Below, in pieces: positions 1 to 64,000 of a stretch of DNA of 64,000 nt. Numbering within the stretch: position 1 is the first letter of the stretch; every line of letters starts with the position of its first letter. Under the pieces are notes generated by a model. That model made no database searches. It saw only the letters and a list, made by a program, of their open reading frames with translations, and had not been told where the DNA came from. Both the position numbers and the translations under genes were made by a program. The stretch is from NCBI GenBank assembly GCA_965231075.1, contig OZ246412.1, positions 553,787 to 617,786 of the forward strand, written 5' to 3'. The DNA is from an uncultured Candidatus Saccharibacteria bacterium. GTDB lineage: Bacteria > Patescibacteriota > Minisyncoccia > RBG-13-40-8-A.

Positions 1-252
1 TTTCTGGCATTTACCACAAGTGTAATAGAAATCATCGACGAAAAGAGATTTGTAATTGTATTCCGACCGTTCACACCAAATATAACATCGGGGTTTACTT
101 ATCTCGTCCCCGAGAACGATTTTAAAAATCTTCCATCGTTGCTTGGAAAACGCGCCCTAAAGATACTCTTTCATGGCTGGTTGTCGCGAACCAAGTCCTG
201 AACAACAAAAAAGGAACACTTTCTGTGTTCCCTTTTTTTATTTTAACCTGAC

Positions 253-1980
253 CTATACCTCAATTATCACCGGCAAAACCATTGGTCGACGCTTGGTTTT
301 GCTGTATAAAAACTGGCCAATTTTGTCGCGTAAATTATCTTTGACAAACACCCAATTAATTGGCGCTCCGGGAATAGTGGTGTGTTCAACAATTTCCTTG
401 ACTTTTTTGCGAGCATCCGCTAAGAGTTGTTTAGATTCTTTCATATAGATAAACCCGCGCGAAATTATGTCCGGACTGTTTTTAATTTTGCCAGTTTGTC
501 GATCGATGGTGGCAATGATTACAAACATTCCATCCTCGGCCATGGTTTGTCTGTCTCTTAGTACAACGTGACCGATGTCACCAATGCCCAACCCATCAAC
601 AAAAACGTAATTGGTGTCAATTTTTTTGTTGAGAATTTTTGCCAATCTGTTTTGAAATTCAAGAACTGATCCGTTGTCTAAAACAAAAATTTTGTCTTTG
701 GGAATTCCCACCTGCATCGCTAATTTCGCTGCTTCTTTTAGAAAATAATGATTCGCATAAACTGGCAGAAAATAATCTGGTTGGATTTGTTTAATAATTT
801 CTTTGATATTTTCGGCATTAGAGTGACCACTGATGTGTACGTCCATGATTTCATTATGAACAACGTTATCGCATTGACGATACAAACTGTCTTTAAGGCG
901 TTGAATGGTTCTCTCGTTGCCAGGGATAACCGACGAAGAGAAGATTATGGTATCATTTTTTTTAATTCGAACAAATCGGTGTTCACCAGTAATAATTCGC
1001 GACAATACTGCATTGCCCTCGCCCTGTGCTCCAGTGCAAATAATAATAATCTTATTGTCGGGATGTTTATTGATTTCATTGATACCGATTAATGTCTCTT
1101 TGTCCACTTTAATGTATCCCAACCCTTGAGCTATTTCCACGTTCATTTTCATGCTGTAACCATCAAGCGCCACCTTTTTGCCAATCGTTTTAGCATATTC
1201 GATAATTTCGCCAATTCTTTTAATTTGAGAAGAAAACGTCCCAATTACCACCTTGCCCTGAGCATCGTTAATTAATTTTTTTAAATTAGCATACATATCC
1301 TTTTCGGAAATTTTCTCTTTGTTCGTATCCATTGACCCCAAACTTTCCAACATTAAAATTTTCGGTCCAGGCAAAGACACCAAATGATTATAAGTTACTG
1401 CTTGATGTGTATCTGAATTCTTTTCCATGGTCCAGTCGCCGGGATGAATAATTGTCCCTTCAGGAGTATTAAGAATCACGCCGACCGCATCCATAATTGA
1501 ATGTTCGACATTAAAGAACCCCACCCTAAATCGCCCTAAAGTCAATCGATCGTCAACTGATTTAATTTTAATAATTTTCAATTGTTTAATTGAGTCCTTG
1601 GCATACTCTTGCATTCTTTTTTCGATTAAAGCAATCGTTAAATCTCTGCCGATAATTGTCGGGTAGCCGAGTTTTTTTAAAAGTAACGGGGCAGCACCAA
1701 TGTGATCTAAATGACCATGACTAAAAATTACTCCTTTAATGTTTTTTTCTTTACCTTTTAAGTAATTAATGTTGGGAATAATAAAATCGATTCCTGGCAT
1801 ATCTTCTTCGGGAAACTGAATTCCCATATCTAAAATTACAATATCTTCGCCATATTCAAAAACCGTCATATTTCTTCCAACCTCTTCCATCCCGCCCAAG
1901 GGAATAATTTTTAAAGTTGGTTGTTTGGGTTTTTTCTGCGGTCTTTGTTTTCCTTGTCTGTGTTTAAATTGTTGTTCCAT
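253..1980 (-). CDS. rnj: Ribonuclease J (metallo-beta-lactamase/beta-CASP RNase)
   Basis: 575 aa ORF. HGHLDHIG metallo-beta-lactamase motif near the N-terminus (IIPLGGMEEVGRNMTVFEY...FSHGHLDHIGAAP); length and domain order typical of RNase J. Confidence 0.88.
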   Translation of the reverse strand: MEQQFKHRQGKQRPQKKPKQPTLKIIPLGGMEEVGRNMTVFEYGEDIVILDMGIQFPEEDMPGIDFIIPNINYLKGKEKNIKGVIFSHGHLDHIGAAPLLLKKLGYPTIIGRDLTIALIEKRMQEYAKDSIKQLKIIKIKSVDDRLTLGRFRVGFFNVEHSIMDAVGVILNTPEGTIIHPGDWTMEKNSDTHQAVTYNHLVSLPGPKILMLESLGSMDTNKEKISEKDMYANLKKLINDAQGKVVIGTFSSQIKRIGEIIEYAKTIGKKVALDGYSMKMNVEIAQGLGYIKVDKETLIGINEINKHPDNKIIIICTGAQGEGNAVLSRIITGEHRFVRIKKNDTIIFSSSVIPGNERTIQRLKDSLYRQCDNVVHNEIMDVHISGHSNAENIKEIIKQIQPDYFLPVYANHYFLKEAAKLAMQVGIPKDKIFVLDNGSVLEFQNRLAKILNKKIDTNYVFVDGLGIGDIGHVVLRDRQTMAEDGMFVIIATIDRQTGKIKNSPDIISRGFIYMKESKQLLADARKKVKEIVEHTTIPGAPINWVFVKDNLRDKIGQFLYSKTKRRPMVLPVIIEV

Positions 1981-2004
1981 ATTTTTACATTTTTAATTAA
2001 TTAT

Positions 2005-2075
2005 TCGGGCTGCCCGGATTTGAACCGGGACCACTGACTCCCGAAGCCAGCGTACTACCATTATACTACAGCCCG
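2005..2075 (-). tRNA. tRNA-Pro (anticodon CGG), no encoded 3' CCA
   Basis: Reverse complement folds as a cloverleaf: acceptor CGGGCTG/CAGCCCG, D-stem GTAT/GTAC, anticodon stem CTGGC/GTCAG with loop TTCGGGA (U33, G37), T-arm CCCGG-TTCAAAT-CCGGG, discriminator A. Genomic sequence after the discriminator is not CCA. Confidence 0.75.
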
Positions 2076-2079
2076 ATGA

Positions 2080-4434
2080 TTATTTTTTCTTTTTTAATAT
2101 TTTTTCTAATTCATCTCTGTCTAAAACCCAAAAGTTGTCTTTTTCTTTCGCATTTTCATCGTAAAACATCTCTCCCTTAATTTTAAATCCGGAATTTTTT
2201 AATACACCTTCCGAAAGTAGGTTTCTGGGGTTCGTGAAGGCTACAATTGTAGTTTTTTTTGATTTATTTAAAAGCGCAAAGCCAATTTGTCTAATTGCGC
2301 TCGGAACGTGTCCTCTTTCTTTATTTTTCTGTGGCAGGCCTTCATCGACAAGTCGCGCAAAACTCATTTCTAAAATTTCTGAATCTTTAGATAAGTCAAT
2401 TAACCCACTTTTTTTCAGATTAATGATCGTATCTTCTTCTGGGCTATAAAACCAAACAAATCCCTCCATTCGCCCTATCGCCTTTTCTCCGCAAATACCA
2501 TAAAAATATTCCTCCGAAAAATGTTTTTTAATCTCTTCTGTGGTATATGTGTCACCTGTCATCCATCTGCCCACTTCTGGTTGTGTATCAATATCTTGAA
2601 ACGCTTCTATATCTTTTGGGTTATTGGGGTCGGCCCTCTTAATCCATGCTGATTCTTGCTCAAAAACTTTCACTGGTCCCTCCTTTGGATTTTCGGGTAG
2701 TTTGCGATCCATAGACGGATTTTCTTCTGTTTTATTAATTTTCTTTATAAAGTCTGATATTTCCTTAACTGTTTCATTTGGTTCACAGTTATTTTTTATC
2801 CATCGACTGGCCTTTCTAGAATTCATTGTTTTGTCTTCATAAAGACTTAAAACTTCCTTTGATAATTCCTCGTTTGTTTGATAAAAAGCGTCAATGTTAG
2901 TTATCGTTGCGGTCCCAGTTTTAAAATCAAAAACCACAACTCCTCGCTCAAATAGTTTGTTTAGAGTATATACGGCAGCGTAATAATATTCATCACCATC
3001 AGATTTATCAAAAAGTTCCTCTAGTGAGTTTTCTAGGGCCGCAGAAGCCCACTCTTCTTTGGTTCCTTTTATTGCGCCTTTTTCGATTAATTTTGGTAGA
3101 AATTGTCGATAGAACTGTTCGGCTTTGACCTCATTAATAATCAAGCCCGGCTCTGCTCCTAATCTCTTCGCTCCCGGATCACCGTCTTTGTGAAAATGAC
3201 AGAATTCGTGAAATGAGGTGATAAAAAAAGACATTTTTAGACTATAGTGTTCTTGAGTATTACTAATTCGGAAATTTTTTTCTTTTGCTATAGCGTTTTG
3301 TAGTTTTTTTTGCTCAGCGAGAAAAATCATGCCAACCGATTCTCCCATTTGAGCGGTAGTTTTCATAGCTAATCCGGCGCCATAGTCTCCGATAGAATTA
3401 ACAACCGTAAACTTCTTTTCTGTTACATTTTTTGCTAGCTCGGTATGACCCATTTGTTCGAGCTCCTGAGAAATTATTTCTTGACAAGCAGATAGATTTT
3501 TTTCTTCTTCTGGAGACTTTAGTGTAATTTTTATTTCTGGATCAAAATATGGCGGCTTAAAGTATCCTCCTGTATATTCTGTTGGAACTATTAAAATCGG
3601 AAAATCAGACGAAGTTGATTGTCTATAAAGTTCGCTTACTAATTTATATTGTTCACTGATTTTTTCTATATCCTTTTCCCTATAAGAATCGCTCAGTGCT
3701 ATTAAATATTTTTGAAAGATATCCCCGCCGGGAAACTTTTGCCATTCAATTGGCATTTCACTTATCTCTTTAAATTTTCGACAAAGATATTGTGTGTCAC
3801 GATTAAATAATTCGTTGATTGTGTATGATTTTTCTTCTCCGGGCAAATAAAATTGAGTTGATAAAGACCCTTCTTTTGGCTGGGGCGACAGCCTTGAAAA
3901 TGCCAAGAAGCGGATAAAAAGATTATCGGCACGCATCGAAGCATCAAGAAGTTTTGTGGTAACATCACGTAGTTCTAAATTTAGTCCTAACTTTTCAAGA
4001 TCTTTTTCTTCGGCATGGGCGATGACCTCTTGATAGGCTTTTGTTTCCATGTGTCGCACGACGTGAGCAGCAACGGCGAGCAAAACCTCCCTTCTTTGTC
4101 CTTGAATTTCCGGTATTCCTTCGGGCCAATTATTAATAACCGTGTCAACAATTTCCTTTAGGGGAATGTTTTTAATTGACGAAACTTTTTCATGGAACGC
4201 GCCGACTTTGGTTTGTACTTGTTCTAAAACCACTCTTTGAACATTTTCGAAAAGTTCTAGAGAATTTTCCCACGGACCAATTTTTTCCGGCAAATCTTTT
4301 TTCCATTCAGTATAACCATCTAATAGCCCTAATGTTTTATAAATCCCTCTCAGTCCTGGCTCAGAATCAATTAATTTTTCTTGTTTAGTTCTTGGTTTTG
4401 GTTCCTTACTTTCTCCCATGTTTATTTTATCCAA
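2080..4434 (-). CDS. Hypothetical 784-aa multidomain protein: central HExxH (zincin-like) motif plus C-terminal GNAT-like acetyltransferase domain
   Basis: Long uninterrupted ORF. HEFCHFH motif; C-terminal ~150 aa (RGHVPSAIRQIGFALL...VAFTNPRNLLSEGVLKNSGFKIKGEMFYD) has GNAT motif-A/B-like spacing. Confidence 0.5.
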   Translation of the reverse strand: MDKINMGESKEPKPRTKQEKLIDSEPGLRGIYKTLGLLDGYTEWKKDLPEKIGPWENSLELFENVQRVVLEQVQTKVGAFHEKVSSIKNIPLKEIVDTVINNWPEGIPEIQGQRREVLLAVAAHVVRHMETKAYQEVIAHAEEKDLEKLGLNLELRDVTTKLLDASMRADNLFIRFLAFSRLSPQPKEGSLSTQFYLPGEEKSYTINELFNRDTQYLCRKFKEISEMPIEWQKFPGGDIFQKYLIALSDSYREKDIEKISEQYKLVSELYRQSTSSDFPILIVPTEYTGGYFKPPYFDPEIKITLKSPEEEKNLSACQEIISQELEQMGHTELAKNVTEKKFTVVNSIGDYGAGLAMKTTAQMGESVGMIFLAEQKKLQNAIAKEKNFRISNTQEHYSLKMSFFITSFHEFCHFHKDGDPGAKRLGAEPGLIINEVKAEQFYRQFLPKLIEKGAIKGTKEEWASAALENSLEELFDKSDGDEYYYAAVYTLNKLFERGVVVFDFKTGTATITNIDAFYQTNEELSKEVLSLYEDKTMNSRKASRWIKNNCEPNETVKEISDFIKKINKTEENPSMDRKLPENPKEGPVKVFEQESAWIKRADPNNPKDIEAFQDIDTQPEVGRWMTGDTYTTEEIKKHFSEEYFYGICGEKAIGRMEGFVWFYSPEEDTIINLKKSGLIDLSKDSEILEMSFARLVDEGLPQKNKERGHVPSAIRQIGFALLNKSKKTTIVAFTNPRNLLSEGVLKNSGFKIKGEMFYDENAKEKDNFWVLDRDELEKILKKKK

Positions 4435-5861
4435 TATTTTTCACGAATTTTGAGATCTTCCTCCTCTTTTTTTTCTTCAATTTTGCCTTTGGCTAATTTG
4501 CGTAGAACTTCGAGATTTTCTTCATTTAATTCTACAACTCTTCTCTCCAAGTATTTTTTATTGTTATTTTTTGGCTCTTCAATCACCTCTGCTAACAAAA
4601 CATCTAAAATTGCTCCCACTTTTGGACTAGGTTCAATTTTTAACAATTTCATTATATCTGTGCCATTAATTTTCAACATCTTTGCCGAAATTGGATCCTT
4701 GGAAACTTTTTCAATCATATATTCAATCGTTCTTAAACGATAGGGCTTTTCTTTTGGCCTACCCATACCCAATCGATCGGCAACGCGCAAATTTATCAAA
4801 TCAACAATATTTTCTTTGCCCACTCTTTTTAACAATCTTCTTGCGCCGGCATCAGTTAATTTCTCTGGATCAGAAACGAACATGTGGTTTTTAACCAATA
4901 AGACAACCTGATCAATAAATTTATTAGAAAATTTCAGTCGTCTTAAAATTCTATCGGTAAATTTTGCACCTACATAATCGTGGTTATAAAATGTCGAATC
5001 TGGACCATTGCCCTGCTTGGTTTCGGGCTTCCCAATATCGTGAAACAGGGCTGCAACTTTAATCTCTAAACTAAAATCTTTTTTAGCTGCTTCGTCCAGC
5101 GCCCTCAAGGAATGTTCGTAGATATCGTAGACGTGGTGCTTATTTTGGCTTACGCCCACGCCCTTATCAAGTTCAGGCAAAATAAATTTTAGTAAATTTG
5201 TTTGTCGTAACAAATCGATGCCATTGGCCGCTCTCTTGGTTTGAAAAATCTTAATTAATTCATCTTTAATTCTTTCGTTAGAAATCATCTGAATTAATTC
5301 TGCACTCTTTTGAATCGCTTTAAAGGTTTTTTCCTCGATTTCAAAATTGAGAGTACAAGCAAACCTTACTGCTCTCAACATTCTTAATGCATCTTCGTCA
5401 AATCTTTTATTGGCATCTCCAACTGCGCGGATAATTTTTTTCTTTAAATCTTTTTGTCCGTCAAAAAAATCGATAACTCTTTTTCTTTCATCTAATGCTA
5501 AAGCATTAACAGTGAAATCTCTTCTGGCTAAGTCATCCTCTAGTTTTTGAGCGAAAGTTATCTCGTCGGGATGACGTTTGTCAGAATATTTTCCCTCTAA
5601 ACGAAACGGAGTGATTTCAACGACCTTCAAGGTGTCATCTTTAGAATCGGTAATCACACTAACCGTGCCAAACATATTTTCGTAAAAATTTCTCGGAAAT
5701 AATTTCTGAATTTGTTTGGGATTAGCGTTGGTGGTGATGTCCCAATCCTTAGGTTTTTCGCCCAATATTAAATCTCTAACACAGCCCCCAACCGCGTATG
5801 CTTCGTAACCATTTTTGATCAATTTTTCCAATATTAAATTAACTTCCTTGGGAATTGTCAT
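4422..5861 (-). CDS. cca: CCA-adding tRNA nucleotidyltransferase with HD domain
   Basis: GGCVRDLILGEKPKDWDITT Pol-beta NTase motif at the N-terminus; HD motif (FHDIGK) downstream; 479 aa. Confidence 0.85.
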   Translation of the reverse strand: MTIPKEVNLILEKLIKNGYEAYAVGGCVRDLILGEKPKDWDITTNANPKQIQKLFPRNFYENMFGTVSVITDSKDDTLKVVEITPFRLEGKYSDKRHPDEITFAQKLEDDLARRDFTVNALALDERKRVIDFFDGQKDLKKKIIRAVGDANKRFDEDALRMLRAVRFACTLNFEIEEKTFKAIQKSAELIQMISNERIKDELIKIFQTKRAANGIDLLRQTNLLKFILPELDKGVGVSQNKHHVYDIYEHSLRALDEAAKKDFSLEIKVAALFHDIGKPETKQGNGPDSTFYNHDYVGAKFTDRILRRLKFSNKFIDQVVLLVKNHMFVSDPEKLTDAGARRLLKRVGKENIVDLINLRVADRLGMGRPKEKPYRLRTIEYMIEKVSKDPISAKMLKINGTDIMKLLKIEPSPKVGAILDVLLAEVIEEPKNNNKKYLERRVVELNEENLEVLRKLAKGKIEEKKEEEDLKIREKYWIK

Positions 5862-5925
5862 CTACTTTAAACATACATTAAAAACATTGTTCTGACAAAT
5901 AAAAAAATCGCATTAATGCAATCGA

Positions 5926-5998
5926 TGCGCTCAGAGGGAATCGAACCCCCGACCATCTCCTTAAAAGGGAGCTGCTCTACCGGCTGAGCTATGAGCGC
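5926..5998 (-). tRNA. tRNA-Lys (anticodon TTT)
   Basis: RC = GCGCTCATAGCTCAGCCGGTAGAGCAGCTCCCTTTTAAGGAGATGGTCGGGGGTTCGATTCCCTCTGAGCGCA; anticodon loop CTTTTAA; canonical D and T arms. Confidence 0.85.
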
Positions 5999-6047
5999 TT
6001 GATTTAAATCATAAATTTTAAAAAAATCTCTGTCAAATCTGGTTTGA

Positions 6048-6120
6048 TGCGCCGTGAGGGATTCGAACCCCCGACCATCTCCTTAAGAGGGAGCTGCTCT
6101 ACCAGCTGAGCTAACAGCGC
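6048..6120 (-). tRNA. tRNA-Lys (anticodon CTT)
   Basis: RC = GCGCTGTTAGCTCAGCTGGTAGAGCAGCTCCCTCTTAAGGAGATGGTCGGGGGTTCGAATCCCTCACGGCGCA; anticodon loop CTCTTAA. Confidence 0.85.
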
Positions 6121-6135
6121 ATAAATTATAACAAA

Positions 6136-6207
6136 TGCCCTCGAGAGGATTCGAACCCCTAATTCGACGTCCGAAGCGTCGCGTGTTATCCATTATACCA
6201 CGAGGGC
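6136..6207 (-). tRNA. tRNA-Arg (anticodon TCG)
   Basis: RC = GCCCTCGTGGTATAATGG...CGACGCTTCGGACGTCG...GGGGTTCGAATCCTCTCGAGGGCA; anticodon stem CGACG/CGTCG with loop CTTCGGA; T-loop TTCGAAT. Confidence 0.72.
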
Positions 6208-6217
6208 GACAATAAAA

Positions 6218-6246
6218 TCATACATCCGAATTAATTTTTGGTCAAT
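6218..6246 (-). promoter_or_regulatory. Candidate sigma70-type promoter for the tRNA-Arg/Lys/Lys cluster
   Basis: On the minus strand: TTGACC, 17 nt, TATGAT, just upstream of tRNA-Arg. Confidence 0.35.
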
Positions 6247-6253
6247 TTTCTTT

Positions 6254-6285
6254 CTTGACAAATCTATAGAATAGTTATATATTTA
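6254..6285 (+). promoter_or_regulatory. Candidate sigma70 promoter (TTGACA-17-TATATA) for the small basic ORF
   Basis: cttgacaaatctatagaatagttatatat, followed by a strong SD (taaggagaaagtgg) and ATG at 6303. Confidence 0.45.
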
Positions 6286-6302
6286 TTCTAAGGAGAAAGT
6301 GG

Positions 6303-6509
6303 ATGAACCTTATAAAATATTTTAGAAATTGGAAACGGGCACGCAGAATCTTGGGAGAGAGAAAAAGAAGACAGGCCGAGGCTGAAAGTCGCCACGATCA
6401 ACACAGAGCAAGAATGGAGTACGAAGCACGTCAAAGTATCGAGCGACTTATCGTTTTTAAGCTACCCCACAACGTTTTCGATCGTCACAAATCCCCCCAC
6501 ACTAAGTAG
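6303..6509 (+). CDS. Small Arg/Lys-rich protein (68 aa), hypothetical
   Basis: Consensus promoter and AAGGAG SD 7 nt upstream of the ATG; highly basic composition. Confidence 0.45.
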   Translation: MNLIKYFRNWKRARRILGERKRRQAEAESRHDQHRARMEYEARQSIERLIVFKLPHNVFDRHKSPHTK

Positions 6510-6544
6510 TGTTGAGGGGGATATTTTCGTTTTAAAATCTGATT

Positions 6545-7684
6545 CTACAATATTCCCAATAGATAATAAGTTCCCAGTCCTAATAGAATAATCGCTTCAA
6601 TTAAACTTAGCCATTTCATTGCTTTCCCAGATACAATTTTTATGTTCATCGTGAATACAGCAATCAGAAAAACAATGATTTCATCTAGCATATAAAACAA
6701 AATATAAACCAGGAGATGAAAAATGTAACTAATCAGAGAAACTTTGGCATGCGCCATAACCCCCGCGAACAGAACCGGTATCACTGCCGAGCAAGGAAAT
6801 TCGACAATTGTGATTACGAAAGCAAAAATTACTACCCCTACAATTAATCCCCAAATCCCTCCTGATTTTTGAAATGCCTCTTGAATTTTTAAAGAATGCT
6901 TGGTAACAATTTTGTTGTCTTGTTTGCAAATTAAATCTTGTTTTCGAGATTTTAAGAATTGTTTTAGAAAATATATTGAACCCAATATTCCCAAGATTCC
7001 TACAAATAAATTCATTATCTTCAGAACTGGACTTAACAAATAAAATAATTGATACCACAAAAAGATCAATGCGCCATAAATTATCGCAGTAATTAAAATA
7101 TATAGTCCGCCGAATAAAATTATTTTTGGCCGTGATTTTAAAATCAGCACCAACCCCAAAATCATGATCAGTGCCCCCAATGAACAAACACTAAATCCAT
7201 CAAAAAACCCCAAAATTATCGCTTGCATTAACAATGAATATTTGCTCAAATCTATTTCCCCCAAGATTGGAATTGTGATCTTGTTTTCGTCTTTTTTGTC
7301 TGGCGTTTCGAAATTTAATTGTTTCTCAATCGAATTGACGATCTGTTTACCGATTCCATTTTCATTATCAAAACCCAGAAAAAAATCCTCACCGACAAAA
7401 GTCATTGGCACGGCACCCAAATATTTTTCGGCATTGTGTTTTTTAACCGAATCAATTAATAGTTGTCTATGGGTTGTGTCGGTAATTAAGTAGCGATTAA
7501 TTTTCACTTCAGGATAATTTGGTTCGATTTTATCTAAAAATGTATTTTCTGCCTTACAATGAACGCAGGTTTCAGAATAGAAGAAATTTATTTCTAGCTT
7601 CGTTTCTGCGTACGCAAAAAACGGGGTTACAATCGTTAGCCCGATTAAAGCAACCAAAAACAAATTAAATGATTTTTTTGTCAT
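6545..7684 (-). CDS. Membrane thiol:disulfide oxidoreductase: N-terminal thioredoxin-like CxxC domain fused to a DsbD/CcdA-family polytopic domain
   Basis: Signal/TM segment, then a CVHC (CxxC) motif; multiple TM helices with conserved Cys in CSLG and FPCSAV segments. Confidence 0.5.
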   Translation of the reverse strand: MTKKSFNLFLVALIGLTIVTPFFAYAETKLEINFFYSETCVHCKAENTFLDKIEPNYPEVKINRYLITDTTHRQLLIDSVKKHNAEKYLGAVPMTFVGEDFFLGFDNENGIGKQIVNSIEKQLNFETPDKKDENKITIPILGEIDLSKYSLLMQAIILGFFDGFSVCSLGALIMILGLVLILKSRPKIILFGGLYILITAIIYGALIFLWYQLFYLLSPVLKIMNLFVGILGILGSIYFLKQFLKSRKQDLICKQDNKIVTKHSLKIQEAFQKSGGIWGLIVGVVIFAFVITIVEFPCSAVIPVLFAGVMAHAKVSLISYIFHLLVYILFYMLDEIIVFLIAVFTMNIKIVSGKAMKWLSLIEAIILLGLGTYYLLGIL

Positions 7685-7810
7685 TACTTCTTAATACTAC
7701 AATATTTTAATCTTTATTTCCACTCCGCTCCCTCTTGGCAAGAGAATTATTATAATGTATAATGTTTTTATTAATAAAATAAGTGATTCTAGTAAAAATA
7801 ATTTTACAAA

Positions 7811-8077
7811 ATGTTGGGAAAAATTAAGAAAAAGAAAATTATTACCGAACACAAAATCCACGACACCGATACCGGATCGGCGGATGTTCAGATTGGAATT
7901 TTATCTGAAGAGATAGAAAAATTAGCTGAACACCTAAAGAAACATCCTAAAGACAATCACTCTCGACGTGGTCTTTTGGGCATGGTTTCTAAGAGAAAAA
8001 AATTACTTGAATGGCTAAGTTCTGAAAATGAATCTCGCTATAAAAAAGTAATTAAGGCATTGGGTTTGAAAAAATAA
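7811..8077 (+). CDS. rpsO: 30S ribosomal protein S15
   Basis: DTGSADVQIGILS...HSRRGLLGMVSKRKKLLEWL...YKKVIKALGL matches S15; upstream of pnp as in the classical operon. Confidence 0.9.
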   Translation: MLGKIKKKKIITEHKIHDTDTGSADVQIGILSEEIEKLAEHLKKHPKDNHSRRGLLGMVSKRKKLLEWLSSENESRYKKVIKALGLKK

Positions 8078-8080
8078 TTT

Positions 8081-8596
8081 ATGAGTATTATTAAAAACAA
8101 GGATCAGAGGGTGGGCGTGTTTATGGATGTTCAAAACATGTATCATTCGGCAAAAAACCTTTACGGAGCAAGGGTCAATTTTAAAGAAATTTTAAAAACT
8201 GCAGTTGCTAATCGAAAACTTATTAGAGCAATTGCTTATGTTGTGACCACTGAATCGGGAGATGAAAAGGCATTTTTAGAAGCGTTAACCAAGGCGGGAA
8301 TTGAGGTTAAAAGTAAAGATTTACAAATTTTTCCTGGTGGAATGAAAAAGGCTGATTGGGATGTGGGTATGGCCGTGGACGCAATCAGTTTGAATACAAA
8401 ATTAGACACCATTGTTTTGGTTACCGGTGATGGTGACTTTGTGCCATTAGTAGAATACTTACAATCACAAGGACAACAAGTAGAAGTAATTTCGTTTGGT
8501 AAAAGTGCATCCGCCAAATTAAAAGAAGTAGTCGATGATTTCACCGATTTAAGCGCTTCCCCGCAAAAGTACCTAATAGGAATAAGAAATAAATAA
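8081..8596 (+). CDS. NYN-domain (LabA/DUF88-like) putative RNase
   Basis: VGVFMDVQNMYHSAKN...IAYVV...IVLVTGDGDFVPLVEYLQSQGQQVEVISF matches NYN/LabA-like motifs; lies between rpsO and pnp. Confidence 0.65.
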   Translation: MSIIKNKDQRVGVFMDVQNMYHSAKNLYGARVNFKEILKTAVANRKLIRAIAYVVTTESGDEKAFLEALTKAGIEVKSKDLQIFPGGMKKADWDVGMAVDAISLNTKLDTIVLVTGDGDFVPLVEYLQSQGQQVEVISFGKSASAKLKEVVDDFTDLSASPQKYLIGIRNK

Positions 8597-8708
8597 CCTG
8601 TCCCGACCTTGCGTCGGGATTAATAAGTAACGTTTTGGTCTGCGGACACATAGATTATAGATTCATACGAATCGTAGTCTGAAGTTTGCAGATCAGGGCG
8701 AAAAATAT
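8597..8708 (+). promoter_or_regulatory. Structured pnp 5' leader (candidate autoregulatory/RNase III-processed region)
   Basis: Hairpin tcccgac-cttgc-gtcggga, then a long imperfect hairpin (gtctgcggaca...tttgcagatc) directly upstream of the pnp ATG. Confidence 0.3.
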
Positions 8709-10820
8709 ATGAATGTGAAAACATTTAAGACGGAGATTGAAGGAAAAGAACTCTCTGTCGAGTTGGGCAGATTAGCTCAACAAACCAATGGCTCAGCATT
8801 GGTGACCTATGGTCAAACAACCGTTTTAGCAACTGCGGTTCTGGGCAAAAACAAAAGTGAAAAAACTTACTTTCCTTTGACCGTCGATTACGAAGAAAGA
8901 TTTTATGCAATTGGCAAGATCAAGGGCAGTAAATTTATTAAAAGAGAAGGAAGGCCATCAGACGAGGCTATCTTAACTGGTCGAGTAGTTGATAGATCGA
9001 TTCGACCACTTTTTAATCAGAAATTAAGAAACGATTTACAGGTTGTTTTAACTGTCTTATCGTTTGATGGAGAAAATGACCCAGCGCTACCAGCACTTAT
9101 TGGTGCTTCGGTGGCTTTGTCTGTTTCCGATATACCATTTAATGGTCCAATCGCCGGAATTTCTGCCGGGCAAGACGATACCGGTAAATGGATTGTTACC
9201 TCAACATTGAGTGCAAAAGCCAAAACTGGTTCAGAAATTTTTGCCGCCGGAATTGAAAAAGATAAGGAAATTCTTTTAAACATGCTTGAGGGGCAAGGCA
9301 TACAGGTTCCCGAAGAACAGATGCTTGAAGGAATTGATCTTGTGAGAAAATATATTAAAAAGTTAATTGACTTTCAAAAAGATATTGTCAAAGAAATCAA
9401 GCCAGTTAAATTAGATTTAACTATCACAGAAATCGACGACGAGTTAAAAAATTTAATTGACAAATTTCTTGAGGACAAAATCGAAACAGCGATTTACCAC
9501 AAAGAAAAACAAACCCGAGTAAAACAATTAGAAGAAATTAATCAAGGTATTGAAGCATTGATTGAAGAAAAATATCCTGAAGAGACTAAAGGTAAGACGG
9601 CGTTAGTTATGGATTACCTTGAAGAAAAAATTGATGAAATCACTCATGTCAATATTCTTAAACACGATAAAAGACCGGATGGCCGAAAAATTGATGAATT
9701 AAGAAAATTAAGCGCCGAAGTGGGAATTTTGCCAAGACTACATGGATCAGGGATTTTCCAAAGAGGAGAAACTCAAGTGTTTTCTGCGGTTACCCTTGGT
9801 TCGCCTGGTTCAGAACAAATTTTTGACCAAATGGAAATTCAAGGCAAAAAGGGGTTTATGCATGACTATAATTTCCCCCCATTTTCTGTGGGTGAAGTTG
9901 GGCGCGTAGGAAATCCTGGCCGACGTGATATCGGTCATGGTGCATTAGCCGAAAAAGCATTGGCTGCAATCATTCCGTCAAGAGAAGAATTTCCTTATAC
10001 AATTAGGGTTGTGTCTGAAGTTTTGTCCTCAAACGGATCATCTTCTATGGCGTCAGTTTGTGGTTCGACGCTGGCACTAATGGATGCTGGAGTCCCTATT
10101 AAAGAAAAGGCAGCAGGAATTGCCATGGGATTGATGATGGATGGTGATAAATATAAGGTTTTGACCGATATTCAAGGACCAGAAGATCATTATGGCGACA
10201 TGGATCTAAAGGTTGCCGGAACCAAAAATGGAATTAACGCAATCCAAATGGACATTAAAATCGATGGAATTTCCATAGATATTCTAAAAGATGCATTTAA
10301 GCAAGCCAAAAAAGCACGTTTAGAAATTCTCGATGTAATCTCTAAAACAATTGATGCCCCTCGCGCAGAATTATCAACGTTTGCACCACGAGTCTATTCC
10401 ATAAAAATTAATCCTGCTAAAATTGGATTGGTCATCGGCTCGGGCGGAAAAACAATCAACGAAATCTCTACCGAAACCGGAGCAACTATTGAAATCGAGG
10501 AAGATGGAACGGTTTTTGTCACTTCTGAAAATGCTGATGGCGCCAAACAAGCGATCAGTAGAATTAAATCGATGACCCGAGAGGCAAAGTTGGGCGAAGA
10601 ATTTGAAGGGAAGGTAGTTAAAATAATGGAGTTCGGAGCATTTGTGGAATTGTTTTCGGGACAGGACGGATTGTTACATATTTCTGAACTATCATCTAAA
10701 AGAGTGGACAAAGTTGAAGACGTGATTAGACAAGGCGATATTGTTCATGTTAAAGTTAAGAAGATAGACGATAATGGCAAAATTAGTCTTGGTTTAATAA
10801 AAGTTATTTCAAAAAAATAA
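8709..10820 (+). CDS. pnp: Polynucleotide phosphorylase (PNPase)
   Basis: 703 aa; two RNase PH-like domains plus C-terminal KH (IGLVIGSGGKTINEI) and S1 (GKVVKIMEFGAFVEL) domains. Confidence 0.95.
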   Translation: MNVKTFKTEIEGKELSVELGRLAQQTNGSALVTYGQTTVLATAVLGKNKSEKTYFPLTVDYEERFYAIGKIKGSKFIKREGRPSDEAILTGRVVDRSIRPLFNQKLRNDLQVVLTVLSFDGENDPALPALIGASVALSVSDIPFNGPIAGISAGQDDTGKWIVTSTLSAKAKTGSEIFAAGIEKDKEILLNMLEGQGIQVPEEQMLEGIDLVRKYIKKLIDFQKDIVKEIKPVKLDLTITEIDDELKNLIDKFLEDKIETAIYHKEKQTRVKQLEEINQGIEALIEEKYPEETKGKTALVMDYLEEKIDEITHVNILKHDKRPDGRKIDELRKLSAEVGILPRLHGSGIFQRGETQVFSAVTLGSPGSEQIFDQMEIQGKKGFMHDYNFPPFSVGEVGRVGNPGRRDIGHGALAEKALAAIIPSREEFPYTIRVVSEVLSSNGSSSMASVCGSTLALMDAGVPIKEKAAGIAMGLMMDGDKYKVLTDIQGPEDHYGDMDLKVAGTKNGINAIQMDIKIDGISIDILKDAFKQAKKARLEILDVISKTIDAPRAELSTFAPRVYSIKINPAKIGLVIGSGGKTINEISTETGATIEIEEDGTVFVTSENADGAKQAISRIKSMTREAKLGEEFEGKVVKIMEFGAFVELFSGQDGLLHISELSSKRVDKVEDVIRQGDIVHVKVKKIDDNGKISLGLIKVISKK

Positions 10821-10824
10821 CAAT

Positions 10825-12072
10825 ATGTCACAACAAAATAACGATCAAATCAACGCCCTACCCGAATACGAGGTCAGGACAATGAAAGACGATCTTAATA
10901 AAGTAGAGGGAAGGGCAATTCAACCGAAATTGGTGAATTTAAAAGTACCTGAAATACAAGTTCCCAAGCCATCAATAAAAATTGATGAACCACCAAAGGA
11001 ATTGCCGATTGTGGATAAAATCGAAAAACCCACAGAGCCCACAATTAAGACGTTTCCCAAACAATCGTTATCAGAAGAAATTGACAACATTCTTAACGCC
11101 CCTGGATTTGAACCAAAGCCTGAGCCCAAATCAGAGATTAAGCCAAGCGTCGAATCAAAAACAAACACACCGGAAATCGTAACACCAAAAATAACAATCA
11201 ATGAGACCAAAAAATCCTCTTTACCGGATATTGAGGATTTTATTGTCCCCGCGCCACCCGTTCCACCGCCCGCGCCCACACCTAAACCTAAACCATTAAT
11301 GCCTGTCCCTCCGATCACTGAACCGATTTCAATTGAAACCACGAAGTTTATAAAATCTGAAAATAACGAAATAGAAAGAACGATTAAAACCCACAAAACA
11401 AAAAAAATATTAACAATTCTGGGAATTATAATTATTGTGGGATTGATTGCTGGACTTGGATATTGGTTAATTACAAAACCTAGACCAACAGAACCAGAAC
11501 CACCAGTTATTGAACAACCAGAAACTCCTGCATCGTTAATTAGAGTTGATGAGACTAAGGTCTTTAAAATGGAAAATAATTCTTCCCTAGTCGATATCTT
11601 AATCAATGAAGAAAATTCTGGACAACCAGAAAAGACTCTTAAGAGAATTGTGCCAACAAAAATCAATGGAAAGGCTTTGTCTCTAAATGAATTGATCCAA
11701 GAATTACAAATCTATATTCCTCCATATACACTGGGAGAATTAAATAAAAATTACACATTAGTTGCATATAAACAAGGCAACCAACAGAGGTTAGGATTGA
11801 TTATTGAGATAAAGAACTTGCCAGGATTCATCGAAAAATCCAGATCGTGGGAGAATACAATGACTTGGAACTTCCAAGGAATATTTTTAAATCATCAGCC
11901 CAACAACCTGACCGTGAAAGGATTTTCCGACTACAAATACAACGAAATAAATGTTCGCTTCGTTAATCTCGCTGTCCCCGAACTGTCTATCGATTACGCG
12001 ATTCTGAATAATTTATTTGTGGTATCTACTAGTCGAGAATCGATGCGCAATATCATCGATAGATTAAAATAG
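10825..12072 (+). CDS. Hypothetical Pro-rich protein with a single central TM helix
   Basis: 415-aa ORF tightly following pnp; PxP-rich N-terminal half; TM segment ILTILGIIIIVGLIAGLGYWLI. Confidence 0.5.
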   Translation: MSQQNNDQINALPEYEVRTMKDDLNKVEGRAIQPKLVNLKVPEIQVPKPSIKIDEPPKELPIVDKIEKPTEPTIKTFPKQSLSEEIDNILNAPGFEPKPEPKSEIKPSVESKTNTPEIVTPKITINETKKSSLPDIEDFIVPAPPVPPPAPTPKPKPLMPVPPITEPISIETTKFIKSENNEIERTIKTHKTKKILTILGIIIIVGLIAGLGYWLITKPRPTEPEPPVIEQPETPASLIRVDETKVFKMENNSSLVDILINEENSGQPEKTLKRIVPTKINGKALSLNELIQELQIYIPPYTLGELNKNYTLVAYKQGNQQRLGLIIEIKNLPGFIEKSRSWENTMTWNFQGIFLNHQPNNLTVKGFSDYKYNEINVRFVNLAVPELSIDYAILNNLFVVSTSRESMRNIIDRLK

Positions 12073-12237
12073 GAACTTGTCCTATAACTGCGGGGTGGGG
12101 ATAACTTGTTTAGAACATTATTTTAGAAAAACAAAATTCGTCGATGTCAAGAGCAAAAACACTCTATTTTGGCTCTAAAAATACAATATTGTCTCGAAAC
12201 CTTGATATTGACGAAATCAACAAAACTTATCCACAAT

Positions 12238-13773
12238 ATGAATAAAGTTTATTCAGCGGCAATCACAGGGCTTGAAGCTGAACCCATAGAAGTGGAGGCA
12301 GATTTATCGTCTGGGCTCCGCTTTTTTAGTATTGTCGGCCTTCCCGATAAGTCGGTTGAAGAGTCCAAAGAAAGAATCGCTGCTGCGATTAAAAATAGTG
12401 GCGCCGAACCACCCCACAAACAAAATAAGCGCGTGATTATCAATCTCGCACCCGCCGATTTACGCAAAGAAGGTTCGGGATATGATTTACCAATCGCTTT
12501 AAGTTTTTTGTTGTCCTCTGAACAAATTAAATTTGATCCTAACGATAAAATTTTTATTGGCGAACTGGCTTTAAATGGCGAGGTGCGTAGAGTTAATGGA
12601 GTTTTGCCGATGTGTTTAATGGCCAAAGAAAAAGAAATTAAAAATGTTTTTATTCCTAAATCAAATAGTAATGAAGCGCGATTGGTCGATGGTTTAAATA
12701 TTTATCCTGTGGATTCGTTGGCAGAGTTAATTGGATTTTTAGAAAATCGAATTGAGATTATTCCGCTCGAACCATTAAATGAGGATTTTTTGGAGGGATT
12801 TGAAACTGCGTTTCAGGCAACGGTTGATATGGCCTATATTAAGGGCCAAGAAAATGCTAAACGCGCATTAGAAATTGCCGCCAGTGGAAATCATAATGTT
12901 CTGATGACTGGCCCACCAGGTTCAGGAAAAACTTTACTCGCCAAGGCGATTCCCACGATTTTGCCAAAAATGTCTTGGTCGGAAATGTTAGAAGTAACTA
13001 AAATTTATAGTGTATCGGGAAAGCTTTCACATAAAAAACCCTTAATTCATCAGAGGCCATTTCGCTCCCCTCATCATAGTGCCTCCGAAGCGAGTTTGAT
13101 TGGGGGCGGGGGATTTGCTAGGCCGGGAGAGATAACTTTGGCGCATAGGGGAGTTTTGTTTATCGACGAATTCCCGGAAGTGCATCGCGATGTTCTGGAA
13201 AGCTTAAGACAACCACTTGAGGATGGAGTTGTGCATGTTTCACGAGCGAAAGCGAGTTATAGTTTCCCGTCTCGATTTATTTTAATTGCGGCAATGAACC
13301 CTTGCCCTTGCGGATATTACGGCGATCCCGAAAAACAGTGCACTTGCAATCAGCAACAAATTAGCAAATATCAACGCAGAGTTTCTGGACCAATTATGGA
13401 TAGAATTGATTTATATGTCGAAGTGCCACATGTTAAATACGAAAAACTGACCGACGAATCAGTTGAAGGTTCAAGCGAAGAAATTCGACAAAAAGTGGAG
13501 AAAGCGAGAAAAATTCAATTAGAAAGATTTAAAGACGACCACATTGTTACTAATTCAGAAATGAATATTCCGTTAGTTAAAAAGCATTGTCAGACCGACG
13601 CACGAGGTGAAATGTTGTTAAAAAACGCCGTAAATAATCTACATATGTCTGCGCGTGGTTACCATCGTATTTTAAAACTTGCTCGCACCATTGCTGACCT
13701 CGCCGACTCGCCCAACATCACTCATATCCACATTGCCGAAGCACTACAATATCGACCGAAGATGGAAATATAG
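12238..13773 (+). CDS. comM: YifB/ComM-family Mg-chelatase-like AAA+ ATPase
   Basis: Walker A GPPGSGKT, Walker B LFIDEF, CPCGYYGDPEKQCTC zinc-finger-like motif; typical YifB N-terminus (MNKVYSAAITG). The ORF track starts at a TTG at 12169; the ATG at 12238 is more likely. Confidence 0.85.
   Translation: MNKVYSAAITGLEAEPIEVEADLSSGLRFFSIVGLPDKSVEESKERIAAAIKNSGAEPPHKQNKRVIINLAPADLRKEGSGYDLPIALSFLLSSEQIKFDPNDKIFIGELALNGEVRRVNGVLPMCLMAKEKEIKNVFIPKSNSNEARLVDGLNIYPVDSLAELIGFLENRIEIIPLEPLNEDFLEGFETAFQATVDMAYIKGQENAKRALEIAASGNHNVLMTGPPGSGKTLLAKAIPTILPKMSWSEMLEVTKIYSVSGKLSHKKPLIHQRPFRSPHHSASEASLIGGGGFARPGEITLAHRGVLFIDEFPEVHRDVLESLRQPLEDGVVHVSRAKASYSFPSRFILIAAMNPCPCGYYGDPEKQCTCNQQQISKYQRRVSGPIMDRIDLYVEVPHVKYEKLTDESVEGSSEEIRQKVEKARKIQLERFKDDHIVTNSEMNIPLVKKHCQTDARGEMLLKNAVNNLHMSARGYHRILKLARTIADLADSPNITHIHIAEALQYRPKMEI
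13520..13773 (+). repeat. Direct repeat copy 1: native 3' end of comM (second copy at 15155..15408, ~95% identical)
   Basis: By-eye alignment of 13526-13773 with 15161-15408 shows ~12 substitutions; encoded peptides are identical except H to Y. Confidence 0.8.
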
Positions 13774-13810
13774 TTATCCACAATATTAACTATTGACAAA
13801 CATATCATAT

Positions 13811-14188
13811 ATGATATATACTGGTTCTAGTGAATATAAAGTAAAATTTTATACAGATCCAAAAACCGGAAAGAGTTTTGTGTTCGAATATATTGATGAT
13901 TTGGACGAAAAACAAAAAGCCAAAGTATTAAAATTTATTGAATTTTTAAGAGAACACGATGGCGTATTGGACGAACCGTTTTCAAAACACATTAAGGGCA
14001 AAATTCGCGAATTAAGAGTTGATTTCGGTAAAAACAAACATAGAATATTTTATTTTACGTTTATCAATAAGAACATTGTACTGCTTCACGCGTTTTTGAA
14101 GCACACACAGAAGACTCCCCTTAGTGAAATACGGACTGCCGAAAATAACTATTATATTGTAGTTAATAATCCAAAAATTTATGAATAA
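13811..14188 (+). CDS. HigB/RelE-superfamily toxin-like protein (phage Gp49-like, DUF891 type)
   Basis: C-terminal KIRELRVDFGKNKHRIFYFTF...IVLLHAFLKHTQKTPLSEIRTAE matches the Gp49/HigB-like family; followed by an overlapping HTH gene. The ORF track starts at a TTG at 13793; the ATG at 13811 is preferred. Confidence 0.55.
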   Translation: MIYTGSSEYKVKFYTDPKTGKSFVFEYIDDLDEKQKAKVLKFIEFLREHDGVLDEPFSKHIKGKIRELRVDFGKNKHRIFYFTFINKNIVLLHAFLKHTQKTPLSEIRTAENNYYIVVNNPKIYE

Positions 14189-14471
14189 AAAAATAAAGGC
14201 AAGAGATTTCCAAAAATATCTTGCACAACAATTAAAAAATCCTCGGTTTAAGAAACATTACGACGACTATGGTAAACAATTGGAAATTGCTTACCAGATT
14301 TTACAATTACGAAAACAGAAAAACATCTCTCAGTTACAGCTGGCCAAAAAACTCAAAACCAAACAAAGCAACATCGCTCGAATCGAAGCTGGCAAACAAA
14401 ACTTAAGCATCCAAACCATCGACAGTATTGCCCGCGCATTAAATAGTGATTTTACTCTTAATTTTTCTTAA
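14181..14471 (+). CDS. HTH XRE-family DNA-binding protein (putative HigA-like antitoxin)
   Basis: ISQLQLAKKLKTKQSNIARIEAGKQNLSIQTIDSIARAL is a helix-turn-helix cro/C1 pattern; overlaps the upstream toxin-like gene by 8 nt. Confidence 0.65.
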   Translation: MNKKIKARDFQKYLAQQLKNPRFKKHYDDYGKQLEIAYQILQLRKQKNISQLQLAKKLKTKQSNIARIEAGKQNLSIQTIDSIARALNSDFTLNFS

Positions 14472-14627
14472 GAATTAAATATAAATTTATGATAGGCAAT
14501 ATTATTCTAGGTGCTTTAATTTTATCTCTTGCTTGGTATTTTGGAAAATGTATAAGCAATCTTTTCGACAGAATAGACAAACTTGAACACGAATTAATAT
14601 CTCGGATAGAAAAAAGCAAATAAATTT

Positions 14628-15152
14628 ATGGGGCAATCAATTAGAAAAAACCGTCCCAAAGAAGGAGGACGGGTTTTTAGAAGGGGCGTTTCCGTGCTTA
14701 TTGTAAACAATAAAAATGAATTTTTGCTTATAAATCTACAATCTTTTGCGGAGCATTTTTTCGCTGTTCCTGGTGGCGGGATAGAAAAAAACGAATCTTT
14801 AATTGATGCTGCGTATCGAGAAATACAAGAAGAGCTCGGAATACGCAAATCATTTCTTGAGTTCGTCGGAGAGTGTAAAAAACCAAATAAGTTTACGTTT
14901 AAAGTGAAGAAACTTAATCGTGATGGCGTTATATATGACGGACAAGAAAGATATTTTTTTGGTTTTAAATTCACAGGAGGTGATAGTGAAATTAAATTAC
15001 GATCAGAAGAGGTGCGCAGATATAAATGGGTTACATACGAAAATCTAAAAAATTATCTTTTGTTTGATAATCAGTTACAGGCAACATTAGAGAAATTGTT
15101 AGAGTTATTTCCCGATGCCCGTAGCGAAAAAAGAAAATGGCGTCAAAAATGA
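14628..15152 (+). CDS. NUDIX hydrolase
   Basis: Nudix box GGGIEKNESLIDAAYREIQEELGI (GX5EX7REUXEEXGU). Confidence 0.7.
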   Translation: MGQSIRKNRPKEGGRVFRRGVSVLIVNNKNEFLLINLQSFAEHFFAVPGGGIEKNESLIDAAYREIQEELGIRKSFLEFVGECKKPNKFTFKVKKLNRDGVIYDGQERYFFGFKFTGGDSEIKLRSEEVRRYKWVTYENLKNYLLFDNQLQATLEKLLELFPDARSEKRKWRQK

Positions 15153-15154
15153 GG

Positions 15155-15408
15155 TTAAAAGATTTAAAGATGACCACATTGTCACAAATTCAGAAATGAA
15201 TATTCCATTAGTCAAAAAGCACTGTCAGACCGACGCACGAGGTGAAATGTTGTTAAAAAACGCCGTAAATAATCTACATATGTCTGCGCGTGGTTACCAT
15301 CGTATTTTAAAACTTGCTCGCACCATTGCTGACCTCGCCGACTCACCCAACATCACTTATATCCACATTGCCGAAGCACTACAATATCGACCAAAAATGG
15401 AAATATAA
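15155..15408 (+). pseudogene. Duplicated 3' fragment of comM (C-terminal ~83 codons), remnant of an insertion or duplication event
   Basis: ORF 15115..15408 encodes ...FKDDHIVTNSEMNIPLVKKHCQTDARGEMLLKNAVNNLHMSARGYHRILKLARTIADLADSPNITYIHIAEALQYRPKMEI, near-identical to the comM C-terminus; it has no ATPase domain and no credible independent start. Confidence 0.75.
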
Positions 15409-15684
15409 AGGACCACTTATCGAGTGGTCCTTTTGAGCTTGACGCAGGGAAAGTAAAAAGCATGACCGCTTAACATTCGTTCCCCCGTTTTTTTTGTCTG
15501 TGCAGATGTCTTCCAATAGACGCAAGGTGCAGGCAATAAATCCCTTCCCATCGAACGAACTTTTACCGTGGCTAACGAATTCAACTTTCTTGCCTGTAAA
15601 ATTTTCTCTCGCCTCGGAATGAAACCCTCCCTGTCCCAGTTCGACAATTTCACATTCATCTCCGGGATTAAATTTTCTTTGCAT
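15379..15684 (-). CDS. Hypothetical protein (101 aa)
   Basis: Strong SD (ttaaggaggaacac) directly upstream of the ATG at 15684; the C-terminal part overlaps the comM-repeat and hairpin, so the true stop may lie earlier; relatively GC-rich. Confidence 0.45.
   Translation of the reverse strand: MQRKFNPGDECEIVELGQGGFHSEARENFTGKKVEFVSHGKSSFDGKGFIACTLRLLEDICTDKKNGGTNVKRSCFLLSLRQAQKDHSISGPLYFHFWSIL
15409..15434 (+). terminator. Rho-independent terminator-like hairpin immediately after the comM-fragment copy
   Basis: aggaccact-tatcg-agtggtcct followed by tttt. Confidence 0.5.
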
Positions 15685-15718
15685 GTGTTCCTCCTTAATT
15701 AAAATATAACATGGAATT

Positions 15719-15750
15719 AAAAAATCCCCCGCAACACGGGGGATTTTTTA
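15719..15750 (-). terminator. Hairpin with flanking A/T runs (terminator of the LysM/CHAP gene; bidirectional-capable)
   Basis: aaaaaatccccc-gcaacac-gggggatttttt. Confidence 0.6.
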
Positions 15751-16749
15751 GTAAATGTATCCTCTAATTCGCCAATCATCTTGATTTAAGATTCTCACAC
15801 GCTTAATACCGCGCCCCAAACTCATTTCAGAAATTGTAATTGTGTCTTCTCCTACTGCCTCAACATAAGCAACGTGTCCATAAACGCTTTCTTTAGTTGA
15901 AACGATCGCCCCAACTCTTGGTTCGGTTCCGGTTTCAAATCCATATTGTGGGGCTTTTCCTAACCAGGTCTTAGCATCTCCATTCCAAGGAATGTATCGT
16001 TTCTGGGCAACGTACCAGGTACATTGACCCCAGGGAAATCCATGACTCGTATCTCCATATGGTCCAAGCTCTTCGGGAGTATAAGAAGCATATGATCTTG
16101 CTTTTGCAGGGATAAATTGAATTGGTTTTTGGCCGTCGGGAATAATAATTTCTTGTCCAATAGCCAAGACGCCATTGGCTGGCAAACCATTTAAATCGAT
16201 AGTTTTCTCTGTGTTTCCTTTATACGTTTTAACAATACTATCTAATGTATCGCCCTTCTTAACCGTATGCTTTACTCCTGATACTGGCAAAATTGATAAT
16301 TTTTGACCAACTTTAATCTTACTGGTTGGAGTTAAATCGTTGGCCCAAAGTAAGGTGTTGGTTGTAATTCCAAACATCGAAGCAATTTCTGAAGGAATGT
16401 CCCCTTGCTGAACTTCGTAGACAATGACACTGCCTCTGCCCGACGAAGAAAACGGCGAAACCGCTGCCGGAGAATTATGGGCAACAAAAGAATTGTCTTG
16501 TATTAAGACACTAGAATCTTTAAATGACTCATCGACAAAATATGACTCTTCGACTATTTCCTCGTAAGGATTTAAATAGTCCGAAGCATACACACAAGAA
16601 CCGCTTATGGCTGAATTTATGTCTTCTTGGTCTGTATCAAAATTACCATTAAAACTTCCGGCGATCGTTGTGGTTACGAATAAAACCATTAAGACAATAA
16701 AAATAACTGCTGCTACCCTAAAATATGGGGTTTTGAGCAGTTTTCCCAT
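15748..16749 (-). CDS. Secreted peptidoglycan hydrolase with LysM repeats and a C-terminal CHAP domain
   Basis: N-terminal TM/signal; two LysM-like segments (VQQGDIPSEIASMFGITTNTLLWANDL; HTVKKGDTLDSIVKTY); CHAP-like C-terminus (GQCTWYVAQKR...GHVAYVEAV). Confidence 0.8.
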   Translation of the reverse strand: MGKLLKTPYFRVAAVIFIVLMVLFVTTTIAGSFNGNFDTDQEDINSAISGSCVYASDYLNPYEEIVEESYFVDESFKDSSVLIQDNSFVAHNSPAAVSPFSSSGRGSVIVYEVQQGDIPSEIASMFGITTNTLLWANDLTPTSKIKVGQKLSILPVSGVKHTVKKGDTLDSIVKTYKGNTEKTIDLNGLPANGVLAIGQEIIIPDGQKPIQFIPAKARSYASYTPEELGPYGDTSHGFPWGQCTWYVAQKRYIPWNGDAKTWLGKAPQYGFETGTEPRVGAIVSTKESVYGHVAYVEAVGEDTITISEMSLGRGIKRVRILNQDDWRIRGYIY

Positions 16750-16975
16750 AAAACTACTAGTTGTTTGAATCTTATAAATAGGTTTGAGGTTAAACTGATT
16801 ACCTAAAATAAAAAATACCTAACTGAGTTTTGGTATTTCTAATACTATCATAAAAATAGATCCCTGTCAAGCAAAATTCGGTAAAATTTATGCCCGTGTT
16901 ATACTTAATTTATGGACGATATTTTGATTAATTTGCCAGCCCGAGGCTGGTCCGCCTTGGGCGGAAATCCATCAT

Positions 16976-18901
16976 ATGGAAACTATACTAGAAAATCTTA
17001 ACCCCAAGCAAAGCGAAGCGGTGACCACGATTGATGGACCGATTTTGATATTGGCTGGACCGGGATCGGGCAAGACAAAAGTGCTCACCCATCGCTTGGC
17101 CTATATGGTAAAATCGGGGATTTTCCCACAAAATATCTTAGCGGTAACATTTACCAACAAAGCGGCCGGTGAAATGAAAAATCGAATGCAAACCCTGTTA
17201 AAAAATGAGAATTTTATACCATTTATTGGCACGTTTCACTCTTTTTGTTTAAAAACCCTTCGCAAAGAAATTCCTAAGCTAGGATATAAATCCAGTTTTG
17301 TAATTTATGATGAAGATGATCAATTGGCTATCGTTAAAGACGTTATTAAACGCCTAGATATCAATCCCGATCAGTTCTCTGCCAAACGCGCCCTACACAC
17401 AATTTCTTCTTTGAAAAACGAAATTATTGATTACAAAGAATATGAAAATAATGCGCAAGAATTTTTCGAAAAAATAATTGCCAAAATTTATAGAGGATAT
17501 CAGGAAGAATTGCAAAAAAATAACGCCCTAGATTTTGACGATCTAATTATGTTCATGGTTAGAATCTTCGAAGAACGACCTGATGTTTTGGAGAGATACC
17601 AAGAAGAATACAAATATATCATGGTCGATGAATACCAAGACACCGATCCATCACAATATAAATTGATTAAGTTGTTATCCGCAAAATACAAAAACGTTTG
17701 CGTAGTAGGCGACGATGCTCAGTCGATTTATTCTTTCAGAAACGCTGATTTTAGAAATATTTTAAATTTTGAAAAGGATTATCCGCAAGCTAAAGTCGTA
17801 ACTCTCGACCAAAATTATCGATCAACACAAAATATTTTAGATGCTGCCTCAAAATTGATTTCTAAAAATGTCTATCAAAAACCGAAAAATCTTTGGACAG
17901 AAAATCCTTCCGGTCCACTGATTAATATCGTCGGGACTTGGAACGAAAAAAGTGAAGCTGAATTTATCGTTAAAAAAATCGTTGAATTAACCCAACAAGG
18001 GTATAAATTAAGCGATTTCGCAATTTTTTACAGAACCAATGCTCAGTCACGTGCCGTGGAAGAAGCGTTTATTAAAAACAATATTCCTTACAAACTAGTC
18101 GGAGCAATCCGGTTTTATCAGAGAAGAGAAATTAAGGATTTAATCGGATACCTAAAATATGTTTCCAATGGCGATGAATTGAGTTTGAAAAGAATCATCA
18201 ATACTCCTACTCGAGGTGTAGGCAAAATTACGATCGATAAAATTCTCCAACAGGGCGTTGAAAAAATTGCTGAAGAAAAAAATGAAGTGGGGTTATTTCA
18301 TAAAATTATCCAAAAAGCTAAAGAACTCGCCTTAAATTCTCCTCTGTCGAAACTTTTGAAATTTATTCTCAAAGAAACTGAATATCAAAATTATTTAAAG
18401 AAAGAATATGGTGACAACGAATTGCAAGCTGGGCTTTCCGAAGATGAAGCGCGTTGGCAGAATGTGGAAGAATTGGTTAGCGTCGCTGCCGAATACGACG
18501 ATCTCCCGCCGCCACAAGGACTAAATGAGTTCCTGGAAAAAACCGCTTTACTTTCTGATGCTGATGAGATTCAAAACAATCAAAATGTCGTACACTTAAT
18601 GACTTTGCACACCGCTAAAGGATTGGAGTTTCCCGTGATCTTTATTATTGGTTGTGAGGAAGGAATTCTCCCTCATTCACGAAGCTTGTTGAATCCGCTG
18701 GATATTGAAGAAGAACGCCGATTATTCTATGTTGGTATTACCAGAAGCAAAATCCATCTACATTTAATCGTTTCTCAACGCAGAACGAGTTGGGGATCGC
18801 AGGAAGCAAATCCGCCTTCAAGGTTTTTGTCGGAGATACCCGAACATCTAATAAATTATGAAGATTTTGAACCAGATATTAAGGGACTGATAGACTTCTA
18901 A
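16976..18901 (+). CDS. pcrA: UvrD/PcrA-family ATP-dependent DNA helicase
   Basis: ILAGPGSGKTKVLTHR Walker A; UvrD helicase motifs throughout (VDEYQDT, VGDDAQSIYSFR); 641 aa. Confidence 0.9.
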   Translation: METILENLNPKQSEAVTTIDGPILILAGPGSGKTKVLTHRLAYMVKSGIFPQNILAVTFTNKAAGEMKNRMQTLLKNENFIPFIGTFHSFCLKTLRKEIPKLGYKSSFVIYDEDDQLAIVKDVIKRLDINPDQFSAKRALHTISSLKNEIIDYKEYENNAQEFFEKIIAKIYRGYQEELQKNNALDFDDLIMFMVRIFEERPDVLERYQEEYKYIMVDEYQDTDPSQYKLIKLLSAKYKNVCVVGDDAQSIYSFRNADFRNILNFEKDYPQAKVVTLDQNYRSTQNILDAASKLISKNVYQKPKNLWTENPSGPLINIVGTWNEKSEAEFIVKKIVELTQQGYKLSDFAIFYRTNAQSRAVEEAFIKNNIPYKLVGAIRFYQRREIKDLIGYLKYVSNGDELSLKRIINTPTRGVGKITIDKILQQGVEKIAEEKNEVGLFHKIIQKAKELALNSPLSKLLKFILKETEYQNYLKKEYGDNELQAGLSEDEARWQNVEELVSVAAEYDDLPPPQGLNEFLEKTALLSDADEIQNNQNVVHLMTLHTAKGLEFPVIFIIGCEEGILPHSRSLLNPLDIEEERRLFYVGITRSKIHLHLIVSQRRTSWGSQEANPPSRFLSEIPEHLINYEDFEPDIKGLIDF

Positions 18902-18944
18902 CAAATTTCTAATTATTTTAATTGACTCAATTGTTCTAAGTCCG

Positions 18945-19748
18945 ATGATAGAAATCCAAAAAATTCTTAATAAATACAACACCAAACCCAATAAATTCAT
19001 GGGGCAGAATTTTTTGATTGATGAGAATGTTTTAAATAAAATTTTAGAAACTTCCAACATTAAACCAAATGACATTGTGCTAGAAATTGGTCCTGGTTTA
19101 GGAGTTTTAACGTTAGAATTAGCAAAAAAAGCTAAAAAAGTTATTGCCATCGAAAAAGATAAAGAATTATGTGAAATATTGCAAAACGTTCTAATTGCTC
19201 AAAATGTTAAAAATGTTGAAATTATCCACGACGATATCTTGCGATTAAAACAAATACAACAATTACAACATTACAAAGTCGTTGCAAATATTCCCTACTA
19301 TCTAACCTCTCTCTTGATCAGAATGTTTTTAGAAACAAATAATCGACCATCGGAAATAATTTTAATGATTCAAAAAGAAGTTGCAGAAAGAATTTGTGCC
19401 GTTCCACCAAAAATGTCCTTACTCGCCGTGTCGGTACAGTTTTACGCTAAACCGGAAATTATTTCCTTCGTTTCAAAAAATAGTTTTTATCCCGTGCCAG
19501 AAGTAGATTCGGCTATCATTAAAATCGTACCTCAAACAAAACTGGAAATCGACACAAAAAAGTTTTTTGGGATTGTGAAGAAAGGATTCGCATCAAAGAG
19601 AAAAATGTTAATTAATAATTTAAAGTCCGAATTTCAAAATCCAAATATCAAATCAATTCTTGAAAACATCGGACTAAATCCAAAAGTTCGGGCAGAAAAT
19701 TTATCGATTGACGACTGGATAAAAATCTATGAACAAACAAATCTTTAA
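18945..19748 (+). CDS. rsmA: 16S rRNA (adenine1518/1519-N6)-dimethyltransferase
   Basis: GQNFLIDENVLNKI...VLEIGPGLGVLT SAM-binding motif, NIPY motif; 267 aa. Confidence 0.9.
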   Translation: MIEIQKILNKYNTKPNKFMGQNFLIDENVLNKILETSNIKPNDIVLEIGPGLGVLTLELAKKAKKVIAIEKDKELCEILQNVLIAQNVKNVEIIHDDILRLKQIQQLQHYKVVANIPYYLTSLLIRMFLETNNRPSEIILMIQKEVAERICAVPPKMSLLAVSVQFYAKPEIISFVSKNSFYPVPEVDSAIIKIVPQTKLEIDTKKFFGIVKKGFASKRKMLINNLKSEFQNPNIKSILENIGLNPKVRAENLSIDDWIKIYEQTNL

Positions 19749-21369
19749 TCTTAAATTAAATATTATTTGGCTCTTACCGATTTTGAGCGGGTTATTATTG
19801 GTCCTATTTCCATTATTTGATTTTGGCTATCTGGTTTGGTTTTCATTGATTCCGTTGTTGTGGTTTATTTTTTCAAAATCAATCACAACAAAGAAATCGT
19901 TTCTGGGTGGACTATTAACTGGGACGATTTTTGGCGGAGGATTGTTGTTGTGGCTATTTGATACTGTACCATTCGAATTCATCGGTGTTGATAACGAAAA
20001 AGAAGTTGTGTTGGTCTTTTTTGTTTTCTTAGTTCTGTGGTTGATTCACATTATATTCATTGGATTATTCATTGGTGCTTTTTCTTGGGTGATAAAAAAA
20101 TTGTCATTGAAATTAAATTTTATCTGGCTTGTGTTTCTGATCCCCGGGGCCTGGATAGTTTTTGAATATTTGCGAGCATGGGGATTTAATGTTTTATGGC
20201 TAGGAAAAGAAACTCTGTGGAGCCCATATTGGACATGGGGGAACCTAGCATACTTTATACATAACCATTATCCTCTGACGCAAATCGCCAACATTGGCGG
20301 AATTTATTTAATTGGCTTTTTAATTGTTTTGATTAACGTGCTGTTATTTTTATTAATTTATAAATTCAAACAATCAACGCTATCTTCAAAACTATTTATC
20401 TCGATACTTGTATCCGTCGCATTGATTCTATCTTTATGGATGATTTATGGAACCCACCAACTAAATGGGCACCAAAACACAAATACAGTTAAACTAGCTA
20501 TCTTGCAAACCAATTTCGCCTCGGGAAATGAGCTAAATGCTTACAATAAATTGGCCGTGTTTAATATCATTAAAGAACTGTTTCAAAAGTTTGACAATGT
20601 CGACCAAAAACCTGATATTGTCATTGAGCCAGAAGGATTCAGTTTTGTTACAATGTCTGGGAACAATAATATCGCTAAACATATTTTGGGAGATTTTTGG
20701 GAGCCGGGTCAAATATTTGTCGAAAATCAAAAATTTTCCGATGAAGATAAAAAAACAAAATCTCGATTATTTTATCTTGACCTAGACAAAAAACAACCAA
20801 TCGCTTTTTACGATAAAACATTTTTGATGCCTAACGGAGATTATTTGCCATACATCACAGAATTATTTCTAAAAATGTATTCATTTAAATCCGATTTAAG
20901 TCAGAAATTTTTCTCTCGCGGCAGTTCTTTTAGTGTGGCTGAAACGCCAAAAGGAGTTTTAGGTGGGACGATATGCACAGGATTTATGTCGCCAAATGAA
21001 AATAGGCAAATGGCCAAAAATAAAGCAACAATCTTGATTTCGGCCTCTAGCGACGCTCCGTTTCACGGATCTAAAAAACTTTTGAATCAAATTATTGGAA
21101 TGACGAAATTCCGTGCCATAGAAAATCACCGTTATTTTGCACAAGCCACAAACATGGGATACTCTTTCTTGCTTGATTATCACGGATTAATTGTTGATAA
21201 ACCAGAAAAAATAGATAATCGTATAATAATCGTTGACGCCGAACTTTCAAATGTCGAAACCTTTTATACAAAACTCGGCGACTGGATAATTTATTTGGCG
21301 ATTTTAACACTATTGATGGTTTGGTTATCTTATTTTTTGAAAAATGTTATAATTAAATATATCAAATAA
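19729..21369 (+). CDS. lnt: Apolipoprotein N-acyltransferase-like protein (N-terminal polytopic membrane domain plus C-terminal carbon-nitrogen hydrolase domain)
   Basis: Multiple N-terminal TM helices; CN-hydrolase triad candidates IVIEPEGFSF (Glu), YDKTFLMPNGDYLPY (Lys; compare Lnt KxxLVPFGE) and GGTICTGF (Cys). Confidence 0.5.
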   Translation: MNKQIFNLKLNIIWLLPILSGLLLVLFPLFDFGYLVWFSLIPLLWFIFSKSITTKKSFLGGLLTGTIFGGGLLLWLFDTVPFEFIGVDNEKEVVLVFFVFLVLWLIHIIFIGLFIGAFSWVIKKLSLKLNFIWLVFLIPGAWIVFEYLRAWGFNVLWLGKETLWSPYWTWGNLAYFIHNHYPLTQIANIGGIYLIGFLIVLINVLLFLLIYKFKQSTLSSKLFISILVSVALILSLWMIYGTHQLNGHQNTNTVKLAILQTNFASGNELNAYNKLAVFNIIKELFQKFDNVDQKPDIVIEPEGFSFVTMSGNNNIAKHILGDFWEPGQIFVENQKFSDEDKKTKSRLFYLDLDKKQPIAFYDKTFLMPNGDYLPYITELFLKMYSFKSDLSQKFFSRGSSFSVAETPKGVLGGTICTGFMSPNENRQMAKNKATILISASSDAPFHGSKKLLNQIIGMTKFRAIENHRYFAQATNMGYSFLLDYHGLIVDKPEKIDNRIIIVDAELSNVETFYTKLGDWIIYLAILTLLMVWLSYFLKNVIIKYIK

Positions 21370-21422
21370 ATTTGATGAATATTGATCTATCTTGACATTT
21401 AAATTTTTGATATAATAAAGAT

Positions 21423-22439
21423 ATGAAAATCAAAATAAAAAAATCGCGCTTAGCTATAATTCCATTAGCAATAGTTTTTGCTATTGGATTAATTTTATTT
21501 ATCGGTGCTTTTGCAAAAAAAGATGCCTTCTCAACATATAATTTATGGGGGGCGAAACAAACAATTGTCGAATCGCAAAACCTTGATACTGATAATGATG
21601 GGTTAAAAGATTGGGAAGAAGAACTATACAAGACCGACAAATTAAATCCTGACACTGATAATGATGGGTATCTAGATGGAGAAGAAATTAACTCCGGAAA
21701 CAACCCTTTAATTAAGGCCCCTGGAGACGAGGAAATGTTTTATCCTCTTCCGTTGGGAAATCGTTATAATATCACCAATAAAATTCTAAATAGTGAATTT
21801 ATCGATTCGATACTGGAGTCGTATATAGCTCAGAAAAACGAATACATTAACGACCATCAGATTTCGTCGCCAGGTCAATACGATGCAGCGACTAAAGATA
21901 CCACTATCCAGACCATGTTTACAAGAGCAATTGCCGACGGTTATCCGAAATTAATTGAAAGCGCAAATCAAATGTTGGAAGACATGCCGGAAATTTTCAA
22001 TTTGCGGGTCGCCGATCAAGATATTGTCCTATCAGATAATAATAGTGTAGAAAATATTAATACCTATATTTCACGAGCGTCGTCAGTATTGAAATCAAAA
22101 ACATTTTTTTTGCAACAGCAAAGCTTGTCTGCTATAACAGCCGCATTTAAAGAAGGTGATTTTTCCAAAATAGATATAATTATTAAGGATAATACCAACA
22201 AAATAGATTTATTAAAAGAAATTATTGTCCCCTCTTCATGGAAAGATGTTCACAAAGAAGGATTGCAGCTCATCTTAACGATAAGAAATATTTTTATCTC
22301 GTTCCGAGATCTTCCTAATGATCCATTAAAAGCCTATGTAGCTGTAAATGAATTTGAAAAATTTCCCGAGAGATGGAATAAGTTTTTAGAAAAAGTAATT
22401 AATTTGGCGAAACAACAAAATATAGAAATTAATTTATAA
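21423..22439 (+). CDS. Secreted/anchored protein with thrombospondin-type-3-like Ca-binding repeats
   Basis: N-terminal TM/signal; DTDNDGLKDWEE and NPDTDNDGYLDGEEIN repeats; first gene of a long co-directional operon. Confidence 0.5.
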   Translation: MKIKIKKSRLAIIPLAIVFAIGLILFIGAFAKKDAFSTYNLWGAKQTIVESQNLDTDNDGLKDWEEELYKTDKLNPDTDNDGYLDGEEINSGNNPLIKAPGDEEMFYPLPLGNRYNITNKILNSEFIDSILESYIAQKNEYINDHQISSPGQYDAATKDTTIQTMFTRAIADGYPKLIESANQMLEDMPEIFNLRVADQDIVLSDNNSVENINTYISRASSVLKSKTFFLQQQSLSAITAAFKEGDFSKIDIIIKDNTNKIDLLKEIIVPSSWKDVHKEGLQLILTIRNIFISFRDLPNDPLKAYVAVNEFEKFPERWNKFLEKVINLAKQQNIEINL

Positions 22440-22443
22440 AAAC

Positions 22444-25320
22444 ATGCTCACAAAATTTCAAAAAACGATTATATTCTCATTGGTCTTTTGTCTGATGTTC
22501 GGTTTGGTCTTTAATATATTTATTATAAAACCGAAATCAGTTGAGGCGACCGACGGAGGCGCGGGATGGGTACAGGCGATTAAAGATCTGGTACTTGATG
22601 CTGTTGGCTGGGCTGTAACAGATCAAATCTTACAACCACTAAAACAAAAGATTCAAGATTGGGGCATGGGCAAAACTAGCGACGACAACAAACCATTTTT
22701 TGTTATTGACTGGAAAGAGTTTGCCAACGAAGCTTTAGATGTCGCTTCAGCAAGATTTATAGAAGAAGTGGGACTAACCAAGCTTTGTGGTCCACTAAGA
22801 ATTAGTATTGGTCAAAACCCATTGTTTACAACATATTATACTGACCAACCGAAATATAAAAATTATGCTGCCTGTACACTCGACTCTGTTATAAGTAACG
22901 TGGATTCATTTCTCGATAATCCATCGATTAGCGTTTTTGGTTGGAATGCTTGGTCAGTTTTAACACAACCAAATAATAATTTTCTGGGCGCCTACCTGTT
23001 GGCTAGTCAAAGAAGCATAGAAATCGCCAATGAGGAAGCTAAGGCCAAAGACAAAGAAGTGGCTGCTAGTGGTGGGGTGAAAAACGAGACCACCACAAAC
23101 GAAACCGATACAGATGCTTGCCTTAAAAAGTGTGATTCAGAATTTGACGTGAATAGAGAAAACAATGGTCAGCTGTGGGAAGATTGCACCGATAAATGTG
23201 AAACCACAACTAAAGGAGTCCCCACAAAAAGTTCAGTTAAAAACCTCGGTTCGACAATAAAGAAAAATATCGACGACGCTCTGGGAGCAGATATGAGTAG
23301 AATCATTAGTGCTGATGAAATTAGTGAGCTCGTTGGTGTATTTTTTAGTGCCGTTATAAACAAAGCAATCGATGGGTTGGGGTTGGTACCATCTAGTGCG
23401 AATAAAACCGCAGCAGAAGAATCTCGCGATGAAATGAATGACCTTTATTCCTATGGAGATGGCAGCAATGAGATGACCGAAGAAACAAAACAGAATATTC
23501 GTTTGTCAGTTTTAAACGGAATGCTTAAGGGCGTGCAGATGATATCTAGATCAACAGCAAAATGTGAAGACGAAGATACCATGATAACCGATTTGGATTT
23601 TAATAAAAATATTAGTGATATATACTCAGCACAATTAGAGGCGCTGTATGTGGGAACTGCAGGGGTAAATCTCAAACCGGATTTTATAGTTTTGGATTCT
23701 CCGTATGCGCCATTTTCTCTATATGGTTATGGATGGAGCAATATTCCGGGAGTTAAAATGCCAGCTAAATGCAAGAAAATAACTGCCCAGGCAGGATTAG
23801 GATCGTCTGGTTCTTGTACAAATATCGTCAGCGGTCTTGAACCAAATTATAGTCCCAACTGTAAGAGATGCATATATGATGGAAGCGAATTAAATTGTCC
23901 TCCTGCGCCGTATCCTCCGTTCAGCAGCGTATCGGGGGATGTGGTAACGCCAGTGATCCCAGACGATGCAACGATTTTAGCCAAACAAGATTTTTATAAT
24001 AAATGCATGGAATGGTATGACGTAACTAAAAATAGATGCAGTGATTGCGTGAAGAAGGCTGATGCTAAATGTAATCAGGGGGACGAAATTGAAAAACAAG
24101 CATGCATTGAAGATGTCTGTAATAATTATGATGACCTTAAGCCACACGTTGCGTCTACTATCACTAGTAGCGTCGATTTTTACAACAAATGTCTATTAGA
24201 AGAAAAAAAATCTTCCTGCTTTACTTGTCTTAAAGAATATTTTATGCCTGCTTCATACTGTGACACTATGACTGAGTTTACAGCCAGATCATTAATCAAA
24301 TATCCTGCTGTCGTACTAGCGACAAATGTTGACGACGGTCGTTCTGTGGGAAGATACGACTCTACTTTTCAGGAAGCATTTGAAGATAGAGCTACCGAAT
24401 GTAATAACGATAAAAACAGAGGAGCAGCAATCGAAGTAAGCCTAATCTGCAGAATTATGCCAGAGTTCAAACATAATGGCATACAAATCTGTAGACAATA
24501 TTGTATGGGAAGCGGAATGACTGAAATAGAATTGAACGACATTTTAGATAATCGGCCAACTGATGGAGACTGTAATAACAAAAAAATAGGGATTGGTGGC
24601 TCAATTAACGTTTGGGATGTTGTTAAGAATGGAAACTTTCAACAACTAAGCAAATGTTGTGCAGCCACTAACACCACAAGCGTAAAAAAATATTCTACTT
24701 GTATAGGAGCATCGCAGCCCGCCGAAATCTGTACTTATGCGGTGCCACCAGAACAAGAGCCTTGGTGTTATTGTAGTGAAGGATATCGTCCACTGGGATT
24801 TACAAGAACCGGATTTCCACGATCTAGTGGATTGGGTGGGGATTGTAGTAATACTTCAGTTATTGATTGGACTACCAGTGGAATATCAGCGATACCATCT
24901 GGAAGAGAGGTTTACATATATACCAGCAATCAACCAGTAGACAGTGATATATATTATATTGCTAAGGGAGAATGCACCGAGAAAGACAATAATTGGGAGA
25001 ATGCCACTGGTCAAGGACTCGAAGATGGACAAGTTGACGAAGCTTATCATAATTTCACTATGAGTGAAATAACTCAACCATCGAGCGTAATTTGTTCCGG
25101 AAGTGGCGCAAATAGTGATTTTCAGTGCAATGAGGCAGCGGGACAATCGAGTCTCAATCTGGGGGTTTACCACACACAATTATTAGGACTTGGAGCCCCC
25201 GAATCTTCCACAGGGGTCCATATGTGTGCAAAATGCGAATCGTCTGATTCCGGATATCCGAGTTATGGATACAAAGATAAGTCAGGATATACGTCGGATC
25301 AATGCACTGGCAAACAATAA
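22444..25320 (+). CDS. Large (958 aa) secreted cysteine-rich protein, hypothetical surface component of the T4SS-like operon
   Basis: Signal/TM at the N-terminus; more than 60 Cys in clustered CxxC/CxnC patterns across the length; overlaps the next gene's start. Confidence 0.6.
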   Translation: MLTKFQKTIIFSLVFCLMFGLVFNIFIIKPKSVEATDGGAGWVQAIKDLVLDAVGWAVTDQILQPLKQKIQDWGMGKTSDDNKPFFVIDWKEFANEALDVASARFIEEVGLTKLCGPLRISIGQNPLFTTYYTDQPKYKNYAACTLDSVISNVDSFLDNPSISVFGWNAWSVLTQPNNNFLGAYLLASQRSIEIANEEAKAKDKEVAASGGVKNETTTNETDTDACLKKCDSEFDVNRENNGQLWEDCTDKCETTTKGVPTKSSVKNLGSTIKKNIDDALGADMSRIISADEISELVGVFFSAVINKAIDGLGLVPSSANKTAAEESRDEMNDLYSYGDGSNEMTEETKQNIRLSVLNGMLKGVQMISRSTAKCEDEDTMITDLDFNKNISDIYSAQLEALYVGTAGVNLKPDFIVLDSPYAPFSLYGYGWSNIPGVKMPAKCKKITAQAGLGSSGSCTNIVSGLEPNYSPNCKRCIYDGSELNCPPAPYPPFSSVSGDVVTPVIPDDATILAKQDFYNKCMEWYDVTKNRCSDCVKKADAKCNQGDEIEKQACIEDVCNNYDDLKPHVASTITSSVDFYNKCLLEEKKSSCFTCLKEYFMPASYCDTMTEFTARSLIKYPAVVLATNVDDGRSVGRYDSTFQEAFEDRATECNNDKNRGAAIEVSLICRIMPEFKHNGIQICRQYCMGSGMTEIELNDILDNRPTDGDCNNKKIGIGGSINVWDVVKNGNFQQLSKCCAATNTTSVKKYSTCIGASQPAEICTYAVPPEQEPWCYCSEGYRPLGFTRTGFPRSSGLGGDCSNTSVIDWTTSGISAIPSGREVYIYTSNQPVDSDIYYIAKGECTEKDNNWENATGQGLEDGQVDEAYHNFTMSEITQPSSVICSGSGANSDFQCNEAAGQSSLNLGVYHTQLLGLGAPESSTGVHMCAKCESSDSGYPSYGYKDKSGYTSDQCTGKQ

Positions 25321-27572
25321 TGGTAATAAAATTTATGAAAACAAACATGAAATCAAAATATAAAATTTCAACAATAACAATGATCGTAAGTATTGTTATG
25401 TTGGGAGTTATTGTCCCTGCGTATGCCCACGCAGGAGTCTTTAGTTTTATCGGAGATATCTTAGGAAATGTGGCCGCGGACTTGTTGTCGCTCTTAGTTG
25501 GTCTGATTCAGGGATTGTTGGGATTGTTAATAAAAGTTGGAGCTGCTTTTTTTGAGACAATGTTGAATTTTGGTTTCACTAGGAATTCTAGCGTTGATAT
25601 CGTTAAAACCGGATGGACGGTAACTAGAGATTTTGCAAATATGTTGTTTATACTCTTTATGATTGTGATTGCGTTTGCGACAATATTAAGAATAGAGGGC
25701 TACGGTATAAAAAAATTATTACCGAAGGTTATTGGTATAGCTCTTTTAATCAACTTCAGCATGGTACTATGTTCGGTGGTTGTTGACTTCAGCAATATTA
25801 CCGCCAATTTTTTTGTTAAGGATATAAACACCAAACTAAATGGCAAAACCATGGGAGCAGTGTTTGTGGATAGCATGAATCTATCCAAAATATTAACGTC
25901 TCAGATTGATTATAGTGGTTGTGACAAAACTTATCGAGAGGAACTATCGTCTTGTGATGAAATGAGAAAAACCATGGTGCCGGGTGATTATCAAAAATGT
26001 AGAACAAACGCCCAAAACGTAAGGGTTGCTTGTGAACAACAACTAGCAATAGCCGCACAAAACGCAGCTAAGCCCAAAAACGGATTAATTGAACTTATGG
26101 ATGTATTAATCTCTGGAATCTTTGGATCAATATTGTTGCTAATTGTAGTATTCACATTCTTCGCTGGAGGAGTCCTCTTGTTGATTAGAATGATATCCAT
26201 ATGGTTCTTGATCATGATCGTTCCCTTAGTTTTTATTTGCTACATAATACCGTCACTAAACTCTAATTGGAAAAAGTGGTGGGGAAAATTTCTCAATTGG
26301 TGTATTTTTGCACCTGCCTACAGTTTCTTTATCTGGTTAGCAATCAAAGTATCTATAGAACAATCCAATAAGAAAATCGTTGCAGGCATATCTAGTGCCA
26401 ATAATTATATATCAGACCCCGGAGTAACTAATAATCCGTTTATATTTAACCCTGGTCAAAATTTAATAAGTTTTGCATTTATCATTGCCCTTTTGGTCGG
26501 TGGGCTAATTGTAGCTAAATCTCTCGGAGTGTATGGAGCAGACACTGTGATGAAAATTGCAACCAACGCTAGAAAGGGTGCGACCGATTGGGCAAAGAGA
26601 AAAAGTACTGGCGCAGCTAAAGAGTTGGGCGCTAGAGGTGCTGGGTCATTGAAACAGGGGGTGGGGTCAATACTAAAAATGAAATACAGCCCATTTAAGA
26701 GTACGGGCAGGAGAATGGAAGCAGGTGGCAAGTTAATGAAACAGGACTCTGCTAGTGCCAAGGAAGTTGAAGCGTACAAGAAACGATTAGCTGTAATGTC
26801 GAGGGAAGATATGGTGGCCGAAATAAATTCCCCGCATTTACGAAAATCATTTAAATTAGCAGCCATACAAGAGGCTCAAAAGCGTGGAGACTTATCCAAA
26901 ACTGACAACCTCGACGCGATAAGATCATCTGTCAACACCCTCAAGGCTTACGGATACGATAAAAGCTCTTCGGATCTTCAGAATAATAGAGCAGACGCCA
27001 TTGAGGACAGAACAAAACAAAAAGAAATTGTCGAAAAAATGGCAAAAGAAGGTAAGCTTGGAGAGTTGTCTCTGCAAGCGATAAAGGATGAAAACGTAAC
27101 AGCATTATTGGCAGAGGTGTGTGAGCCACAACAACTCGAAGCAATAAGAAACACTTCTCGTCAACATGCTGAAGCTCTAGATAAGGCCCTAGAAGATATT
27201 ACCAATCCATTAAATGCAGCTGCCATGACAGCTAAACATATAAATCCTGCTCTAGAGAAAATACAACACGCTTATGCGGCTCAAACGGGCAAACTTGATA
27301 GATTAACCGCTGGCCCAACAGGTACGGCGCAATCATTTATAAAAGAGGTTGGGGCAAATTACGCCCTTAAGCGTGTTAAATCTGTCCCCGCAACAGCAAT
27401 GCCCGATATCGTGCCAAATATTCCCGTAAATAAACTTAAATCAATGATAGCAGAAATGGAAGATACTGCCGCAAAAGAAGTTATAACATACATCAAACAT
27501 ACACTGCCAAATACGCACGATTTATGGAAGCTTGTAGACAAAGATGAGTCCCTAAAGAATATCGCCCCATAA
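25302..27572 (+). CDS. Polytopic membrane protein, VirB6/TrbL-like candidate with a C-terminal coiled-coil extension
   Basis: Signal peptide, then at least 6 hydrophobic helices (aa ~40-420), then ~330 aa of hydrophilic K/E/A-rich tail; position in the operon before VirB3/VirB4-like genes. Confidence 0.4.
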   Translation: MHWQTIMVIKFMKTNMKSKYKISTITMIVSIVMLGVIVPAYAHAGVFSFIGDILGNVAADLLSLLVGLIQGLLGLLIKVGAAFFETMLNFGFTRNSSVDIVKTGWTVTRDFANMLFILFMIVIAFATILRIEGYGIKKLLPKVIGIALLINFSMVLCSVVVDFSNITANFFVKDINTKLNGKTMGAVFVDSMNLSKILTSQIDYSGCDKTYREELSSCDEMRKTMVPGDYQKCRTNAQNVRVACEQQLAIAAQNAAKPKNGLIELMDVLISGIFGSILLLIVVFTFFAGGVLLLIRMISIWFLIMIVPLVFICYIIPSLNSNWKKWWGKFLNWCIFAPAYSFFIWLAIKVSIEQSNKKIVAGISSANNYISDPGVTNNPFIFNPGQNLISFAFIIALLVGGLIVAKSLGVYGADTVMKIATNARKGATDWAKRKSTGAAKELGARGAGSLKQGVGSILKMKYSPFKSTGRRMEAGGKLMKQDSASAKEVEAYKKRLAVMSREDMVAEINSPHLRKSFKLAAIQEAQKRGDLSKTDNLDAIRSSVNTLKAYGYDKSSSDLQNNRADAIEDRTKQKEIVEKMAKEGKLGELSLQAIKDENVTALLAEVCEPQQLEAIRNTSRQHAEALDKALEDITNPLNAAAMTAKHINPALEKIQHAYAAQTGKLDRLTAGPTGTAQSFIKEVGANYALKRVKSVPATAMPDIVPNIPVNKLKSMIAEMEDTAAKEVITYIKHTLPNTHDLWKLVDKDESLKNIAP

Positions 27573-27578
27573 TCTTTT

Positions 27579-27989
27579 ATGCAATTTCAAGTACCACAAT
27601 TTATTGACATTGAGGACAAGGTTATTGGTCCCCTAACGATTAAACAATTCCTATATCTTTTAGCGGGCGGTGTTATTGTGTTTATCCTTTACAAAACATT
27701 GAATCTATTTGCGACAATTGTCCTGGGAGTTCCCATAGTGGGTATTGCTATTGCTCTTGCTTTTGCAAAAATTGGCAACCAGCCGTTTATTAATTTCTTA
27801 AAAAATTTCATTGGATTTGTTAAAAGACCGGATTTCTATGTTTGGAAAAAACCGATAGGAAAAAATAAGATTGTTGAACCAAACGAAGATATCGAAATCA
27901 TCCAAAAAGTGCCAGCCAAAACAAAGCTTAATCCAGAAGCTAAAGATAGTTTACAGGACATGGGATGGAAAGTAGAAATCGAAAAATAA
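27579..27989 (+). CDS. Small two-TM protein, VirB3-like candidate
   Basis: 136 aa; two adjacent TM helices (LYLLAGGVIVFILY...ATIVLGVPIVGIAIALAFA); immediately upstream of VirB4-like ORFs. Confidence 0.35.
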   Translation: MQFQVPQFIDIEDKVIGPLTIKQFLYLLAGGVIVFILYKTLNLFATIVLGVPIVGIAIALAFAKIGNQPFINFLKNFIGFVKRPDFYVWKKPIGKNKIVEPNEDIEIIQKVPAKTKLNPEAKDSLQDMGWKVEIEK

Positions 27990-27993
27990 TATT

Positions 27994-28626
27994 ATGCCAC
28001 AAGTCAAATTACCAAAAAACGCACCCGAGGTGCAAAAATTTGTTGAGGTTCAGGAAATCAAAAACGGAATGGCGATAATGAAAGACAACAGCATCAGATC
28101 TGTGTGTGCTTGTTCGTCAATAAATTTTGATTTATTAAGTGCAACTGAACAAGAAGCCGTCATCGCTAGATTCCAAGAGTTTTTAAATTCCGTCGACTTC
28201 CCTCTTCAAATTATTGTCGCCTCTCGTCATTTTAAAGTTGAGGGATACCTTAACCAGATTCGTGAGTTGGAAAAAAAACAGACCAATGAACTGTTAAAAA
28301 TTCAAACCAATGAGTATATAAATTTTGTGGAAAGTTTTGTAGAATTTGAGAATATTATGAATAAATCTTTCTACGTCATTGTTCCGTTTAACATTGTTGA
28401 ATCGCACAACGAAAATCTATCTACAAAGATTAAAAACGTTATCAGTTCTAGTAAGCCCAAAAAAGAAAGATTTGAGACAGAGAAGTTGAATCAATATAAA
28501 GCTCAATTAGACCAGAGAATTAATTTAGTAGCTCAAGGATTACAGGCATTAGGGATTAAAACTATTCCACTCAATGACGAACAGTTAACCCAGCTATATT
28601 TCGAGTTCTACAACATAGAGAAATAA
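27994..28626 (+). CDS. Hypothetical soluble protein, possibly the split N-terminal domain of VirB4
   Basis: 210 aa with no TM; its length added to the 598-aa ATPase ORF gives ~808 aa, the size of canonical VirB4. Confidence 0.4.
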   Translation: MPQVKLPKNAPEVQKFVEVQEIKNGMAIMKDNSIRSVCACSSINFDLLSATEQEAVIARFQEFLNSVDFPLQIIVASRHFKVEGYLNQIRELEKKQTNELLKIQTNEYINFVESFVEFENIMNKSFYVIVPFNIVESHNENLSTKIKNVISSSKPKKERFETEKLNQYKAQLDQRINLVAQGLQALGIKTIPLNDEQLTQLYFEFYNIEK

Positions 28627-28630
28627 ATTC

Positions 28631-30427
28631 ATGTCATTATTTAAGAAATCAAAACCTAAAAACCAAGGAAATGTTTCTGAAATTGAAGAAATTCAGGAAA
28701 TTGAGAACAGCTTAGCAGACACAATTTCACCATCTGCCCTCCAAATTACATCTAATTATATCCAGATTGGCGAGAAATTTGCCCAAACATTTTTTATTAT
28801 CACTTATCCCCGATTTCTCACCGTAAATTGGTTATCGCCAATCATCAATTTAGATAGAATATTTAATTTGGCGATGTTTGTGCACCCGACCGATACCGGA
28901 ATAATTTTAAAAAAACTTCGACGCAAAATTACGCAAATTGAATCTCAAATCAATTCTGAACAAGAAGCAGGAAAAATCAGGAACCCTATATTAGAAACTG
29001 CCCGAGGCGATGTCGAAGAAATGAGAGATCGACTGATTCAAGGCACAGAAAAGTTTTTTAAATATTCCCTCTATATCACTATTTTTGAAGACTCTGTGGA
29101 TAAACTTAAAGAAGCCGAGGAACAGATCATGGGACTGTTTGAGGCAAAAATGATTTATGCCCGACCGGCGCTGTTTCAACAACAGATTGGTCTAAATTCA
29201 ACGTTACCATTTGGCAAAGATCATTTGTTTATCACAAATTCTATGAATACTGCACCTCTTTCTACGGTATTTCCATTTGTATCGTCAAATCTATCGTCCA
29301 ACAAAGGTATTCTTTATGGCATTAATCGCCATAACAATAGTCTGATCATTTTTGATAGGTTCTCCATGGAAAACGGCAACATGGTTATTTTTGGCAAGTC
29401 CGGAGGAGGAAAATCTTATGCTGTGAAAGTGGAGATATTGAGGTCGTTAATGTTCGGAACAGACGTAATTGTTGTAGACCCAGAGAATGAATACCAGCAT
29501 TTGGCCGAAACCGTCGATGGTGCATATTTTAAAATATCATTAACTTCTGATAGCCACATTAATCCCTTTGATTTGTCTTTGCCCGATGAAGATGAAACCA
29601 CCGAAGATGTCTTGCGGTCAAAAATAATGGATTTAATTGGTCTCTTAAGGGTGGCTCTGGGGGAACTGACCCCAGAAGAAAATTCTATTTTAGACAGAGC
29701 ATTAACTGAAACCTACGCATCAAAAGATATTACGTTTCAATCTGATCTTAAGAACGTTACCCCGCCAGTTATGCAGGACCTGGAAACAGTTTTAAATAAC
29801 ATGAAAGGGGGTGATAGGATCGCTAAACGACTTGAGAGATACACTAAGGGCAGTTTTTCTGGATTTTTAAATCAACCCACAAATATTGATGTTAATAAGA
29901 ATCTCATTGTGTTTAGCACGCGCGATATGGAAGACGAATTAAAACCAGTGGCAATGTATCTGATCTTACAATATATTTGGAATCTAATTCGTTCTCAAAT
30001 GAAAAAACGCATTATGATCGTCGACGAGGCGTGGTGGATGTTGAAAAGCGAAGCTGGCGGGTCATTTCTTCATGGCATTGCTAAAAGATGTAGAAAATAC
30101 TGGCTAGGACTAACCACGATCACTCAAGATATTCCTGATTTCATGAATTCCCCTTATGGTAAACCGATTGTCTCTAACTCTTCAATCCAAATACTTTTTA
30201 AACAATCCCCCGCGACAATTGATGTCGTACAACAAACATTTAATCTAACTGATGAAGAAAAATACCTTCTTTTACAAGCCGGTGTCGGCGAGGGAATTTT
30301 CTTTGCCGGATTAAAACATGCTGCTATAAAAGTAGTCGCATCCTACACCGAAGATCAAATCGTAACAACTAATCCAGAACAGATTTCTAAAATTAATCAA
30401 GCGAAAGAAGAATTAAAAACAATATGA
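28631..30427 (+). CDS. virB4: VirB4/TrbE/CagE-family type IV secretion ATPase
   Basis: Walker A FGKSGGGKS, Walker B IMIVDEAWWM, downstream LTTITQD motif; no TM segments. Confidence 0.8.
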   Translation: MSLFKKSKPKNQGNVSEIEEIQEIENSLADTISPSALQITSNYIQIGEKFAQTFFIITYPRFLTVNWLSPIINLDRIFNLAMFVHPTDTGIILKKLRRKITQIESQINSEQEAGKIRNPILETARGDVEEMRDRLIQGTEKFFKYSLYITIFEDSVDKLKEAEEQIMGLFEAKMIYARPALFQQQIGLNSTLPFGKDHLFITNSMNTAPLSTVFPFVSSNLSSNKGILYGINRHNNSLIIFDRFSMENGNMVIFGKSGGGKSYAVKVEILRSLMFGTDVIVVDPENEYQHLAETVDGAYFKISLTSDSHINPFDLSLPDEDETTEDVLRSKIMDLIGLLRVALGELTPEENSILDRALTETYASKDITFQSDLKNVTPPVMQDLETVLNNMKGGDRIAKRLERYTKGSFSGFLNQPTNIDVNKNLIVFSTRDMEDELKPVAMYLILQYIWNLIRSQMKKRIMIVDEAWWMLKSEAGGSFLHGIAKRCRKYWLGLTTITQDIPDFMNSPYGKPIVSNSSIQILFKQSPATIDVVQQTFNLTDEEKYLLLQAGVGEGIFFAGLKHAAIKVVASYTEDQIVTTNPEQISKINQAKEELKTI

Positions 30428-30864
30428 TGGTTGAATCAACTCTGCAGGAACAAGTGCAAACACAAGAATTAAATCAGAGTCGATCTGATTCGCGCTTGCA
30501 TGGAAAAAACCAAACGACTACAACGCAGTCTTCAACCTCGACATTAGAATTTGTGGCGCTTCTACCATTAGCAATATTTGCCGACTTGATCGGCGGACTG
30601 GATTTGACTGTATTTGGTTCAGTTATTGTCAGAATAATCAACATCCCTATAGTGCTTGTCTTGTGGTTGTGGAGAGTGTTTAAACATGGTCCCGGGCTAC
30701 AAAAAAATGATTATACCTACCAATTATTCGCAACCTTTTTAATCGAAATGTCCCCCTTTGGAATCGTCCCGACATGGACTACGTTTGTGATTTATGCTTA
30801 TTTAAAAGACAAAAACATAGCCAAGAATACCTTGGGTCGAAAATTAAACAAAACAAATAATTAA
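30424..30864 (+). CDS. Small membrane protein (3 TM), hypothetical T4SS-operon component
   Basis: Q/T-rich N-terminus followed by three hydrophobic helices; translationally coupled to virB4 by an overlap. Confidence 0.4.
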   Translation: MMVESTLQEQVQTQELNQSRSDSRLHGKNQTTTTQSSTSTLEFVALLPLAIFADLIGGLDLTVFGSVIVRIINIPIVLVLWLWRVFKHGPGLQKNDYTYQLFATFLIEMSPFGIVPTWTTFVIYAYLKDKNIAKNTLGRKLNKTNN

Positions 30865-30868
30865 TATT

Positions 30869-31603
30869 ATGAAAAAACAAATCTGTCTTATTATAATTTC
30901 GTTGTCAGTGTTTTTACCGATAATTGGTTGCGCGTCAGAAGAGTATATTCCGTTAATACAAAACTTATTGCCATCAACAACATCGGCTGGCACTCAAGAC
31001 CAGCCCTCGATTAAGTTAAATATGCTTGAACTTGCCTGGAGCGCTGAGACATATGCTCCACTAGACTATCAAGGGAGGACGTTGCCAATTAAAGGGTCAA
31101 TGGTTGATGTGGACGCGATAATATCTATCACAGGAGAAAATACAGGCAATCTAAAATTCAGTTGGTTTTTAGATAATACGTTTCAAGAATCTAAATCTGG
31201 ATACGGCAAAACCTCGTTTAGATTTGGGGTTAGGAAATTCAACGGCGACTTTCATAATGTTTTAGTAAAGATTTTCAATGAAGATAGATCATTCTATATT
31301 GAAAAATCGATAGAGATACCGATAGCCCGATCAGAGGTTGTTTTAAAACAATCCAATATGAATCAACTCTCCATTCTTGCGAAGCCGTATTTTTTCAGTA
31401 TAGATAAATTGACCGACCTAGAATTCCAGTGGACACTAGAGGGGCAAGAGCCTATCATTTCATCTAATTATAATGCTGATATACTAGATATAAATATTAA
31501 AAACAAAAATCTTCCGGCGTCTGAATATCAATTAGGACTTGTTGTTAAAAATCTGAGAAACACAATACAAAGCGCAAATAGTTCGATTAAAATTAACTTA
31601 TAA
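30869..31603 (+). CDS. Lipoprotein, hypothetical
   Basis: Signal peptide with lipobox LPIIGC-AS. Confidence 0.5.
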   Translation: MKKQICLIIISLSVFLPIIGCASEEYIPLIQNLLPSTTSAGTQDQPSIKLNMLELAWSAETYAPLDYQGRTLPIKGSMVDVDAIISITGENTGNLKFSWFLDNTFQESKSGYGKTSFRFGVRKFNGDFHNVLVKIFNEDRSFYIEKSIEIPIARSEVVLKQSNMNQLSILAKPYFFSIDKLTDLEFQWTLEGQEPIISSNYNADILDINIKNKNLPASEYQLGLVVKNLRNTIQSANSSIKINL

Positions 31604-31608
31604 TAAAA

Positions 31609-31971
31609 ATGAAAAAATCCATATTCTTTATAGTCACAATCTTTGTGCTTTTAATAATAGCTCAGAATTGTCTAGCGCTAGAATTGTTGTTAGACTATCC
31701 GACTATAAGCGGAAAAGATTTGGGCGACACTAGTAGTATTCCAGATTTGATAAGCTATATTTATAAATTCGCTCTAGGCGCTTGTGGTATAACTGCCTTG
31801 GTGTCTATTATAATTGGAGCTGCACAATATGCTTTCTCTGCTGGCGACTCTTCTAAGGCAGGAGATGCTAAAGACAGAATAACTTCGGCATTGTTAGGAG
31901 TTTTAATTTTATTGTTTTCGTATCTGATTCTAAACACAATTAATCCAGACCTAGTAAGTTTGAAATTTTAA
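31609..31971 (+). CDS. VirB2/TrbC-like pilin candidate
   Basis: 120 aa; cleavable signal peptide followed by two hydrophobic helices separated by a short polar loop (GACGITALVSIIIGAAQYAFSAGD...ALLGVLILLFSYLIL), the classic T4SS pilin architecture. Confidence 0.4.
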   Translation: MKKSIFFIVTIFVLLIIAQNCLALELLLDYPTISGKDLGDTSSIPDLISYIYKFALGACGITALVSIIIGAAQYAFSAGDSSKAGDAKDRITSALLGVLILLFSYLILNTINPDLVSLKF

Positions 31972-31989
31972 TAAATATTATAAAATCAT

Positions 31990-33165
31990 ATGAACACAAA
32001 ACTTAAAAAGGTATTAATCATCATCGTGATAATCTTGATTGTCGCATTAGCAGGACTTCTGGTCTACAATTTTGTTATTAGAAAGAACATTGAAGACGAA
32101 AACAATAATGGCAATCTCCCCGGAGAACAACCAAACATCGACAATCAGGATCAAAATCAAGACCAGGGTGACACCGAACAACTAATATCAGAACGAAAGA
32201 TTATTGCAATTAGCACTGATCCCGTATTATCTCCAACAATCACCAACAATAAAACAAGTGTGATTTATTATTCGAAAACAAATGGCAATATTATTCAATC
32301 CGATTTCGATGGATTAAATAAAATTACGATATCTGATACAAATCTCGATAATCTCCTACAGGTATTTTGGGCGCAGAGCAAAGACAAAACCATAACCGTG
32401 TTTCAGGACAATATTGGTAACACTAGCAAATATTATTATAATATTCCTACTAAAAAATCGTTTCCTCTAAATAAGTTTATAAATTATATCTCTTGGTCTT
32501 CAGACGGCTCTAAAATCGTTTATCAATATCAAAACGATGATACGGGCGAAAACACAATCAGTGTATCGAATCCTGACGGATCAAGATATTCTGTAATTCT
32601 TAATACTCGAATGAAAAATCTAATCATCAATTGGCCCAAAGGATCAACTATTTACCTACAAGAAAGACCGTCAGGATTGGCGCAGAGTAGCTTATACTCA
32701 TTAAACTATCTATCTAAAGCATTTAATAAGGTAGTATCGAATCTTTATGGATTTAGTCTGAAATGGTCATCTGGTGGCAATAAAATACTTTATTCTAAAA
32801 CAAATTCCGAAGGAGAAAATATCGGCTTATACATTGCAAACAGTAATGGGTCTAGTGAAAAAGCATTGGATGTTCAAACATTAATCGAAAAGTGTGCATG
32901 GTCCCAAGACACAAGATACATCTTCTGCGCAATACCAAATAATATTTCTGATGCAAAAATACTGCCTGATGATTTTTATAAGGGGGTATTCGTCAGCGAT
33001 GATGAATTCTATAAAATCAACATTGAAACTGGTGAAAAAACCAATCTGTTTGATAAAAGCTTAGAAGAATCATTTGACGCAGACGAGTTGTTCCTTTCGC
33101 CGAATGAAGATTATTTATTCTTTGTAAATAAAAATAACGGACTATTATACCGTATAAAAATTTAA
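31990..33165 (+). CDS. Membrane-anchored TolB-like beta-propeller (PD40/WD40-like repeats) protein
   Basis: N-terminal TM anchor; repeated SxDGSKIVY / WSSGGNKILYSK motifs. Confidence 0.55.
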   Translation: MNTKLKKVLIIIVIILIVALAGLLVYNFVIRKNIEDENNNGNLPGEQPNIDNQDQNQDQGDTEQLISERKIIAISTDPVLSPTITNNKTSVIYYSKTNGNIIQSDFDGLNKITISDTNLDNLLQVFWAQSKDKTITVFQDNIGNTSKYYYNIPTKKSFPLNKFINYISWSSDGSKIVYQYQNDDTGENTISVSNPDGSRYSVILNTRMKNLIINWPKGSTIYLQERPSGLAQSSLYSLNYLSKAFNKVVSNLYGFSLKWSSGGNKILYSKTNSEGENIGLYIANSNGSSEKALDVQTLIEKCAWSQDTRYIFCAIPNNISDAKILPDDFYKGVFVSDDEFYKINIETGEKTNLFDKSLEESFDADELFLSPNEDYLFFVNKNNGLLYRIKI

Positions 33166-33180
33166 CAAATTATATTCTAA

Positions 33181-33214
33181 AAGAGCTCTCAATTTTATCG
33201 GAGCTCTTTTTTGT
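33181..33214 (+). terminator. Rho-independent terminator ending the 21423-33165 operon
   Basis: aagagctc-tcaattttatcg-gagctctt followed by tttt. Confidence 0.7.
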
Positions 33215-34412
33215 TTATTAATGTTAATCCGATAATCACCCAAAATATTATAGATAGATCGTTTTTCCAATAAGTCGTATCAACTAGGCCATGAGCAAGA
33301 ATATAAATCATCAGTATTGTAATTATCAAGTTCCCGTTTTCAATTTTCAATCCTCTAATGAAGAACCACGCCAATACAAGAATAAACCCGACAAAACCGA
33401 TTAATCCAGTCTGAATTAAAAATGCTAGAAATATATTATGTGGCTGTGGCACGCCCCACTTGGGATAGGGCGGAAAATAATCCTCAAATGTTCCTGGTCC
33501 AATTCCAGTCAAAGGATGTTGCAAAAAAACATCAATCGCCTGTCCCCATATCACGAATCTCGCGTCAAAAGATTTCAGCCCATCCAACGATCTTATCTTT
33601 ATTAGTCCAATGACCATAATTATAGCGAAAATAACACAAATAACACTCAATAACAATTTCTTCTTGTTTCGTTGATATAGATAAATCGCTAACCAGAATC
33701 CACCAGCCACCAAAACACCCAATAGGACACCGAAAGATTTAGTAAAAAACAATACAACAAGAAACAAGACACAAGATACAAGATACAAAAATAAGCGGAT
33801 ATTTGTTCGCAACAAAGTCCGCATCGGAAGCCGACCGCAGTCGGCTGAGATAGAGTGCGATTTCGCATTGCGAAATCGACACGTGTCTTTGTGTGAACAA
33901 ATATCCGCTATTAATAAAATCAGCGGCACAGCCAGATACATTGCTAAGTAATTTGGCGAATCAAATATCCCCTGCAATCTCCCCTGATAATTAAATGTCC
34001 TCGAGAACAAATAAACTAGCGAAATAACTGCCACTACAACTCCCGAATAGATCATTGTTTTGAATACGTTCTGAACATCGTCTTTTTTAATCGCTGACAC
34101 GAAAACAGCAAAAAACATTAACGGATCAATGAACCACGCCTTCCAAATTCCTGCACTCAATCTCACGTTCCAAGAAAACAAGACTGCAATGCTTACTCCA
34201 GAAATCAACAATAAAACTCCCCAAACCAATAATCTTTCGTGTTTTATTGTTTTCCAAAACTTTTTATATCCTCCGCCCACCAACCACCAAATAAAGAGTG
34301 CATAAATTAATAATTCCAACGCCGTTGTTGGAATTTTGAATATATTAAATCTAACCAAGTATAGTGGTAAGCAGAAAATAATTAAATATACTCCCCGCCT
34401 TAAATTATTCAT
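33195..34412 (-). CDS. O-antigen ligase/Wzy-like polytopic membrane protein carrying an in-frame 114-bp repeat-element insertion
   Basis: About 10 TM helices; Wzy_C-like motif HNIFLAFLIQTGLIGFVG; the insertion is translated as the Cys/Arg-rich loop CSHKDTCRFRNAKSHSISADCGRLPMRTLLRTNIR. Confidence 0.55.
   Translation of the reverse strand: MNNLRRGVYLIIFCLPLYLVRFNIFKIPTTALELLIYALFIWWLVGGGYKKFWKTIKHERLLVWGVLLLISGVSIAVLFSWNVRLSAGIWKAWFIDPLMFFAVFVSAIKKDDVQNVFKTMIYSGVVVAVISLVYLFSRTFNYQGRLQGIFDSPNYLAMYLAVPLILLIADICSHKDTCRFRNAKSHSISADCGRLPMRTLLRTNIRLFLYLVSCVLFLVVLFFTKSFGVLLGVLVAGGFWLAIYLYQRNKKKLLLSVICVIFAIIMVIGLIKIRSLDGLKSFDARFVIWGQAIDVFLQHPLTGIGPGTFEDYFPPYPKWGVPQPHNIFLAFLIQTGLIGFVGFILVLAWFFIRGLKIENGNLIITILMIYILAHGLVDTTYWKNDLSIIFWVIIGLTLINKKELR
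33795..33908 (-). mobile_element. MITE-like palindromic repeat element (copy C), 114 bp, inside the Wzy-like CDS
   Basis: 22-bp terminal inverted repeats gcggatatttgttcgcaacaaag / ctttgtgtgaacaaatatccgc flank a core shared with copy B (57053-57128): ACACGTGT palindrome, an 8-bp-stem hairpin, then CTCAGCCGACTGCGGTCGGCTTCCGA. Confidence 0.65.
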
Positions 34413-34414
34413 AT

Positions 34415-35851
34415 CTATATTTCTTTCTTTGTTATAAGCTGAATTTCTTCTTTTTTAATTCCCTTAATTAAATAAAGCGTGCCGAGATAAACAATTAGTC
34501 CGCCTACAGCTAACAAAATCACATTGAATTGATTAAACACAAAAATAAATCCCGCCATAATTCCACCAGCAATTAATGGCTTCCAAATATTTAATTTTGG
34601 AAAATATTTAATTGTTTTATAGATCAACGCAAGCATCAATCCCGTGACCAATAATTCTGTTATTGTTGTAGTCCAGGCTGCCCCAAGATATCGATATCTA
34701 GGAATGAAAATTAGGTTGGTTACGATATTAAAAATCATTCCTGTGAAATATATCCATGCCCCCATTTTTTGTTTGTTTAGGGCTATGATACTGTTTCCAA
34801 AGAGATTGCCCAAAAATATAAACCCGATAGCAATTGCCAGAACATTTAATGGTCCGGCCGAAGCAGAAAAGTCTTTGCCGCCAATCAAAACCACTATTTG
34901 CGTAGAAAGCATCAAAATTCCAATAATTAACGGAACAATGAAGACGAATAGAATATCTAATGTCTTTTGAAAAATCTTTTTGAACCTTTCTTTATCGTTG
35001 AAAGCACTAGCAGACAATAGAGGCATAATCAAGCCCACAAACATTGCCGGAAAGAAGATTAATCCCTCTAGAATCTTGTAAGCAATTCCGTAGATTCCTA
35101 CATCCGACATTGGATTTAAAGAGTTATTATTGATTGCCGGAATCGAAAGAAAAATGCTGTCAATTTTAAAATAAATTAATGTCAAAACTATCGAAGCAGC
35201 AATGGGAATTGTTGCCTTAATCAATTTTTTCCAGTAGACGAAATCGAATTCTAGAGAAAATTTAACATAGTGTCTGGCAAAGACAAACAAAAATAAGAAA
35301 TTAATTAAACAACCAATAATTAAAGAGAAAATTACTCCGTAAAAACCAAATCCCAATTTCATCACAACGATAACCAATGCAAACTGAGCGATTCTACCGA
35401 CAATATCTGCTATTGCCGACTTATCTGTTCTCAAATATTTTTGAAAAATCCCCATCAGAACCTGCCCCATAGACAAAAACAAGAACGAAATTGCTGCAAA
35501 CATTGTTCCGTTCTTTACCTGATCTGAATAAGGAAAAACCCATACGATTAATGAAGCAATTATTAGAAAGACCAAGAGTGCGACGATTCTAATCGTAAAG
35601 ATATTGCTCACAACCTTCTTTTCGTCTACCTCTGATTGAGAAATTTCCCTTACCATTAAAGAGTAAAGGCCTAGGTCGGCCAAACTATCAAATGTATACA
35701 AAAATGCCAATATTAGACTGTAACTACCAAATCCGTCCTTGCCCAGATATCTAGCGATAATGCCAATCGTAACCAGAGAAAGGGCAACGCCTAAAAGGCG
35801 CGCCCCGGTTGAAATGATTGTATTGTAGGCTATTTTCCTAACAATTGTCAT
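34415..35851 (-). CDS. Polysaccharide biosynthesis protein/oligosaccharide flippase (Wzx/MOP superfamily)
   Basis: 478 aa with ~12-14 TM helices; N-terminus (TGARLLGVALSLVTIGIIARYLGKDGFGSYSL) typical of Wzx-type flippases; adjacent to the Wzy-like gene. Confidence 0.7.
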   Translation of the reverse strand: MTIVRKIAYNTIISTGARLLGVALSLVTIGIIARYLGKDGFGSYSLILAFLYTFDSLADLGLYSLMVREISQSEVDEKKVVSNIFTIRIVALLVFLIIASLIVWVFPYSDQVKNGTMFAAISFLFLSMGQVLMGIFQKYLRTDKSAIADIVGRIAQFALVIVVMKLGFGFYGVIFSLIIGCLINFLFLFVFARHYVKFSLEFDFVYWKKLIKATIPIAASIVLTLIYFKIDSIFLSIPAINNNSLNPMSDVGIYGIAYKILEGLIFFPAMFVGLIMPLLSASAFNDKERFKKIFQKTLDILFVFIVPLIIGILMLSTQIVVLIGGKDFSASAGPLNVLAIAIGFIFLGNLFGNSIIALNKQKMGAWIYFTGMIFNIVTNLIFIPRYRYLGAAWTTTITELLVTGLMLALIYKTIKYFPKLNIWKPLIAGGIMAGFIFVFNQFNVILLAVGGLIVYLGTLYLIKGIKKEEIQLITKKEI

Positions 35852-35856
35852 ACAAG

Positions 35857-36318
35857 TTAAGGATAGATCCTGACTACCAACTTTCTTTCTGGTTCTTCTC
35901 CGATGCTTTCAGTCACAATATCTGGCTGTTCTGCCAACTTTAAATGAATAATTCTTCTTTCGTAGGCAGACATCGGCTCTAGAGTTATCGACTCTTTAGT
36001 TCTTCTTACTTTCTTCGCTGTTTCAATTGCGATCTCGCTTAATTCGTTTTTCCTTTTCTCTTTGCATCCGTTAACGTCTAAAACTAAAAACGCGTCTGTT
36101 TTTTCTCTGGAAAATAACAATCTCGCCAAGTGTTGTAATGCATTTAATCCTTCGGCATTGTCTCTGGTCAATACGTCTGCATCGTATGCACTCATTTCGA
36201 TATTAACCTCCATTACTTCTTTGTTTTTAGATAAGTTGTCTTTTTTGACACTAATTTCTTTTACCTTGATGCCTATTTTCTCGAGTATCTCCTCAATTAT
36301 TTTTTTGATCTTTTCCAT
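35857..36318 (-). CDS. jag: Jag/KhpB RNA-binding protein (KH + R3H domains)
   Basis: C-terminal R3H motif (ERRIIHLKLAEQPDIVTESIGEEPERKLVV); located downstream of yidC as in the conserved cluster. Confidence 0.75.
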   Translation of the reverse strand: MEKIKKIIEEILEKIGIKVKEISVKKDNLSKNKEVMEVNIEMSAYDADVLTRDNAEGLNALQHLARLLFSREKTDAFLVLDVNGCKEKRKNELSEIAIETAKKVRRTKESITLEPMSAYERRIIHLKLAEQPDIVTESIGEEPERKLVVRIYP

Positions 36319-36988
36319 ATTTTTTATATAAATAATAATCTTGTGCCAATCCCAATAAAGTGCTTATTGTCCAATAAAAGGTTAACCCTGCCGGGAGACC
36401 AATGCCGATCACTACTGTAATTATCGGCATAAAATAAGTCATTTGACTGGTCATTTTCTTTTGTGTTTCTGCCGCCTTGTCTGACACTCCTGGTTGAGGC
36501 ATTGTGACCGTGCGTTTCATGGTTAATTTCGAGGCGAAAAACTGTGATATCCCAGCCAAAATCGCTAAAATTACGTTCTTTTCAGATAAATTAATAACTC
36601 CTAAAAACATCGGACTAATAGAACTTCCCTCAACCAGAACATTCATTAGTGCTCGGTAAAGAGCGAAAATTATTGGTAATTGAATTATTAATGGCAAGCA
36701 ACCAGAGAATGGATTTATCTTATTTTCTTTATAGAATTTCATCAATTCTCGACTCTGCTCCTCTTTGGTTTTGAATTTATTTTGGATTTCTTTTATCGCG
36801 CCCTTGTGCCGAGCTAGTTTTGATTGTGATTTAATTGACTTCGCCGCCAAAGGAAACAAAACAACCCTAACTAATAGGGTTATAATAATTATCGCAACAC
36901 CTAAATCGTGTCCGGGAACGTTGTTATACAAAAAAACCAAAAACTTAAAGATTGGTTCGTAAAAAATTTGATTAAATATATTTCCCAT
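36293..36988 (-). CDS. yidC: YidC/Oxa1-family membrane protein insertase (short form)
   Basis: LVRVVLFPLAAKSIKSQSKLARHKGAIKEIQNKFK...CLPLIIQLPIIFALY is the conserved YidC core. Confidence 0.85.
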   Translation of the reverse strand: MGNIFNQIFYEPIFKFLVFLYNNVPGHDLGVAIIIITLLVRVVLFPLAAKSIKSQSKLARHKGAIKEIQNKFKTKEEQSRELMKFYKENKINPFSGCLPLIIQLPIIFALYRALMNVLVEGSSISPMFLGVINLSEKNVILAILAGISQFFASKLTMKRTVTMPQPGVSDKAAETQKKMTSQMTYFMPIITVVIGIGLPAGLTFYWTISTLLGLAQDYYLYKKYGKDQKNN

Positions 36989-36989
36989 A

Positions 36990-37214
36990 TTATTTTACTG
37001 GGTCAACCCCACCGCGATTAAACGGATTACAACGCAAAATTCTTTTTATGCCCATCGCGGAACCCTTAAATGTTCCATGTTTTTTTAGTGACTGACAAAA
37101 ATACTCGGAGCAAGAAGGATAAAACCTACAACCACAGGAGGGATTGATTTTAACAATAACCCTAGAAACACTTTTTTGATACAGCTTTATTAAACTCAAA
37201 ATTAAATATTTCAT
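36990..37214 (-). CDS. yidD: Membrane protein insertion efficiency factor YidD
   Basis: CRFYPSCSEY...RILRCNPFNRGGVDPV is the YidD signature. Confidence 0.8.
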   Translation of the reverse strand: MKYLILSLIKLYQKSVSRVIVKINPSCGCRFYPSCSEYFCQSLKKHGTFKGSAMGIKRILRCNPFNRGGVDPVK

Positions 37215-37515
37215 TTAGATCTTGTTTTATTTCTTGAAAGCTTCTTTCGCAAATTTGAGGCTTAGCAATAACGACGAAATCAAAGCCCGGCGCTAATTCT
37301 ATTCCCTTAATAATTTCTCTAATCTGCCTTTTGATTTTATTCCTTTTGACGGCCTTCTTAGATACTTTTAGACTAACCACTGTAGTAAATCGATTGTTCT
37401 TTGATTCGTTTCTCGCGACCCTTATTAAAATCAAACGACCAGCAATTGTTTTGCCGCCCCTAAAAACCTTGTTAATATCACTCTTTTTTCTTAAGCGATT
37501 TTCCGAAGAAAGCAT
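37162..37515 (-). CDS. rnpA: RNase P protein component
   Basis: RLRKKSDINKVFRGGKTIAGRLILIRVARN...VKRNKIKRQIREII is an RnpA signature; preceded by rpmH. Confidence 0.85.
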   Translation of the reverse strand: MLSSENRLRKKSDINKVFRGGKTIAGRLILIRVARNESKNNRFTTVVSLKVSKKAVKRNKIKRQIREIIKGIELAPGFDFVVIAKPQICERSFQEIKQDLNEIFNFEFNKAVSKKCF

Positions 37516-37517
37516 CT

Positions 37518-37661
37518 TTATGCGCTTATTTTTTTTCTGTTCTTCTGTTTTCTCCTCTTAAGGACTCTCCTGCCATTCTTGGTTCTCATTCTTACTCTGA
37601 AGCCGTGTGTTTTGCTTCTCTTCCTTTTTTTTGGTTTATATGTTAATCCTTGTTGTGCCAT
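37518..37661 (-). CDS. rpmH: 50S ribosomal protein L34 (not in the ORF track; below its size cutoff)
   Basis: Manual translation of the minus strand gives [47 protein letters not shown], the canonical L34 sequence. Confidence 0.85.
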
Positions 37662-37798
37662 ATGATTTAGCTTAACAATAAATAAAGACTAGGTCAATCA
37701 GACCCCACTAAATCAATTAACAGATAATACACATTTTATTCACAAAAATGACTATTGATTTTGTTTTTGTTGTATAAATTTCGTGATATAATTTGACT

Positions 37799-39175
37799 AT
37801 GACCAATCATGAATTATGGCAATCTGTATTAAGCGAAATTGAGCTTTCTATCTCAAAAGCTAATTTTGTGACCTGGTTTAAAAATACACACATTTTATCT
37901 CAAAAGGATGGCAAGGTTATTGTTGGTGTGCCAAACGGATTCACTAAAGAGTGGCTGGAAAATAAATATAACAAGATTATTTTTAAGGCGCTGAGAAGCT
38001 CCCTGGGCAGAGTTAAGAGCGTAAGTTATGTCATCGCGTCCAACACCAAACCATCCCCCGAAAAAACTACCAAAAAAGAAGACAAAAAAGAAAAAAAACC
38101 GATAATTGTTAAGGAGCAACTAGACATACAGGAATATAAAACCAACGAAAACACCAACCTTAATCCACGCTATACATTTGATTCATTTGTGGTCGCATCG
38201 TTTAATGAGCTGGCCCACGCAGCAGCTAGATCAGTGGTAAACGATTTGGGCAAAATTTACAACCCCTTGTTTATTTACGGCGGAGTCGGTGTGGGAAAAA
38301 CACATTTAATGCAAGCTATCGGTAATGAAATCTATAAAACCAAAAGCAAGAATATTGTTTACTTGTCTTCGGAAAAGTTTAGCGCCGACCTTATCTCCTC
38401 CATCTCTGAAGGGAAGGTAGAGCAATTCAAAGAAAAATATAGAAAGGCCGATGTTTTAATCATTGATGATATTCAATTTCTGGCGGGGAAAGAAAAGACT
38501 CAAGAAATATTCTTTCACACGTTTAATAGTTTGTATGAAAAAAACAAACAAATTATTTTATCCAGTGATCGACCACCCAAGGCCATCCCCACCCTTGAAG
38601 AACGCCTAAGATCACGTTTTGAGGGCGGAATGATCGCCGATATTAGTATGCCCGATTTTGAGACCAGATTAGTGATATTAAAGAAAAAGGCCCAAGAAAT
38701 CGGCATTGAATTATCTGATGAGGCACTAAGCTATATTGCATCTAATGTCCAAAGAAATATTCGGGAATTGGAGGGCGCATTAAATCGAGTGGTGGCATTT
38801 ATTAGAATGAACAACACTATCCCAAACCAGAAACAGCTTATTAAAATATTGAAAACCGTTATCTCTAATCCACAAAAAAGAACTAACTATAAAAAAATAG
38901 CTGAAATTGTTGCCGAGTTTTATGATATTAATGTTAATGAATTAATTAATAGAAGCAGGAAACAAGAAGTTGTTAGGCCTCGCCAAATAGCAATGTATCT
39001 GATGCGCGAGGAATTAAAAAGTTCATATCCTTTTATTGGATCTAAATTAGGAGGAAGAGATCACACTACTGCAATTTATGCTTGTGAAAAAATTGCCAAA
39101 GAAAAAGACATAGATAATGAATTAGAACAAGATTTAAATTTAATAAAAGAAAGACTGTATAGTGAATCAATATAA
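37799..39175 (+). CDS. dnaA: Chromosomal replication initiator DnaA
   Basis: Walker A GGVGVGKTHL, AAA+ motifs, C-terminal DnaA box-binding domain (KSSYPFIGSKLGGRDHTTAIYA). The ORF track starts at a TTG at 37793; the ATG at 37799 is preferred. Confidence 0.95.
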   Translation: MTNHELWQSVLSEIELSISKANFVTWFKNTHILSQKDGKVIVGVPNGFTKEWLENKYNKIIFKALRSSLGRVKSVSYVIASNTKPSPEKTTKKEDKKEKKPIIVKEQLDIQEYKTNENTNLNPRYTFDSFVVASFNELAHAAARSVVNDLGKIYNPLFIYGGVGVGKTHLMQAIGNEIYKTKSKNIVYLSSEKFSADLISSISEGKVEQFKEKYRKADVLIIDDIQFLAGKEKTQEIFFHTFNSLYEKNKQIILSSDRPPKAIPTLEERLRSRFEGGMIADISMPDFETRLVILKKKAQEIGIELSDEALSYIASNVQRNIRELEGALNRVVAFIRMNNTIPNQKQLIKILKTVISNPQKRTNYKKIAEIVAEFYDINVNELINRSRKQEVVRPRQIAMYLMREELKSSYPFIGSKLGGRDHTTAIYACEKIAKEKDIDNELEQDLNLIKERLYSESI

Positions 39176-39385
39176 TATTAATTTGTTAATAAGTAGTAGA
39201 TTAAGTTGTTTATAAAATTAAGGTTTAGAAATTTTACACAAATTAATAAGGTTTTTTAAGTTTATTATTCATACTATTTTACACATAATTTATTTAATTT
39301 TATATAGTATAAAAATAAGTTTTCCACAAAAAATTAAAACATAATAATAGTAATAATTTTTATTTATTAATTAATTATTAAATAT
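39176..39385. promoter_or_regulatory. Candidate oriC: AT-rich dnaA-dnaN spacer with DnaA-box-like motifs
   Basis: 210 bp at ~15% GC; three TTTTMCACA-type boxes (ttttacacaaat, attttacacata, ttttccacaaaa) and long A/T tracts (DUE-like). Confidence 0.5.
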
Positions 39386-40501
39386 ATGAAATTAATTTGT
39401 CTTCAAGAAAATTTAAAAAAAGGATTAAATAATATTTCCAATATAACTGGAAAGAATCTAACTCTACCAATTTTAAATAATATTTTATTTAATGTTGATA
39501 AAAAACAATTAAAACTATCAACCACAGACCTAGAAATGGCAATTACTAGTGATATACCTTGTAAGATAGAAAAAGAAGGAAGTATAACTATTCCTGCTAA
39601 ATTATTAGTTAATTTTATTAATAATCTTCCTAATAAAAAAATAGAAATAAACGTAAAAAATAATATAATATTTTTAAAATGCGAAAATTATAATTCTAAT
39701 ATTAAAGGATTAGATTCAAAAGATTTTCCAATTATTCCTAAGATTAAAAACGAACCAATTATTGAAATAGATTCTTATGAATTTAAAAACGCATTAGAAC
39801 AAATTATTAATTTTACATCTATATCTGATATTCGACCAGAAATTTCAGGAATTTTATTAGACCTTAATAATGATAAAAAAATAAAATTTGTTGCTACAGA
39901 TAGTTTTAGATTGGGAGAAAAAATATTAACCATTAAAAATCACAAAATCAAAAAAAATAATTTAGGTTTAATAATAATCCCCTTAAAAACGGCACAAGAA
40001 GTTATAAAAATAATTTCCAATTATGAAAACTGTGAATTAAAAATTAATATTGAAAATAATCAAATTTTATTTAATTTACCAGAAACACAAATAATTTCAA
40101 GACTAATTGAGGGAAATTATCCTAATTATCAACAACTTATATCTAAACAATTCGACACCACAGTTACAATATTAAGAGAAGAATTAATTAAGGCGGTAAA
40201 AATCAGTAGCCTATTTAGCAGCAAAATAAACGATATAAGATTAAAGGTAAACACCAAAAAATCAGAAATAGAAATTTTCTCACAAGACGCCGAACTAGGA
40301 GAAAACTCAGCCGAGATAAAAGGAGATGTAAGTGGCAAGGATTTAGAAATAATTTTTAATCACAAATATTTATTAGACGGACTGAATAATATTAATTCTG
40401 AAAAGATAATTATCGGTTTTAATGGAGATACAAGTCCGGGAATTATAAGACCAGAAGGAAAGGATGACTTTTTGTATATAATTATGCCGATTAAGTTGTA
40501 G
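39386..40501 (+). CDS. dnaN: DNA polymerase III beta sliding clamp
   Basis: 371 aa, immediately after dnaA; three-domain clamp length; N-terminal MKLICLQENLKKGLNNIS matches the DnaN start pattern. Confidence 0.88.
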   Translation: MKLICLQENLKKGLNNISNITGKNLTLPILNNILFNVDKKQLKLSTTDLEMAITSDIPCKIEKEGSITIPAKLLVNFINNLPNKKIEINVKNNIIFLKCENYNSNIKGLDSKDFPIIPKIKNEPIIEIDSYEFKNALEQIINFTSISDIRPEISGILLDLNNDKKIKFVATDSFRLGEKILTIKNHKIKKNNLGLIIIPLKTAQEVIKIISNYENCELKINIENNQILFNLPETQIISRLIEGNYPNYQQLISKQFDTTVTILREELIKAVKISSLFSSKINDIRLKVNTKKSEIEIFSQDAELGENSAEIKGDVSGKDLEIIFNHKYLLDGLNNINSEKIIIGFNGDTSPGIIRPEGKDDFLYIIMPIKL

Positions 40502-40502
40502 T

Positions 40503-40781
40503 ATGCAACACATTAAATCAATAATTATAAACAAAACGGCAAATCGCATAGTTCAAAAAGTTGATAACAATATTGTCTGTAAAGAAGTAGAAAAAATGAT
40601 AAAACAAAAAAGTGTCGAGGAATTCGAGACACTTTTTTATAAAAACAAAAACATCTATATTAGATGTTTTAATGCAGCAACGGCCAACGAAATAAGTTTA
40701 ATACAGGAAGAGATAAAGCAGGAAATAAACGATTTATTTAAAAAGACGGTGTTAAATCGAATAATTATCAAAATCGATTAA
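40503..40781 (+). CDS. Hypothetical small protein (92 aa) downstream of dnaN
   Basis: ORF only; tight spacing after dnaN. Confidence 0.35.
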   Translation: MQHIKSIIINKTANRIVQKVDNNIVCKEVEKMIKQKSVEEFETLFYKNKNIYIRCFNAATANEISLIQEEIKQEINDLFKKTVLNRIIIKID

Positions 40782-43156
40782 TAATTATAGTTCGTCGTAT
40801 TTCCGTTGTCATATTCTTGCGGTAGTGGTAAATTGTAAAGATACCCGTCGTTTAATGTGTTGATCCAGTTTAATATTGGTTGTTCCCAGTTAATAAATTG
40901 AGAGTCGTCTCGCCCATTAGTATCTTCTAGTGGGTTTTCTTTATTTAGATAATACAAGATTGAATGGATTTGGGGATAAGCTCTTTCTTCGATCATGTCA
41001 AAAGGAGTGAGATTAGTTGCCAATTTTCCGTTGAATTTATTTACTCTAACAATCAGTTCATTGATATATAAACCATTAAGGACGTTTTTGTTGGTTATTA
41101 TGGGTTCTGGCTTAATAAACTCTTCGGCTTGTTGTGGCAGGTTGAAATAATTATCTGGTTTTGTGGAATTTTGTAATTCCTGTTTTTTGGCATATGATTT
41201 TTTAATAAATTCGTTCCAGATAGGAGCAGCAATTACGGCCCCAGGCTCTTTATTTATTGGGGTGTTGTCATTATTCCCTGTCCAAACGCCAACAGCTATT
41301 GATGGTGTATACCCAACAGTCCAACCATCTCGATAATCTTGTGTGGTGCCAGTTTTAGCAGCTGCAGGAATTCCTTCGATATGCAAGTAAGAATTTCTAC
41401 CAAAAATAGGAGCGCGATAATCCTCAGAAGAGAGAATTTCTGAAATCATGCGTGCAATTTGTGGTTCAATCACTTTTTGGGGCTTGTTCTGATATTCTTC
41501 AATAATCTCATTACGATTATTTTCTATGCGCAAAATTCCTTGGATAGAGTTCTTAACGCCATCATTAGCGAATACTCCAAAAGCAGCAGTTTCCTCTAAT
41601 AATTTAACCTCTCCTCCGCCCAAGACCAATGACAAACCAAAACGTGATCGATCTTTTAATGTCTCAATTCCCATATCCTGAGCCAGATTAATGGTTTCGT
41701 TCACTCCTGCTAAATAAAGTGTTTTTACTGATGGAATGTTTAATGATTGAGCCAAAGATTCTTTAAGTGATATCGGTCCACGGAATTTTCCGTCGTAATT
41801 TTTAGGGTGATAACAATCTAGTCCATATTGGTCTTTTTCTTGGCTTGCATCTGAAGAGCAATTAGGATTAAATTCTGTTTTAAGATCAAACAGTATTGTG
41901 TCTAGAGTAAACCCCTTTTTAAATGCCATGGCATAGGCAAACGGCTTAAATGAAGAGCCAGGTTGTCTGGGCCTGGTAGTTACATTAACATTGGGCTCAA
42001 ATAGGCAATTTTTCCCCGGTGTACACCCCTTCGGGTAAGATTCTGCCCAATAATCCTTGGATCCGACCATGGCCAAAATTTGGCCTGTTTTAGGATCTAT
42101 TGCTGATAGTGCTGCGTTTTGAGCATTGAATTTCTTGCCGTTTGTGTCAGCAATATTTTTGATAGCTTGTTCGGCAATTTGTTGTAGGTCCCAATCGAGG
42201 GTTGTGTAAACCTTTAATCCGGCAGTTTCGATGTAGTCTTGACCGTATTTGTTTTCTAAATATTCTTTAATGTACATCACAAAATGCGGAGCTTTGAAAC
42301 TAGAACGAATAGGCAAAAAAACTAGTTTCTCGCTTTTTGCATTATTGTATTGCTCGGCATTGATATAGCCGAGATCGTTCATCCTTTTCAAAACGTATTC
42401 TTGGCGTGCTTTAGTGGTATCAAAATGCGATCCATAGGGAGAATAATAACTTGGCGCTTGTGTTAGGGCTGCCAACAATGCCGATTCTGCCAAAGTTAAA
42501 TTTCGAGCATTCTTACCAAAAAACGTTTGTGCTGCCGCCTCTACGCCATAAGCATTAGAACCATAGGGGACCTGATTAAGATAAAATCCGAGGATTTCAT
42601 CTTTGGTGTATTTGATTTCTAATTCAATTGCCAAAACCGCTTCTTTAATTTTTCTAACGTAAGTTTTTTCGGATGTTAAAATTGCATTCTTAACGAATTG
42701 TTGAGTAATTGTTGATCCGCCAACGCTGGTTTTAGTTCCTAGGACGGTTTTTCCGATAAGATTGCTAATCACGGACCTGGCAACCCCTTTCAAGTCGATT
42801 CCGAAATGATGATAAAAATTATTATCCTCAATAGCAATCGTAGCGTCTTTAATGTACTGAGGCATGTCCCCAAACGGAATAATAGTTCTCTTTTCTTCTC
42901 CGTGTACATCATATAATATTATTTCTCCCGTACGGTCATATATTTTAGTTGATTCGCTAACCGTTCTCTGGGTTAAGCTCTCGGGGCTAGGAAGGTCCTT
43001 CATAAAGAATGCGAAAGTAAGTACAATAATCAGAAACAAGATAATAAACAGCCAAATTAAAACACTGAATTTGGCTTTTGCAAATTTTATCCAACGCGAA
43101 TAAAATCTATCTTTAATGTTTTTATATGACTCCAATTTTGGCATACCTATAAACAA
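40778..43156 (-). CDS. Class A penicillin-binding protein (PBP1A: transglycosylase + transpeptidase)
   Basis: N-terminal TM; glycosyltransferase motif GGSTITQQFVKN; transpeptidase motifs SSFKPF (SxxK) and KTGT. Confidence 0.9.
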   Translation of the reverse strand: MFIGMPKLESYKNIKDRFYSRWIKFAKAKFSVLIWLFIILFLIIVLTFAFFMKDLPSPESLTQRTVSESTKIYDRTGEIILYDVHGEEKRTIIPFGDMPQYIKDATIAIEDNNFYHHFGIDLKGVARSVISNLIGKTVLGTKTSVGGSTITQQFVKNAILTSEKTYVRKIKEAVLAIELEIKYTKDEILGFYLNQVPYGSNAYGVEAAAQTFFGKNARNLTLAESALLAALTQAPSYYSPYGSHFDTTKARQEYVLKRMNDLGYINAEQYNNAKSEKLVFLPIRSSFKAPHFVMYIKEYLENKYGQDYIETAGLKVYTTLDWDLQQIAEQAIKNIADTNGKKFNAQNAALSAIDPKTGQILAMVGSKDYWAESYPKGCTPGKNCLFEPNVNVTTRPRQPGSSFKPFAYAMAFKKGFTLDTILFDLKTEFNPNCSSDASQEKDQYGLDCYHPKNYDGKFRGPISLKESLAQSLNIPSVKTLYLAGVNETINLAQDMGIETLKDRSRFGLSLVLGGGEVKLLEETAAFGVFANDGVKNSIQGILRIENNRNEIIEEYQNKPQKVIEPQIARMISEILSSEDYRAPIFGRNSYLHIEGIPAAAKTGTTQDYRDGWTVGYTPSIAVGVWTGNNDNTPINKEPGAVIAAPIWNEFIKKSYAKKQELQNSTKPDNYFNLPQQAEEFIKPEPIITNKNVLNGLYINELIVRVNKFNGKLATNLTPFDMIEERAYPQIHSILYYLNKENPLEDTNGRDDSQFINWEQPILNWINTLNDGYLYNLPLPQEYDNGNTTNYNY

Positions 43157-43186
43157 TATTACATTTTAATCATAACATTTATTGCT

Positions 43187-43229
43187 CCTAAATTAAAACT
43201 CCTCCAAAATGTGTTGGAGGAGTTTTAAT
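43187..43229. terminator. Bidirectional-capable terminator hairpin
   Basis: aaaactcctccaa-aatgtg-ttggaggagtttt followed by aatttttt. Confidence 0.55.
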
Positions 43230-43241
43230 TTTTTATTTCAC

Positions 43242-43457
43242 CTATTCTTCGTCTCCGTCTTCGTCATCTTCGTCGTCCTCGTCGTCGTCTCCAAGTCCGA
43301 AGTCGTCATCTTCCTCTTTTGTCTCTTCATCGTCGGCACCTTCGATTCCTTCTCCTTCTTCGATCCCGAGGTCTTTATCGTCATCACTTGCATTGTCGTC
43401 TTCGTCTCCGCTGAACGCAAGAATTTTAGAAGTTTCGTCAATGGTTGTTAAAGTCAT
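43242..43457 (-). CDS. Small extremely acidic protein (71 aa, ~50% Asp/Glu), hypothetical
   Basis: ORF with a terminator downstream; an alternative overlapping frame (43238..43441) encodes a basic peptide, so frame choice is uncertain. Confidence 0.35.
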   Translation of the reverse strand: MTLTTIDETSKILAFSGDEDDNASDDDKDLGIEEGEGIEGADDEETKEEDDDFGLGDDDEDDEDDEDGDEE

Positions 43458-43530
43458 GTTGATTACTTCTTAATTGTTATTTACCCCTATTTTAGGGCTA
43501 TGCGTCTTATTATAATTATAAAAAATAGCG

Positions 43531-43605
43531 TGTCAACCCCTGTTAAATAAAAATCTCTGATTTTTGATTTTTGTAACACAAAAATCATTTAACGGGGTCA
43601 ACCCC
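43531..43605. repeat. Long inverted repeat/hairpin between ruvC and the acidic-protein gene
   Basis: gtcaacccctgttaaat ... atttaacggggtcaacccc (~17-bp arms with a ~40-nt loop); the 9-mer gtcaacccc occurs twice. Confidence 0.45.
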
Positions 43606-43607
43606 TT

Positions 43608-44081
43608 TTAGCCAAATTTCACTGAATTTGCGCAACAAATAGCAATCGCCAGAGCGTCGGCGGCATCATCTGGCTTGGGAATTTCTCTTAACCCCAATAA
43701 AACCTTTACCATCTTCTGAACCTGATTTTTTTCCGCTCGACCATAACAAGCAACTGCCTGTTTGATCTGCAAAGGAGTATATTCAGCTATTTTTGTCTTG
43801 GCTTGGGCAATGGTTAAGAGGATTACGCCTCTGGCCTGACTAACTTTGATTGCTGTTTTTAGATTTTTAAAGAAGAAAAGATCTTCCACCGCAACGATAT
43901 CGGGTTTGTGGAGTTTAATTAAATCGGTTAACTCGTTATGAAGTTTTTCTAGTCGTTCAGCAGTAGAAAAGTCGGTAGTTGTCTTAATGCAACCATATTC
44001 GATAAGTTCTAATTTTTTCGGCCCCTTAATTACGCCGTACCCAATTGTCGCTGTTCCCGGATCAATGCCAAGTATAATCAT
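43608..44081 (-). CDS. ruvC: Holliday junction resolvase RuvC
   Basis: MIILGIDPGTATIGYGVI start; RuvC catalytic Asp/Glu pattern; 157 aa. Confidence 0.9.
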   Translation of the reverse strand: MIILGIDPGTATIGYGVIKGPKKLELIEYGCIKTTTDFSTAERLEKLHNELTDLIKLHKPDIVAVEDLFFFKNLKTAIKVSQARGVILLTIAQAKTKIAEYTPLQIKQAVACYGRAEKNQVQKMVKVLLGLREIPKPDDAADALAIAICCANSVKFG

Positions 44082-44085
44082 AAAT

Positions 44086-45204
44086 TTATTGTTTTAATTC
44101 TGTCCTGATTTGTTTTATTTTTTCAATATCTTCAACCGCCCGTTCTATTGTCTTTATTTGTTCGCGTTTTTGATTGTTTTTTTCTTCTGATCCAAAGAAA
44201 ATCATTGCCATGTCTAACATTTTTTCTGCGGACCTGTCCTTTGATTCATAAATTTTTTGCGCGAAGGAACGGAAAAGTTCTTTCGCCTGATCGGGACTAT
44301 CTTTGAATTTAGGTTGCCGTAGTGCCACTTCAAAAATTTGATCGGCGCGCATTTCTGGTGTTAGTTGTTTAGCGATGGTTTCAAAAATTTTACGTGCGAT
44401 TTCAATGTTTATGGAAAATTCATTTTCAAAAACATTCTTAACGTTATCAACGTCTTCTTTTGTAACTCTTCCCGTATCGATAAGTCTTTGAATATCGGTT
44501 ATGTCGTACTTTCTTCCCTGATGCAATTTATAATATAAAACCTTTCCGGGATGAGATAGATTGAGTTGTTTTCCTTTAAATTCAATAGGACAAGATTTTG
44601 CCCATTCTTCAGGGAGGACCACGCCGAATTCTCCTAGTGGTTGTCCGTCTAGATTCTTTTTGACAACATGGACGTCTATAAAATTTAATGATCTGTCTGT
44701 GCGTATCTCCCCGCTTTTATTGATGGCAACTATTTGCATGTTCTCCGTCTCGGAACTTCTAAAGTCCCTGTAATTGACGCGCCTTAACGTTCTATTTCCG
44801 GTTTCATTTTCTGTTCTAGACAAGAACAATCCGTATCCCTTTTCCGCTAGCCATGTTTCAAGAGCAGAAAGGCCTTCCTCTTCAACGGAAATATCAACAT
44901 CTTTATGGTTGCCAATATATTCTCCGTTCAACAATGAAATATTAATAGCTCCATCTATGTGCCAATTTAGCCCAGAATTTTCAAAAACTTCGCCGAGCTC
45001 AATCAACCGTTGATCCATTTTTTCTTTTTGTTCTGGCGTGGCTGGTTTGCGTTTGAAGTTGTCGTCTATGTTTTCTCTGTCAAAAGGTTCCCATGGTGGT
45101 TGTTTTTGCTCAAAAAGTTCTTCGTGATTTTCAGGTTGTTCTGGGCGAGGAGTTCCTTTGTCGGCACTTTCTTGTGCTGGGGTACAATTTTCTTTTAAAT
45201 TCAT
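44086..45204 (-). CDS. Hypothetical protein with a nucleotidyltransferase-fold-like motif
   Basis: hGGxAxxhhxG...DVDISV pattern (WHIDGAINISLLNGEYIGNHKDVDISV); otherwise unrecognised. Confidence 0.35.
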   Translation of the reverse strand: MNLKENCTPAQESADKGTPRPEQPENHEELFEQKQPPWEPFDRENIDDNFKRKPATPEQKEKMDQRLIELGEVFENSGLNWHIDGAINISLLNGEYIGNHKDVDISVEEEGLSALETWLAEKGYGLFLSRTENETGNRTLRRVNYRDFRSSETENMQIVAINKSGEIRTDRSLNFIDVHVVKKNLDGQPLGEFGVVLPEEWAKSCPIEFKGKQLNLSHPGKVLYYKLHQGRKYDITDIQRLIDTGRVTKEDVDNVKNVFENEFSINIEIARKIFETIAKQLTPEMRADQIFEVALRQPKFKDSPDQAKELFRSFAQKIYESKDRSAEKMLDMAMIFFGSEEKNNQKREQIKTIERAVEDIEKIKQIRTELKQ

Positions 45205-45926
45205 AAATTTACGTTTGAATAAATTTCGTTGACATCGTCGTTTTCGTCGAGGGCGTCGAAAAGTTTTTCGATACGCGCCTTCCCCTCTTCGGAAACGTTA
45301 ACTTCGTTTTTTGCAATCCATTCTAATCCCGATTCTTCAATTTCAATATTTTCTTTTTTTAACGCTTCTTTAACTTTTTCTAAATTTTCTGGAGAAGTTT
45401 TTATTTCTAAAATATCCTCTTGTAATTTTATATCTTCCGCTCCGGCATCAATCATCGACAACTCAATTTCTTCAATCGGTTTAGAAATTTTATTCTTATC
45501 AACCCTAATCACACCCATTTGATTAAAATTCCATTTTACACTGCCGTTTTCCGCTAATCTTCCATCAAAAGTGCTTAAAATGTGCCTGATTTCAGAAATT
45601 ACTCTGTTTTTGTTATCGGTGATGACCTCTAGAATGAGCTGGCTCCCTTCTGGGCCATAAGCTTCATAAACAATTTCTTCTAACTGTGTGGCGTCCTTGT
45701 TTTCACCAGAACCCTTTTTGATCGCCCTCTGAATATTGTCGTTGGGCATATTATAGGAACGCGCCTTATCGATAGCCATGCGCAAAGAGGGGTTGGTGAC
45801 TGGGTCGCCACCTTTTCTGGCAGAAATTTCAATAAATTTAGCCATTTTACTAAAAACCTTACCACGTTTTTTATCCATGGCCTCTTTTCGCACTTTTATA
45901 TTTGCCCACTTATTGTGTCCGCTCAT
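45201..45926 (-). CDS. yebC: YebC/PmpR-family transcriptional regulator
   Basis: MSGHNKWANIKVRK...RKGGDPVTNPSLRMAIDKARSYNMP is a YebC signature. Confidence 0.9.
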   Translation of the reverse strand: MSGHNKWANIKVRKEAMDKKRGKVFSKMAKFIEISARKGGDPVTNPSLRMAIDKARSYNMPNDNIQRAIKKGSGENKDATQLEEIVYEAYGPEGSQLILEVITDNKNRVISEIRHILSTFDGRLAENGSVKWNFNQMGVIRVDKNKISKPIEEIELSMIDAGAEDIKLQEDILEIKTSPENLEKVKEALKKENIEIEESGLEWIAKNEVNVSEEGKARIEKLFDALDENDDVNEIYSNVNL

Positions 45927-45948
45927 ATATATAGAGTTTTGCAGAAAT

Positions 45949-47508
45949 TTATCCTGTTGGCAAGCCTTTTTTCCGGAACTTAATTAACAACAACCCCAAA
46001 AATCCCATCCCAAAAACAATCGCGACAATAATGAATACGAGATTTAGTGGGCTCTGACCAATGGGCTGAGTTACTCCCGCCAATTGATTGGTTGTTGAGT
46101 TTTGGTTCTTGGTTATTGGGACTTGATTGGTCATTGAAAATTGGTCATTGGGGCTTGTGGCGACATAGCCACCACTAATCTTATTTTCTGTTAGATTTAT
46201 AGAATATGTTTTGGTGGAATTCTTGGTTGTTTGTGGCTCAACGATATTTAATTGTGAAACCGTCTGCTTGCTGGGATTCGTAGCGATACCTGAAATATTC
46301 GGTAATCCGGGCGTAGCATCTGACCAAACAAATCCTTCCTCTGTTCGGGCTGATGATTTTCCTTGTGGCGGTTTTTCATATTTTACTTCCTGAAACAGAA
46401 TTCCGCCAGGCATCAAGAGTTTAACCGAATCAACATCATTATTTAAAGTGATTTTTGTAATCGGTCGAGAAAACACCAAATAACTTTTTGGCGCGATTAA
46501 GGTATTTTCCGGAAAGGTGAATGCTTTGCTCGACGAAGCAGAGTCGTCCAGTTGCCAACCACTGATATCGGTTATAAAATTGGAATCATTGTAAATTTCG
46601 ATCCATTCTTCCTCCTCGTCTGTGCCGGTCGGATTTGCCATAAATTCATTAATTGTGATTTGTGCTTGCTCGATTTTAACCGTAATTGTGTCAGAGGCAT
46701 AATTTCTACCATCATAAACCGTAAGCGTAACTAAATAAGTGCCCGGGAAGGTATATGTGTATGCAAATGAGGGTTGTTCTATAAGCTTTCCGTTGCCCAT
46801 ATTCCATTCATAGTGTAGATCGATAGTATCTGGATCAGAAGACCTTGAGCCATCAAATTTAATTTCTTGATTTACAAACCCAATAATATTGTCGCCAGCA
46901 TTGGCGACAGGTTTACTCTCCGCCGAAGAGGCGGACAGAATTGACTGCTCTTCGGATTCTTCTGTCGACGACGAACTAGAAGTCGGTTCTTCCGGGGGTG
47001 CAGAAAAGCTATTTAATGTTCCTGGTGTCGGTGTGCCAGTTTTCCATATTGAACCGTCATTTTGAAGCGATTGCCCATTACCATTAGCTCCTTGGGTTGA
47101 ATTATATGTGACTTCATCGATAATTATTAAATTATTATCTTTAACTGCCAATCCCTCGCCGTCATTGCTTAAAGAAAACGCACTATCAAAGATTGTTCCC
47201 GAAAAACTAGGATTATCGATTAGAAATTTGCTTGAATCATCAGCAATAATTGCATATCCATTAGGAGAAAGCACAATATTGCCTTGTGCTACGGTTAATC
47301 CGTGATTGGTATTATTTTCAAAAAATTTCCAATTAGTTAAATCAATCGATGTATCGCCATTATTCAAAATTTCCACCCACTCTCTACCGCCGTCTGCTCC
47401 AGTTTCTAAATCATACATAATTTCATTAATAACCACTGCTCCAAAGGCAGGGTTGGCAATTAAAAAAAGAGCAATAAAAACTATAATTTTGAAAAAATTA
47501 ATTTTCAT
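45949..47508 (-). CDS. Secreted protein with two lamin-tail-domain (LTD) repeats and a PKD domain, plus a C-terminal TM anchor
   Basis: Signal peptide; LTD motifs (GREWVEILNNGDTSIDLTNWKF; EEWIEIYNDSNFITDISGWQL); PKD motif (FDGSRSSDPD...YTYTFPGTYLVTLTVYDG); C-terminal hydrophobic helix plus KFRKKG. Confidence 0.65.
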   Translation of the reverse strand: MKINFFKIIVFIALFLIANPAFGAVVINEIMYDLETGADGGREWVEILNNGDTSIDLTNWKFFENNTNHGLTVAQGNIVLSPNGYAIIADDSSKFLIDNPSFSGTIFDSAFSLSNDGEGLAVKDNNLIIIDEVTYNSTQGANGNGQSLQNDGSIWKTGTPTPGTLNSFSAPPEEPTSSSSSTEESEEQSILSASSAESKPVANAGDNIIGFVNQEIKFDGSRSSDPDTIDLHYEWNMGNGKLIEQPSFAYTYTFPGTYLVTLTVYDGRNYASDTITVKIEQAQITINEFMANPTGTDEEEEWIEIYNDSNFITDISGWQLDDSASSSKAFTFPENTLIAPKSYLVFSRPITKITLNNDVDSVKLLMPGGILFQEVKYEKPPQGKSSARTEEGFVWSDATPGLPNISGIATNPSKQTVSQLNIVEPQTTKNSTKTYSINLTENKISGGYVATSPNDQFSMTNQVPITKNQNSTTNQLAGVTQPIGQSPLNLVFIIVAIVFGMGFLGLLLIKFRKKGLPTG

Positions 47509-47565
47509 ATATTTTTATTCGCTCTAATTATAGTATATAAAATTTTTCGCAATCAAAAAAGAGCC

Positions 47566-47964
47566 CTATGGCTCTTTTTGGTCTAAGTGTAGTTGCTTCT
47601 TTAGTTTAGACGCCCACATGCCCCAAGACAAAAGAAGGATTCCTAACGGGATAGCGACGATCAAGAAATACTTACTATCTAATATGTTTTCTGTTGTTAA
47701 ACGATAGACGAGAGAAAACCCAAACATTCCCACGATCACATCGAATGTCCGATTAATAATGGGCTCACGAATTTTACGCGAGATTTCAAATAGTTCATAA
47801 AAGATTAACAAGACCAGAACAATAACGGCGCTTTTTAAGAGAGACAGTTGAATAATCGAAGAAATGGCTGCTAATATACACCCGGACAGAAAATGATTTA
47901 TCGACCAACAATCCAGATATTTCTTTTTAACCCAAATCTTTATGTACCACTTATTATGAATCAT
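47566..47964 (-). CDS. Small membrane protein (132 aa, ~4 TM), hypothetical
   Basis: ORF between ruvB and the LTD protein gene; hydrophobic helices. Confidence 0.4.
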   Translation of the reverse strand: MIHNKWYIKIWVKKKYLDCWSINHFLSGCILAAISSIIQLSLLKSAVIVLVLLIFYELFEISRKIREPIINRTFDVIVGMFGFSLVYRLTTENILDSKYFLIVAIPLGILLLSWGMWASKLKKQLHLDQKEP

Positions 47965-47966
47965 AT

Positions 47967-48977
47967 TTAAATTAATTTTTCTTGTTTTCCGTTTTTTGGT
48001 TTAACATCGAGATGTTTGTAGGCGGCGGGGGTGACGACACGGCCTTGAGGAGTGCGAGCAAGAAAACCGATTTGCATTAAATACGGTTCGTAGATATCGG
48101 AAATCGTATCTCTTTCTTCGGAGGTAGCGGCGGCGATGGTTTCGATACCTACTGGTCCGCCATCAAATTTTTCAATAATAGTTCTAACAATCAATCGATC
48201 AATCGGTTCTAATCCCAAATGATCAATTTCCATCATTTCTAGTGCTTCTTCGGTAATTTTTTTGTTAATCTTGCCCTCTCCGTGAACTTGAGCATAATCT
48301 CTAACTCTTTTTAATAAACGATTTGCCACGCGAGGAGTTCTTCGAGCTCTTTGAGCAATTTCTTTTAATCCTTCCCTATCGGCCTCGATATTTAAAATCT
48401 TTGCCGAACGATTTAAGATATCTTCAATATCCTTTTCTTCATAAAAATCTAGATGATAAGTTGCGCCGAAACGATTTCGAAGAGGCGACGACAATAAACT
48501 AATGCGCGTGGTTGCAGCAATCATGGTAAATGGCGGGATGTCCAATTGAATACTTCTCGCCGACGGACCTTTGCCGATAATAATATCCAGATGAAAATCT
48601 TCCATCGCTGGATATAGATACTCTTCGATTAGTTTGTTTAAACGGTGTGCCTCATCAATAAACAAAACATCACCCTTTTCAAGATTGGTTAATATAGAAG
48701 CTAGATCGCCGACTTTCTCAATTGCTGGTCCGGAAGTAATTTTTATGTTTTTACCAAGCTCTTTAGCAATAATGTGTGCTAGTGTTGTCTTTCCTAGTCC
48801 TGAACCTCCATATAATAGTATGTGTTCGACCGCCTCATCACGTTTTTTGGCTGCTTCAAGCAAAACTTTGAGATTTTTCTTAACCTTTTCTTGACCAAAA
48901 TACTCTGTAAGCTCATTAGGCCTAAGAGTTTTGTCGAGGGTATTATCTTCTGATTGTTGTCGTGGGTCGGTAAACAT
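47967..48977 (-). CDS. ruvB: Holliday junction DNA helicase RuvB
   Basis: Walker [12 protein letters not shown], Walker [10 protein letters not shown], RuvB C-terminal winged helix; 336 aa. Confidence 0.95.
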
Positions 48978-48990
48978 GTGGATAAAAAGC

Positions 48991-49019
48991 TTGACAAGGT
49001 TTAGTTAATCTGCTATAAT
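48991..49019 (+). promoter_or_regulatory. Consensus sigma70 promoter (TTGACA-17-TATAAT) driving the ncRNA candidate
   Basis: cttgacaaggtttagttaatctgctataat. Confidence 0.6.
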
Positions 49020-49025
49020 AGACGC

Positions 49026-49287
49026 AGAGAATAGAAATAGGCGTAAAATACCTATTTTTATTTATGCTCTTTTTCAATAACCTGTAGGCAATAAGGGTAA
49101 CCAAATTTTTTATTAAAATTTACCCTTTGGAGCTTTTCTTAGTTTAGGATGTTCCGGTTCCCTCCTTGATGAGGTCTCAACTGGAGTATTCCTCGGAAAA
49201 TTTCTAAACTTCGGATCCTAAGCCGATGTCACTTGCCTACAGATTATTGGAAGAGAGCTTATCTCGACACAGTGTCGAGATTTTTTT
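49026..49287 (+). ncRNA. Unclassified structured ncRNA candidate (~260 nt) with its own promoter and intrinsic terminator
   Basis: No ORF. Long-range complementarity (acctgtaggcaa ... ttgcctacagat) enclosing local hairpins (aagggtaa...ttaccctt; ctcc...ggag; cggatcctaagccg). Ends in the terminator atctcgacacagtgtcgagat plus a T7 run (49261-49287). Confidence 0.5.
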
Positions 49288-50956
49288 ATCCTAAGATTCT
49301 TTCTACTTCGTCTAGAGTTGTAACCTTTTGCAAGACCTTTAACAATCCGTCTTGCTTCATTAAAACCATTCCCGATCTTATGGCAGTTTCTTTAATCTCG
49401 ACGATTGATGGGGTTTTCAAAATGACTTTTTCCATGGCATCGTCAACAATAAACAACTCAAATACGCCAATTCTTCCTTTATATCCTGTAAAATTGCAAT
49501 AAGCACAACCTTCTTTCGACGCCTCTTTAATTGTGGCCTTGTCGAAATCGGGCTTTGATACGCGGTCGGGTAAACTACCTAGGCCGTTTTTTATTTTTTC
49601 TAATGTTTCCTTGTCCGGCTTAATTTCTTTAGAACATTTAGGGCAGACTTTTCTCAATAATCTTTGGGCGATAATTAAATTTAATGCCGGAGGAATCATG
49701 GTTGGGTTAACCTTCATATCAATCAATCGAGGAATTGCTCCAGCAGCGTCATTGGTATGTAATGTAGAAAATACCAGGTGACCCGTGAGAGCGGCATTAA
49801 TTGCGGTTGCGGCAGTTTCGCCGTCGCGAACTTCTCCGATCAAAAGAATGTCTGGATCTTGACGCAAAATCGATCTTAATCCCGAAGCAAAAGTGTAGCC
49901 CTTCTCTGATTCAACCTGGGTTTGTTCAACGCCCTCGAGATGATATTCAATAGGATCTTCAAGGGTTATAATTTTTGACCCCGGATCATTAACCGCTTTT
50001 AGAAAAGCATATAATAAAGTAGTTTTACCAGAACCAGTTGGACCAGTGGTGATAATCATGCCGTTGGGCTTCTTTAATTCTTCTTGAACAATTTTAAAAT
50101 CGTCTTCTCGAATTCCTAAATCCTCCATTTTTAGGCCAATCGTCTTAGGATCTAAAATTCTCAAAACGATATTTTCGCCATAATCGGCAGGGATAATTGA
50201 AGTTCTAATTTCAATTTCTTTGTTCTGTGATTTAAAACTGAATCTTCCATCTTGTGGCACGTCGTGAACATTTAGTTTTAGCTCAGAAAGCATTTTTATT
50301 CGAGAAAGCAATAATTGAAATGACGCCGAAGGAATATCAGCGGCGTCTTGTAATATTCCGTCTAATCGATATCTTAGGCGTGTAGTATTTTTGGCTTCGT
50401 TTTCAAAATGCACGTCCGATGCGTCTAATTTTAGTCCAGCTGCCATAACAATATTTAACAATTCACTGGTTTGGATATTAGGTTGCTCTAATTTTTGTTT
50501 TAAGTCCTCAATGGTGTTAATTCCGCCTTGGATCTGCTGAAGTTCTTCGGAACTAATTTCTGCTTTTCGAGAAATATCTTTCTTCTCCGGTCTCACATAT
50601 TGAAATCGGTCCCACGCCCTTTGAATACTGCTCTTTGAAACAATGTTTGGTTTGGGAATGAATCCTTTAATTTCCAAATTATGTAGAAATTCAATAGTTT
50701 CCTTTAATCGTGGATCTAAAACAGCGACAAATAATTCCTTTTGTTTTTGTTCAATGGCCGCGGCCTGTGCTTTTTTTGATTCCATTTCAGTTGAAAGAGC
50801 TAGTGCTTCATCATTAATTGTAGAAATTCGTAAATCTAAATAAGGAAAACCCAGCTCATTGGCTAGGTTCTTAGCTTTTTGTTCTTCGGCCTCGCGGTGA
50901 AGTAATTTTATCTTGGCTTCGGCTTTTTGGTTTTGCTCTTTATCTTTTATTGGCAT
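49286..50956 (-). CDS. pilB: Type IV pilus assembly/type II secretion ATPase (PilB/GspE family)
   Basis: Walker A TGPTGSGKTT; GspE N-terminal domain; tetracysteine zinc-binding motif CPKC...CAYC near the C-terminus. Confidence 0.85.
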   Translation of the reverse strand: MPIKDKEQNQKAEAKIKLLHREAEEQKAKNLANELGFPYLDLRISTINDEALALSTEMESKKAQAAAIEQKQKELFVAVLDPRLKETIEFLHNLEIKGFIPKPNIVSKSSIQRAWDRFQYVRPEKKDISRKAEISSEELQQIQGGINTIEDLKQKLEQPNIQTSELLNIVMAAGLKLDASDVHFENEAKNTTRLRYRLDGILQDAADIPSASFQLLLSRIKMLSELKLNVHDVPQDGRFSFKSQNKEIEIRTSIIPADYGENIVLRILDPKTIGLKMEDLGIREDDFKIVQEELKKPNGMIITTGPTGSGKTTLLYAFLKAVNDPGSKIITLEDPIEYHLEGVEQTQVESEKGYTFASGLRSILRQDPDILLIGEVRDGETAATAINAALTGHLVFSTLHTNDAAGAIPRLIDMKVNPTMIPPALNLIIAQRLLRKVCPKCSKEIKPDKETLEKIKNGLGSLPDRVSKPDFDKATIKEASKEGCAYCNFTGYKGRIGVFELFIVDDAMEKVILKTPSIVEIKETAIRSGMVLMKQDGLLKVLQKVTTLDEVERILG

Positions 50957-51009
50957 ATTTTAATACTATTCTATATCCAGAAAAAATGCAAGCGAGGAGG
51001 TAATCGCTA

Positions 51010-51038
51010 TTGACAAATAGGCGGTTATATGATAATAT
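51010..51038 (+). promoter_or_regulatory. Candidate sigma70 promoter (TTGACA-17-TAATAT) of the GC-rich lipoprotein cassette
   Basis: ttgacaaataggcggttatatgataatat, followed by the SD aggaga 6-8 nt before the ATG at 51068. Confidence 0.5.
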
Positions 51039-51067
51039 ATAAGCATTCTAGGACAAGGAGAAAAAGC

Positions 51068-51622
51068 ATGAAAAAACTGATTGTTCTCTTGATCGTGGTT
51101 GTGTCTTTGAGTTCCGGGTGCTCCGTTGCTCGGGCCCTATTCATGGATCCGCGGGTCTCGGCCGAAATGCGCCTGGAGAACGTCGCCAGGAGTTACAAGG
51201 TCACGACCGACGTGGTCGTGAAGATCATCGGCCAGAGCAAGGACACCAAGGTCGCCGAGAAGGTTTTCAGCGACTTCGGGTTTCTGGTTCAGGATGAGGA
51301 ATTCATTTCCGACCCGGATTTCAAAATCCTGGTTGAGCGTGAAGACCTCGGCGGTGGAGGGAGATCGAACTACGGGTTCGGTTTTTCCAATAACCAGAAG
51401 TCCTTGGTTCGGGCCAGATTAACGATCTCCAACAAGGGGATCAAGAAGATCATCGAGGACACCACGGCATATACTCACAGGACGAGTTACTCCGACGGGT
51501 ACAGTTCCAGGTATAACTACCAGAACGATCCCGGCGAAGTCGCGTTCCGTGGCGCTCTGATGGTATGTATCGGCAAATTCATCGATGAGGCCGATATACC
51601 CTATCGAAAGATCAATAAGTAA
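51068..51622 (+). CDS. Lipoprotein of anomalous (high) GC content, likely horizontally acquired; function unknown
   Basis: Lipobox VSLSSGC; coding sequence visibly GC-rich (~55%) against the ~35% background; own promoter, SD and terminator. The ORF track starts at 51029; the ATG at 51068 with SD is preferred. Confidence 0.6.
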   Translation: MKKLIVLLIVVVSLSSGCSVARALFMDPRVSAEMRLENVARSYKVTTDVVVKIIGQSKDTKVAEKVFSDFGFLVQDEEFISDPDFKILVEREDLGGGGRSNYGFGFSNNQKSLVRARLTISNKGIKKIIEDTTAYTHRTSYSDGYSSRYNYQNDPGEVAFRGALMVCIGKFIDEADIPYRKINK

Positions 51623-51646
51623 AATCTCGTCGCGCACCTTCATTTC

Positions 51647-51672
51647 GCCCCGACCCGTGTCGGGGCTTTTTT
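51647..51672 (+). terminator. Rho-independent terminator
   Basis: gccccgac-ccgtg-tcggggc followed by ttttttatttg. Confidence 0.75.
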
Positions 51673-51703
51673 ATTTGCTTTAATCTTGCTAATATAAAGG
51701 TAT

Positions 51704-52132
51704 ATGGCAGAACAATTTTTAGTGCAAAGCAAAAAACAGACAGAAAATCTAGCAAAAATGTTGGCTGGCGAAATTTTAAAACACAAAAATAATAAAAAAC
51801 AGGCGTTAGTTTTTGGATTTGTAGGAAATTTAGGCGCAGGGAAAACAACCTTTATTCAATCGTTCGCCAAGGGATTAGGCATTAGAAGTCGTTTAACCAG
51901 CCCGACCTTTGTTTTAATGAAAAAATACGGCAATTTGTATCACATGGATTGTTATCGGATTAAAGATTTTAAAGATATTTTAGCATTAGATTTTGCGGAA
52001 ATTATAAATGATTTTAAGAATATTGTTGTCATCGAGTGGGCAGAAAAAATTAAAAAAATTCTTCCCAAAGATACGGTTTGGATTAAATTTAAAATTCTGC
52101 CTCAAAACAAAAGAAAAATAGAAATTAGTTAA
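51704..52132 (+). CDS. tsaE: tRNA threonylcarbamoyladenosine biosynthesis ATPase TsaE
   Basis: VFGFVGNLGAGKTTFIQSFAKGLGI...SPTFVLMKKY is a TsaE/YjeE signature. Confidence 0.85.
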   Translation: MAEQFLVQSKKQTENLAKMLAGEILKHKNNKKQALVFGFVGNLGAGKTTFIQSFAKGLGIRSRLTSPTFVLMKKYGNLYHMDCYRIKDFKDILALDFAEIINDFKNIVVIEWAEKIKKILPKDTVWIKFKILPQNKRKIEIS

Positions 52133-52134
52133 TT

Positions 52135-53076
52135 ATGAAGAGATTAGTATTAATTGATTCTAACGCTATTGTTCATAAGGCATTTCATGCTATTCCGCCG
52201 TTGACTAATCGTGACGGAGAACAAGTGAATGCGATTTATGGTTTTGCTTCAATCCTATTGAAGATTATTGGCGATTTAAATCCTGATTATATTGCTGCAA
52301 CCTATGATTTGCCTGCCCCAACATTTAGACATTTAGAATATGACGCGTACAAAGCCAAGAGAGTAAAAGCGCCAGATGAGTTATATGAGCAAATCCCTAA
52401 ATCACAAGAAGTTTTAAAGGGTTTTAATATTAATATTTTCCAAAAAGAAGGATATGAAGCCGATGACATTATCGGAACAATCGCTAGAAAATTCAGCGAT
52501 AAATTAGAGATTTTAATTTTGACTGGCGACCTAGACACCCTGCAATTAATTGATGAAAATATTCGCGTTTATGCTCTACGCAAAGGCATGTCTGATATTG
52601 TGATTTATGATGCCAAAAAAGTTTTTGAACGATATGAATTACAGCCTGACCAAATGATCGATTATAAAGGATTAAGAGGAGATCCGTCGGACAACATTCC
52701 TGGCATTAAGGGCGTGGGCGAAAAAACAGCACAAATTTTATTGAAAGAATTCCATACGATTGAAAACATGTACAAGGTTCTGGATAAAATTAAACCTGCC
52801 GATACAAAAAAATACAAATTTTTAACGCCAAAATTATTAGAAAAGATTAGACAAGAAAAACAAATGGCATTTTTTAGTAAAAAATTATCGACAATCTACG
52901 ATAAAGTGCCGATCGATGTTGAATTAAAAGATTTGGATTGGAAAAAAGGATACGAAGTTAAAAATGCCGAACTCTCTTTAGACAAATATCATTTCAAATC
53001 ATTGATTAATCGTTTGTATGGTCGTGAAGGAAAGCCAAAAGAAGTAAAAACTAATCCGCAACAGAAGTTAATTTAA
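52135..53076 (+). CDS. 5'-3' exonuclease (Pol I N-terminal domain homolog/FEN-like)
   Basis: LVLIDSNAIVHKAFHAIPPLTNRDGEQVNAIYGF...GIPGIKGVGEKTAQILL (H3TH). Confidence 0.85.
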   Translation: MKRLVLIDSNAIVHKAFHAIPPLTNRDGEQVNAIYGFASILLKIIGDLNPDYIAATYDLPAPTFRHLEYDAYKAKRVKAPDELYEQIPKSQEVLKGFNINIFQKEGYEADDIIGTIARKFSDKLEILILTGDLDTLQLIDENIRVYALRKGMSDIVIYDAKKVFERYELQPDQMIDYKGLRGDPSDNIPGIKGVGEKTAQILLKEFHTIENMYKVLDKIKPADTKKYKFLTPKLLEKIRQEKQMAFFSKKLSTIYDKVPIDVELKDLDWKKGYEVKNAELSLDKYHFKSLINRLYGREGKPKEVKTNPQQKLI

Positions 53077-53080
53077 ATTC

Positions 53081-53896
53081 ATGCCAGAATTACCCGAGGT
53101 AGAAACAATTAAAAGAGAACTAGACAAAACAATCGTCGATAAAAAAATTACTGACGTGATTGTTTATAATCCCAAGGTAATCAAGGAGCCGAAAAAAGAA
53201 AAATTTATCAAGGAATTAAAAAATGTTAAAATTAAAAAAATAATTAGGAAGGGAAAATTGTTGATTTTAGAACTTTCTTCAGGTAAATTTTTAACTGTTC
53301 ATTTAAGAATGACTGGGCAAATTATCTATCCCCGTCAGGGCGGGGTAAACCCCCAGAAATCGACCAGAGTGAGTTTTAAACTGTCGAACGGAAAAATAAT
53401 CGATTTCAACGATTCTCGGTTACTCGGAGAATTAAGGTTGATTGATGATTGGCGAGATTTAAAATTTATTAAAGAACTTGGACCAGAACCATTTGAGATT
53501 GATATTAAAAAATTTAAGGAATTATTAAAAAACCGAAAAACTAAAATCAAACCCCTGCTTTTAGACCAAAAATTTATTTCCGGAGTAGGAAATCTTTATG
53601 CCGTAGAAGCATTATTCGGGGCGAAAATTGATCCCAGAAGATCGGCAAGCTCGCTAAAGGACAAGGAAATTGAATTGTTGTTTAAGGAAATCAAAAGAAT
53701 CTTATTATTGGCGATAAAACACGGCGGTTCTTCGGTTGATGACTACACAAGAGTGTCGGGAAAGAAGGGAGATTATATGAAATTTATTAGAGTTTACGAT
53801 AGAAAAGGAGAGAAGTGTTATAAATGTAAGGGAAAGATAGAAAGAATTTCTTTGGGTGGACGTGGAACATATTTTTGCCCACGATGCCAACGATAA
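53081..53896 (+). CDS. mutM: Formamidopyrimidine-DNA glycosylase
   Basis: MPELPEVETIKRELD N-terminus; C-terminal zinc finger CYKCKGKIERISLGGRGTYFCPRCQ. Confidence 0.9.
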   Translation: MPELPEVETIKRELDKTIVDKKITDVIVYNPKVIKEPKKEKFIKELKNVKIKKIIRKGKLLILELSSGKFLTVHLRMTGQIIYPRQGGVNPQKSTRVSFKLSNGKIIDFNDSRLLGELRLIDDWRDLKFIKELGPEPFEIDIKKFKELLKNRKTKIKPLLLDQKFISGVGNLYAVEALFGAKIDPRRSASSLKDKEIELLFKEIKRILLLAIKHGGSSVDDYTRVSGKKGDYMKFIRVYDRKGEKCYKCKGKIERISLGGRGTYFCPRCQR

Positions 53897-53900
53897 TATT

Positions 53901-54050
53901 ATTCAAATTTATTTTATATGTCGATACGTGTTGGTGCAATCATAAAAATTATTTATTCGTCGATACGCGTCGACGCCCCAGCGTGGCGTCGCGCTCTCTC
54001 TCGGCCTCGCCCTAACCATGCGCTCGGCCTGCGAGGCGATCTCCTTAATA
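53901..54050. repeat. Repeat-family copy A: shared AT-rich terminus plus GTCGATACGTGT motif fused to a GC-rich (~70% GC) hairpin module flanked by 16-bp inverted repeats
   Basis: Left end attcaaatttattttatatgtcgatacgtgt parallels copy B (tttcaaatttattttacatgtcgacacgtgt). Inner IR ataaaaattatttatt / aataaataatttttat brackets cgtcgatacgcgtcgacgccccagcgtggcgtcg...ggcctcgcc...ggcctgcgaggc. Confidence 0.55.
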
Positions 54051-54085
54051 AATAATTTTTATTAAAATTAAAAATTGATATTTTT

Positions 54086-55126
54086 ATGAAAAAAATTAAA
54101 ATAATTCTAATAGTTGTAATAATTTTAATAATTGCCGGAGCAATTTTTTGGTTTTTTGGTAAAAAAAATATAGATATATCGCCAAATGGCGATCAACAAA
54201 AAGAAGAACCTAAAGATGAAACAGGAATAAATCCAATAACTGGAGAAAAATGCGAAAATTATAATCGTCGACCGATTGCCGTGATGATGGCGAACGATGC
54301 AATCAATCGACCATTGTCGGGAATCAGTCAGGCGGATGTAATTATTGAAATGCCCGTGATTACTGGCGGAATTACGCGTCTGATGGCAATTTATGGTTGT
54401 GAAACGCCGAAAGAAATTGGTTCGGTGCGTAGTGCACGTCATGATTATATTCCATTGGCACTGGGATTTAATGCAATTTATGCGCACTGGGGCGGTTCGC
54501 ATTTTGCCTATGATCAATTAAACAAAGGAATTATTGAGAATATTGATGCCATGACTGACCAATATCAGGCGTATTATCGAACCTCAGACAAGGAGCCACC
54601 ATATAACGGTTTTACTTCTCTGGAAAGATTGATTAATGCAGCAAAAAAATTCGGATATAGTTTAGAAAATAATTTTTCCGGATACCCGCACTTAAAAAAT
54701 CCAAAATCCAAAATCCAAAATCCAAATACTGGCGGAAAGCTGACTATCGGCTACGGCGGAGAATTTAGAGTTTCTTATGCATATAATAAGGAAGAAAATG
54801 TTTATCAAAGATATAGAACAAATTTAAGAGAAACAGATAAAAACAATGGTAATCAGGCGGAAGTGAGTGTGGTAGCGGTAATGCGCGCCGAATCACATAT
54901 GATCGAGGTGCCAAACTATAACGAAGTGGACGTGCAAGGTGAAGGTGAGGCAAAGATTTATCAAAATGGTGAAGAAATAAAAGGAATTTGGAAAAAAACT
55001 GGCAATTATTCAAATTCCAAACTTACATTTATTGGCGAAAATGGCAAAGAGATAGAATTTACACCTGGTAAAATTTGGATAGAAATCGTGGAACCGAATA
55101 CAGAGGTAAAATGGGAGACATTTTAA
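54086..55126 (+). CDS. DUF3048 (YerB-like) domain protein with an N-terminal TM anchor
   Basis: RRPIAVMMANDAINRPLSGISQADVIIEMPVITGGITRLMAIYGCE...IGSVRSARHDY matches the DUF3048 core as recalled. Confidence 0.5.
   Translation: MKKIKIILIVVIILIIAGAIFWFFGKKNIDISPNGDQQKEEPKDETGINPITGEKCENYNRRPIAVMMANDAINRPLSGISQADVIIEMPVITGGITRLMAIYGCETPKEIGSVRSARHDYIPLALGFNAIYAHWGGSHFAYDQLNKGIIENIDAMTDQYQAYYRTSDKEPPYNGFTSLERLINAAKKFGYSLENNFSGYPHLKNPKSKIQNPNTGGKLTIGYGGEFRVSYAYNKEENVYQRYRTNLRETDKNNGNQAEVSVVAVMRAESHMIEVPNYNEVDVQGEGEAKIYQNGEEIKGIWKKTGNYSNSKLTFIGENGKEIEFTPGKIWIEIVEPNTEVKWETF
54696..54723 (+). repeat. Perfect tandem heptamer repeat (AAAATCC)x4 inside the DUF3048 CDS
   Basis: aaaatcc aaaatcc aaaatcc aaaatcc; the unit length is not a multiple of 3. 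Confidence 0.8.
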
Positions 55127-55127
55127 T

Positions 55128-56057
55128 ATGATTTATTTTTTATATGGCGAGGATACATATAGATCTAAAGAAGAATTAAGGAAGATGGTTGAGGGTGCCC
55201 GCCTCCTCGGCGGACAAACCAGCAATAGCTGGTTTGATTTTATTAGAATTGATGCTAGTGACAGACAAACAGATGTTTTAAAAGAATTAAAACAGACAAT
55301 CAATACGGTCTCAATGTTTAGCGAAAAGAAGATGATGATCATCGAAAACGTTTTTGATTTAGACGATGATGATCAGGACAAAATATTAGAATTTCTCAAA
55401 AAATCAAAAATCGAGAACGGCAAAGACACAACATTAATTTTTTGGACGGAAGAAGTGAGTAGTGATTTGGGCAAGTATTTGAAGTCCAAGGCAGAATGTA
55501 AAGAATTCAAGCTATTGGAAGGTACACAACTTAAAAAATGGATCAAGGATTTTGTGGAAGAACAGCGGGGATCGATTGATAATTCAGCCATAGACAAATT
55601 AATCGGAGGAGCTGGCAATGATTTGTGGCGCTTATCCAATGAACTAAATAAGCTACTCGCCTACAATTTGACGATACGACCAGAAAACATAGAATTGTTT
55701 ATAAAACCGGAAATTGATTTAAAAATTTTTGATCTAGTCGATGCAATTGGATACAAGAACAAAGCCCAGGCATTGAAGCTTTTTAATCAACATATAAACG
55801 AAGGCGAAGATGAATATTATTTATTATCAATGATCGCTTACCAGATTCGTAATCTAATTAAAATCAAAACCGTTAAATCAATCGCATCGTTGGGACTGCA
55901 TCCTTTTGTTGCTAGGAAAAGTGAACAGCAAACCAAGAATTTTACCTATCAAGAATTAAAAAAAATCTACCGTCAGTTGATGACCATAGATTTTGAATCA
56001 AAACTAGGAAAGACAAACACTCAAACCGCTCTAGAGTTGCTTATTTCTGGGCTTTAG
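55128..56057 (+). CDS. holA: DNA polymerase III delta subunit
   Basis: MIYFLYGEDTYRSKEEL N-terminus typical of HolA; ~309 aa with helical C-terminal domain. Confidence 0.75.
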   Translation: MIYFLYGEDTYRSKEELRKMVEGARLLGGQTSNSWFDFIRIDASDRQTDVLKELKQTINTVSMFSEKKMMIIENVFDLDDDDQDKILEFLKKSKIENGKDTTLIFWTEEVSSDLGKYLKSKAECKEFKLLEGTQLKKWIKDFVEEQRGSIDNSAIDKLIGGAGNDLWRLSNELNKLLAYNLTIRPENIELFIKPEIDLKIFDLVDAIGYKNKAQALKLFNQHINEGEDEYYLLSMIAYQIRNLIKIKTVKSIASLGLHPFVARKSEQQTKNFTYQELKKIYRQLMTIDFESKLGKTNTQTALELLISGL

Positions 56058-56307
56058 CGATTAATTTTGTTAATCGAGATTTTTTCCGCGCGGAAGTGTT
56101 TTTCTTGATTACTCCGGTTTTAGCCGCCTTATCCAGTGCTTTATAAGCAAGCGGAAGAAGTTTGATTGCTTCTTCTTTTTTGTTTTCTGCCATCAGTTTC
56201 TTGATTTTTTTAACGGTATCGCGTAAAACATTAAATCGACGAAGATTTCTTTCCCTTCGAGTTTTATTTTGTCTTAACGCCTTTTTTGCTGATTTTGTTA
56301 TTGGCAT
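56041..56307 (-). CDS. rpsT: 30S ribosomal protein S20
   Basis: MPITKSAKKALRQNKTRRERNLRRF...AIKLLPLAYKALDKAAKTGVIKKNTSARKKSRL is an S20 signature. Confidence 0.9.
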   Translation of the reverse strand: MPITKSAKKALRQNKTRRERNLRRFNVLRDTVKKIKKLMAENKKEEAIKLLPLAYKALDKAAKTGVIKKNTSARKKSRLTKLIAKAQK

Positions 56308-56312
56308 ATTAT

Positions 56313-56996
56313 TTATAGATTAGCAGAGATTAATTTTTTTGTCCAGTTTTGAGAATTTAGCTCGTTTATTTTTGTGGAATTCTCAATGGAGAATTTACCA
56401 ATTTTGGTTCGGGTTAATGCTTCCAAATAAGCTCCGCAGCCGAGTTTTTGGCCAATATCGTGGGCCAAGCTTCTAATGTATGTGCCACGACTACAATCGA
56501 CCTCGATTTTAAGGCGTGGCCATTCATAATTTAAAATTTTAATGTCGTAAATTTTTATTTTTCTCGGTTTTAATTCTGGTTTTTCGCCTTGCCATGCTAG
56601 CTTGTATGCCCTGACCCCGTTTACTTTAATTGCCGAATGGATTGGTGGCACTTGGTCAATTTCACCGATAAAAGATTTAATTGTATCTTGAACTGTCTGA
56701 ATATTGGGATTTGTTTGGTTGTTGTGTCTTGTATCTTGTGTCTTTTCGCCCTCTACATCATATGTACTCGACGTTTCTCCCAATTTCAATGTTCCAATAT
56801 ATGTCTTTGGCATGTCCATGAACTTGGTCTGTAGTTTGGTTGCGTTGTTAATTAGAATAATAAGCACTCCCTCGGCGAAAGGGTCTAGGGTTCCGGCATG
56901 GCCAACTTTTTTTGTACGGGTGATCTTCTTGATTCGGTCCACAATGTCGTAAGAGGTTGGGCCGGCTGGTTTGTTTATGATTAATATTCCGTCCAT
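56313..56996 (-). CDS. truB: tRNA pseudouridine(55) synthase
   Basis: GILIINKPAGPTSYDIVDRIKKI...VGHAGTLDPFAEGVLIILI with catalytic Asp motif. Confidence 0.9.
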   Translation of the reverse strand: MDGILIINKPAGPTSYDIVDRIKKITRTKKVGHAGTLDPFAEGVLIILINNATKLQTKFMDMPKTYIGTLKLGETSSTYDVEGEKTQDTRHNNQTNPNIQTVQDTIKSFIGEIDQVPPIHSAIKVNGVRAYKLAWQGEKPELKPRKIKIYDIKILNYEWPRLKIEVDCSRGTYIRSLAHDIGQKLGCGAYLEALTRTKIGKFSIENSTKINELNSQNWTKKLISANL

Positions 56997-57034
56997 TGAT
57001 TTGAATTGTAATAAGGGTTATTATTAATCTGAGG

Positions 57035-57152
57035 TTTCAAATTTATTTTACATGTCGACACGTGTTGATTGCTCAAATTGTAGCAATCACACTAACTCTC
57101 AGCCGACTGCGGTCGGCTTCCGAGATTGTCTCAGTGTAAAATAAATTTAAAA
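57035..57152 (+). mobile_element. MITE-like palindromic repeat element (copy B), intergenic upstream of ruvA
   Basis: TIRs tttcaaatttattttaca / tgtaaaataaatttaaaa flank the core TGTCGACACGTGT, hairpin gattgctcaaattgtagcaatc, then CACACTAACTCTCAGCCGACTGCGGTCGGCTTCCGAG. Confidence 0.65.
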
Positions 57153-57195
57153 TATATTTAGAATAATTAGGTTAATTAGAATAATTAGAAATTTA

Positions 57196-57768
57196 ATGTA
57201 TATGATTGGTTTTATTGAGGGGAAAATTGAATATAGTACAGATAAATATGTTATAGTCGACGTAAACGGTGTCGGCTATAAGATTTATATTTCAACCAGC
57301 GTATTTAAAAATCTACCAGAAATCGGAAATAAAGTAAAATTGTTTACTCATTTACACGTGCGTGAGGACATTTTAGACCTTTTTGGATTTTTAGATAAAA
57401 AGGATTTAGATTTTTTTGAGATGTTAATTTCAATATCGGGTATTGGACCGAAAGGAGCAATGAATATATTAAGTGTAGCATCTGTGGAAACATTAAAAAA
57501 GGCCGTAACCAATGAAGATAGCACGATTCTAACTAAAGTTTCGGGAATTGGGCAGAAAACGGCAGAAAAAATTATCTTAGAGCTGAAATCTAAGATTAGT
57601 GGTGAGTATTTGGACGAAAAGGGAGGCGCAGACGGAGAAGCAATTGATGCTCTGGTTTCGTTGGGGTATCGATTGCAAGAGGCAAGAGAAGCATTGAAAA
57701 AAATTCCACACGAAATTACGGAAGTCGGTGCAAAGATTAAACATGCACTAAAACTATTGAGCAAGTAA
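57196..57768 (+). CDS. ruvA: Holliday junction DNA helicase subunit RuvA
   Basis: MIGFIEGKIEY...VNGVGYKIYIS (OB fold), GIGPKGAMNILS helix-hairpin-helix, C-terminal RuvB-binding domain. Confidence 0.9.
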   Translation: MYMIGFIEGKIEYSTDKYVIVDVNGVGYKIYISTSVFKNLPEIGNKVKLFTHLHVREDILDLFGFLDKKDLDFFEMLISISGIGPKGAMNILSVASVETLKKAVTNEDSTILTKVSGIGQKTAEKIILELKSKISGEYLDEKGGADGEAIDALVSLGYRLQEAREALKKIPHEITEVGAKIKHALKLLSK

Positions 57769-57769
57769 C

Positions 57770-58633
57770 ATGGGAAAATCATTTCTACAATCAGATTTAT
57801 GGTTAGAATTTCAGAGAAAGATTGGCAGAAGCGTTTTTAAAGTTAATAACATCAATATAATTAGCCATGAATTACCGATAAATAAATTGTTTCTGTACTC
57901 CCCCAGGGTTAGCACAATAGATGATTTCGATGGTTTTATAGAAAAAATTAAAACAATTGCAAAGAGAGAAAATGCGATTTTTTTTAAGGCAGAGTTTGAA
58001 AACAAAATAGACGAGAATTTATTAGATAAATATAATTTTAAAAAATCAAATAATATTCAACCGCTACAGACAATTATTCTCGATTTAGCCAAAACTGAAG
58101 AGGAATTATTAAATCAGATGCACCCGAAAACGAGATATAATATTAATTTGGCACAGAAGAAGGGAATCAAGATAAAAACCGGAAAGACCGATGACGATTT
58201 TGATCGATTTTGGAAATTGATGCAAGATACATCGCAAAGAGATAATTTTAAATCATATTCCCGGGCTTATTATGAAGAAATGTTAGAAATTTCGGGGGTG
58301 GAGTTATTTCTTGCGGAGTATCAAAATGAGGCAATTGTAGCGAACATCGTCGTTTTTTATGAGGATCAAGCAATTTATTTGCATGGGGCATCAAGTTATG
58401 AGCATAGAAACTTAATGGCAGCACCGCTGTTGCAGTGGCACCAAATTCAAGAAGCAAAGAGAATTGGTTGCAAAACGTATGATTTTTGGGGAATAAACGA
58501 ACAAAAATGGCCAGGTGTAACTCGTTTTAAGAGAGGATTTGGCGGTCAGGAAATAACCTATCCTGGTGCATACGATTTAGTTTTCAGGCCGATGTGGTAT
58601 AAATTATATAAATTAGCAAAAAGAATCTTATGA
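57770..58633 (+). CDS. FemAB-family peptidoglycan interpeptide-bridge aminoacyltransferase (GNAT fold)
   Basis: HPKTRYNINLAQKKGIKI and the C-terminal half (LHGASSYEHRNLMAAPLLQWHQIQEAKRIGCKTYDFWGI) match the FemAB/FemX family. Confidence 0.65.
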   Translation: MGKSFLQSDLWLEFQRKIGRSVFKVNNINIISHELPINKLFLYSPRVSTIDDFDGFIEKIKTIAKRENAIFFKAEFENKIDENLLDKYNFKKSNNIQPLQTIILDLAKTEEELLNQMHPKTRYNINLAQKKGIKIKTGKTDDDFDRFWKLMQDTSQRDNFKSYSRAYYEEMLEISGVELFLAEYQNEAIVANIVVFYEDQAIYLHGASSYEHRNLMAAPLLQWHQIQEAKRIGCKTYDFWGINEQKWPGVTRFKRGFGGQEITYPGAYDLVFRPMWYKLYKLAKRIL

Positions 58634-59826
58634 TTAGAAAAATTATTCCTAAATTTGTTTTTAGTATTTATCATTATCTATTGGCATTAGCGGGCGCTGT
58701 TAGATATGGTTTTCCGTCGAGGAAATTAATTGTGATTGGAGTTACGGGGACAAAGGGCAAATCAACGACAGTAGTTTTGGCGGGAAAGATTTTTCAAGAA
58801 GCCGGAATTAAAGTGGGTTGGGTGTCTTCTTTGACCATAAATTATGGCGAAGAAGAGATAATGAATAAGTATCACATGACCATGCCAGGAAGATTTTTTA
58901 TTCAATCAGCGTTAGCGAAAATGGTTAAAAATGGTTGTAAATATGCGATTATTGAAGTAACTTCGGAGGGTATCAAACAATTTAGACACAAATTCATCAG
59001 ATTTTCAGGGGCGGTTTTTACAAATTTAGCTCCCGAACACATTGAAGCACATGGCAGTTTTGAAAGATATCGGGCTGCGAAAATGGAATTGTTTAAAGCA
59101 ACCGCAAAAAACAAAAATAGTTTTGGAATTTATAACGCTGATGATGAAAATGTTGATTGGTTTTTGAAATATCCAATTAAAAATAAATATAATTTTAGTT
59201 TAAAAAACGATAAAATTGATTTTAAATTAAATTTAATTGGGGATTTCAATGTTGCTAACGCCCTAACTGCTGCAACAATCGCAAAATCACAAGGAATTTC
59301 TAGTGAAGCCATAAGAACGGCGCTAGAAAAAATAAAATTTATTCCCGGACGACTCGAAGAAATTAATGAAGGACAAAATTTTAGAGTGATTGTTGATTTA
59401 GCACATACACCAGATTCGTTTGAAAAAGTTTTTAAGGTTTTCAAAAATTTGTCACACAAAAAAATTATATCCGTTTTCGGCGCTGCGGGTGGAGGCAGAG
59501 ATAAATGGAAAAGACCAGAACTAGGCAGAATCGCCTCCGAAGGATCAGACATTGTAATAATTTGCACAGAAGATTCTTATAACGAAGACGAACAAAAAAT
59601 TGCCGACGATATTGCCATGGGATGTAAAAAAACGCAACCCGAAATAATTTTAAATAGAAGAAAGGCAATCAACAAAGCGTTTTCGTTAGCGCAGAAAGAC
59701 GACATTGTTTTGATTCTGGGTAAAGGCACAGAGCAGACCATGGTCGTGGGTAATAATAAATCTCATTGGGACGATCGAGAAGTTGTGCGTGAGGAATTAA
59801 AAGACCTACTTAGTCACAACACATAA
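58630..59826 (+). CDS. Mur ligase-family protein (short; MurT/CapB-like or atypical peptide ligase)
   Basis: VIGVTGTKGKSTTVVLAGKIF P-loop, Mur ligase middle-domain motifs (DFNVANALTAATIA, GRLEEI); 398 aa is shorter than MurC-F. Confidence 0.7.
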   Translation: MIRKIIPKFVFSIYHYLLALAGAVRYGFPSRKLIVIGVTGTKGKSTTVVLAGKIFQEAGIKVGWVSSLTINYGEEEIMNKYHMTMPGRFFIQSALAKMVKNGCKYAIIEVTSEGIKQFRHKFIRFSGAVFTNLAPEHIEAHGSFERYRAAKMELFKATAKNKNSFGIYNADDENVDWFLKYPIKNKYNFSLKNDKIDFKLNLIGDFNVANALTAATIAKSQGISSEAIRTALEKIKFIPGRLEEINEGQNFRVIVDLAHTPDSFEKVFKVFKNLSHKKIISVFGAAGGGRDKWKRPELGRIASEGSDIVIICTEDSYNEDEQKIADDIAMGCKKTQPEIILNRRKAINKAFSLAQKDDIVLILGKGTEQTMVVGNNKSHWDDREVVREELKDLLSHNT

Positions 59827-59827
59827 C

Positions 59828-60004
59828 ATGAGAAATATTTTTAGTCTAAAAATTGAAACAAAAGTAAGTCTGTTAATTGTATTAATATTTGTGGCGATTT
59901 TTCTAATCACAGTATTTAAAAGTGTCAACAGTTTTAACAATTTTTCTGATAACATTAACAAATATGAAGAATTACGCATCGAAAAGGGCGACAAGAAATA
60001 AGAC
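59828..60004 (+). CDS. Small membrane protein (58 aa), hypothetical; below the ORF-track cutoff
   Basis: ATG immediately after the Mur-ligase stop; single TM helix (VSLLIVLIFVAIFLITVF). Confidence 0.3.
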
Positions 60005-60055
60005 TACCTACCGAACACCAAGTCCTATTAAATATAATTTGATTTTAAGAAACAA

Positions 60056-60085
60056 AAAAACAGGGCGCACAGAGCGCCCCGTACC
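60056..60085 (-). terminator. Rho-independent terminator for the minus-strand gene ending at 60104
   Basis: On the minus strand: cggggcgctctgtgcgccctg followed by tttttttg. Confidence 0.6.
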
Positions 60086-60103
60086 ATATCAAAGGACTGA
60101 TAA

Positions 60104-60445
60104 TTAATTCTTGAGAGGGAAAATCTCTTCTGCAAGGATCTTCTTTTCCTCAACAATTTTCGCCCTGGATTTTTCCATGTCCAACTCAGATTCACCTCCT
60201 CCAACAGTGATATACTTGCCTGCCTTAAGAATTGCTTCTCTTTCGGTGTTGGCGAAGATCCTCTTAATTGTCATGTTTCGGAGACTTCCTTTTGTTCGAA
60301 GAGATACGGTGAAATTAAATTTCCCGTCATCCAGCTCATACTCTTCTCTCTCTTGTCTCCTAAGGTACTCTTCTTCCGATAGTCCCTCTCGAACTGCCTT
60401 TCTGGACGCTGACATTCTCTTAAATTCGCCCTCTCCTAACATATG
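60104..60445 (-). CDS. Hypothetical charged/coiled-coil protein (113 aa from the ATG at 60445)
   Basis: ORF; the N-terminal extension present in the track overlaps the ppiB upstream region and is probably untranslated. Confidence 0.4.
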   Translation of the reverse strand, partial: HMLGEGEFKRMSASRKAVREGLSEEEYLRRQEREEYELDDGKFNFTVSLRTKGSLRNMTIKRIFANTEREAILKAGKYITVGGGESELDMEKSRAKIVEEKKILAEEIFPLKN

Positions 60446-60511
60446 TTTTCTCCTTTTGACTAAATTAATTATTATGATAATATAATAACAAATAAATCTT
60501 AACAAATCAAT

Positions 60512-61228
60512 ATGGGCAAGATACAAAAAATTAAAGAGGAGAGAAAAATCCAGGAACAAATCAACTTAAAATTGCGTCAGAAAGATAAAAGAAAGACGAT
60601 TTTAATTACGGGAATCACAATAGTTGTTGTGATTGGTGTAATTTTTGGAGTTAATTACTTATTAAACACTAAAACAGATAATATGAAAAATAATGTGACA
60701 GATACAATAATTAATGCGACCATAGAGACCGTCAAAGGCAATATAGAACTGGAACTACATAAAGACGTTGCGCCGAATACGGTTGATAATTTTGTTAAAT
60801 TGGCTAATGAAAAGTTCTACGATGGAGTCAAGTTCCATAGAGTTATCGGGGATTTTATGATTCAATCGGGTGATCCATTATCTAAAGACAACGATCCCAG
60901 TAATGACGGCACAGGCGGTCCGGGTTACACATTTAAAGATGAAATCAATCCTAGATCGTTAGGTGTTTCCGAAGAAACCATAAGCCAATTGCAAGCACAA
61001 GGATATACTTATAATTTTATGCTTAAATCGATTCCTCACACCCCGGGAGTAATTTCCATGGCCAATGCTGGACCGAACACAAACGGAAGTCAATTTTTTA
61101 TTGTTACAACTCAAGATCAACCCCATTTAAATGGCAAACATACTGTTTTTGGCAAAGTTGTGAATGGTATGGAGGTAGTGCAAAATATCAAACAAGGTGA
61201 TATAATTAATAAGATAATAATTAAGTAA
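60512..61228 (+). CDS. ppiB: Cyclophilin-type peptidyl-prolyl cis-trans isomerase with N-terminal TM anchor
   Basis: [32 protein letters not shown]...[10 protein letters not shown]...[19 protein letters not shown]. Confidence 0.9.
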
Positions 61229-61241
61229 ATAAAAATAAATT

Positions 61242-62009
61242 ATGTTAGATTTTTTTCAAATTAAGCAACATCGAATTGTGTTTTCAGTTTTTGTCGGTTT
61301 AGTCATTTTAATTATGGTTATAATGGTGATATCGGGCGTATCAATGTTATTCAACGGGGGTAGATCCGGAAACAACATCAATGCAAACATAATCTCGTTT
61401 ACTGGCGAAGGCAAAATTTCCACTAAACCAGACGTGGCTTTTGTTGACTTTTCCGTTGTGACACAGGGAACACGATTGGCAGATGTTCAAAATAAGAATA
61501 GCGAGAAAATGAATAAAGTTGTGGAATTTTTAAAAAGCTTTGGTGTCGAAGAAAAAGATATAAAAACAACGAATTATAATTTATACCCTCAATACACTTA
61601 TGAGAACAACAGAATCCCTCAAATTATGGGATATCAAATTAGTCAAACATTGAGTGTAAAAATTAAACAACTAGATAAAGTTGGTGAAGTCATGGAAAAA
61701 GTTGTTGAGATGGGCATAAATCAAGTTAATTCATTATATTTTGGAGTTGAAAACGATGAAGAGCTGAAAGAACAAGCAAGAAAAATGGCAATTGATAATG
61801 CCAAAGAAAAAGCGGAGAAATTGGCCAAAGAACTTGGCATAAGATTGGGGAAATTAACTAATTTTTACGAGAATACTTCTGGATATCCAGTGCCAATGTA
61901 CGATTCCTATAAAGCCGTCGGAATGGGCGGAGGAGCAGGATCCCCAAACATTCAAACCGGAGAGAATGAAATTATTGTTAATATAACTTTGAACTACGAA
62001 GTAAAATAA
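61242..62009 (+). CDS. SIMPL-domain (DUF541/BP26-like) protein
   Basis: ISFTGEGKISTKPDVAFVDFSV...AIDNAKEKAEKLAKELG matches SIMPL family features; N-terminal TM. Confidence 0.7.
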   Translation: MLDFFQIKQHRIVFSVFVGLVILIMVIMVISGVSMLFNGGRSGNNINANIISFTGEGKISTKPDVAFVDFSVVTQGTRLADVQNKNSEKMNKVVEFLKSFGVEEKDIKTTNYNLYPQYTYENNRIPQIMGYQISQTLSVKIKQLDKVGEVMEKVVEMGINQVNSLYFGVENDEELKEQARKMAIDNAKEKAEKLAKELGIRLGKLTNFYENTSGYPVPMYDSYKAVGMGGGAGSPNIQTGENEIIVNITLNYEVK

Positions 62010-62356
62010 TGGAAGACAAAAAGCCCAGAAACACTGAACGATTCGAATGGACGATGCACGTTGTTTCTAAGATGAAGCAATACAATTTGTCAGAAAATAG
62101 AGTTAAGAGAGTAATCAATAATCCTAAAAGAATCGAAGAAGGCATTGCTCCAAATACGATTGCGGTGATGCAACCAAACAGTTCTAAGCATTCCTATGAA
62201 TTTTGGGCAATGTATTCCCGCGTAGCGGGACGGAAAATAAGAATTATTACCGCCTGGAAATATCCAGGCAGAAGCCCAGTTAAGGGGCCGATACCCATAC
62301 CACTCGACATATTGGAGGAACTGAGTGAACTAAGGAACGATAAAAATTATGTTTAA
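62009..62356 (+). CDS. Hypothetical protein (115 aa)
   Basis: ORF with start overlapping the upstream stop (ATAATGG). Confidence 0.4.
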   Translation: MEDKKPRNTERFEWTMHVVSKMKQYNLSENRVKRVINNPKRIEEGIAPNTIAVMQPNSSKHSYEFWAMYSRVAGRKIRIITAWKYPGRSPVKGPIPIPLDILEELSELRNDKNYV

Positions 62357-62714
62357 GAAATTAAAAAAAATATTTTTCAACATTAAGGCATTAATCGTAT
62401 TATTGATCGTGTTAATTGTTGTCGGTTGGGGTCTCACAATTTATTTTGGCGTTAAAATTAATTCTCGCAAAGACGTCTGTACTGACCATGAGTTAAAGAC
62501 AGAGAAATTAAATTATTACGTACAACTATTACAGAAATCCAGGGACTTAATCGACAGAAATCAAAGCTTAGTCGACTTAGAAGACGAGGTCCGTCTATTG
62601 GACAATGGAGTTCTGACAGCAGAATGGGAAAACGCTGTCGCCACCAACAGAAAAGAAGATGCAAATAATTATCTTGATGTAATTATCGACGCGTTGGTGT
62701 TTTTTTCTAAATAG
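62349..62714 (+). CDS. Hypothetical membrane-anchored coiled-coil protein (121 aa)
   Basis: N-terminal TM helix; overlaps neighbouring genes (operon with the Cas4-like gene). Confidence 0.4.
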   Translation: MFKKLKKIFFNIKALIVLLIVLIVVGWGLTIYFGVKINSRKDVCTDHELKTEKLNYYVQLLQKSRDLIDRNQSLVDLEDEVRLLDNGVLTAEWENAVATNRKEDANNYLDVIIDALVFFSK

Positions 62715-62717
62715 GCA

Positions 62718-63389
62718 ATGAAAAAAATAGTTCGTCTATCGCCATCAAGTTTAAATTTATTTTTGGAATGTCCAAGATGTTTTTGGCTCCAAATGAATGA
62801 AAATATCCACCGTCCGCGGGGGATATTTCCGTCTTTGCCGGGAGGAATGGATCTTGTGATTAAAGATTATTTTGATAAATACCGAGAGAAAGATGAATTA
62901 CCCCCAGAATTACAAGGAAAAATTGAAGGAAAGCTGCTACATGACCACAATCTTTTAAACAGGTGGAGGAACTGGAGAACAGGACTTGAATTTACAGACG
63001 AAAGCTTAGGAGTGACTCTGTTCGGAGCACTCGATGACTGCTTGCAGGTCGGAGATAAATTTACGCCACTAGACTATAAAACCAGAGGATCGGAACCAAA
63101 GGAAGGAGATTCGCAGAAATATTACGGAAATCAATTAGATTGTTATTCTCTATTACTCGAAGAAAACGGATATCCGGTTGAAAAGTTTGGTTATTTGGTT
63201 TATTACTATCCTGAACACGTCGAAGAAAATGGAACAGTTGTATTTAATGTTAAGCCGGTAAAATTAAATCTTGACCCAGATCGTGCAAGACAGACCTTAA
63301 AAAATGCAATTAAACTATTAAGCGGTCCTGTCCCCTCGCATCACACCGAATGCGAGTATTGTATTTGGGGGAGGAACAACGGAGATTAG
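62718..63389 (+). CDS. Cas4-like/RecB-family PD-(D/E)XK nuclease with a four-Cys (Fe-S-type) cluster; stand-alone
   Basis: N-terminal ECPRCFW and C-terminal CEYCIW Cys pairs; PD-(D/E)XK-like motifs (GALDDC...PLDYKTR). Confidence 0.55.
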   Translation: MKKIVRLSPSSLNLFLECPRCFWLQMNENIHRPRGIFPSLPGGMDLVIKDYFDKYREKDELPPELQGKIEGKLLHDHNLLNRWRNWRTGLEFTDESLGVTLFGALDDCLQVGDKFTPLDYKTRGSEPKEGDSQKYYGNQLDCYSLLLEENGYPVEKFGYLVYYYPEHVEENGTVVFNVKPVKLNLDPDRARQTLKNAIKLLSGPVPSHHTECEYCIWGRNNGD

Positions 63390-63403
63390 AAATCTTAATT
63401 AAT

Positions 63404-63440
63404 AAAAAAATGCCTCGATTTTTCGATCGAGGCGTTTTTA
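63404..63440. terminator. Bidirectional terminator between convergent genes
   Basis: aaaaaaa-gcctcgat-ttttcg-atcgaggc-gttttta. Confidence 0.7.
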
Positions 63441-63449
63441 GTTGCGAAA

Positions 63450-63833
63450 TTATTCAATAAATCCAAAATGTGCGAGAGTTGGTTCGATATTCGGACCGAG
63501 ATCATCAGATAGGTTGCTGATGTCCATCCACTTCCATTCTTTGATATCTGGTCCAGGCTTAATTTCTCCTACTCTTTTAGCAAGAAAATGAACCAACAAA
63601 ATATCTTTGTCGTCTTTTCGAACGTGCATTATGAAAGGTTCGGGATTAATGATCTCGATTTCGATTCCCATTTCTTCTCTGACTTCGCGTTTTGCATTTT
63701 CAATGAGATTGGTCTCGAAATCTTCAACTCTTCCGCCACAAAATTTCCAAAAAAGATCATCGCCGTGCTTATTTAAAAGCACTTTTCCATTCTCAACGAT
63801 CACTGGGCCAGATGCAATGATAATTTTTGACAT
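63450..63833 (-). CDS. NUDIX hydrolase (MutT-like)
   Basis: Nudix box GGRVEDFETNLIENAKREVREEMGI. Confidence 0.75.
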   Translation of the reverse strand: MSKIIIASGPVIVENGKVLLNKHGDDLFWKFCGGRVEDFETNLIENAKREVREEMGIEIEIINPEPFIMHVRKDDKDILLVHFLAKRVGEIKPGPDIKEWKWMDISNLSDDLGPNIEPTLAHFGFIE

Positions 63834-63891
63834 AATTTTACTCCTTCTTTTAATATTTCTATTTTAATATAAAAACACGATCAAATCAATA

Positions 63892-64000
63892 TTATAAATT
63901 TTTAACCATATACTCATCTCTTAATTTATAACCGAGTTTCTTGTAGTATCCACGAACACCGATGCCAGCGATAACCGCGATTTTTTTATTCCCGAATTCG
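63892..64000 (-). CDS. C-terminal end of a GNAT-family acetyltransferase-like protein (partial; continues beyond the window)
   Basis: Minus-strand translation ...[35 protein letters not shown] resembles a GNAT C-terminal motif (YYKKLGY). Confidence 0.3.

Follow-up and report, generated by a model that had tools for sequence, protein, structure and literature searches.

The window analysed here (the whole stretch of 64,000 nucleotides) carries an open, uninterrupted ORF (22444..25320, + strand) for a large, cysteine-rich protein of 958 aa, and the question raised by this locus is what such a protein does among the T4SS genes that surround it. The reading favoured here, to which we give about an even chance, is that it is a Sec-exported, disulfide-stabilised, VirB5-like structural subunit of the T4SS that carries a lineage-specific adhesin module. 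A frameshift (the concern raised in the initial annotation) or assembly artefact was ruled out: the ORF is open throughout, an identical protein is recorded on an NCBI contig (626 kb) and on a Logan assembly contig (16.9 kb), and full-length homologs exist. Whole-protein scans of Pfam, NCBIfam and PHROGs returned 0 matches and there was no PDB sequence match, in agreement with the earlier statement that no catalytic motif is recognisable. PDB sequences were also compared with profiles built from the full-length clade and from the N-terminal domain family, and nothing meaningful emerged.

The N-terminal signal or transmembrane segment described in the initial annotation is evident from hydropathy, residues 4–33 being hydrophobic and followed by KPKSVEA. 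The leader ends in a motif, P-K-x-A-x-A, whose position is unchanged in every complete homolog. The leader and the conserved PKxAxA together support export of the protein, and signal peptidase is presumed to cut after VEA. The hydrophobic core is long (about 21 residues), and given this length the leader could possibly stay uncleaved as a membrane anchor.

The cysteine number had been overstated as more than 60; the count is 41, of which 40 lie past the leader. This is still 4.3% of residues, compared with 0.57% across the window's remaining 54 ORFs, and all four motifs quoted previously are present (CKRC 473, CSDC 532, CFTC 592 and CAKC 928). Across 15 homologs (36–60% identical to the protein, BLASTP), 26 of the 41 cysteine columns are invariant. 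The full-length homologs have 30 to 68 cysteines, the mature count is even in 31 of 33, and the same parity is found in 212 of 228 members of the wider family (binomial p ~4e-45). Since the mature count is even in 31/33 full-length homologs, the protein likely holds about 20 disulfides, and the description of it as disulfide-rich is upheld by both parity figures. The leader, the conserved cysteines and the even mature cysteine number are what is expected of an exported, disulfide-bonded protein. Because the even-cysteine rule is strict over hundreds of family members, it indicates extracytoplasmic oxidative folding in these minimal monoderm bacteria.

Alignments and profile searches indicate that the protein is modular, with a conserved N-terminal domain followed by cysteine-rich, clade-specific C-terminal two thirds (coordinates in Table 1). 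By profile search, residues ~36–330 belong to a large, unnamed Patescibacteria family of 3,874 cluster representatives (E<=1e-3), most of which match profile positions ~1–330 only. Conserved features of this domain are Cys115/Cys144, the Cys226/230/248/252 region, and GGW and NN motifs. Its AF2 model (142-sequence alignment, pLDDT 68.7) gave no PDB fold match with Foldseek. The family consensus had no tblastn match among plasmids and the 958-aa protein had none among phages, which sets the family apart from known plasmid and phage genes.

Residues 331–958 are confined to a small clade and are absent from distant members of the N-domain family. The central region (331–780) contains three of the four CxxC motifs and 25 cysteines, almost every one of them invariant, and in the homolog alignment its conservation equals that of the N-domain. 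The full-length AF2 model has a pLDDT of 60.9 overall, with 70–88 over most of 330–760. Residues 781–958 are the most variable part (mean homolog identity 35%, compared with 47% for the rest, and lower occupancy). Foldseek searches of the full-length model against PDB and viral structures returned only sub-threshold, jelly-roll/CUB-like matches over ~160–200 residues, a stretch that presumably corresponds to this C-terminal beta region of the model. In comparison with a related Patescibacteria locus (L001), identity is 91% for VirB4, 53% for the C-region of the 958-aa protein and 34% for the VirB6-like protein; residues 331–958 evolve faster than the ATPase. Across the family, C-terminal extensions vary from <50 to >400 aa, and total length runs from 283 aa, where there is nothing but the domain, to >1,200 aa in members that add unrelated modules at the C-terminus; the modules carried by relatives include Flg_new_2, CHB_HEX_C_1, Fn3 and Laminin_G_3. 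The modularity was missed in the initial annotation; it is only the C-terminal two thirds that are cysteine-rich and clade-specific.

Table 1. Coordinates of the 958-aa ORF segments and of the surrounding genes in the window.
Position	Strand	Feature	Basis
15748..16749	-	LysM + CHAP cell-wall hydrolase, candidate VirB1 function	conserved position upstream of cluster
21423..22439	+	membrane-anchored 338-aa protein, bacterial TSP3 (calcium-binding type) repeats	4 nt before the 958-aa ORF
22444..22548	+	leader peptide, residues 1–35	n-region MLTKFQK, long hydrophobic core, KPKSVEA; hydropathy
22549..23433	+	conserved N-terminal domain, residues ~36–330, mostly helical	profile search, family conservation, position upstream of VirB6-like gene
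23434..24783	+	Cys-rich central region, residues 331–780, clade-specific, mainly helical (predicted)	alignment, AF2 model
23968..24057	+	internal repeat copy 1, residues 509–538, DFYNKC..C..C	self-BLAST, 40% identity to 571–598
24154..24237	+	internal repeat copy 2, residues 571–598, DFYNKC..C..C	self-BLAST
24784..25320	+	C-terminal beta-rich region, residues 781–958, plus stop codon	strands in AF2 model; homolog identity
25320..27572	+	VirB6-like polytopic membrane protein, 750 aa from ATG 25320	hydrophobic segments in residues 20–413
27579..27989	+	PrgI / VirB3-like protein	PF12666, E 1.6e-08, above cut-off
27994..28626	+	TrsD / TraC-like, stand-alone VirB4 N-terminal-domain-like	NF041427 7.8e-08, below cut-off; PF26593 on homologs
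28631..30427	+	VirB4-family ATPase	NF045971 375.9 bits (cut-off 325); PF19044
30424..30864	+	small membrane protein, 146 aa	hydropathy; no family match
30869..31603	+	244-aa protein, lipoprotein-type leader (..PIIGC)	hydropathy
31609..31971	+	VirB2-like T4SS pilin	PF18895 1.5e-06, above cut-off; NF045849 pilin-like 9.6e-05
31990..33165	+	membrane-anchored 391-aa protein, weak TolB beta-propeller similarity	hydropathy, family models

The T4SS-like setting was confirmed, as genes for VirB4, PrgI/VirB3, TrsD, a VirB6-like protein and a VirB2-like pilin lie in one chromosomal cluster, with VirB4, PrgI and the pilin above model cut-offs and TrsD and VirB6 assigned by sub-threshold matches or by matches of homologs only. 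The VirB6-like product itself matched no family model, and its homologs show weak TrbL / TrbL_3 Pfam matches. In the scan of the cluster genes, neither a relaxase nor a coupling protein came to light. The cluster resembles the MPF-FATA-like T4SS surveyed in Patescibacteria (PMC12102498) in its split TrsD and VirB4, its PrgI, VirB6-like protein and VirB2-like pilin, and its chromosomal location adjoining ksgA and the dnaA/dnaN/rnpA origin region, but the N-domain family is not among the components listed in that survey. The stop codon of the 958-aa ORF (TAA, 25318–25320) overlaps the in-frame ATG at 25320 by one base (TAATG), as the initial annotation had implied in calling the two genes translationally coupled; this ATG was also the start chosen by an independent gene call for the VirB6-like gene, and starting instead at the ATG further upstream, at 25302, would lengthen the overlap to 19 nt.

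Linkage to the VirB6-like gene proved tight in every locus examined, a gene of the N-domain family lying directly upstream of it in 7/7 Patescibacteria loci (the window, L001, L002, L003, L004, L016 and L017). The common gene order is [~250–340 aa gene]-[N-domain family]-[polytopic VirB6-like]-PrgI-TraC-like-VirB4-...-pilin, and it persists also in loci whose family member shows no more than 22–31% identity and has a length of 283–536 aa. At the position of the TSP3-repeat protein all loci carry a gene for 244–336 aa, with sequence similarity detectable only in L001, L002 and L004. The 244-aa protein with the lipoprotein-type leader is conserved in L001 and L002, and weakly in L003 and L016. 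LysM hydrolases, with either CHAP or M23 domains, occupy the equivalent position in all related loci.

The similarity to VirB5 lies at the start of the N-terminal domain. Judged by alignment, the family shares its leader and mature N-terminus (A/..PVxDxxNLxQN) with TrbJ/VirB5: hhalign of the family with TrbJ gave a probability of 87% (E 4e-06) over 32 columns spanning the cleavage site and PVxDxxN, as seen in ..AQVVPVLDAPNLAQN of family member P0176 and ..AGIPVIDGTNLSQN of TrbJ. The TrbJ model NF010448 was matched by 22 of 123 family members (best 2.6e-07), some others matched the TrbJ_Ti and VirB5 models, and PV.D is found in 62/226 family N-termini, compared with 0.7% of other 55-aa windows. 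These model matches cover profile positions ~2–57 only, the similarity is limited to about 32–50 N-terminal residues, and no member reaches the cut-off of the whole-protein TrbJ/VirB5 models (best 18–30 bits, cut-offs 100–346); for the other ~250 residues of the domain, nothing known could be aligned. The leader region of the 958-aa protein aligns with the leader/cleavage region of TrbJ, but the motif is degenerate (VEA/TDGGAGW, only the Asp retained) and the protein itself matched none of the TrbJ, VirB5 or DUF4141 models. Foldseek searches with the AF2 models, whose confidence is modest (pLDDT 60.9 and 68.7), gave no match to VirB5 structures or to any other PDB entry; the VirB5 fold is a helical bundle, as in TraC (1R8I) and TrwJ of R388. 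Four of the six relatives listed as positive for DUF4141 (PF13605) score 33.7–40.5 bits (cut-off 30), over residues ~14–50. DUF4141 represents the N-terminus of TraI from conjugative transposons of Bacteroidetes, where the traI gene precedes that for the VirB6-like TraJ. A gene position beside a VirB6-like gene is a shared feature; the model has only 53 positions (leader and mature N-terminus).

Gene position and context extend the likeness to TrbJ/VirB5. VirB5 works with a VirB2-type pilin, sitting as a pentamer on VirB6 at the pilus tip. In reference plasmids the order is trbJ-(trbK)-trbL, so that trbJ lies just upstream of trbL/virB6, as the N-domain gene does here; the N-domain family is also predicted to be helical, many members have a Sec leader with an AxA site followed by PV(I/L)DxxNLxQN, and a VirB2-like pilin (PF18895) co-occurs in the window. 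The differences are that the N-domain is ~300 aa long with conserved disulfides and GGW/PQNN motifs, which the TrbJ alignment lacks, that TrbJ/VirB5 is a minor pilin and stalk-cap subunit of diderm MPF-T systems whereas the host here is a monoderm, and that the 958-aa protein adds a cysteine-rich extension of 630 aa. VirB5 has been described as mounted on VirB6 and located at the pilus tip (PMC9259494).

On this model we infer leader cleavage, docking on VirB6, a tip location and adhesion for the 958-aa protein. The leader (1–35) would take it across the membrane, with cleavage probably after VEA, and the N-terminal domain (36–330) would be the machine-binding part, docking on the VirB6-like platform as TrbJ/VirB5 does in diderm systems. 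From there the protein would travel outward on the VirB2-like pilus or stalk, its C-terminal 630 residues forming a rigid module with about 18 of the ~20 disulfides, and the variable, beta-rich end would be exposed and contact the host cell surface. The earlier suggestion of a tip protein or adhesin gains support of an indirect kind, from the TrbJ/VirB5-like N-terminal motif, the variable, binding-type C-terminal modules, the fast evolution of the C-terminus and the pilin gene. PrgB-type adhesins of Gram-positive conjugation systems are comparable in being large exported proteins of monoderm T4SS clusters with a proposed contact function, but no sequence similarity to them, sorting motif or Pfam domain was detected in the 958-aa protein, which is also disulfide-rich, a property for which PrgB-type adhesins are not known.

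The same synteny and export evidence would also fit an envelope-spanning structural component, a disulfide-rich stalk, sheath or channel wall and not a tip adhesin, with the N-domain anchored to the membrane translocon and a rigid part passing through the cell wall and S-layer in a VirB8/VirB9/VirB10-type role. T4SS clusters of Patescibacteria seldom contain VirB8 homologs (PMC12102498), the leader, with its long hydrophobic stretch, could persist as an anchor, and region 331–780 is as conserved as the N-domain. A fixed span is, however, hard to square with relatives of 283 to >1,200 aa bearing unrelated C-terminal modules, and the N-terminal motif points to TrbJ/VirB5 and not to VirB8/9/10; we regard this role as rather unlikely, at about one chance in four. 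Less probable again is the option, an effector being among those proposed in the initial annotation, of an effector or toxin that is secreted, either through delivery by the T4SS or under joint regulation with it, and acts on the host cell. The size of the protein, its lack of housekeeping homologs, its operon location and its fast-evolving C-terminal part are compatible with such a role, which is nevertheless unlikely because the protein has a Sec-type leader and because its N-domain represents not cargo but a core gene that is conserved, present once and fixed in position in all the clusters examined. Proteins that a T4SS takes up from the cytoplasm do not usually carry such a leader. There was no match to a catalytic or toxin family, and neither a phage relative of the protein nor a plasmid match to the N-domain consensus was found.

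Enzymatic or metal-binding roles are far less probable than any of these. A large hydrolase is a usual component of monoderm T4SS clusters, and one family member weakly matched a peptidoglycan hydrolase model (E 0.027), which might suggest a VirB1-like wall-remodelling enzyme that opens the cell's own or the host's peptidoglycan for the T4SS. This is highly improbable, given that no hydrolase family was matched by the 958-aa protein, nor consistently by its family, that family conservation reveals no invariant acidic or Cys-His catalytic set, and that a separate LysM-CHAP or LysM-M23 hydrolase stands at a conserved position beside every cluster. There is equally little to be said for cysteines that bind metal, as zinc-ribbon-like CxxC pairs, or that carry out redox chemistry in place of structural disulfides: the four CxxC motifs, and the presence in the window of another gene for an exported membrane protein with CxxC, might hint at it, but these motifs take in only 8 of the 41 cysteines, strict even parity over counts of 30 to 68 fits pairing, and the protein is exported and contains only 0.5% His.

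Returning to the VirB5-like reading, its extension to the whole family is put forward more tentatively. The N-domain family could possibly, though this is doubtful, be the missing VirB5-equivalent (stalk cap or pilus tip) of the Patescibacteria T4SS, with interchangeable C-terminal modules as the receptor-binding determinants of host choice. If so, these modules would set which host cell an ultrasmall epibiont attaches to and feeds from. As a conserved exported gene beside virB6, with a VirB5-like N-terminus and lineage-specific surface modules, the family offers a definite candidate for the component of the Patescibacteria T4SS that touches the host. The dedicated survey of this system reported no adhesin, and VirB5 was mentioned for one MPF-T-type outlier genome only (PMC12102498). 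In Southlakia epibionticum, the one genetically tractable species, the T4SS (cluster SEML1_0006-0019) is essential for epibiotic growth (PMC10633639), with virB6 and the pilins among the essential genes.

Two further points of the initial annotation concern a distant gene and the arrangement of the cysteines. The gene at 6545..7684 had been named a thioredoxin plus DsbD-like oxidoreductase, a label for which no support was obtained, as DsbD/CcdA and thioredoxin family models were unmatched; the product gave no Pfam or NCBIfam match even at E<=10 or E<=1 and no solved-structure match in PDB, where the best sequence match was to a thioredoxin at E 1.7. It does have a leader, a CVHC motif, a polytopic membrane part and cysteines in two hydrophobic segments. 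The recurring cysteine clusters described in the 958-aa protein are borne out in part; they are not a regular repeat array, and a regular repeat protein was rejected, there being a single clearly duplicated unit of ~30 residues. Self-BLAST supports this one internal duplication (Table 1) and a possible third copy at residues 731–777.

The target gene is uninterrupted, and the identical protein is also recorded from an NCBI contig (626 kb) and a separately assembled Logan contig (16.9 kb), which excludes a frameshift artefact. The initial annotation described a secreted protein that is rich in cysteine and whose gene is coupled to VirB6 in translation, and this is correct apart from the number of cysteines, which was given as more than 60; the protein contains 41, of which 40 follow the leader (residues 1–35). 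There are four CxxC motifs, and the four motifs originally quoted were all located. Cysteine accounts for 4.3% of the protein versus 0.57% in the window's remaining 54 ORFs. A hydrophobic segment (residues 4–33) is followed by KPKSVEA, after which cleavage is presumed. The last base of the TAA stop (25318–25320) is the first base of the downstream in-frame ATG (TAATG), a start that agrees with an independent gene call, and only 4 nt separate the end of the upstream gene from the target start. Internal repetition is limited: a unit of ~30 residues is duplicated (509–538 and 571–598, 40% identity), and 731–777 may be a third copy.

A word-indexed search returned 15 full-length homologs, 32–60% identical to the target, in which 26 of the 41 cysteine columns are invariant; of the remaining columns, most keep the cysteine in at least 73% of the aligned sequences. 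The profile of this alignment was searched against 1.84 billion cluster representatives and matched 3,874 proteins at E ≤ 1e-3, 2,401 at E ≤ 1e-10 and 69 at E ≤ 1e-30. About 40 were full-length or fragmentary relatives, and all further matches, mostly proteins of 300–700 aa, were restricted to profile positions ~1–330. Since most relatives match only this part, the protein has two layers, a widespread domain (residues ~36–330, the N-domain) and a cysteine-rich extension (residues 331–958) confined to a small clade, which was found in about nine species-level genomes of a GTDB-based collection. Conserved in the N-domain are W73, C115, C144, F156, GGW165–167, NN178–179, G211, two further cysteines and TPG267–269. 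Its body matched no Pfam, NCBIfam or PDB sequence family, and its AF2 model, helical and of moderate confidence (pLDDT 68.7, pTM 0.43), had no Foldseek match in the PDB. The full-length AF2 model is reasonably confident over most of residues 330–760 (pLDDT 70–88), which are predominantly helical, and becomes beta-rich from residue 781.

Downstream of the target the window encodes, in order, the VirB6-like protein, PrgI/VirB3, a TrsD/TraC-like protein, VirB4, a small membrane protein, a protein with a lipoprotein-type leader, a VirB2-like pilin and a membrane-anchored protein weakly resembling TolB propellers. Upstream are a membrane protein with TSP3 repeats, lnt, ksgA and pcrA, with a LysM-CHAP hydrolase on the opposite strand. 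As jag/yidC, rnpA, dnaA and dnaN directly follow the cluster, the T4SS lies no more than ~5 kb from the presumed origin of replication, a position reported for many Patescibacteria (PMC12102498). The cluster is a chromosomal, origin-proximal, monoderm-type T4SS as described for this group (PMC12102498), a machine without which Southlakia epibionticum cannot grow as an epibiont (PMC10633639, PMC12857230).

Features of the window discussed in the text
Feature	Coordinates (nt)	Strand	Remarks
379-aa membrane protein	6545–7684	−	leader, CVHC in short exported region, polytopic membrane part
lnt (apolipoprotein N-acyltransferase)	19729–21369		TIGR00546 above cut-off; between ksgA and T4SS cluster
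Membrane-anchored protein	21423–22439		directly upstream of target; bacterial thrombospondin type-3 (TSP3, calcium-binding type) repeats
Target gene	22444–25320	+	open ORF, 958 aa
VirB6-like polytopic protein	25320–27572		homologs have weak TrbL/TrbL_3 matches
TrsD/TraC-like gene	27994–28626		resembles N-terminal part of VirB4 models
VirB4 ATPase	28631–30427		CD1110 family, above cut-off
Protein with lipoprotein-type leader (..PIIGC)	30869–31603		in T4SS cluster
Membrane-anchored 391-aa protein	31990–33165		cluster end; weakly resembles TolB beta-propeller (E 8.8e-06, well short of cut-off)
jag (R3H)/yidC, rnpA, dnaA, dnaN	35857–40501		directly after cluster

The window is part of a Patescibacteria (CPR) chromosome; the closest named homolog of the target is annotated 'Patescibacteria group bacterium', and the related loci derive from Paceibacterota, Portnoybacteria and similar MAGs. 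Six further loci (L001, L002, L003, L004, L016 and L017) were compared with the window, and all six carry a family member (283 to 986 aa) in the identical position. The common order is a LysM-hydrolase (opposite strand), pcrA, ksgA, a 244–336-aa gene, the family member, a 630–921-aa VirB6-like polytopic protein, sometimes one extra gene, PrgI, TraC-like and VirB4, followed, where the locus is long enough, by two small genes, the pilin and a ~400-aa gene; the pilin was not detected in L003 or L004. Pairwise comparisons establish VirB4, TrsD, PrgI and the VirB6-like protein as orthologs in these loci, and the cysteine-rich part occurs only in L001 and L002 among the six. By tblastn, N-domain identity to the window is 71% in L001, 39% in L002 and 23–30% in L003, L016 and L017, and none was detectable in L004. 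Judged by this conserved placement, the domain family is a core gene of the T4SS cluster.

Other features of these loci were also seen. VirB4 is split in the window and in all related loci, the TrsD/TraC-like gene preceding the ATPase gene, and in L002 a 23S_rRNA_IVP-family gene (PF05635, 15337–15705) separates the PrgI gene of the cluster from the TraC-like one. The pilin is followed by a ~390–410-aa gene in L001, L002, L016 and L017 also. The TSP3-repeat protein has no cysteines, and a similar-sized gene occupies its place in all related loci, with sequence similarity mostly lost. An lnt gene, unexpected in a monoderm, accompanies the cluster only in the window and L001, being absent from the five other loci; the same cluster encodes the protein with the ..PIIGC leader.

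The number of cysteines after the presumed cleavage site is even in 31 of 33 full-length homologs (range 30 to 68) and in 212 of 228 proteins of the wider family (binomial p ~4e-45), where four is the commonest number in the N-domain. Such parity is the signature of exported proteins with all cysteines paired, and speaks against bound metal or unpaired thiols. On this basis the target would carry about 20 disulfides, of which the N-domain would hold roughly 3 and the extension 17.

A link to known subunits is found at the N-terminus. Pfam DUF4141 (53 positions), which spans the leader and first mature residues, scores above cut-off in some family members. When 123 members were scanned against NCBIfam, TrbJ models were the commonest match (NF010448 in 22, best 2.6e-07; TIGR02780 in 10), with NF010452, NF010416 and the VirB5 models NF010434 and TIGR02791 also matching, all TrbJ/VirB5 matches covering residues ~5–60 only and lying far below curated cut-offs. 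An alignment of ten TrbJ/VirB5 genes from annotated plasmids has invariant positions that include A-x-x-P-V-x-D-x-x-N directly after the leader, and hhalign of the family against it gave one match (probability 87%, E 4e-06, 32 columns) beginning at the cleavage region and extending through PVxDxxN. The likeness is evident in the N-termini of family members P0176 (..AQVVPVLDAPNLAQN) and P0186 (..AQFVPVLDSANLAQN) beside TrbJ (..AGIPVIDGTNLSQN), and 62 of 226 N-termini in the family contain PV.D, versus 0.7% of other 55-residue windows of the same proteins. On the reference plasmids trbL/virB6 (in some cases with trbK before it) directly follows trbJ, and the target is placed correspondingly in the window. 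The R388 structure shows the VirB6 pentamer bearing a VirB5 pentamer whose N-terminal part projects outward, and the final location of VirB5 is the tip of the pilus (PMC9259494). Nothing aligned beyond the N-terminal segment, and the window protein has a degenerate motif (VEA/TDGGAGW, the slash marking presumed cleavage) in which the Asp alone is kept, although clade members such as P0019 keep IPVVD. Because the likeness is N-terminal only, the window motif is degenerate and no fold match was found, the family is not filed as a member of TrbJ/VirB5; it is proposed to work like these proteins and may descend from them.

The initial annotation proposed a tip/adhesin or an effector. Extensions beyond the N-domain vary widely in the family (<50 aa, n = 47; 50–150, n = 93; 150–400, n = 87; ≥400, n = 37), and their recognisable modules are of binding type (Flg_new_2/InlB B-repeat, CHB_HEX_C_1, Fn3, Laminin_G_3, DUF4214). 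When the window is compared with L001, its closest relative, identity is 91% for VirB4, 92% for pcrA and 87% for TrsD, versus 71% for the target N-domain, 53% for the cysteine-rich part and 34% for the VirB6-like protein. Within the clade, variability is greatest over the last 180 residues (mean identity 35% versus 47%, more indels). A host-contact subunit would be expected to combine a conserved head, putatively binding the machine, with a variable tail that evolves rapidly, and on these indirect grounds tip/adhesin is the best-supported reading. An effector role is unlikely, as the protein has a Sec-type leader and its N-domain is a fixed core gene. We rate the target as a putative VirB5-like subunit of the T4SS that combines a new domain with an exceptional, clade-specific disulfide-rich module. 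The family is absent from both a survey of Patescibacteria T4SS and a recent nomenclature review (PMC12102498, PMC12857230), and its members are all named 'hypothetical protein' in databases; the survey detected no adhesins, and its only mention of VirB5 concerns an outlier genome of MPF-T type (PMC12102498). The target thereby offers a specific candidate, open to testing, for the part that contacts the host in a machine that is essential yet mechanistically obscure.

Within the cluster, the VirB6-like protein diverges fastest (compared with L001 12959–15118); it has a hydrophilic C-terminal part of ~340 aa after its membrane segments. The 379-aa protein, previously called a thioredoxin plus DsbD-like oxidoreductase, does have the leader, CVHC and polytopic part, and matched no thioredoxin, DsbD/CcdA or other model in Pfam, NCBIfam or PDB sequences. 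Cysteines also lie inside two of its hydrophobic segments. It could be an unclassified envelope thiol-disulfide oxidoreductase, with a possible role in serving the secretome.

Follow-up and report, generated by a model that had tools for sequence, protein, structure and literature searches.

The palindromic element inside a Wzy-like membrane protein gene of the window (the whole stretch of 64,000 nucleotides that was analysed) is probably a copy of a Patescibacteria-specific family of structured palindromic interspersed repeats of ~105–140 bp, similar in kind to REP/REPIN sequences, MITEs and Rickettsia palindromic elements (RPEs). The family is previously uncatalogued, both in Rfam and in the literature searched. 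Rfam 15 has no family for the element, a gathering scan of the window returned four tRNAs only, an E-value scan over two of the copies gave only chance-level matches, and the search for descriptions of MITEs or REPs in CPR genomes yielded nothing relevant. The host gene and the genic copy, designated W1, have the following features:

33195 to 34412, minus strand: host gene, Wzy_C/O-antigen-ligase-like membrane protein of 405 aa (Pfam PF04932)
33794 to 33909, minus strand: W1, the genic repeat copy (inverted repeat; CM R1; fold z-score −8.8)
33895 to 33909, minus strand: 5' arm of the W1 outer stem, AGCGGATATTTGTTC (sense), encoding ...ADICS
33794 to 33808, minus strand: 3' arm of the W1 outer stem, GAACAAATATCCGCT, encoding RTNIR
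33879 to 33886, minus strand: W1 junction box ACACGTGT
33858 to 33878, minus strand: W1 hairpin P2, CGATTTCGC-AAT-GCGAAATCG, with a variable, covarying stem
33824 to 33849, minus strand: W1 hairpin P3 with its base, CTC-AGCCGAC-TGCG-GTCGGCT-TCCGA, present in two exact copies in the window

As originally predicted, an inverted-repeat element sits inside the Wzy-like gene without breaking the frame: the gene is one uninterrupted ORF of 405 aa, and the translation given for the W1 stretch (CSHKDTCRFRNAKSHSISADCGRLPMRTLLRTNIR) matches. The element itself thus stood, whereas its ends, first placed at 33795–33908 (114 bp), were corrected to 33794–33909, which makes W1 an inverted-repeat-bounded element of 116 bp. 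The terminal repeat is not a perfect one of 22 bp, as had been claimed: 15 bp are perfect (AGCGGATATTTGTTC / GAACAAATATCCGCT), the repeat finder gives 17 of 18, and further inward the arms pair only with one mismatch and a 1-nt indel. The insertion length of 38 codons hinges on where the ends are placed; measured against the deletion alleles of the orthologs, it comes to 29 aa (P0020) or 32 aa (P0002). W1 lies in sense to the Wzy gene, with a CM R1 match at 33788–33914 (minus strand) of 96.5 bits versus 18 bits on the opposite strand. It is translated in frame, and according to the AF2 model it forms a low-confidence loop of the Wzy protein, with pLDDT values below 50 at residues 176–198, within the insert.

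The other copies in the window are located on the plus strand:

57039 to 57148, plus strand: W2, intergenic, between the divergent genes truB (minus) and ruvA (plus), in sense to ruvA (CM R1)
53944 to 54060, plus strand: W3b, a divergent 'type B' copy between fpg/mutM and the following plus-strand gene (CM R1, 70.2 bits)
53905 to 53943, plus strand: W3a, the truncated left end of a main-family copy (AAATTTATTTTATATGTCGATACGTGTTG...), abutting W3b (direct repeat D17)

The second, intergenic copy of the original prediction was recovered with all of its parts, namely ACACGTGT, the invariant hairpin and a hairpin with a different self-complementary stem. This copy, W2, scores 130.9 bits with CM R1 on the plus strand versus 29.3 bits on the minus strand. 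The 26-mer CTCAGCCGACTGCGGTCGGCTTCCGA occurs exactly twice in the window, at 33824–33849 (minus) and 57098–57123 (plus), with zero occurrences expected from dinucleotide shuffles, and folding against shuffles gave z-scores of −8.8 and −7.7 for W1 and W2, respectively. W3b is a third copy that had been overlooked; its outer stem is AAAAATTATTTATT/AATAAATAATTTTT, and when translated it matches the insert of type B found in the Wzy orthologs P0009–P0017. The adjoining W3a forms a direct repeat (D17) with 57036–57067 at 94%, and its orthologous site in locus L013 (3249–3378) holds an intact main-family copy, W3 as a whole being a type-B copy within or beside a decayed main-family copy. Weak CM matches at 43185, 63395, 15710 and elsewhere were rejected as ordinary AT-rich or terminator-like hairpins.

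In ~0.37 Mb of related DNA, CM R1 detected 60 sense-strand copies at E<1e-9, scoring 90–150 bits except for two divergent copies (70 and 56 bits), while the listed antisense scores were 30–42 bits. The searches made confined the family to Patescibacteria contigs, with three matches in Patescibacteria genomes and 57 metagenome loci, ~48 of them true copies; it had no counterpart in collections of viral contigs, phages or plasmids. The copies measure ~105–140 bp between the outer-stem ends and reach a density of up to four per 8 kb (four in 7.9 kb at L057, three each at L010 and L060). Within each locus, they all lie on one strand, separated by ordinary genes (NDK, PAP2, PRTase, PNP, DJ-1, hydrogenase and GT2). 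Approximately 58 intergenic copies stand against a single genic site; only two of the ~52 pattern-sampled copies were genic, both at the same Wzy position.

The common architecture comprises a long outer stem interrupted by conserved pyrimidine–pyrimidine mismatch loops, followed by a short GACA/UGUC helix and by a conserved junction, ACACGTGT. Further in are two hairpins, P2 and P3; their stems and tips differ among the copies through changes that are either compensatory or modular. The core thereby forms an asymmetric three-way junction. The outer stem is perfect over 12–15 bp in most copies, and its arms are homologous between copies. The ACACGTGT box is invariant in alignment A3, yet it was part of the search pattern. 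Conservation of the junction nucleotides across distant hosts, partly forced by that pattern, could reflect function instead of recent spread. Over the 60 copies, 96.5% of the cells were paired versus 78.6% in shuffles and ~42% in slid controls, and double-sided changes affected 29 of the 36 pairs (346 cells), which extends the compensatory stem changes noted originally in two copies to the family at large. Their attribution to selection on RNA structure was not demonstrated: top-strand stem mismatches include 15 G.T and 36 A.C, and because the G.T wobbles are not the commoner class, a hairpin at the DNA level is equally possible. An assignment of the strand by wobble pairs was set aside as not decisive on the same counts. 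The length of P2 is fixed at 22 nt, so that 39 of 48 main-family copies contain an NTG...TAA mini-ORF of 13 codons; its peptide is not conserved across these copies, and coding potential was rejected.

The elements are confined almost entirely to short spacers within pairs of same-strand genes, where they lie in sense orientation. In 41 of 44 cases the element shares its strand with the gene upstream, and a same-strand ORF stops beside the left helix base in 51 of 60 copies, with a gap of −1 to +3 nt in 32 of those. Among the 51 copies that have a same-strand downstream start, this start lies 4–11 nt past the right base in 29. Neighbouring same-strand pairs free of the element (n = 255) have a median gap of 6 nt. 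In tandem gene pairs the sense bias amounts to 37:1, stronger than expected of a neutral selfish element; this speaks against a selfish reading and could mean a host function. Scans of the arms for outward promoter and terminator consensus sequences stayed at the chance level. In the window, the orientation of the copies also agrees with the likely direction of replication: W1, on the minus strand, lies to the left of dnaA, and W2/W3b, on the plus strand, lie to its right. Since they flank dnaA on opposite sides, polarity by replication and by transcription both fit here.

Loci L010 and L060, with flanks 99–100% identical, carry elements with different P2 hairpins, P3 tips and outer stems. Same-site replacement, nesting and internal deletions were observed at orthologous sites, and a clean empty site was found at none of the loci examined. 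Matches of 2–4 nt between the flanks, as expected of a target-site duplication (TA, TAA, TNA), numbered 0–8 of 32 versus 0.2–5.2 for re-paired flanks, so that transposition is only putative. A long element with the same ends, i.e. an autonomous partner, was found neither in ~0.45 Mb of loci nor in plasmids or phages, and no enzyme that might mobilise the copies was detected.

Judging from its distribution among ortholog sequences, the Wzy copy is ancient. In orthologs ~60–71% identical, with the conserved gene order rnpA-yidC-jag-flippase-Wzy, the site holds either the type A insert or a sister type, or else what deletions have left, for instance a solo stem. W1, L007, L069 and L068 are of type A and show compensatory changes in P2 (CGATCCCG-TAAC-TCGGGATCG and CAATCCCGC-AAT-GCGGGATTG in orthologous genic copies) and in P3 (GACCCGC/GCGGGTC in L068). 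The orthologs P0009–P0017 have the type-B insert, and the same Wzy site holds a different family member in close relatives. The L005 allele is a 30-bp solo stem alone and corresponds to an L068-like allele from which exactly 29 aa have been removed, L004 has the left arm alone, and a homologue of the W1 5' arm is still present in both. Among genic copies, nucleotide identity is 82–90% in the element versus 68–70% in the rest of the gene. All genic versions (four types in nine orthologs) are open, with lengths that are a multiple of three and no stops, whereas an open sense frame of any kind occurs in only about half of the intergenic copies. The earlier suggestion of a pseudogenisation in progress is not supported, given the intact ORF and an insert common to orthologs 64–71% identical with conserved synteny. 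The insertion is therefore old and tolerated. It might go back to a single old event, or to a few events at one permissive site, in a loop between two transmembrane helices. Its persistence would be explained by its being open in frame and translated into a basic, disordered loop harmless to the enzyme, as in the Rickettsia palindromic elements.

As members of a palindromic repeat family, the elements would be non-autonomous, spreading and being homogenised at the DNA level as new copies insert beside or within older ones and as gene conversion proceeds from copy to copy, whereby the complementarity of the hairpins might be restored through templated correction or selection. They would be co-transcribed with the operons. 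The hairpin may then fold the insert away and bring the stop and start codons together, preserving translational coupling, and operons might tolerate the elements because stop and start are kept together in this manner.

In being short (<~300 bp), non-coding and multi-copy, with terminal inverted repeats, the family resembles a MITE, its only ORF being the non-conserved 13-codon mini-ORF. It is like the Correia (CREE), ERIC, BOX, RUP and SPRITE MITEs in size, terminal inverted repeats and multiple copies. Unlike these, it showed no TA or other target duplication and no promoter signal above chance, its orientation is near-absolute and its left end abuts the stop codon. The resemblance to Correia/RUP/BOX-type MITEs proposed originally does not amount to demonstrated membership in the strict sense, as neither a target-site duplication above the re-paired control nor an autonomous partner was seen. 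Bacterial MITEs are co-transcribed with neighbouring genes, and their mRNA hairpins can be cut by RNases (PMC10969869). The closest analogy, which the original prediction did not name, is with the RPEs, likewise palindromic repeats of roughly 100–150 bp in a reduced genome. RPE copies lie in frame in protein-coding genes, are translated and passed on to orthologs, and apparently do not interfere with protein function (PMC10969869), and the present family shares with them an in-frame palindromic repeat kept open within an ORF. RPEs occupy a wide variety of genes with no relation to each other (44 in R. conorii; PMC10969869), whereas among the sampled copies our family is genic at the Wzy site alone. 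Moreover, its sequence is apparently unrelated, it belongs to a different phylum, and it is mainly intercistronic and strongly polar. With REP/REPIN sequences, it shares the character of high-copy extragenic hairpin-forming repeats of ~100 nt, together with long vertical persistence and compensatory change of the stems, as reported for REP/REPINs (PMC3116915). A REPIN, however, consists of two inverted REP units arranged as a symmetric doublet, while the core of the present family is asymmetric (W2, ~131 bits sense versus 29 antisense).

The attC sites of integrons (e.g., Vibrio VCRs) are imperfect structured palindromes of 60–140 bp placed directly after ORF stops in one orientation, their structure being more conserved than their sequence, with unpaired bases in the stem. 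The family resembles them in being structured palindromes after stop codons, in one orientation, with structure conserved above sequence. It differs by having one copy as a long-retained in-frame insert, and the attC core sites R''(RYYYAAC)/R'(GTTRRRY) are absent at the family ends (GCTCAGATTT...AAATCTTCGC; in W1 GCGGATATTT...AAATATCCGC). An integron cassette array was rejected, as the intervening genes are housekeeping and syntenic; no integrase was seen.

It is possible, if rather unlikely, that the family benefits the host as a cis-acting RNA module within polycistronic mRNAs, selected for its function as an RNase III type processing site, a stability element or a translational-coupling element, the Wzy copy being a by-product. 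The near-absolute sense orientation and the tight stop/start geometry agree with such a role, as do unpaired junction sequences conserved while the stems covary, the fixed 22-nt P2 with the 13-codon mini-ORF in 39 of 48 main-family copies, and the UNCG-type loops of some hairpin tips on the sense strand. However, the sense-strand stems have no excess of G.U over A.C (15 vs. 36), and the mismatches of the conserved internal loops read U/C on the sense strand, whereas the other strand would have tandem G.A, which is more usual. In addition, modules are exchanged wholesale between near-identical genomes, copies undergo decay, nesting and deletion, and most same-strand pairs do without an element (255 pairs, median gap 6 nt). 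The preponderance of A.C over G.T (36 vs. 15), i.e. no sense-strand RNA wobble signature, would suit a single-stranded DNA recombination site of a dedicated enzyme, either an HUH/Y1 transposase or an integron-like integrase, with the polarity derived from the replication strand; REP-RAYT, IS200/IS605 and an integrase acting on folded attC-like sites would be the models. The conservation of structure above sequence with conserved unpaired stem bases, the position of copies just after stops on one strand, the lack of a target duplication, the occupation of one site by different family members and the co-orientation of W1 and W2/W3b with the likely replication direction also point this way. Such a site is nevertheless improbable: no integrase or Y1 transposase was identified, RYYYAAC/GTTRRRY cores were not seen at the ends, syntenic housekeeping genes rather than cassettes separate the copies, the 37:1 bias is greater than gene-strand bias usually is, and a long-retained in-frame genic copy is unexpected of an active recombination site.

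That the loop belongs natively to the Wzy protein and resembles the intergenic sequences by chance or through their capture from the gene is scarcely credible despite its presence in many orthologs. The 26-mer match has a chance expectation of zero, ~58 intergenic copies face one genic site, the genic changes track hairpin complementarity and not peptide conservation, some orthologs have the palindromic stem alone or one arm alone, and close relatives hold a different family member at the same site. There is an extremely small probability that the genic copy is cut from the mRNA intron-like at the hairpin base and the ends religated, giving a protein without the loop. The long hairpin would juxtapose both flanks, and RNA ligase-like genes are present in these genomes (e.g., LigT adjoining a copy in L010), but all genic versions keep the frame, versus about half of the intergenic copies with any open sense frame, and such frame maintenance is what selection on translation predicts. 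To our knowledge, no bacterial mechanism of this kind has been described.

More speculatively, and with considerable doubt, the family could be a new CPR-specific class of structured nucleic-acid module, either an intercistronic RNA device or the folded-DNA substrate of a putative strand-specific recombinase. In the RNA version, the stop at one helix base, the start at the other and a relay mini-ORF would couple or process the cistrons of an operon; in the DNA version, the recombinase would swap hairpin cores between copies. Patescibacteria genomes are among the smallest and most tightly packed of bacteria. Even so, some of them have this repeat of ~120 bp behind roughly one in every two or three genes. 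The Wzy copy would represent a second, independent case of the Rickettsia phenomenon, palindromic DNA inside protein-coding genes, in another lineage with reduced genomes. The covariation-rich structure (29 of 36 pairs) can be used for modelling, for annotation of CPR genomes and for avoiding gene-calling errors. Moreover, the clean polarity and the stop/start geometry make the choice between a selfish repeat and an operon RNA device testable with existing metatranscriptomes.

The palindromic repeat element originally predicted to lie in-frame within a Wzy-like ORF proved real and non-chance: the ORF is intact, and a 26-mer of the element, CTCAGCCGACTGCGGTCGGCTTCCGA, has exactly two occurrences in the window (minus, 33824-33849; plus, 57098-57123), where shuffled sequences give an expectation of 0. 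A covariance model (R1), built from an alignment of family copies (A3) and run over the window with filters off, recovered three full copies, listed here with the host ORF; the other weak matches were rejected as ordinary AT-rich or terminator-like hairpins.

33195..34412, minus strand: host ORF of W1, 405 aa, uninterrupted
33794-33909, minus strand: W1, the genic repeat copy, inverted repeat AGCGGATATTTGTTC...GAACAAATATCCGCT
33788-33914, minus strand: W1 as matched by R1, 96.5 bits
53935-54070, plus strand: W3b, R1 match, 70.2 bits
57029-57159, plus strand: W2, R1 match, 130.9 bits

The host protein belongs to Pfam PF04932 (Wzy_C / O-antigen ligase), and its homologs in Patescibacteria number in the hundreds. 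The terminal inverted repeat of W1 is perfect over 15 bp (17/18 by repeat finder) and its arms can be paired further only with one mismatch and a 1-nt indel, so that the earlier description as a perfect 22-bp repeat was an overstatement. The claimed recurrence of the core near 57 kb was borne out, the plus-strand site having the exact 26-mer, the ACACGTGT box common to both aligned copies and a self-complementary hairpin. Between W1 and W2 the middle hairpin stems differ, each being self-complementary, and the same is true of the outer stems; folding against shuffled sequences gave z-scores of -8.8 and -7.7, respectively. A third site (53905-53943, direct repeat D17) matches the left end of W2 in truncated form and is followed at 53944-54060 by a complete divergent element, which has GC-rich hairpins and an outer stem of its own, perfect over 14 bp. 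Next to W1, a 26-nt inverted match (33766-33791 and 56719-56744, 92%) with a CTTGTRT heptamer-like run was also observed, one copy in the Wzy CDS and the other antisense within truB; low-complexity sequence arising by chance, or a small insertion in truB, could account for it.

The consensus structure obtained with RNAalifold from the fifty well-aligned copies of A3 consists of an outer stem of ~14 pairs that a GC/GC clamp closes, a short second helix (GACA/UGUC) and a three-way junction bearing two inner hairpins: P2, with GUG/CAC and a variable stem of 8-9 bp, and P3, with YUC/GAR, an internal loop, AGCC/GGCU and a tip that varies. Three modules occur at this P3 tip, namely GAC-TGCG-GTC, CCG-YGYGG-CGG, and an extra ~30-nt hairpin followed by ACCATGC. 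In a 60-copy alignment, standard pairs filled 96.5% of the cells compared with 78.6% for shuffled and ~42% for slid partners. Double-sided changes affected 29 of the 36 pairs (346 cells), which upholds the compensatory stems proposed from the two window copies; the P3 base includes a covarying pair that is U-A in 48 copies, C-G in 8 and A-U in 3.

Scanning one genome per species for an exact 23-mer returned three matches, all in Patescibacteria/Saccharibacteria MAGs. A looser pattern, ACACGTGT-N15-35-CACTNNNTCTCAGCC, found 57 loci in metagenome contigs, ~48 clearly the same element and 9 by chance, and 0 matches in viral contigs. Searching the fetched loci with R1 gave 60 sense-strand copies at E<1e-9, so the further copies expected beyond the window do exist. 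Among the matches listed, antisense ones scored just 30-42 bits; the element is thus asymmetric and its orientation calls are safe. Rfam gave no family match at gathering or permissive thresholds, the phage and plasmid collections had no match to the element, and no description of the family was found in the literature searched.

The copies can be dense (four per 7.9 kb in metagenome locus L057, three each in L010 and L060), and every multi-copy locus has them on one strand. Ordinary genes lie between them (NDK, PAP2, phosphoribosyltransferase, PNP, DJ-1, FAD oxidase, hydrogenase, LigT, GT2), which rules out integron cassettes. By simple gene calls the upstream gene was co-stranded with the element in 41/44 cases, and within tandem gene pairs the sense:antisense ratio was ~37:1. 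With model-based coordinates, a long same-strand ORF ended beside the first paired base in 51 of the 60 copies, and in 32 of them the gap from stop to element was -1 to +3 nt. Of the 51 copies having a same-strand start downstream, 29 showed it 4-11 nt past the last paired base. Since element-free same-strand neighbours are separated by a median of 6 nt, the element occupies an otherwise minimal spacer and is pushed against the stop codon. Upstream TAG stops were enriched (18/51 against a 16% background, p = 7e-4), hinting that the left end (TAG|CTCAG) at times supplies or shapes the stop codon; at the right end, TAA often comes next. The ends of the element would thus seem to interact with stop codons or to provide them. 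Promoter-like and terminator-like matches stayed at chance level. Target-site duplication per copy did not exceed the re-paired-flank control, and strict membership among MITEs is wrong or unproven. In L057 (1097-1150) and L054 (~4206), a PAP2-family gene ends in codons made up of a partial left-end fragment of the family (CGAATTATTTATACAAAGACACGCGTCAG...), a full copy lying just downstream; a decayed element may here have extended the gene at its C-terminal end.

Turnover was visible in L010 and L060, near-identical genomes with 99-100% identical flanks at three orthologous sites. The elements differ at 2 positions in the first site pair, by at least a dozen differences, clustered in P2 and at the P3 tip, in the second, and in P2, P3 type (long versus short) and outer stem in the third, with arms still complementary. 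Independent point mutation cannot account for this pattern, which indicates copy-to-copy conversion or replacement. The site downstream of hydrogenase carries differing subtypes in L042, L027, L033 and L060. W3 is a divergent (type-B) copy in or beside the remnant of a main-family copy, which is still intact at the orthologous site of L013. Elsewhere in the window, a comM/YifB-like Mg-chelatase gene (12169-13773) has its 3' end duplicated beyond a ~1.4-kb insert with ORFs of 131, 96 and 174 aa (direct repeat 13510-13772 and 15145-15407, 263 nt, 94% identity); this looks like a small island integrated at the comM 3' end.

Within the conserved synteny rnpA-yidD-yidC-jag-flippase-Wzy, twenty Wzy orthologs could be aligned well to both sides of a single loop. 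The loop holds either the type A insert of the window (HKDTCRSRN..HSISADCGRLPMR..TNI), type B (KDTRQRPSEALRSVSASPLTMRLGLR, the translation of a W3b-type element), other palindromic inserts, or none. At the DNA level the type A core is kept in W1, L007, L069 and L068, with compensatory P2 changes (CGATTTCGC/GCGAAATCG, CGATCCCG/CGGGATCG, CAATCCCGC/GCGGGATTG) and, in L068, an altered P3 stem as well (AGCCGAC/GTCGGCT to GACCCGC/GCGGGTC). L070 is a long-P3 relative, and L065 and L066 are type B with unrelated outer stems. In L067 (ortholog P0023, 10001-11212) the palindromic insert ATTTCCCCTTG...CAAGGGGAAT is unrelated to the family and not recognised by its model; this would fit a general hotspot at the loop, or else a second repeat family. 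L005 (P0020) retains just a 30-bp palindrome, GCGAATATTTATTCG|CGAATAAATATCCGC, that is, the outer stem minus the interior, and L004 (P0002) the left arm alone. Alleles that look empty have therefore arisen by deletion, type A being the ancestral state in that group. The expected insertion relative to orthologs was thus confirmed in place, its 38-aa length less so: P0020 equals its type A relative P0007 minus exactly 29 residues. P0007 and the type B protein P0017 are ~90% identical outside a ~60-codon block around the insert, which points to allelic block replacement. Nucleotide identity was 82-90% in the element versus 68-70% in the remaining gene, and amino-acid changes in the insert track hairpin complementarity. 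A conserved cluster of T4SS-pilin-like, PrgI-like, TraC-like and VirB4/TraG-like ATPase genes adjoins Wzy in the relatives (window 31990-33165; downstream of Wzy in L005, L065 and L066).

All genic versions have an open frame and a length divisible by three, and nothing points to the pseudogenisation once suggested. In comparison, an open sense frame exists in just half of the intergenic copies, from which we conclude that the Wzy insert is most probably translated. In an AlphaFold2 model of the protein (mean pLDDT 70.7), the insert is a low-confidence link joining helix 153-183 to helix 197-223, pLDDT falling below 50 at residues 176-198. Its charge is about +8/-2. By the positive-inside rule, positive charge lies on the cytoplasmic side, which suggests that the insert forms a cytoplasmic loop.

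Whether the constraint acts on RNA or on DNA is a matter on which the evidence points both ways. Selection at the RNA level is favoured by the polarity of the copies, the conservation of unpaired sequence at the junction, sense-strand hairpin tips of UNCG type in some copies, and a P2 fixed at 22 nt. However, the sense-strand stem mismatches show no G.U bias (G.T 15 versus A.C 36), and the conserved internal loops read U/C-U/C on the sense strand, the opposite strand having the commoner tandem G.A. A 13-codon mini-ORF (NTG-TCG-ACA-CGT-GT...CAC-TAA) occurs in 39 of the 48 main-family copies of a further alignment, A7 (L003, L015, L057 and 36 others), with ATG (33), TTG (5) or GTG (1) as the start. 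It is kept because of the fixed length of P2, and its peptide showed no conservation across main-family copies. In the window, W1 (minus strand) lies to the left of dnaA and W2 and W3b (plus strand) to its right; all three are co-oriented both with transcription and with the likely direction of replication, and so the two explanations are inseparable here. At 37162-40501 lie an rnpA-size 117-aa ORF (minus) and then two plus-strand ORFs of the sizes of dnaA and dnaN, all named from their position in the synteny of relatives, with AT-rich spacers (GC about 0.31); the window probably includes the chromosomal origin region.

Rickettsia palindromic elements are in-frame, translated, inherited and fold-compatible (PMC10969869). 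The Wzy insert resembles them in being in-frame, inherited, compatible with the fold and apparently translated, but this family is rarely genic, at one site among ~52 sampled copies. With REP/REPIN, ERIC and Correia-type repeats it shares an intergenic, co-transcribed, hairpin-forming and high-copy character; unlike them, it is almost perfectly polar, being moreover asymmetric and without the REP doublet, and lacking the target duplication of Correia. Like integron attC, it follows stop codons and conserves structure over sequence, but it has no core sites, cassettes or integrase. We place the element among the bacterial interspersed palindromic repeats, a known kind, as a new family of these. 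The novelty lies in a structured repeat family specific to CPR bacteria that covaries strongly, is extremely polar, abuts stop codons and swaps modules; W1 is one ancient copy of it, domesticated or tolerated in a membrane-protein gene.

Follow-up and report, generated by a model that had tools for sequence, protein, structure and literature searches.

A predicted structured non-coding RNA gene conserved between pilB and ruvB in Parcubacteria

Genomic context and transcription signals

The element described here occupies the spacer between ruvB and a gene for a pilB-type type IV pilus ATPase in a 64,000-nucleotide stretch of DNA (referred to below as the window), and the coordinates of its parts are collected in Table 1. 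In this genome the window lies on a 626-kb contig. The first-pass annotation placed the element between a divergent ruvB and a convergent pilB, an arrangement that is borne out by the Pfam and NCBIfam domains of the two products. The best NCBIfam match of the pilB product is TIGR02538 (PilB), at a score under the equivalog cut-off of that model, and the protein also has a weak Pfam match to MshEN, which is a c-di-GMP-binding domain. The next gene after the RNA in the window is the convergent pilB; a gene on the same strand downstream of the RNA is found neither in the window nor in most of the related loci. There is no obvious candidate for an RNA-binding protein among the neighbouring genes, and no rsr or ffh gene was seen near the RNA. 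An attempt to read a function for the RNA from two conserved hypothetical neighbours, of 197 and 132 amino acids, failed, as neither protein matches a sequence in Pfam, NCBIfam or the PDB.

Table 1. Positions in the window of the predicted RNA gene, its structural parts and the flanking genes.
Feature	Position	Strand	Description
ruvB	47967-48977	-	Divergent neighbour, context and not part of the RNA; Pfam RuvB_N, AAA_lid_4, WHD_RuvB
Whole feature	48991-49287	+	Promoter, structured RNA and terminator in the pilB-ruvB spacer
Promoter	48991-49019	+	Sigma70-type; TTGACA 48991-48996, 17-nt spacer, TG extension, TATAAT 49014-49019
P1	49029-49063	+	Optional 13-bp 5' hairpin, AAUAGAAAUAGG...CCUAUUUUUAUU; predicted from folding
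Conserved core	49065-49260	+	About 190 nt; covariance-model match
P2, 5' strand	49067-49091	+	Outer 14 bp, one C·A-or-paired position, inner 10 bp CUGUAGGCAA
P3	49093-49127	+	Hairpin, stem AAGGGUA/UACCCUU, variable AU-rich extension; dispensable
P4	49128-49206	+	Hairpin of about 33 bp; U-rich 4-nt bulge 49143-49146; apical loop 49165-49170
P5	49211-49226	+	Small hairpin, UCGG / loop AUCCUAAG / CCGA; conserved loop WUCCYAAG
P2, 3' strand	49233-49257	+	UUGCCUACAG. UUAUUGGAAGAGAG
Intrinsic terminator	49261-49287	+	Hairpin (stem 49261-49281, 9 bp with 4 G-C, loop of 3), then T-run (U-tract) to 49287
pilB-type type IV pilus ATPase	49286-50956	-	Convergent neighbour, context and not part of the RNA; Pfam T2SSE

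The RNA had been labelled an orphan, and this label does not hold. Twenty further copies were found in metagenomes and MAGs of Parcubacteria, which with the window gives 21 loci, and the site of the RNA is the pilB-ruvB spacer in all 21. The window RNA belongs to a family that extends across the Parcubacteria (Paceibacteria). The ruvB loci without an adjacent pilB (L004, L006, L040 and L119) gave no significant match to the covariance model. In one locus (L005) the unit of promoter, RNA and terminator is inverted relative to both neighbours.

The promoter first annotated as TTGACA-17-TATAAT was recovered exactly: it scores 12/12, has a TG before the -10 element and is the sole full match in a consensus scan of positions 48000-50000. 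Transcription probably starts near position 49026; the existence, the ends and the abundance of the transcript are deduced here from sequence signals. Among the 21 loci the promoter scores 12/12 in 12 and at least 10/12 in 17, and the 17-nt spacer is kept in 19. The hairpin and T-run that had been noted about 265 nt downstream of the promoter are also present; the terminator does not overlap the closing helix P2, and part of the pilB stop codon (49286-49288, minus strand) falls within its U-tract. In L002, L088, L099 and L005 an unrelated hairpin with a U-run stands in the terminator position, and in L092, L089, L097, L109, L110, L111 and L113 a U-run follows directly 3' of P2. The terminator is therefore kept in function and not in sequence. 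Promoter and terminators conserved in this way across relatives are a feature of a stand-alone structured non-coding RNA gene.

Coding potential

The first-pass annotation saw no open reading frame between promoter and terminator. Strictly, two begin there, an ATG frame of 22 amino acids (49226-49294), which is the only ATG frame in the interval, and a TTG frame that runs out through the terminator; the statement stands in the sense that neither is conserved. That the element is a mis-called small protein gene has almost no probability in our assessment. Such a gene could be sought in the 22-residue frame, and in L100 its ATG shares, by chance, the reading frame of the ORFs that follow. However, the ATG lies inside the fold with no Shine-Dalgarno (SD) sequence before it, it is missing in L110, L111 and L113, and the frame ends after 19 codons in L096. 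The substitutions are compensatory in helices and show no three-base periodicity, and no ORF with a ribosome-binding site and conserved amino-acid sequence was found. The non-coding reading thus survives the search for a mis-called conserved small protein gene, one finding that the first-pass annotation had named as counting against it.

Secondary structure and its conservation

The minimum free energy (MFE) of the RNA is -96.3 kcal/mol, compared with -55.1 ± 4.8 kcal/mol for 200 dinucleotide shuffles (z = -8.63; none of the shuffles equals it), and the pilB-ruvB spacer is the most structured of the 12 intergenic gaps in the window. The covariance model R1 matches the core at 219.5 bits and finds no other significant copy in the window. 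On the comparative evidence the core folds as a rod, in which P2 and P4 join at a junction that bears P5 and, optionally, P3. The closing helix P2 comprises 24-25 bp; the long-range helix noticed at first reading is real and forms its inner part. As a near-perfect 25-bp helix would be a substrate for RNase III, the mature species may differ from the primary transcript.

The comparative alignment for covariation that had been proposed as a check was made with 15 sequences (alignment A4) and 65 pairs were scored. In it 97.5% of cells are paired and 22 of the 65 pairs have double changes, as against 9.0 ± 1.9 in shuffled alignments (none of 500 reaches 22) and 3-7 in slid controls. A GC-rich subgroup keeps the same helices, with 91.4% of cells paired and 28 double-change pairs (12.0 ± 2.4 in shuffles and 4-12 in slid controls). 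A secondary structure backed by compensatory changes beyond the controls is a further feature of a non-coding RNA gene. A scan of all column pairs of A4 yielded no further convincing covarying pairs beyond alignment shifts.

The changes are spread over the helices. In P2 both sides change in 9 of 24 pairs and 98.3% of cells are paired; one pair of its inner helix (cctgtaggcaa / ttgcctacag) changes from C-G to U-A in 7 of 15 relatives. One pair of the P3 stem changes from G-C to A-U, and the apical stem of P4 covaries as CCUC/GAGG, CUAU/AUAG and UUCU/AGAA. The stem of P5 varies (UCGG/CCGA, UUGG/CCAA) and its loop is unchanged, the loop of the GC-rich subgroup being UUCCCAAG. The C-rich loop (UCCY) would also be compatible with a base-pairing sRNA. 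In P4, all 15 sequences and 5/5 of the other subgroup have a G•U pair both at 86:129 and at 95:121 (alignment columns). The RNA strand can be assigned as the plus strand because these invariant pairs would become A·C mismatches on the other strand, and the folding energy is better on the plus strand by 15 kcal/mol.

Some parts are dispensable. A 5' hairpin of other sequence stands in the P1 position in L002, L088, L092, L110 and L109, and P1 is lacking in L083, L097, L100, L096, L089, L106, L005 and L114, where the distance from the -10 element to P2 is 6-11 nt. P3 is missing in the GC-rich subgroup, its model positions being deleted in L005, L114, L115 and L117; in these four loci the 5' strand runs from P2 into P4 with 0-1 unpaired nucleotide. 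Both subgroups conserve the junction-proximal helix sequences as well as the P5 loop, and the distal helices covary. Conserved helix sequence of this kind may also reflect limited sampling or slow evolution, and not protein recognition.

The tip of P4 is a structural cap only. Its CCUCC, which resembles the 3' end of 16S rRNA, was considered as an anti-Shine-Dalgarno mimic; this idea was rejected because the segment is a covarying stem and because the GC-rich subgroup has a CUUG or UUCG cap instead. Kissing of the P4 apical loop (CUUG) with the P5 loop (YAAG) fails in L109, and the apex is unconserved in the GC-rich subgroup. A pseudoknot in which the P5 loop pairs with the bulge of P4 (UUUAGGAU) would have 8 bp in the window clade, and was set aside because the fourth base of the bulge changes without compensation in the loop.

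The rate of change of the RNA was compared with that of its neighbour. In the genome pairs used, the four-fold sites of ruvB have an identity of 27-47%, at which they are saturated, and the RNA core has an identity of 65-91%. These comparative data support purifying selection on the predicted RNA and strengthen the non-coding RNA reading.

Leader variants

In a minority of relatives (L096, L100 with two copies, L083 and L094) the RNA lies 5' of small ORFs. In L096, L100 and L094 the 3' strand of P2 has two possible partners, the P2 5' strand and an arm that lies downstream. In the MFE structures of L100a and L096 the SD is paired to this arm when P2 is formed, and is released if the outer 5' strand is kept out of the fold; arm pairing that masks the SD was not seen in the MFE structure of L083. 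The switch-like platforms of these relatives would be compatible with a ligand sensor too. In L100 the ends of the element are duplicated, and the second copy (L100b) has lost P3, P4 and half of P5 and retains the platform. The five ORFs behind the leader variants are mutually unrelated and have no significant match to a Pfam family; a function for the RNA was for that reason not derived from them.

Comparison with described RNA families

The Rfam scan for 6S, SRP, RNase P and tmRNA that had been suggested for this locus was run with Rfam 15. At the gathering score nothing was found for the window copy, for L005 or for 18 related loci, riboswitches included, and at E <= 10 nothing was found on positions 48900-49400 of the window or 900-1400 of L005. 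ARAGORN, run on positions 48800-49500, made no tmRNA or tRNA-like call, and an Rfam tRNA match is also lacking. The earlier failure to recognize RNase P RNA, tmRNA or SRP RNA by eye agrees with these results.

The features that define the known families are likewise absent. No 6S covariance model, whether RF00013 or one of its lineage-specific relatives, matches the RNA, and at its centre there are the hairpins P3 and P5 in place of a bubble with both strands unpaired. An SRP domain IV hairpin, with its GNAR tetraloop and conserved symmetric and asymmetric loops, was not found; the P4 apex is a covarying stem with the loop CUUGNU, CUUG or UUCG, unlike SRP domain IV. There is neither a P4 pseudoknot formed from CR-I and CR-V nor a match to RNaseP_bact_a/b, and the core has about 190 nt and four helices only. 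A tRNA-like domain and a tag-peptide reading frame, as in tmRNA, are absent. No described aptamer model matches, and the window has no same-strand downstream gene with a platform overlapping the closing helix; such a position occurs only in the leader variants. Of the three identities first offered, a lineage-specific RNA therefore survives, whereas a 6S-like RNA and a long SRP-type RNA do not, as neither has an Rfam match and the fold differs.

A mobile-element origin was also considered and rejected. Searches with blastn against phage and plasmid collections gave no match, a loose pattern scan of viral contigs gave chance matches only, and none of 80 viral-contig loci (759 kb), which double as a negative control for the covariance model, scored with it. 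Full-text searches of the literature on CPR, Patescibacteria, Parcubacteria and Saccharibacteria found no published description of such an RNA, and Parcubacteria, OD1, pilB and ruvB all go unmentioned in the text of the 2017 catalogue (PMC5737381).

Proposed function and alternative explanations

Covariation, promoter conservation and selection together support the original proposal of a stand-alone structured RNA with its own sigma70 promoter and intrinsic terminator. From sequence comparison, we regard it as nearly certain that the locus holds a genuine, independently transcribed non-coding RNA gene of about 235-265 nt, and that its fold is real. As to what it does, a trans-acting, protein-bound RNA is the mechanism that we favour, with a confidence somewhat short of calling it probable. 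Such an RNA would be abundant and stable, and a partner, most likely a protein, would recognize its sequence-conserved centre. Three elements make up this centre: inner P2 (CUGYAGGCAA/UUGCCURCAG); in P4, the AG-bulge-GG segment and the invariant G•U pairs belonging to it; and the loop of P5. The RNA could then be a ribonucleoprotein component or a protein-sequestering RNA, and in the window genome it would exert no cis regulation of its neighbours. In the minority of relatives, it would have been co-opted as the 5' leader of a small ORF. With P2 formed, a downstream CU-rich copy of the P2 5' strand would be free to mask the Shine-Dalgarno sequence of the ORF; with P2 opened or cut, the arm would pair with the P2 3' strand and the ribosome-binding site would be exposed.

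Two regulatory alternatives make use of the setting of the RNA. It is unlikely that it is a riboswitch-like sensor in which a metabolite or ion bound at the junction stabilizes the fold, so that P2 and a U-run terminate transcription and limit antisense read-through into pilB or, in the leader variants, the SD is masked once P2 forms. This scheme is consistent with a conserved junction core carrying variable, capped peripheral helices, with the seven loci where the U-run follows P2 directly and with the three-way alternative pairing among the P2 5' strand, the P2 3' strand, the downstream arm and the SD in L096, L100a, L100b and L094; the weak MshEN match in pilB makes nucleotide signalling at the locus conceivable. 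However, the window and most loci offer no downstream gene on the same strand, and as the window terminator stands apart from P2 and lacks any alternative pairing, termination there would be constitutive. The closing helix also exceeds ligand-gated P1 helices by far in stability, the leader-variant ORFs are mutually unrelated and belong to no Pfam family, L100b retains its platform despite its internal losses and no Rfam riboswitch model matches. We are similarly doubtful of a base-pairing or antisense regulator, in which the P5 loop (UCCY) would seed pairing with an mRNA or convergent transcription would hinder pilB-ruvB read-through. The P5 loop is single-stranded and conserved, and in the window clade (AUCCUAAG) it is complementary over 8 bp to the last pilB codons (CUUAGGAU), which lie 25 nt beyond the core defined by the covariance model; none of 110 control windows inside pilB reaches this extent of complementarity. 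Moreover, neither a promoter-like site for ruvB within the spacer nor a minus-strand terminator following pilB emerged from the consensus scan of positions 48000-50000, which makes co-transcription of pilB and ruvB antisense to the RNA possible. Yet the complementarity falls to 4-6 bp in L111, L113 and L083 and to 3-4 bp in L114, L115, L117 and L118, and it is explicable by conserved Leu-Gly codons. In L005 the RNA shares its strand with both neighbours. Other CTTAGGA sites in the window, counted regardless of start codons, number 8 where about 8 are expected by chance, and an antisense RNA or a seed would not need selection as strong as that on this 190-nt fold and its invariant G•U pairs.

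The overall shape of the element invites two other explanations. A 6S-like RNA, an abundant rod that binds the sigma70 holoenzyme by open-promoter mimicry, would fit a core of about 190 nt whose ends are paired in a long closing stem below a long apical stem, as well as the abundance implied by the consensus promoter. The 6S RNA gene ssrS is co-transcribed with the downstream ORF ygfA, and co-transcription with downstream ORFs in some relatives resembles this arrangement; the searchable literature describes no 6S RNA for CPR or Parcubacteria. Nonetheless, we consider this identity very unlikely. No Rfam 6S match was obtained at E <= 10 for the window or L005, homologues stay below the gathering score and a two-sided bubble is missing from the centre of the supported fold: in the GC-rich type the 5' strand is continuous from P2 to P4 but for 0-1 nucleotide, and in the window type a stable covarying hairpin occupies this place. 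A role at the DNA level, as a cruciform, operator pair or recombination site beside Holliday-junction genes, is suggested by the long inverted repeats next to ruvB, by CTGCAG-type palindromes in the inner repeat of some relatives and by the duplicated element ends in L100. This role is, however, improbable in the extreme. The many G•U pairs of the plus strand, some of them invariant, would be mismatches in a DNA hairpin (A·C on the complement); the inner repeat of the window, CTGTAG, is not palindromic, yet its complementarity is kept by compensatory change; and the element is flanked by a conserved promoter and terminators.

Significance and relation to known systems

In Parcubacteria and the rest of the CPR the genome measures about 0.6-1 Mb, and much of standard bacterial regulation has been lost. 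To our knowledge, almost no non-coding RNAs besides rRNA, tRNA, RNase P, SRP and tmRNA have been described for the CPR. Here, an RNA gene with a perfect consensus promoter is conserved as much as ruvB, and its being fixed in one spot across a class of reduced genomes makes a central role likely. Taken together, the alignments and models presented here define a new, well-supported class of predicted structured RNA that is absent from Rfam 15 and from the searchable literature. The covariance model and the 21-locus alignment open its distribution, its expression in metatranscriptomes and its protein or ligand partners to direct testing, and the leader variants provide a natural reporter of the folding state of the RNA. 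A broader reading, to which we give a rather low probability, is that of a Parcubacteria-wide housekeeping RNA class, whose first described member would be the RNA reported here and whose job would have no counterpart among known bacterial small RNAs. As such, it might be the RNA subunit of an unrecognized ribonucleoprotein or, alternatively, a global regulator that replaces 6S-type control in reduced genomes. If the housekeeping reading were true, downstream genes of some lineages would directly sense the folding state of the closing helix.

Several known systems share part of this architecture. Like 6S RNA (SsrS; RF00013 and related models), the predicted RNA stands alone, has about 190 nt with a long closing stem and a long apical stem, is preceded by a strong promoter of the housekeeping type and in some cases has ORFs of the same orientation behind it. 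Unlike 6S RNA, it leaves the Rfam 6S models unmatched, its centre is a three- or four-way junction with hairpins, and its 5' strand is continuously paired in the GC-rich subgroup. With the Y RNAs, which are bound by Ro/Rsr, and with 4.5S/SRP RNA it has in common a terminal stem in which the two ends pair and after which a U-tract comes, a stem conservation suggestive of protein recognition and a central loop or junction with extra hairpins, although the window RNA has no Rfam match, SRP domain IV motif or tRNA-like module. The leader variants recall translational riboswitch platforms, in that the 3' strand of the closing helix switches partner in L096, L100 and L094 and the arm can mask the SD; they differ in that the platform is missing in the window and in most members, that the closing helix has 24-25 bp and that the platform survives behind the internally deleted copy L100b. 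The raiA motif RNA and Bacteroidales-1 are lineage-specific structured RNAs that Weinberg et al. reportedly described by comparative genomics in 2010 and 2017. The RNA presented here differs from them in sequence, fold and host lineage (Parcubacteria) and, further, is not in Rfam 15, but like them it combines a promoter and a terminator of its own with strong covariation and with a fixed neighbourhood within a single lineage.

Locus, transcription signals and fold

The first-pass annotation had described an orphan structured RNA of about 260 nt between the ruvB and pilB genes, and this observation is confirmed in all its particulars. The consensus promoter is the sole 12/12 match in the scanned 2 kb, and the terminator downstream, with its T-run, is the single terminator-like site there. 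Between the two there are just a 22-aa ATG ORF and a TTG ORF exiting through the terminator. The span is also structured, as had been proposed: residues 49025–49287 (263 nt) fold with −96.3 kcal/mol, compared with −55.1 ± 4.8 kcal/mol for dinucleotide shuffles (z = −8.63), and compensatory changes are seen in both alignments described below. Of the window's 12 intergenic gaps this spacer is the most structured, and its plus strand is favoured over the minus strand by about 15 kcal/mol in folding energy.

Features of the pilB–ruvB locus and helices of the RNA
Feature	Position in window	Strand	Description
ruvB	47967–48977	minus	Pfam RuvB_N, AAA_lid_4, WHD_RuvB
pilB–ruvB spacer	48978–49285		308 nt, between ruvB and the pilB-type pilus ATPase gene
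Promoter	48991–49019	plus	TTGACA-17-TATAAT, TG extension in the 17-nt spacer; consensus scan
P2 (closing helix)	49067–49091 with 49233–49257	plus	14 outer pairs, one C·A or paired position, 10 inner pairs
P3 (junction hairpin)	49093–49127	plus	RNAalifold consensus
P4 (long hairpin)	49128–49206	plus	4-nt U-rich bulge 49143–49146, apical stem-loop
P5 (junction hairpin)	49211–49226	plus	loop AUCCUAAG
Terminator	stem 49261–49281, T-run to 49287	plus	
pilB-type pilus ATPase gene	49286–50956	minus	T2SSE; best NCBIfam match TIGR02538

Elsewhere in the window, minus-strand folding gave z values of −5.8, −4.6 and −4.1 (mononucleotide shuffles) at 56997–57195, 53897–54085 and 43157–43607, with no Rfam match, and a 210-nt spacer of 12% G+C (39176–39385) lies within the most AT-rich part (38001–40000, GC 0.29). 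The PilB homologue has a weak MshEN match at its N-terminal domain. MshEN binds c-di-GMP in other bacteria, and the match hints at nucleotide signalling in a reduced genome.

Covariation and conservation

The RNAalifold consensus of 15 distinct sequences contains 65 pairs. In the corresponding alignment (A4), 97.5% of cells are paired and 22 of the 65 pairs show double changes, against 9.0 ± 1.9 in shuffled controls (0 of 500 reach 22) and 3–7 in slid ones, so that the comparative check proposed for the fold comes out in its favour. The alignment of five GC-richer or divergent copies, L118 among them (A6), has 91.4% of cells paired and 28 of 67 pairs doubly changed (12.0 ± 2.4 shuffled, 4–12 slid); these counts lean towards the model's structure because the copies were aligned to the model. 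Several G•U pairs do not vary in either alignment, and the functional strand is therefore the plus strand.

Conservation is concentrated in the centre of the molecule. The inner P2 helix (CUGYAGGCAA/UUGCCURCAG) is conserved in sequence everywhere except for two compensatory pair changes in one divergent locus (L117), and the AG-bulge-GG/UCCU segment of P4 and the P5 loop (WUCCYAAG) are conserved in all copies. The tip of P4 covaries and is capped by CUUG or UUCG in the GC-rich subgroup, where P3 is missing and an extra hairpin after P5 stands in its stead.

The transcription signals are also kept. TTGACA-17-TATAAT is matched at 12/12 positions in 12 of the 21 loci and at 10/12 or better in 17, with a promoter spacer of 17 nt in 19. 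P2 begins 6–11 nt after the −10 element, or 35–76 nt after it with an intervening 5′ hairpin whose sequence varies. Two kinds of 3′ end occur: a separate hairpin terminator (the window clade and L005), and P2 followed immediately by a U-run abutting the pilB stop codon. Four-fold degenerate sites of ruvB are only 27–47% identical between the window and its relatives and are thus saturated, whereas the RNA core is 65–91% identical within the low-GC type and, in most pairs of that type, at least as well conserved as ruvB nucleotides overall. In L005 (1035–1290) the whole unit, with its own TTGACA-17-TAAAAT promoter and terminator, is inverted relative to pilB and ruvB; it shares the strand of both genes, opposite to its close relative L114 and all other loci. 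Together, the kept promoter and ends, the conservation against saturated ruvB sites and the L005 inversion show that the gene is autonomous and that purifying selection on it is strong. A real RNA gene is shown, with its fold, strand, conservation and independence from its neighbours.

Relatives and distribution

The RuvB of the window groups with Patescibacteria/Paceibacterota, its named relatives being Candidatus Portnoybacteria and its nearest match a MAG at 95% identity. In the closest MAG locus (L002) the RNA is 90% identical and the promoter is kept, and the terminator hairpin is wholly different. A metagenome scan for an 18-mer taken from the best-conserved part of the RNA returned 13 true homologues. 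The covariance model (R1) was then run over contigs retrieved via RuvB relatives and matched every pilB–ruvB-adjacent locus among them, with 140–187 bits for L106, L109, L110, L111/L112 and L113, and 30–57 bits (E of 1e-7 to 1e-15) for the GC-richer subgroup (L005, L114, L115 and L117) and L118. RuvB in these last five is only 63–65% identical to that of the window, and the RuvB relatives of the GC-richer and divergent loci, including L005, are labelled Sungbacteria, Minisyncoccia and Parcubacteria. No significant match was found at four ruvB loci without an adjoining pilB (L004, L006, L040 and L119), and the model was silent on 759 kb of unrelated viral contigs. The distribution rests on 21 loci from scans of individual contigs, and the constant position between pilB and ruvB is biased because the loci were found partly through synteny.

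One lineage, whose RuvB is 88% identical to that of the window, is represented by four independent assemblies (L102:1–143, L103:1–123, L104:1–102 and L105:1–102), and all of them break 100–143 nt upstream of ruvB, at the expected start of the RNA gene, which suggests that a repeat lies here, or an array of cassettes that varies between strains. Two further assemblies (L107 and L108) break 25–26 nt upstream of ruvB. In three lineages, L096 (1563–2057), L100 (2242–2757) and L106 (3089–3586), an inserted gene for an NYN-domain (PIN-like) nuclease separates the RNA from pilB, and an NYN fragment lies near ruvB in L098, L085 and L101.

Leader variants

Four loci (L096, L100, L083 and L094) lack a strong terminator, and P2 is followed after about 40–50 nt by an SD of the AAGGAGG type and a small ORF (57–107 aa). 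None of these ORFs belongs to a Pfam family and only two resemble each other: the homologous L094:140–313 (start estimated) and L100:2931–3128 share M-x-Y-[IV]-L-[FY]-x-[IV]-[ND]-G-K-W-[FY]-V-Y, one of them has a sub-threshold YjbR match (E = 0.004), and the remainder are unrelated. Between P2 and the SD, a CU-rich arm copies the P2 5′ strand. When L100a and L096 are folded as complete transcripts, the minimum free-energy structure contains P2 and has the SD paired to the arm; once the outer 5′ strand of P2 is withheld, the arm binds the 3′ strand of P2 instead and leaves the SD unpaired. This SD pairing is absent from the fold of L083.

L100 has a second, internally deleted copy (L100:2765–2900, and L100:1589–1818) under a separate TTGACA-17-TATACT promoter. 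P3, P4 and half of P5 are missing from this copy, which retains both P2 strands, the 3′ half of P5 and the SD-masking platform and drives a different small ORF. Both L100 cassettes share one terminator sequence (direct repeats D1, D2, D5 and D6). L106 holds a platform remnant without an ORF. The variants look like a case in which the RNA came to serve secondarily as a switchable leader; they show that the state of P2 matters, in an arrangement that differs from that of the window.

Possible functions

The RNA may be a trans-acting, protein-bound molecule, a reading that we favour tentatively: its centre is constrained in sequence, its periphery covaries freely or is capped, P2 keeps the same length and some G•U pairs are invariant, a pattern that recognition by a macromolecular partner would fit best. 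Judging from its promoter the RNA would be highly expressed, and its paired ends, 5′ hairpin and 3′ terminator would make it stable.

A ligand sensor gating termination or translation is unlikely, given that the closing helix is 25 bp long, that the terminator in the window is constitutive and has no gene downstream, and that the truncated L100 copy still bears the platform. Regulation by base pairing or as an antisense RNA has some appeal in the window, where the P5 loop AUCCUAAG (49215–49222) is perfectly complementary over 8 bp to CUUAGGAU (49288–49295, minus strand), which spans the last pilB codons (Ile-Leu-Gly) and the stop codon, and L002, L088 and L099 preserve this complementarity if wobble pairs are allowed; in other clades, however, no more than 3–6 bp remain, and the L005 inversion also speaks against this option, which we consider improbable. 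We doubt strongly that the RNA is 6S-like, as it matches no such model and the two-sided central bubble is absent. An element acting at the DNA level has a very slim chance in view of the G•U pattern and of the signals for transcription. A small protein gene has next to none.

Relation to known RNA families

At gathering score, Rfam 15 reports four tRNAs in the window and nothing else; these genes are on the minus strand at 2005–2075 and 5926–6207, and three of them lie together within 280 nt. With the threshold relaxed to E ≤ 10, the spacer gives noise matches alone (snoRNAs and a coronavirus UTR), and no 6S, SRP, RNase P or tmRNA model is among them, in agreement with the motifs that could not be matched by eye. 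ARAGORN makes no call on the RNA locus, blastn against phage and plasmid collections finds no match, and no homologue from the related loci attains any Rfam gathering score. Full-text literature searches found the RNA described nowhere, and a 2017 catalogue of 224 motifs (PMC5737381) mentions neither these lineages (Parcubacteria, OD1) nor the genes pilB and ruvB. The RNA is a new structured RNA class, absent from Rfam 15. The 6S-like or long SRP-type identity suggested from its length is not borne out by Rfam or by the defining features of those RNAs. With 6S, Y and SRP RNAs it shares the general shape of a rod-like, protein-bound small RNA, but it lacks the testable features that define each of them.
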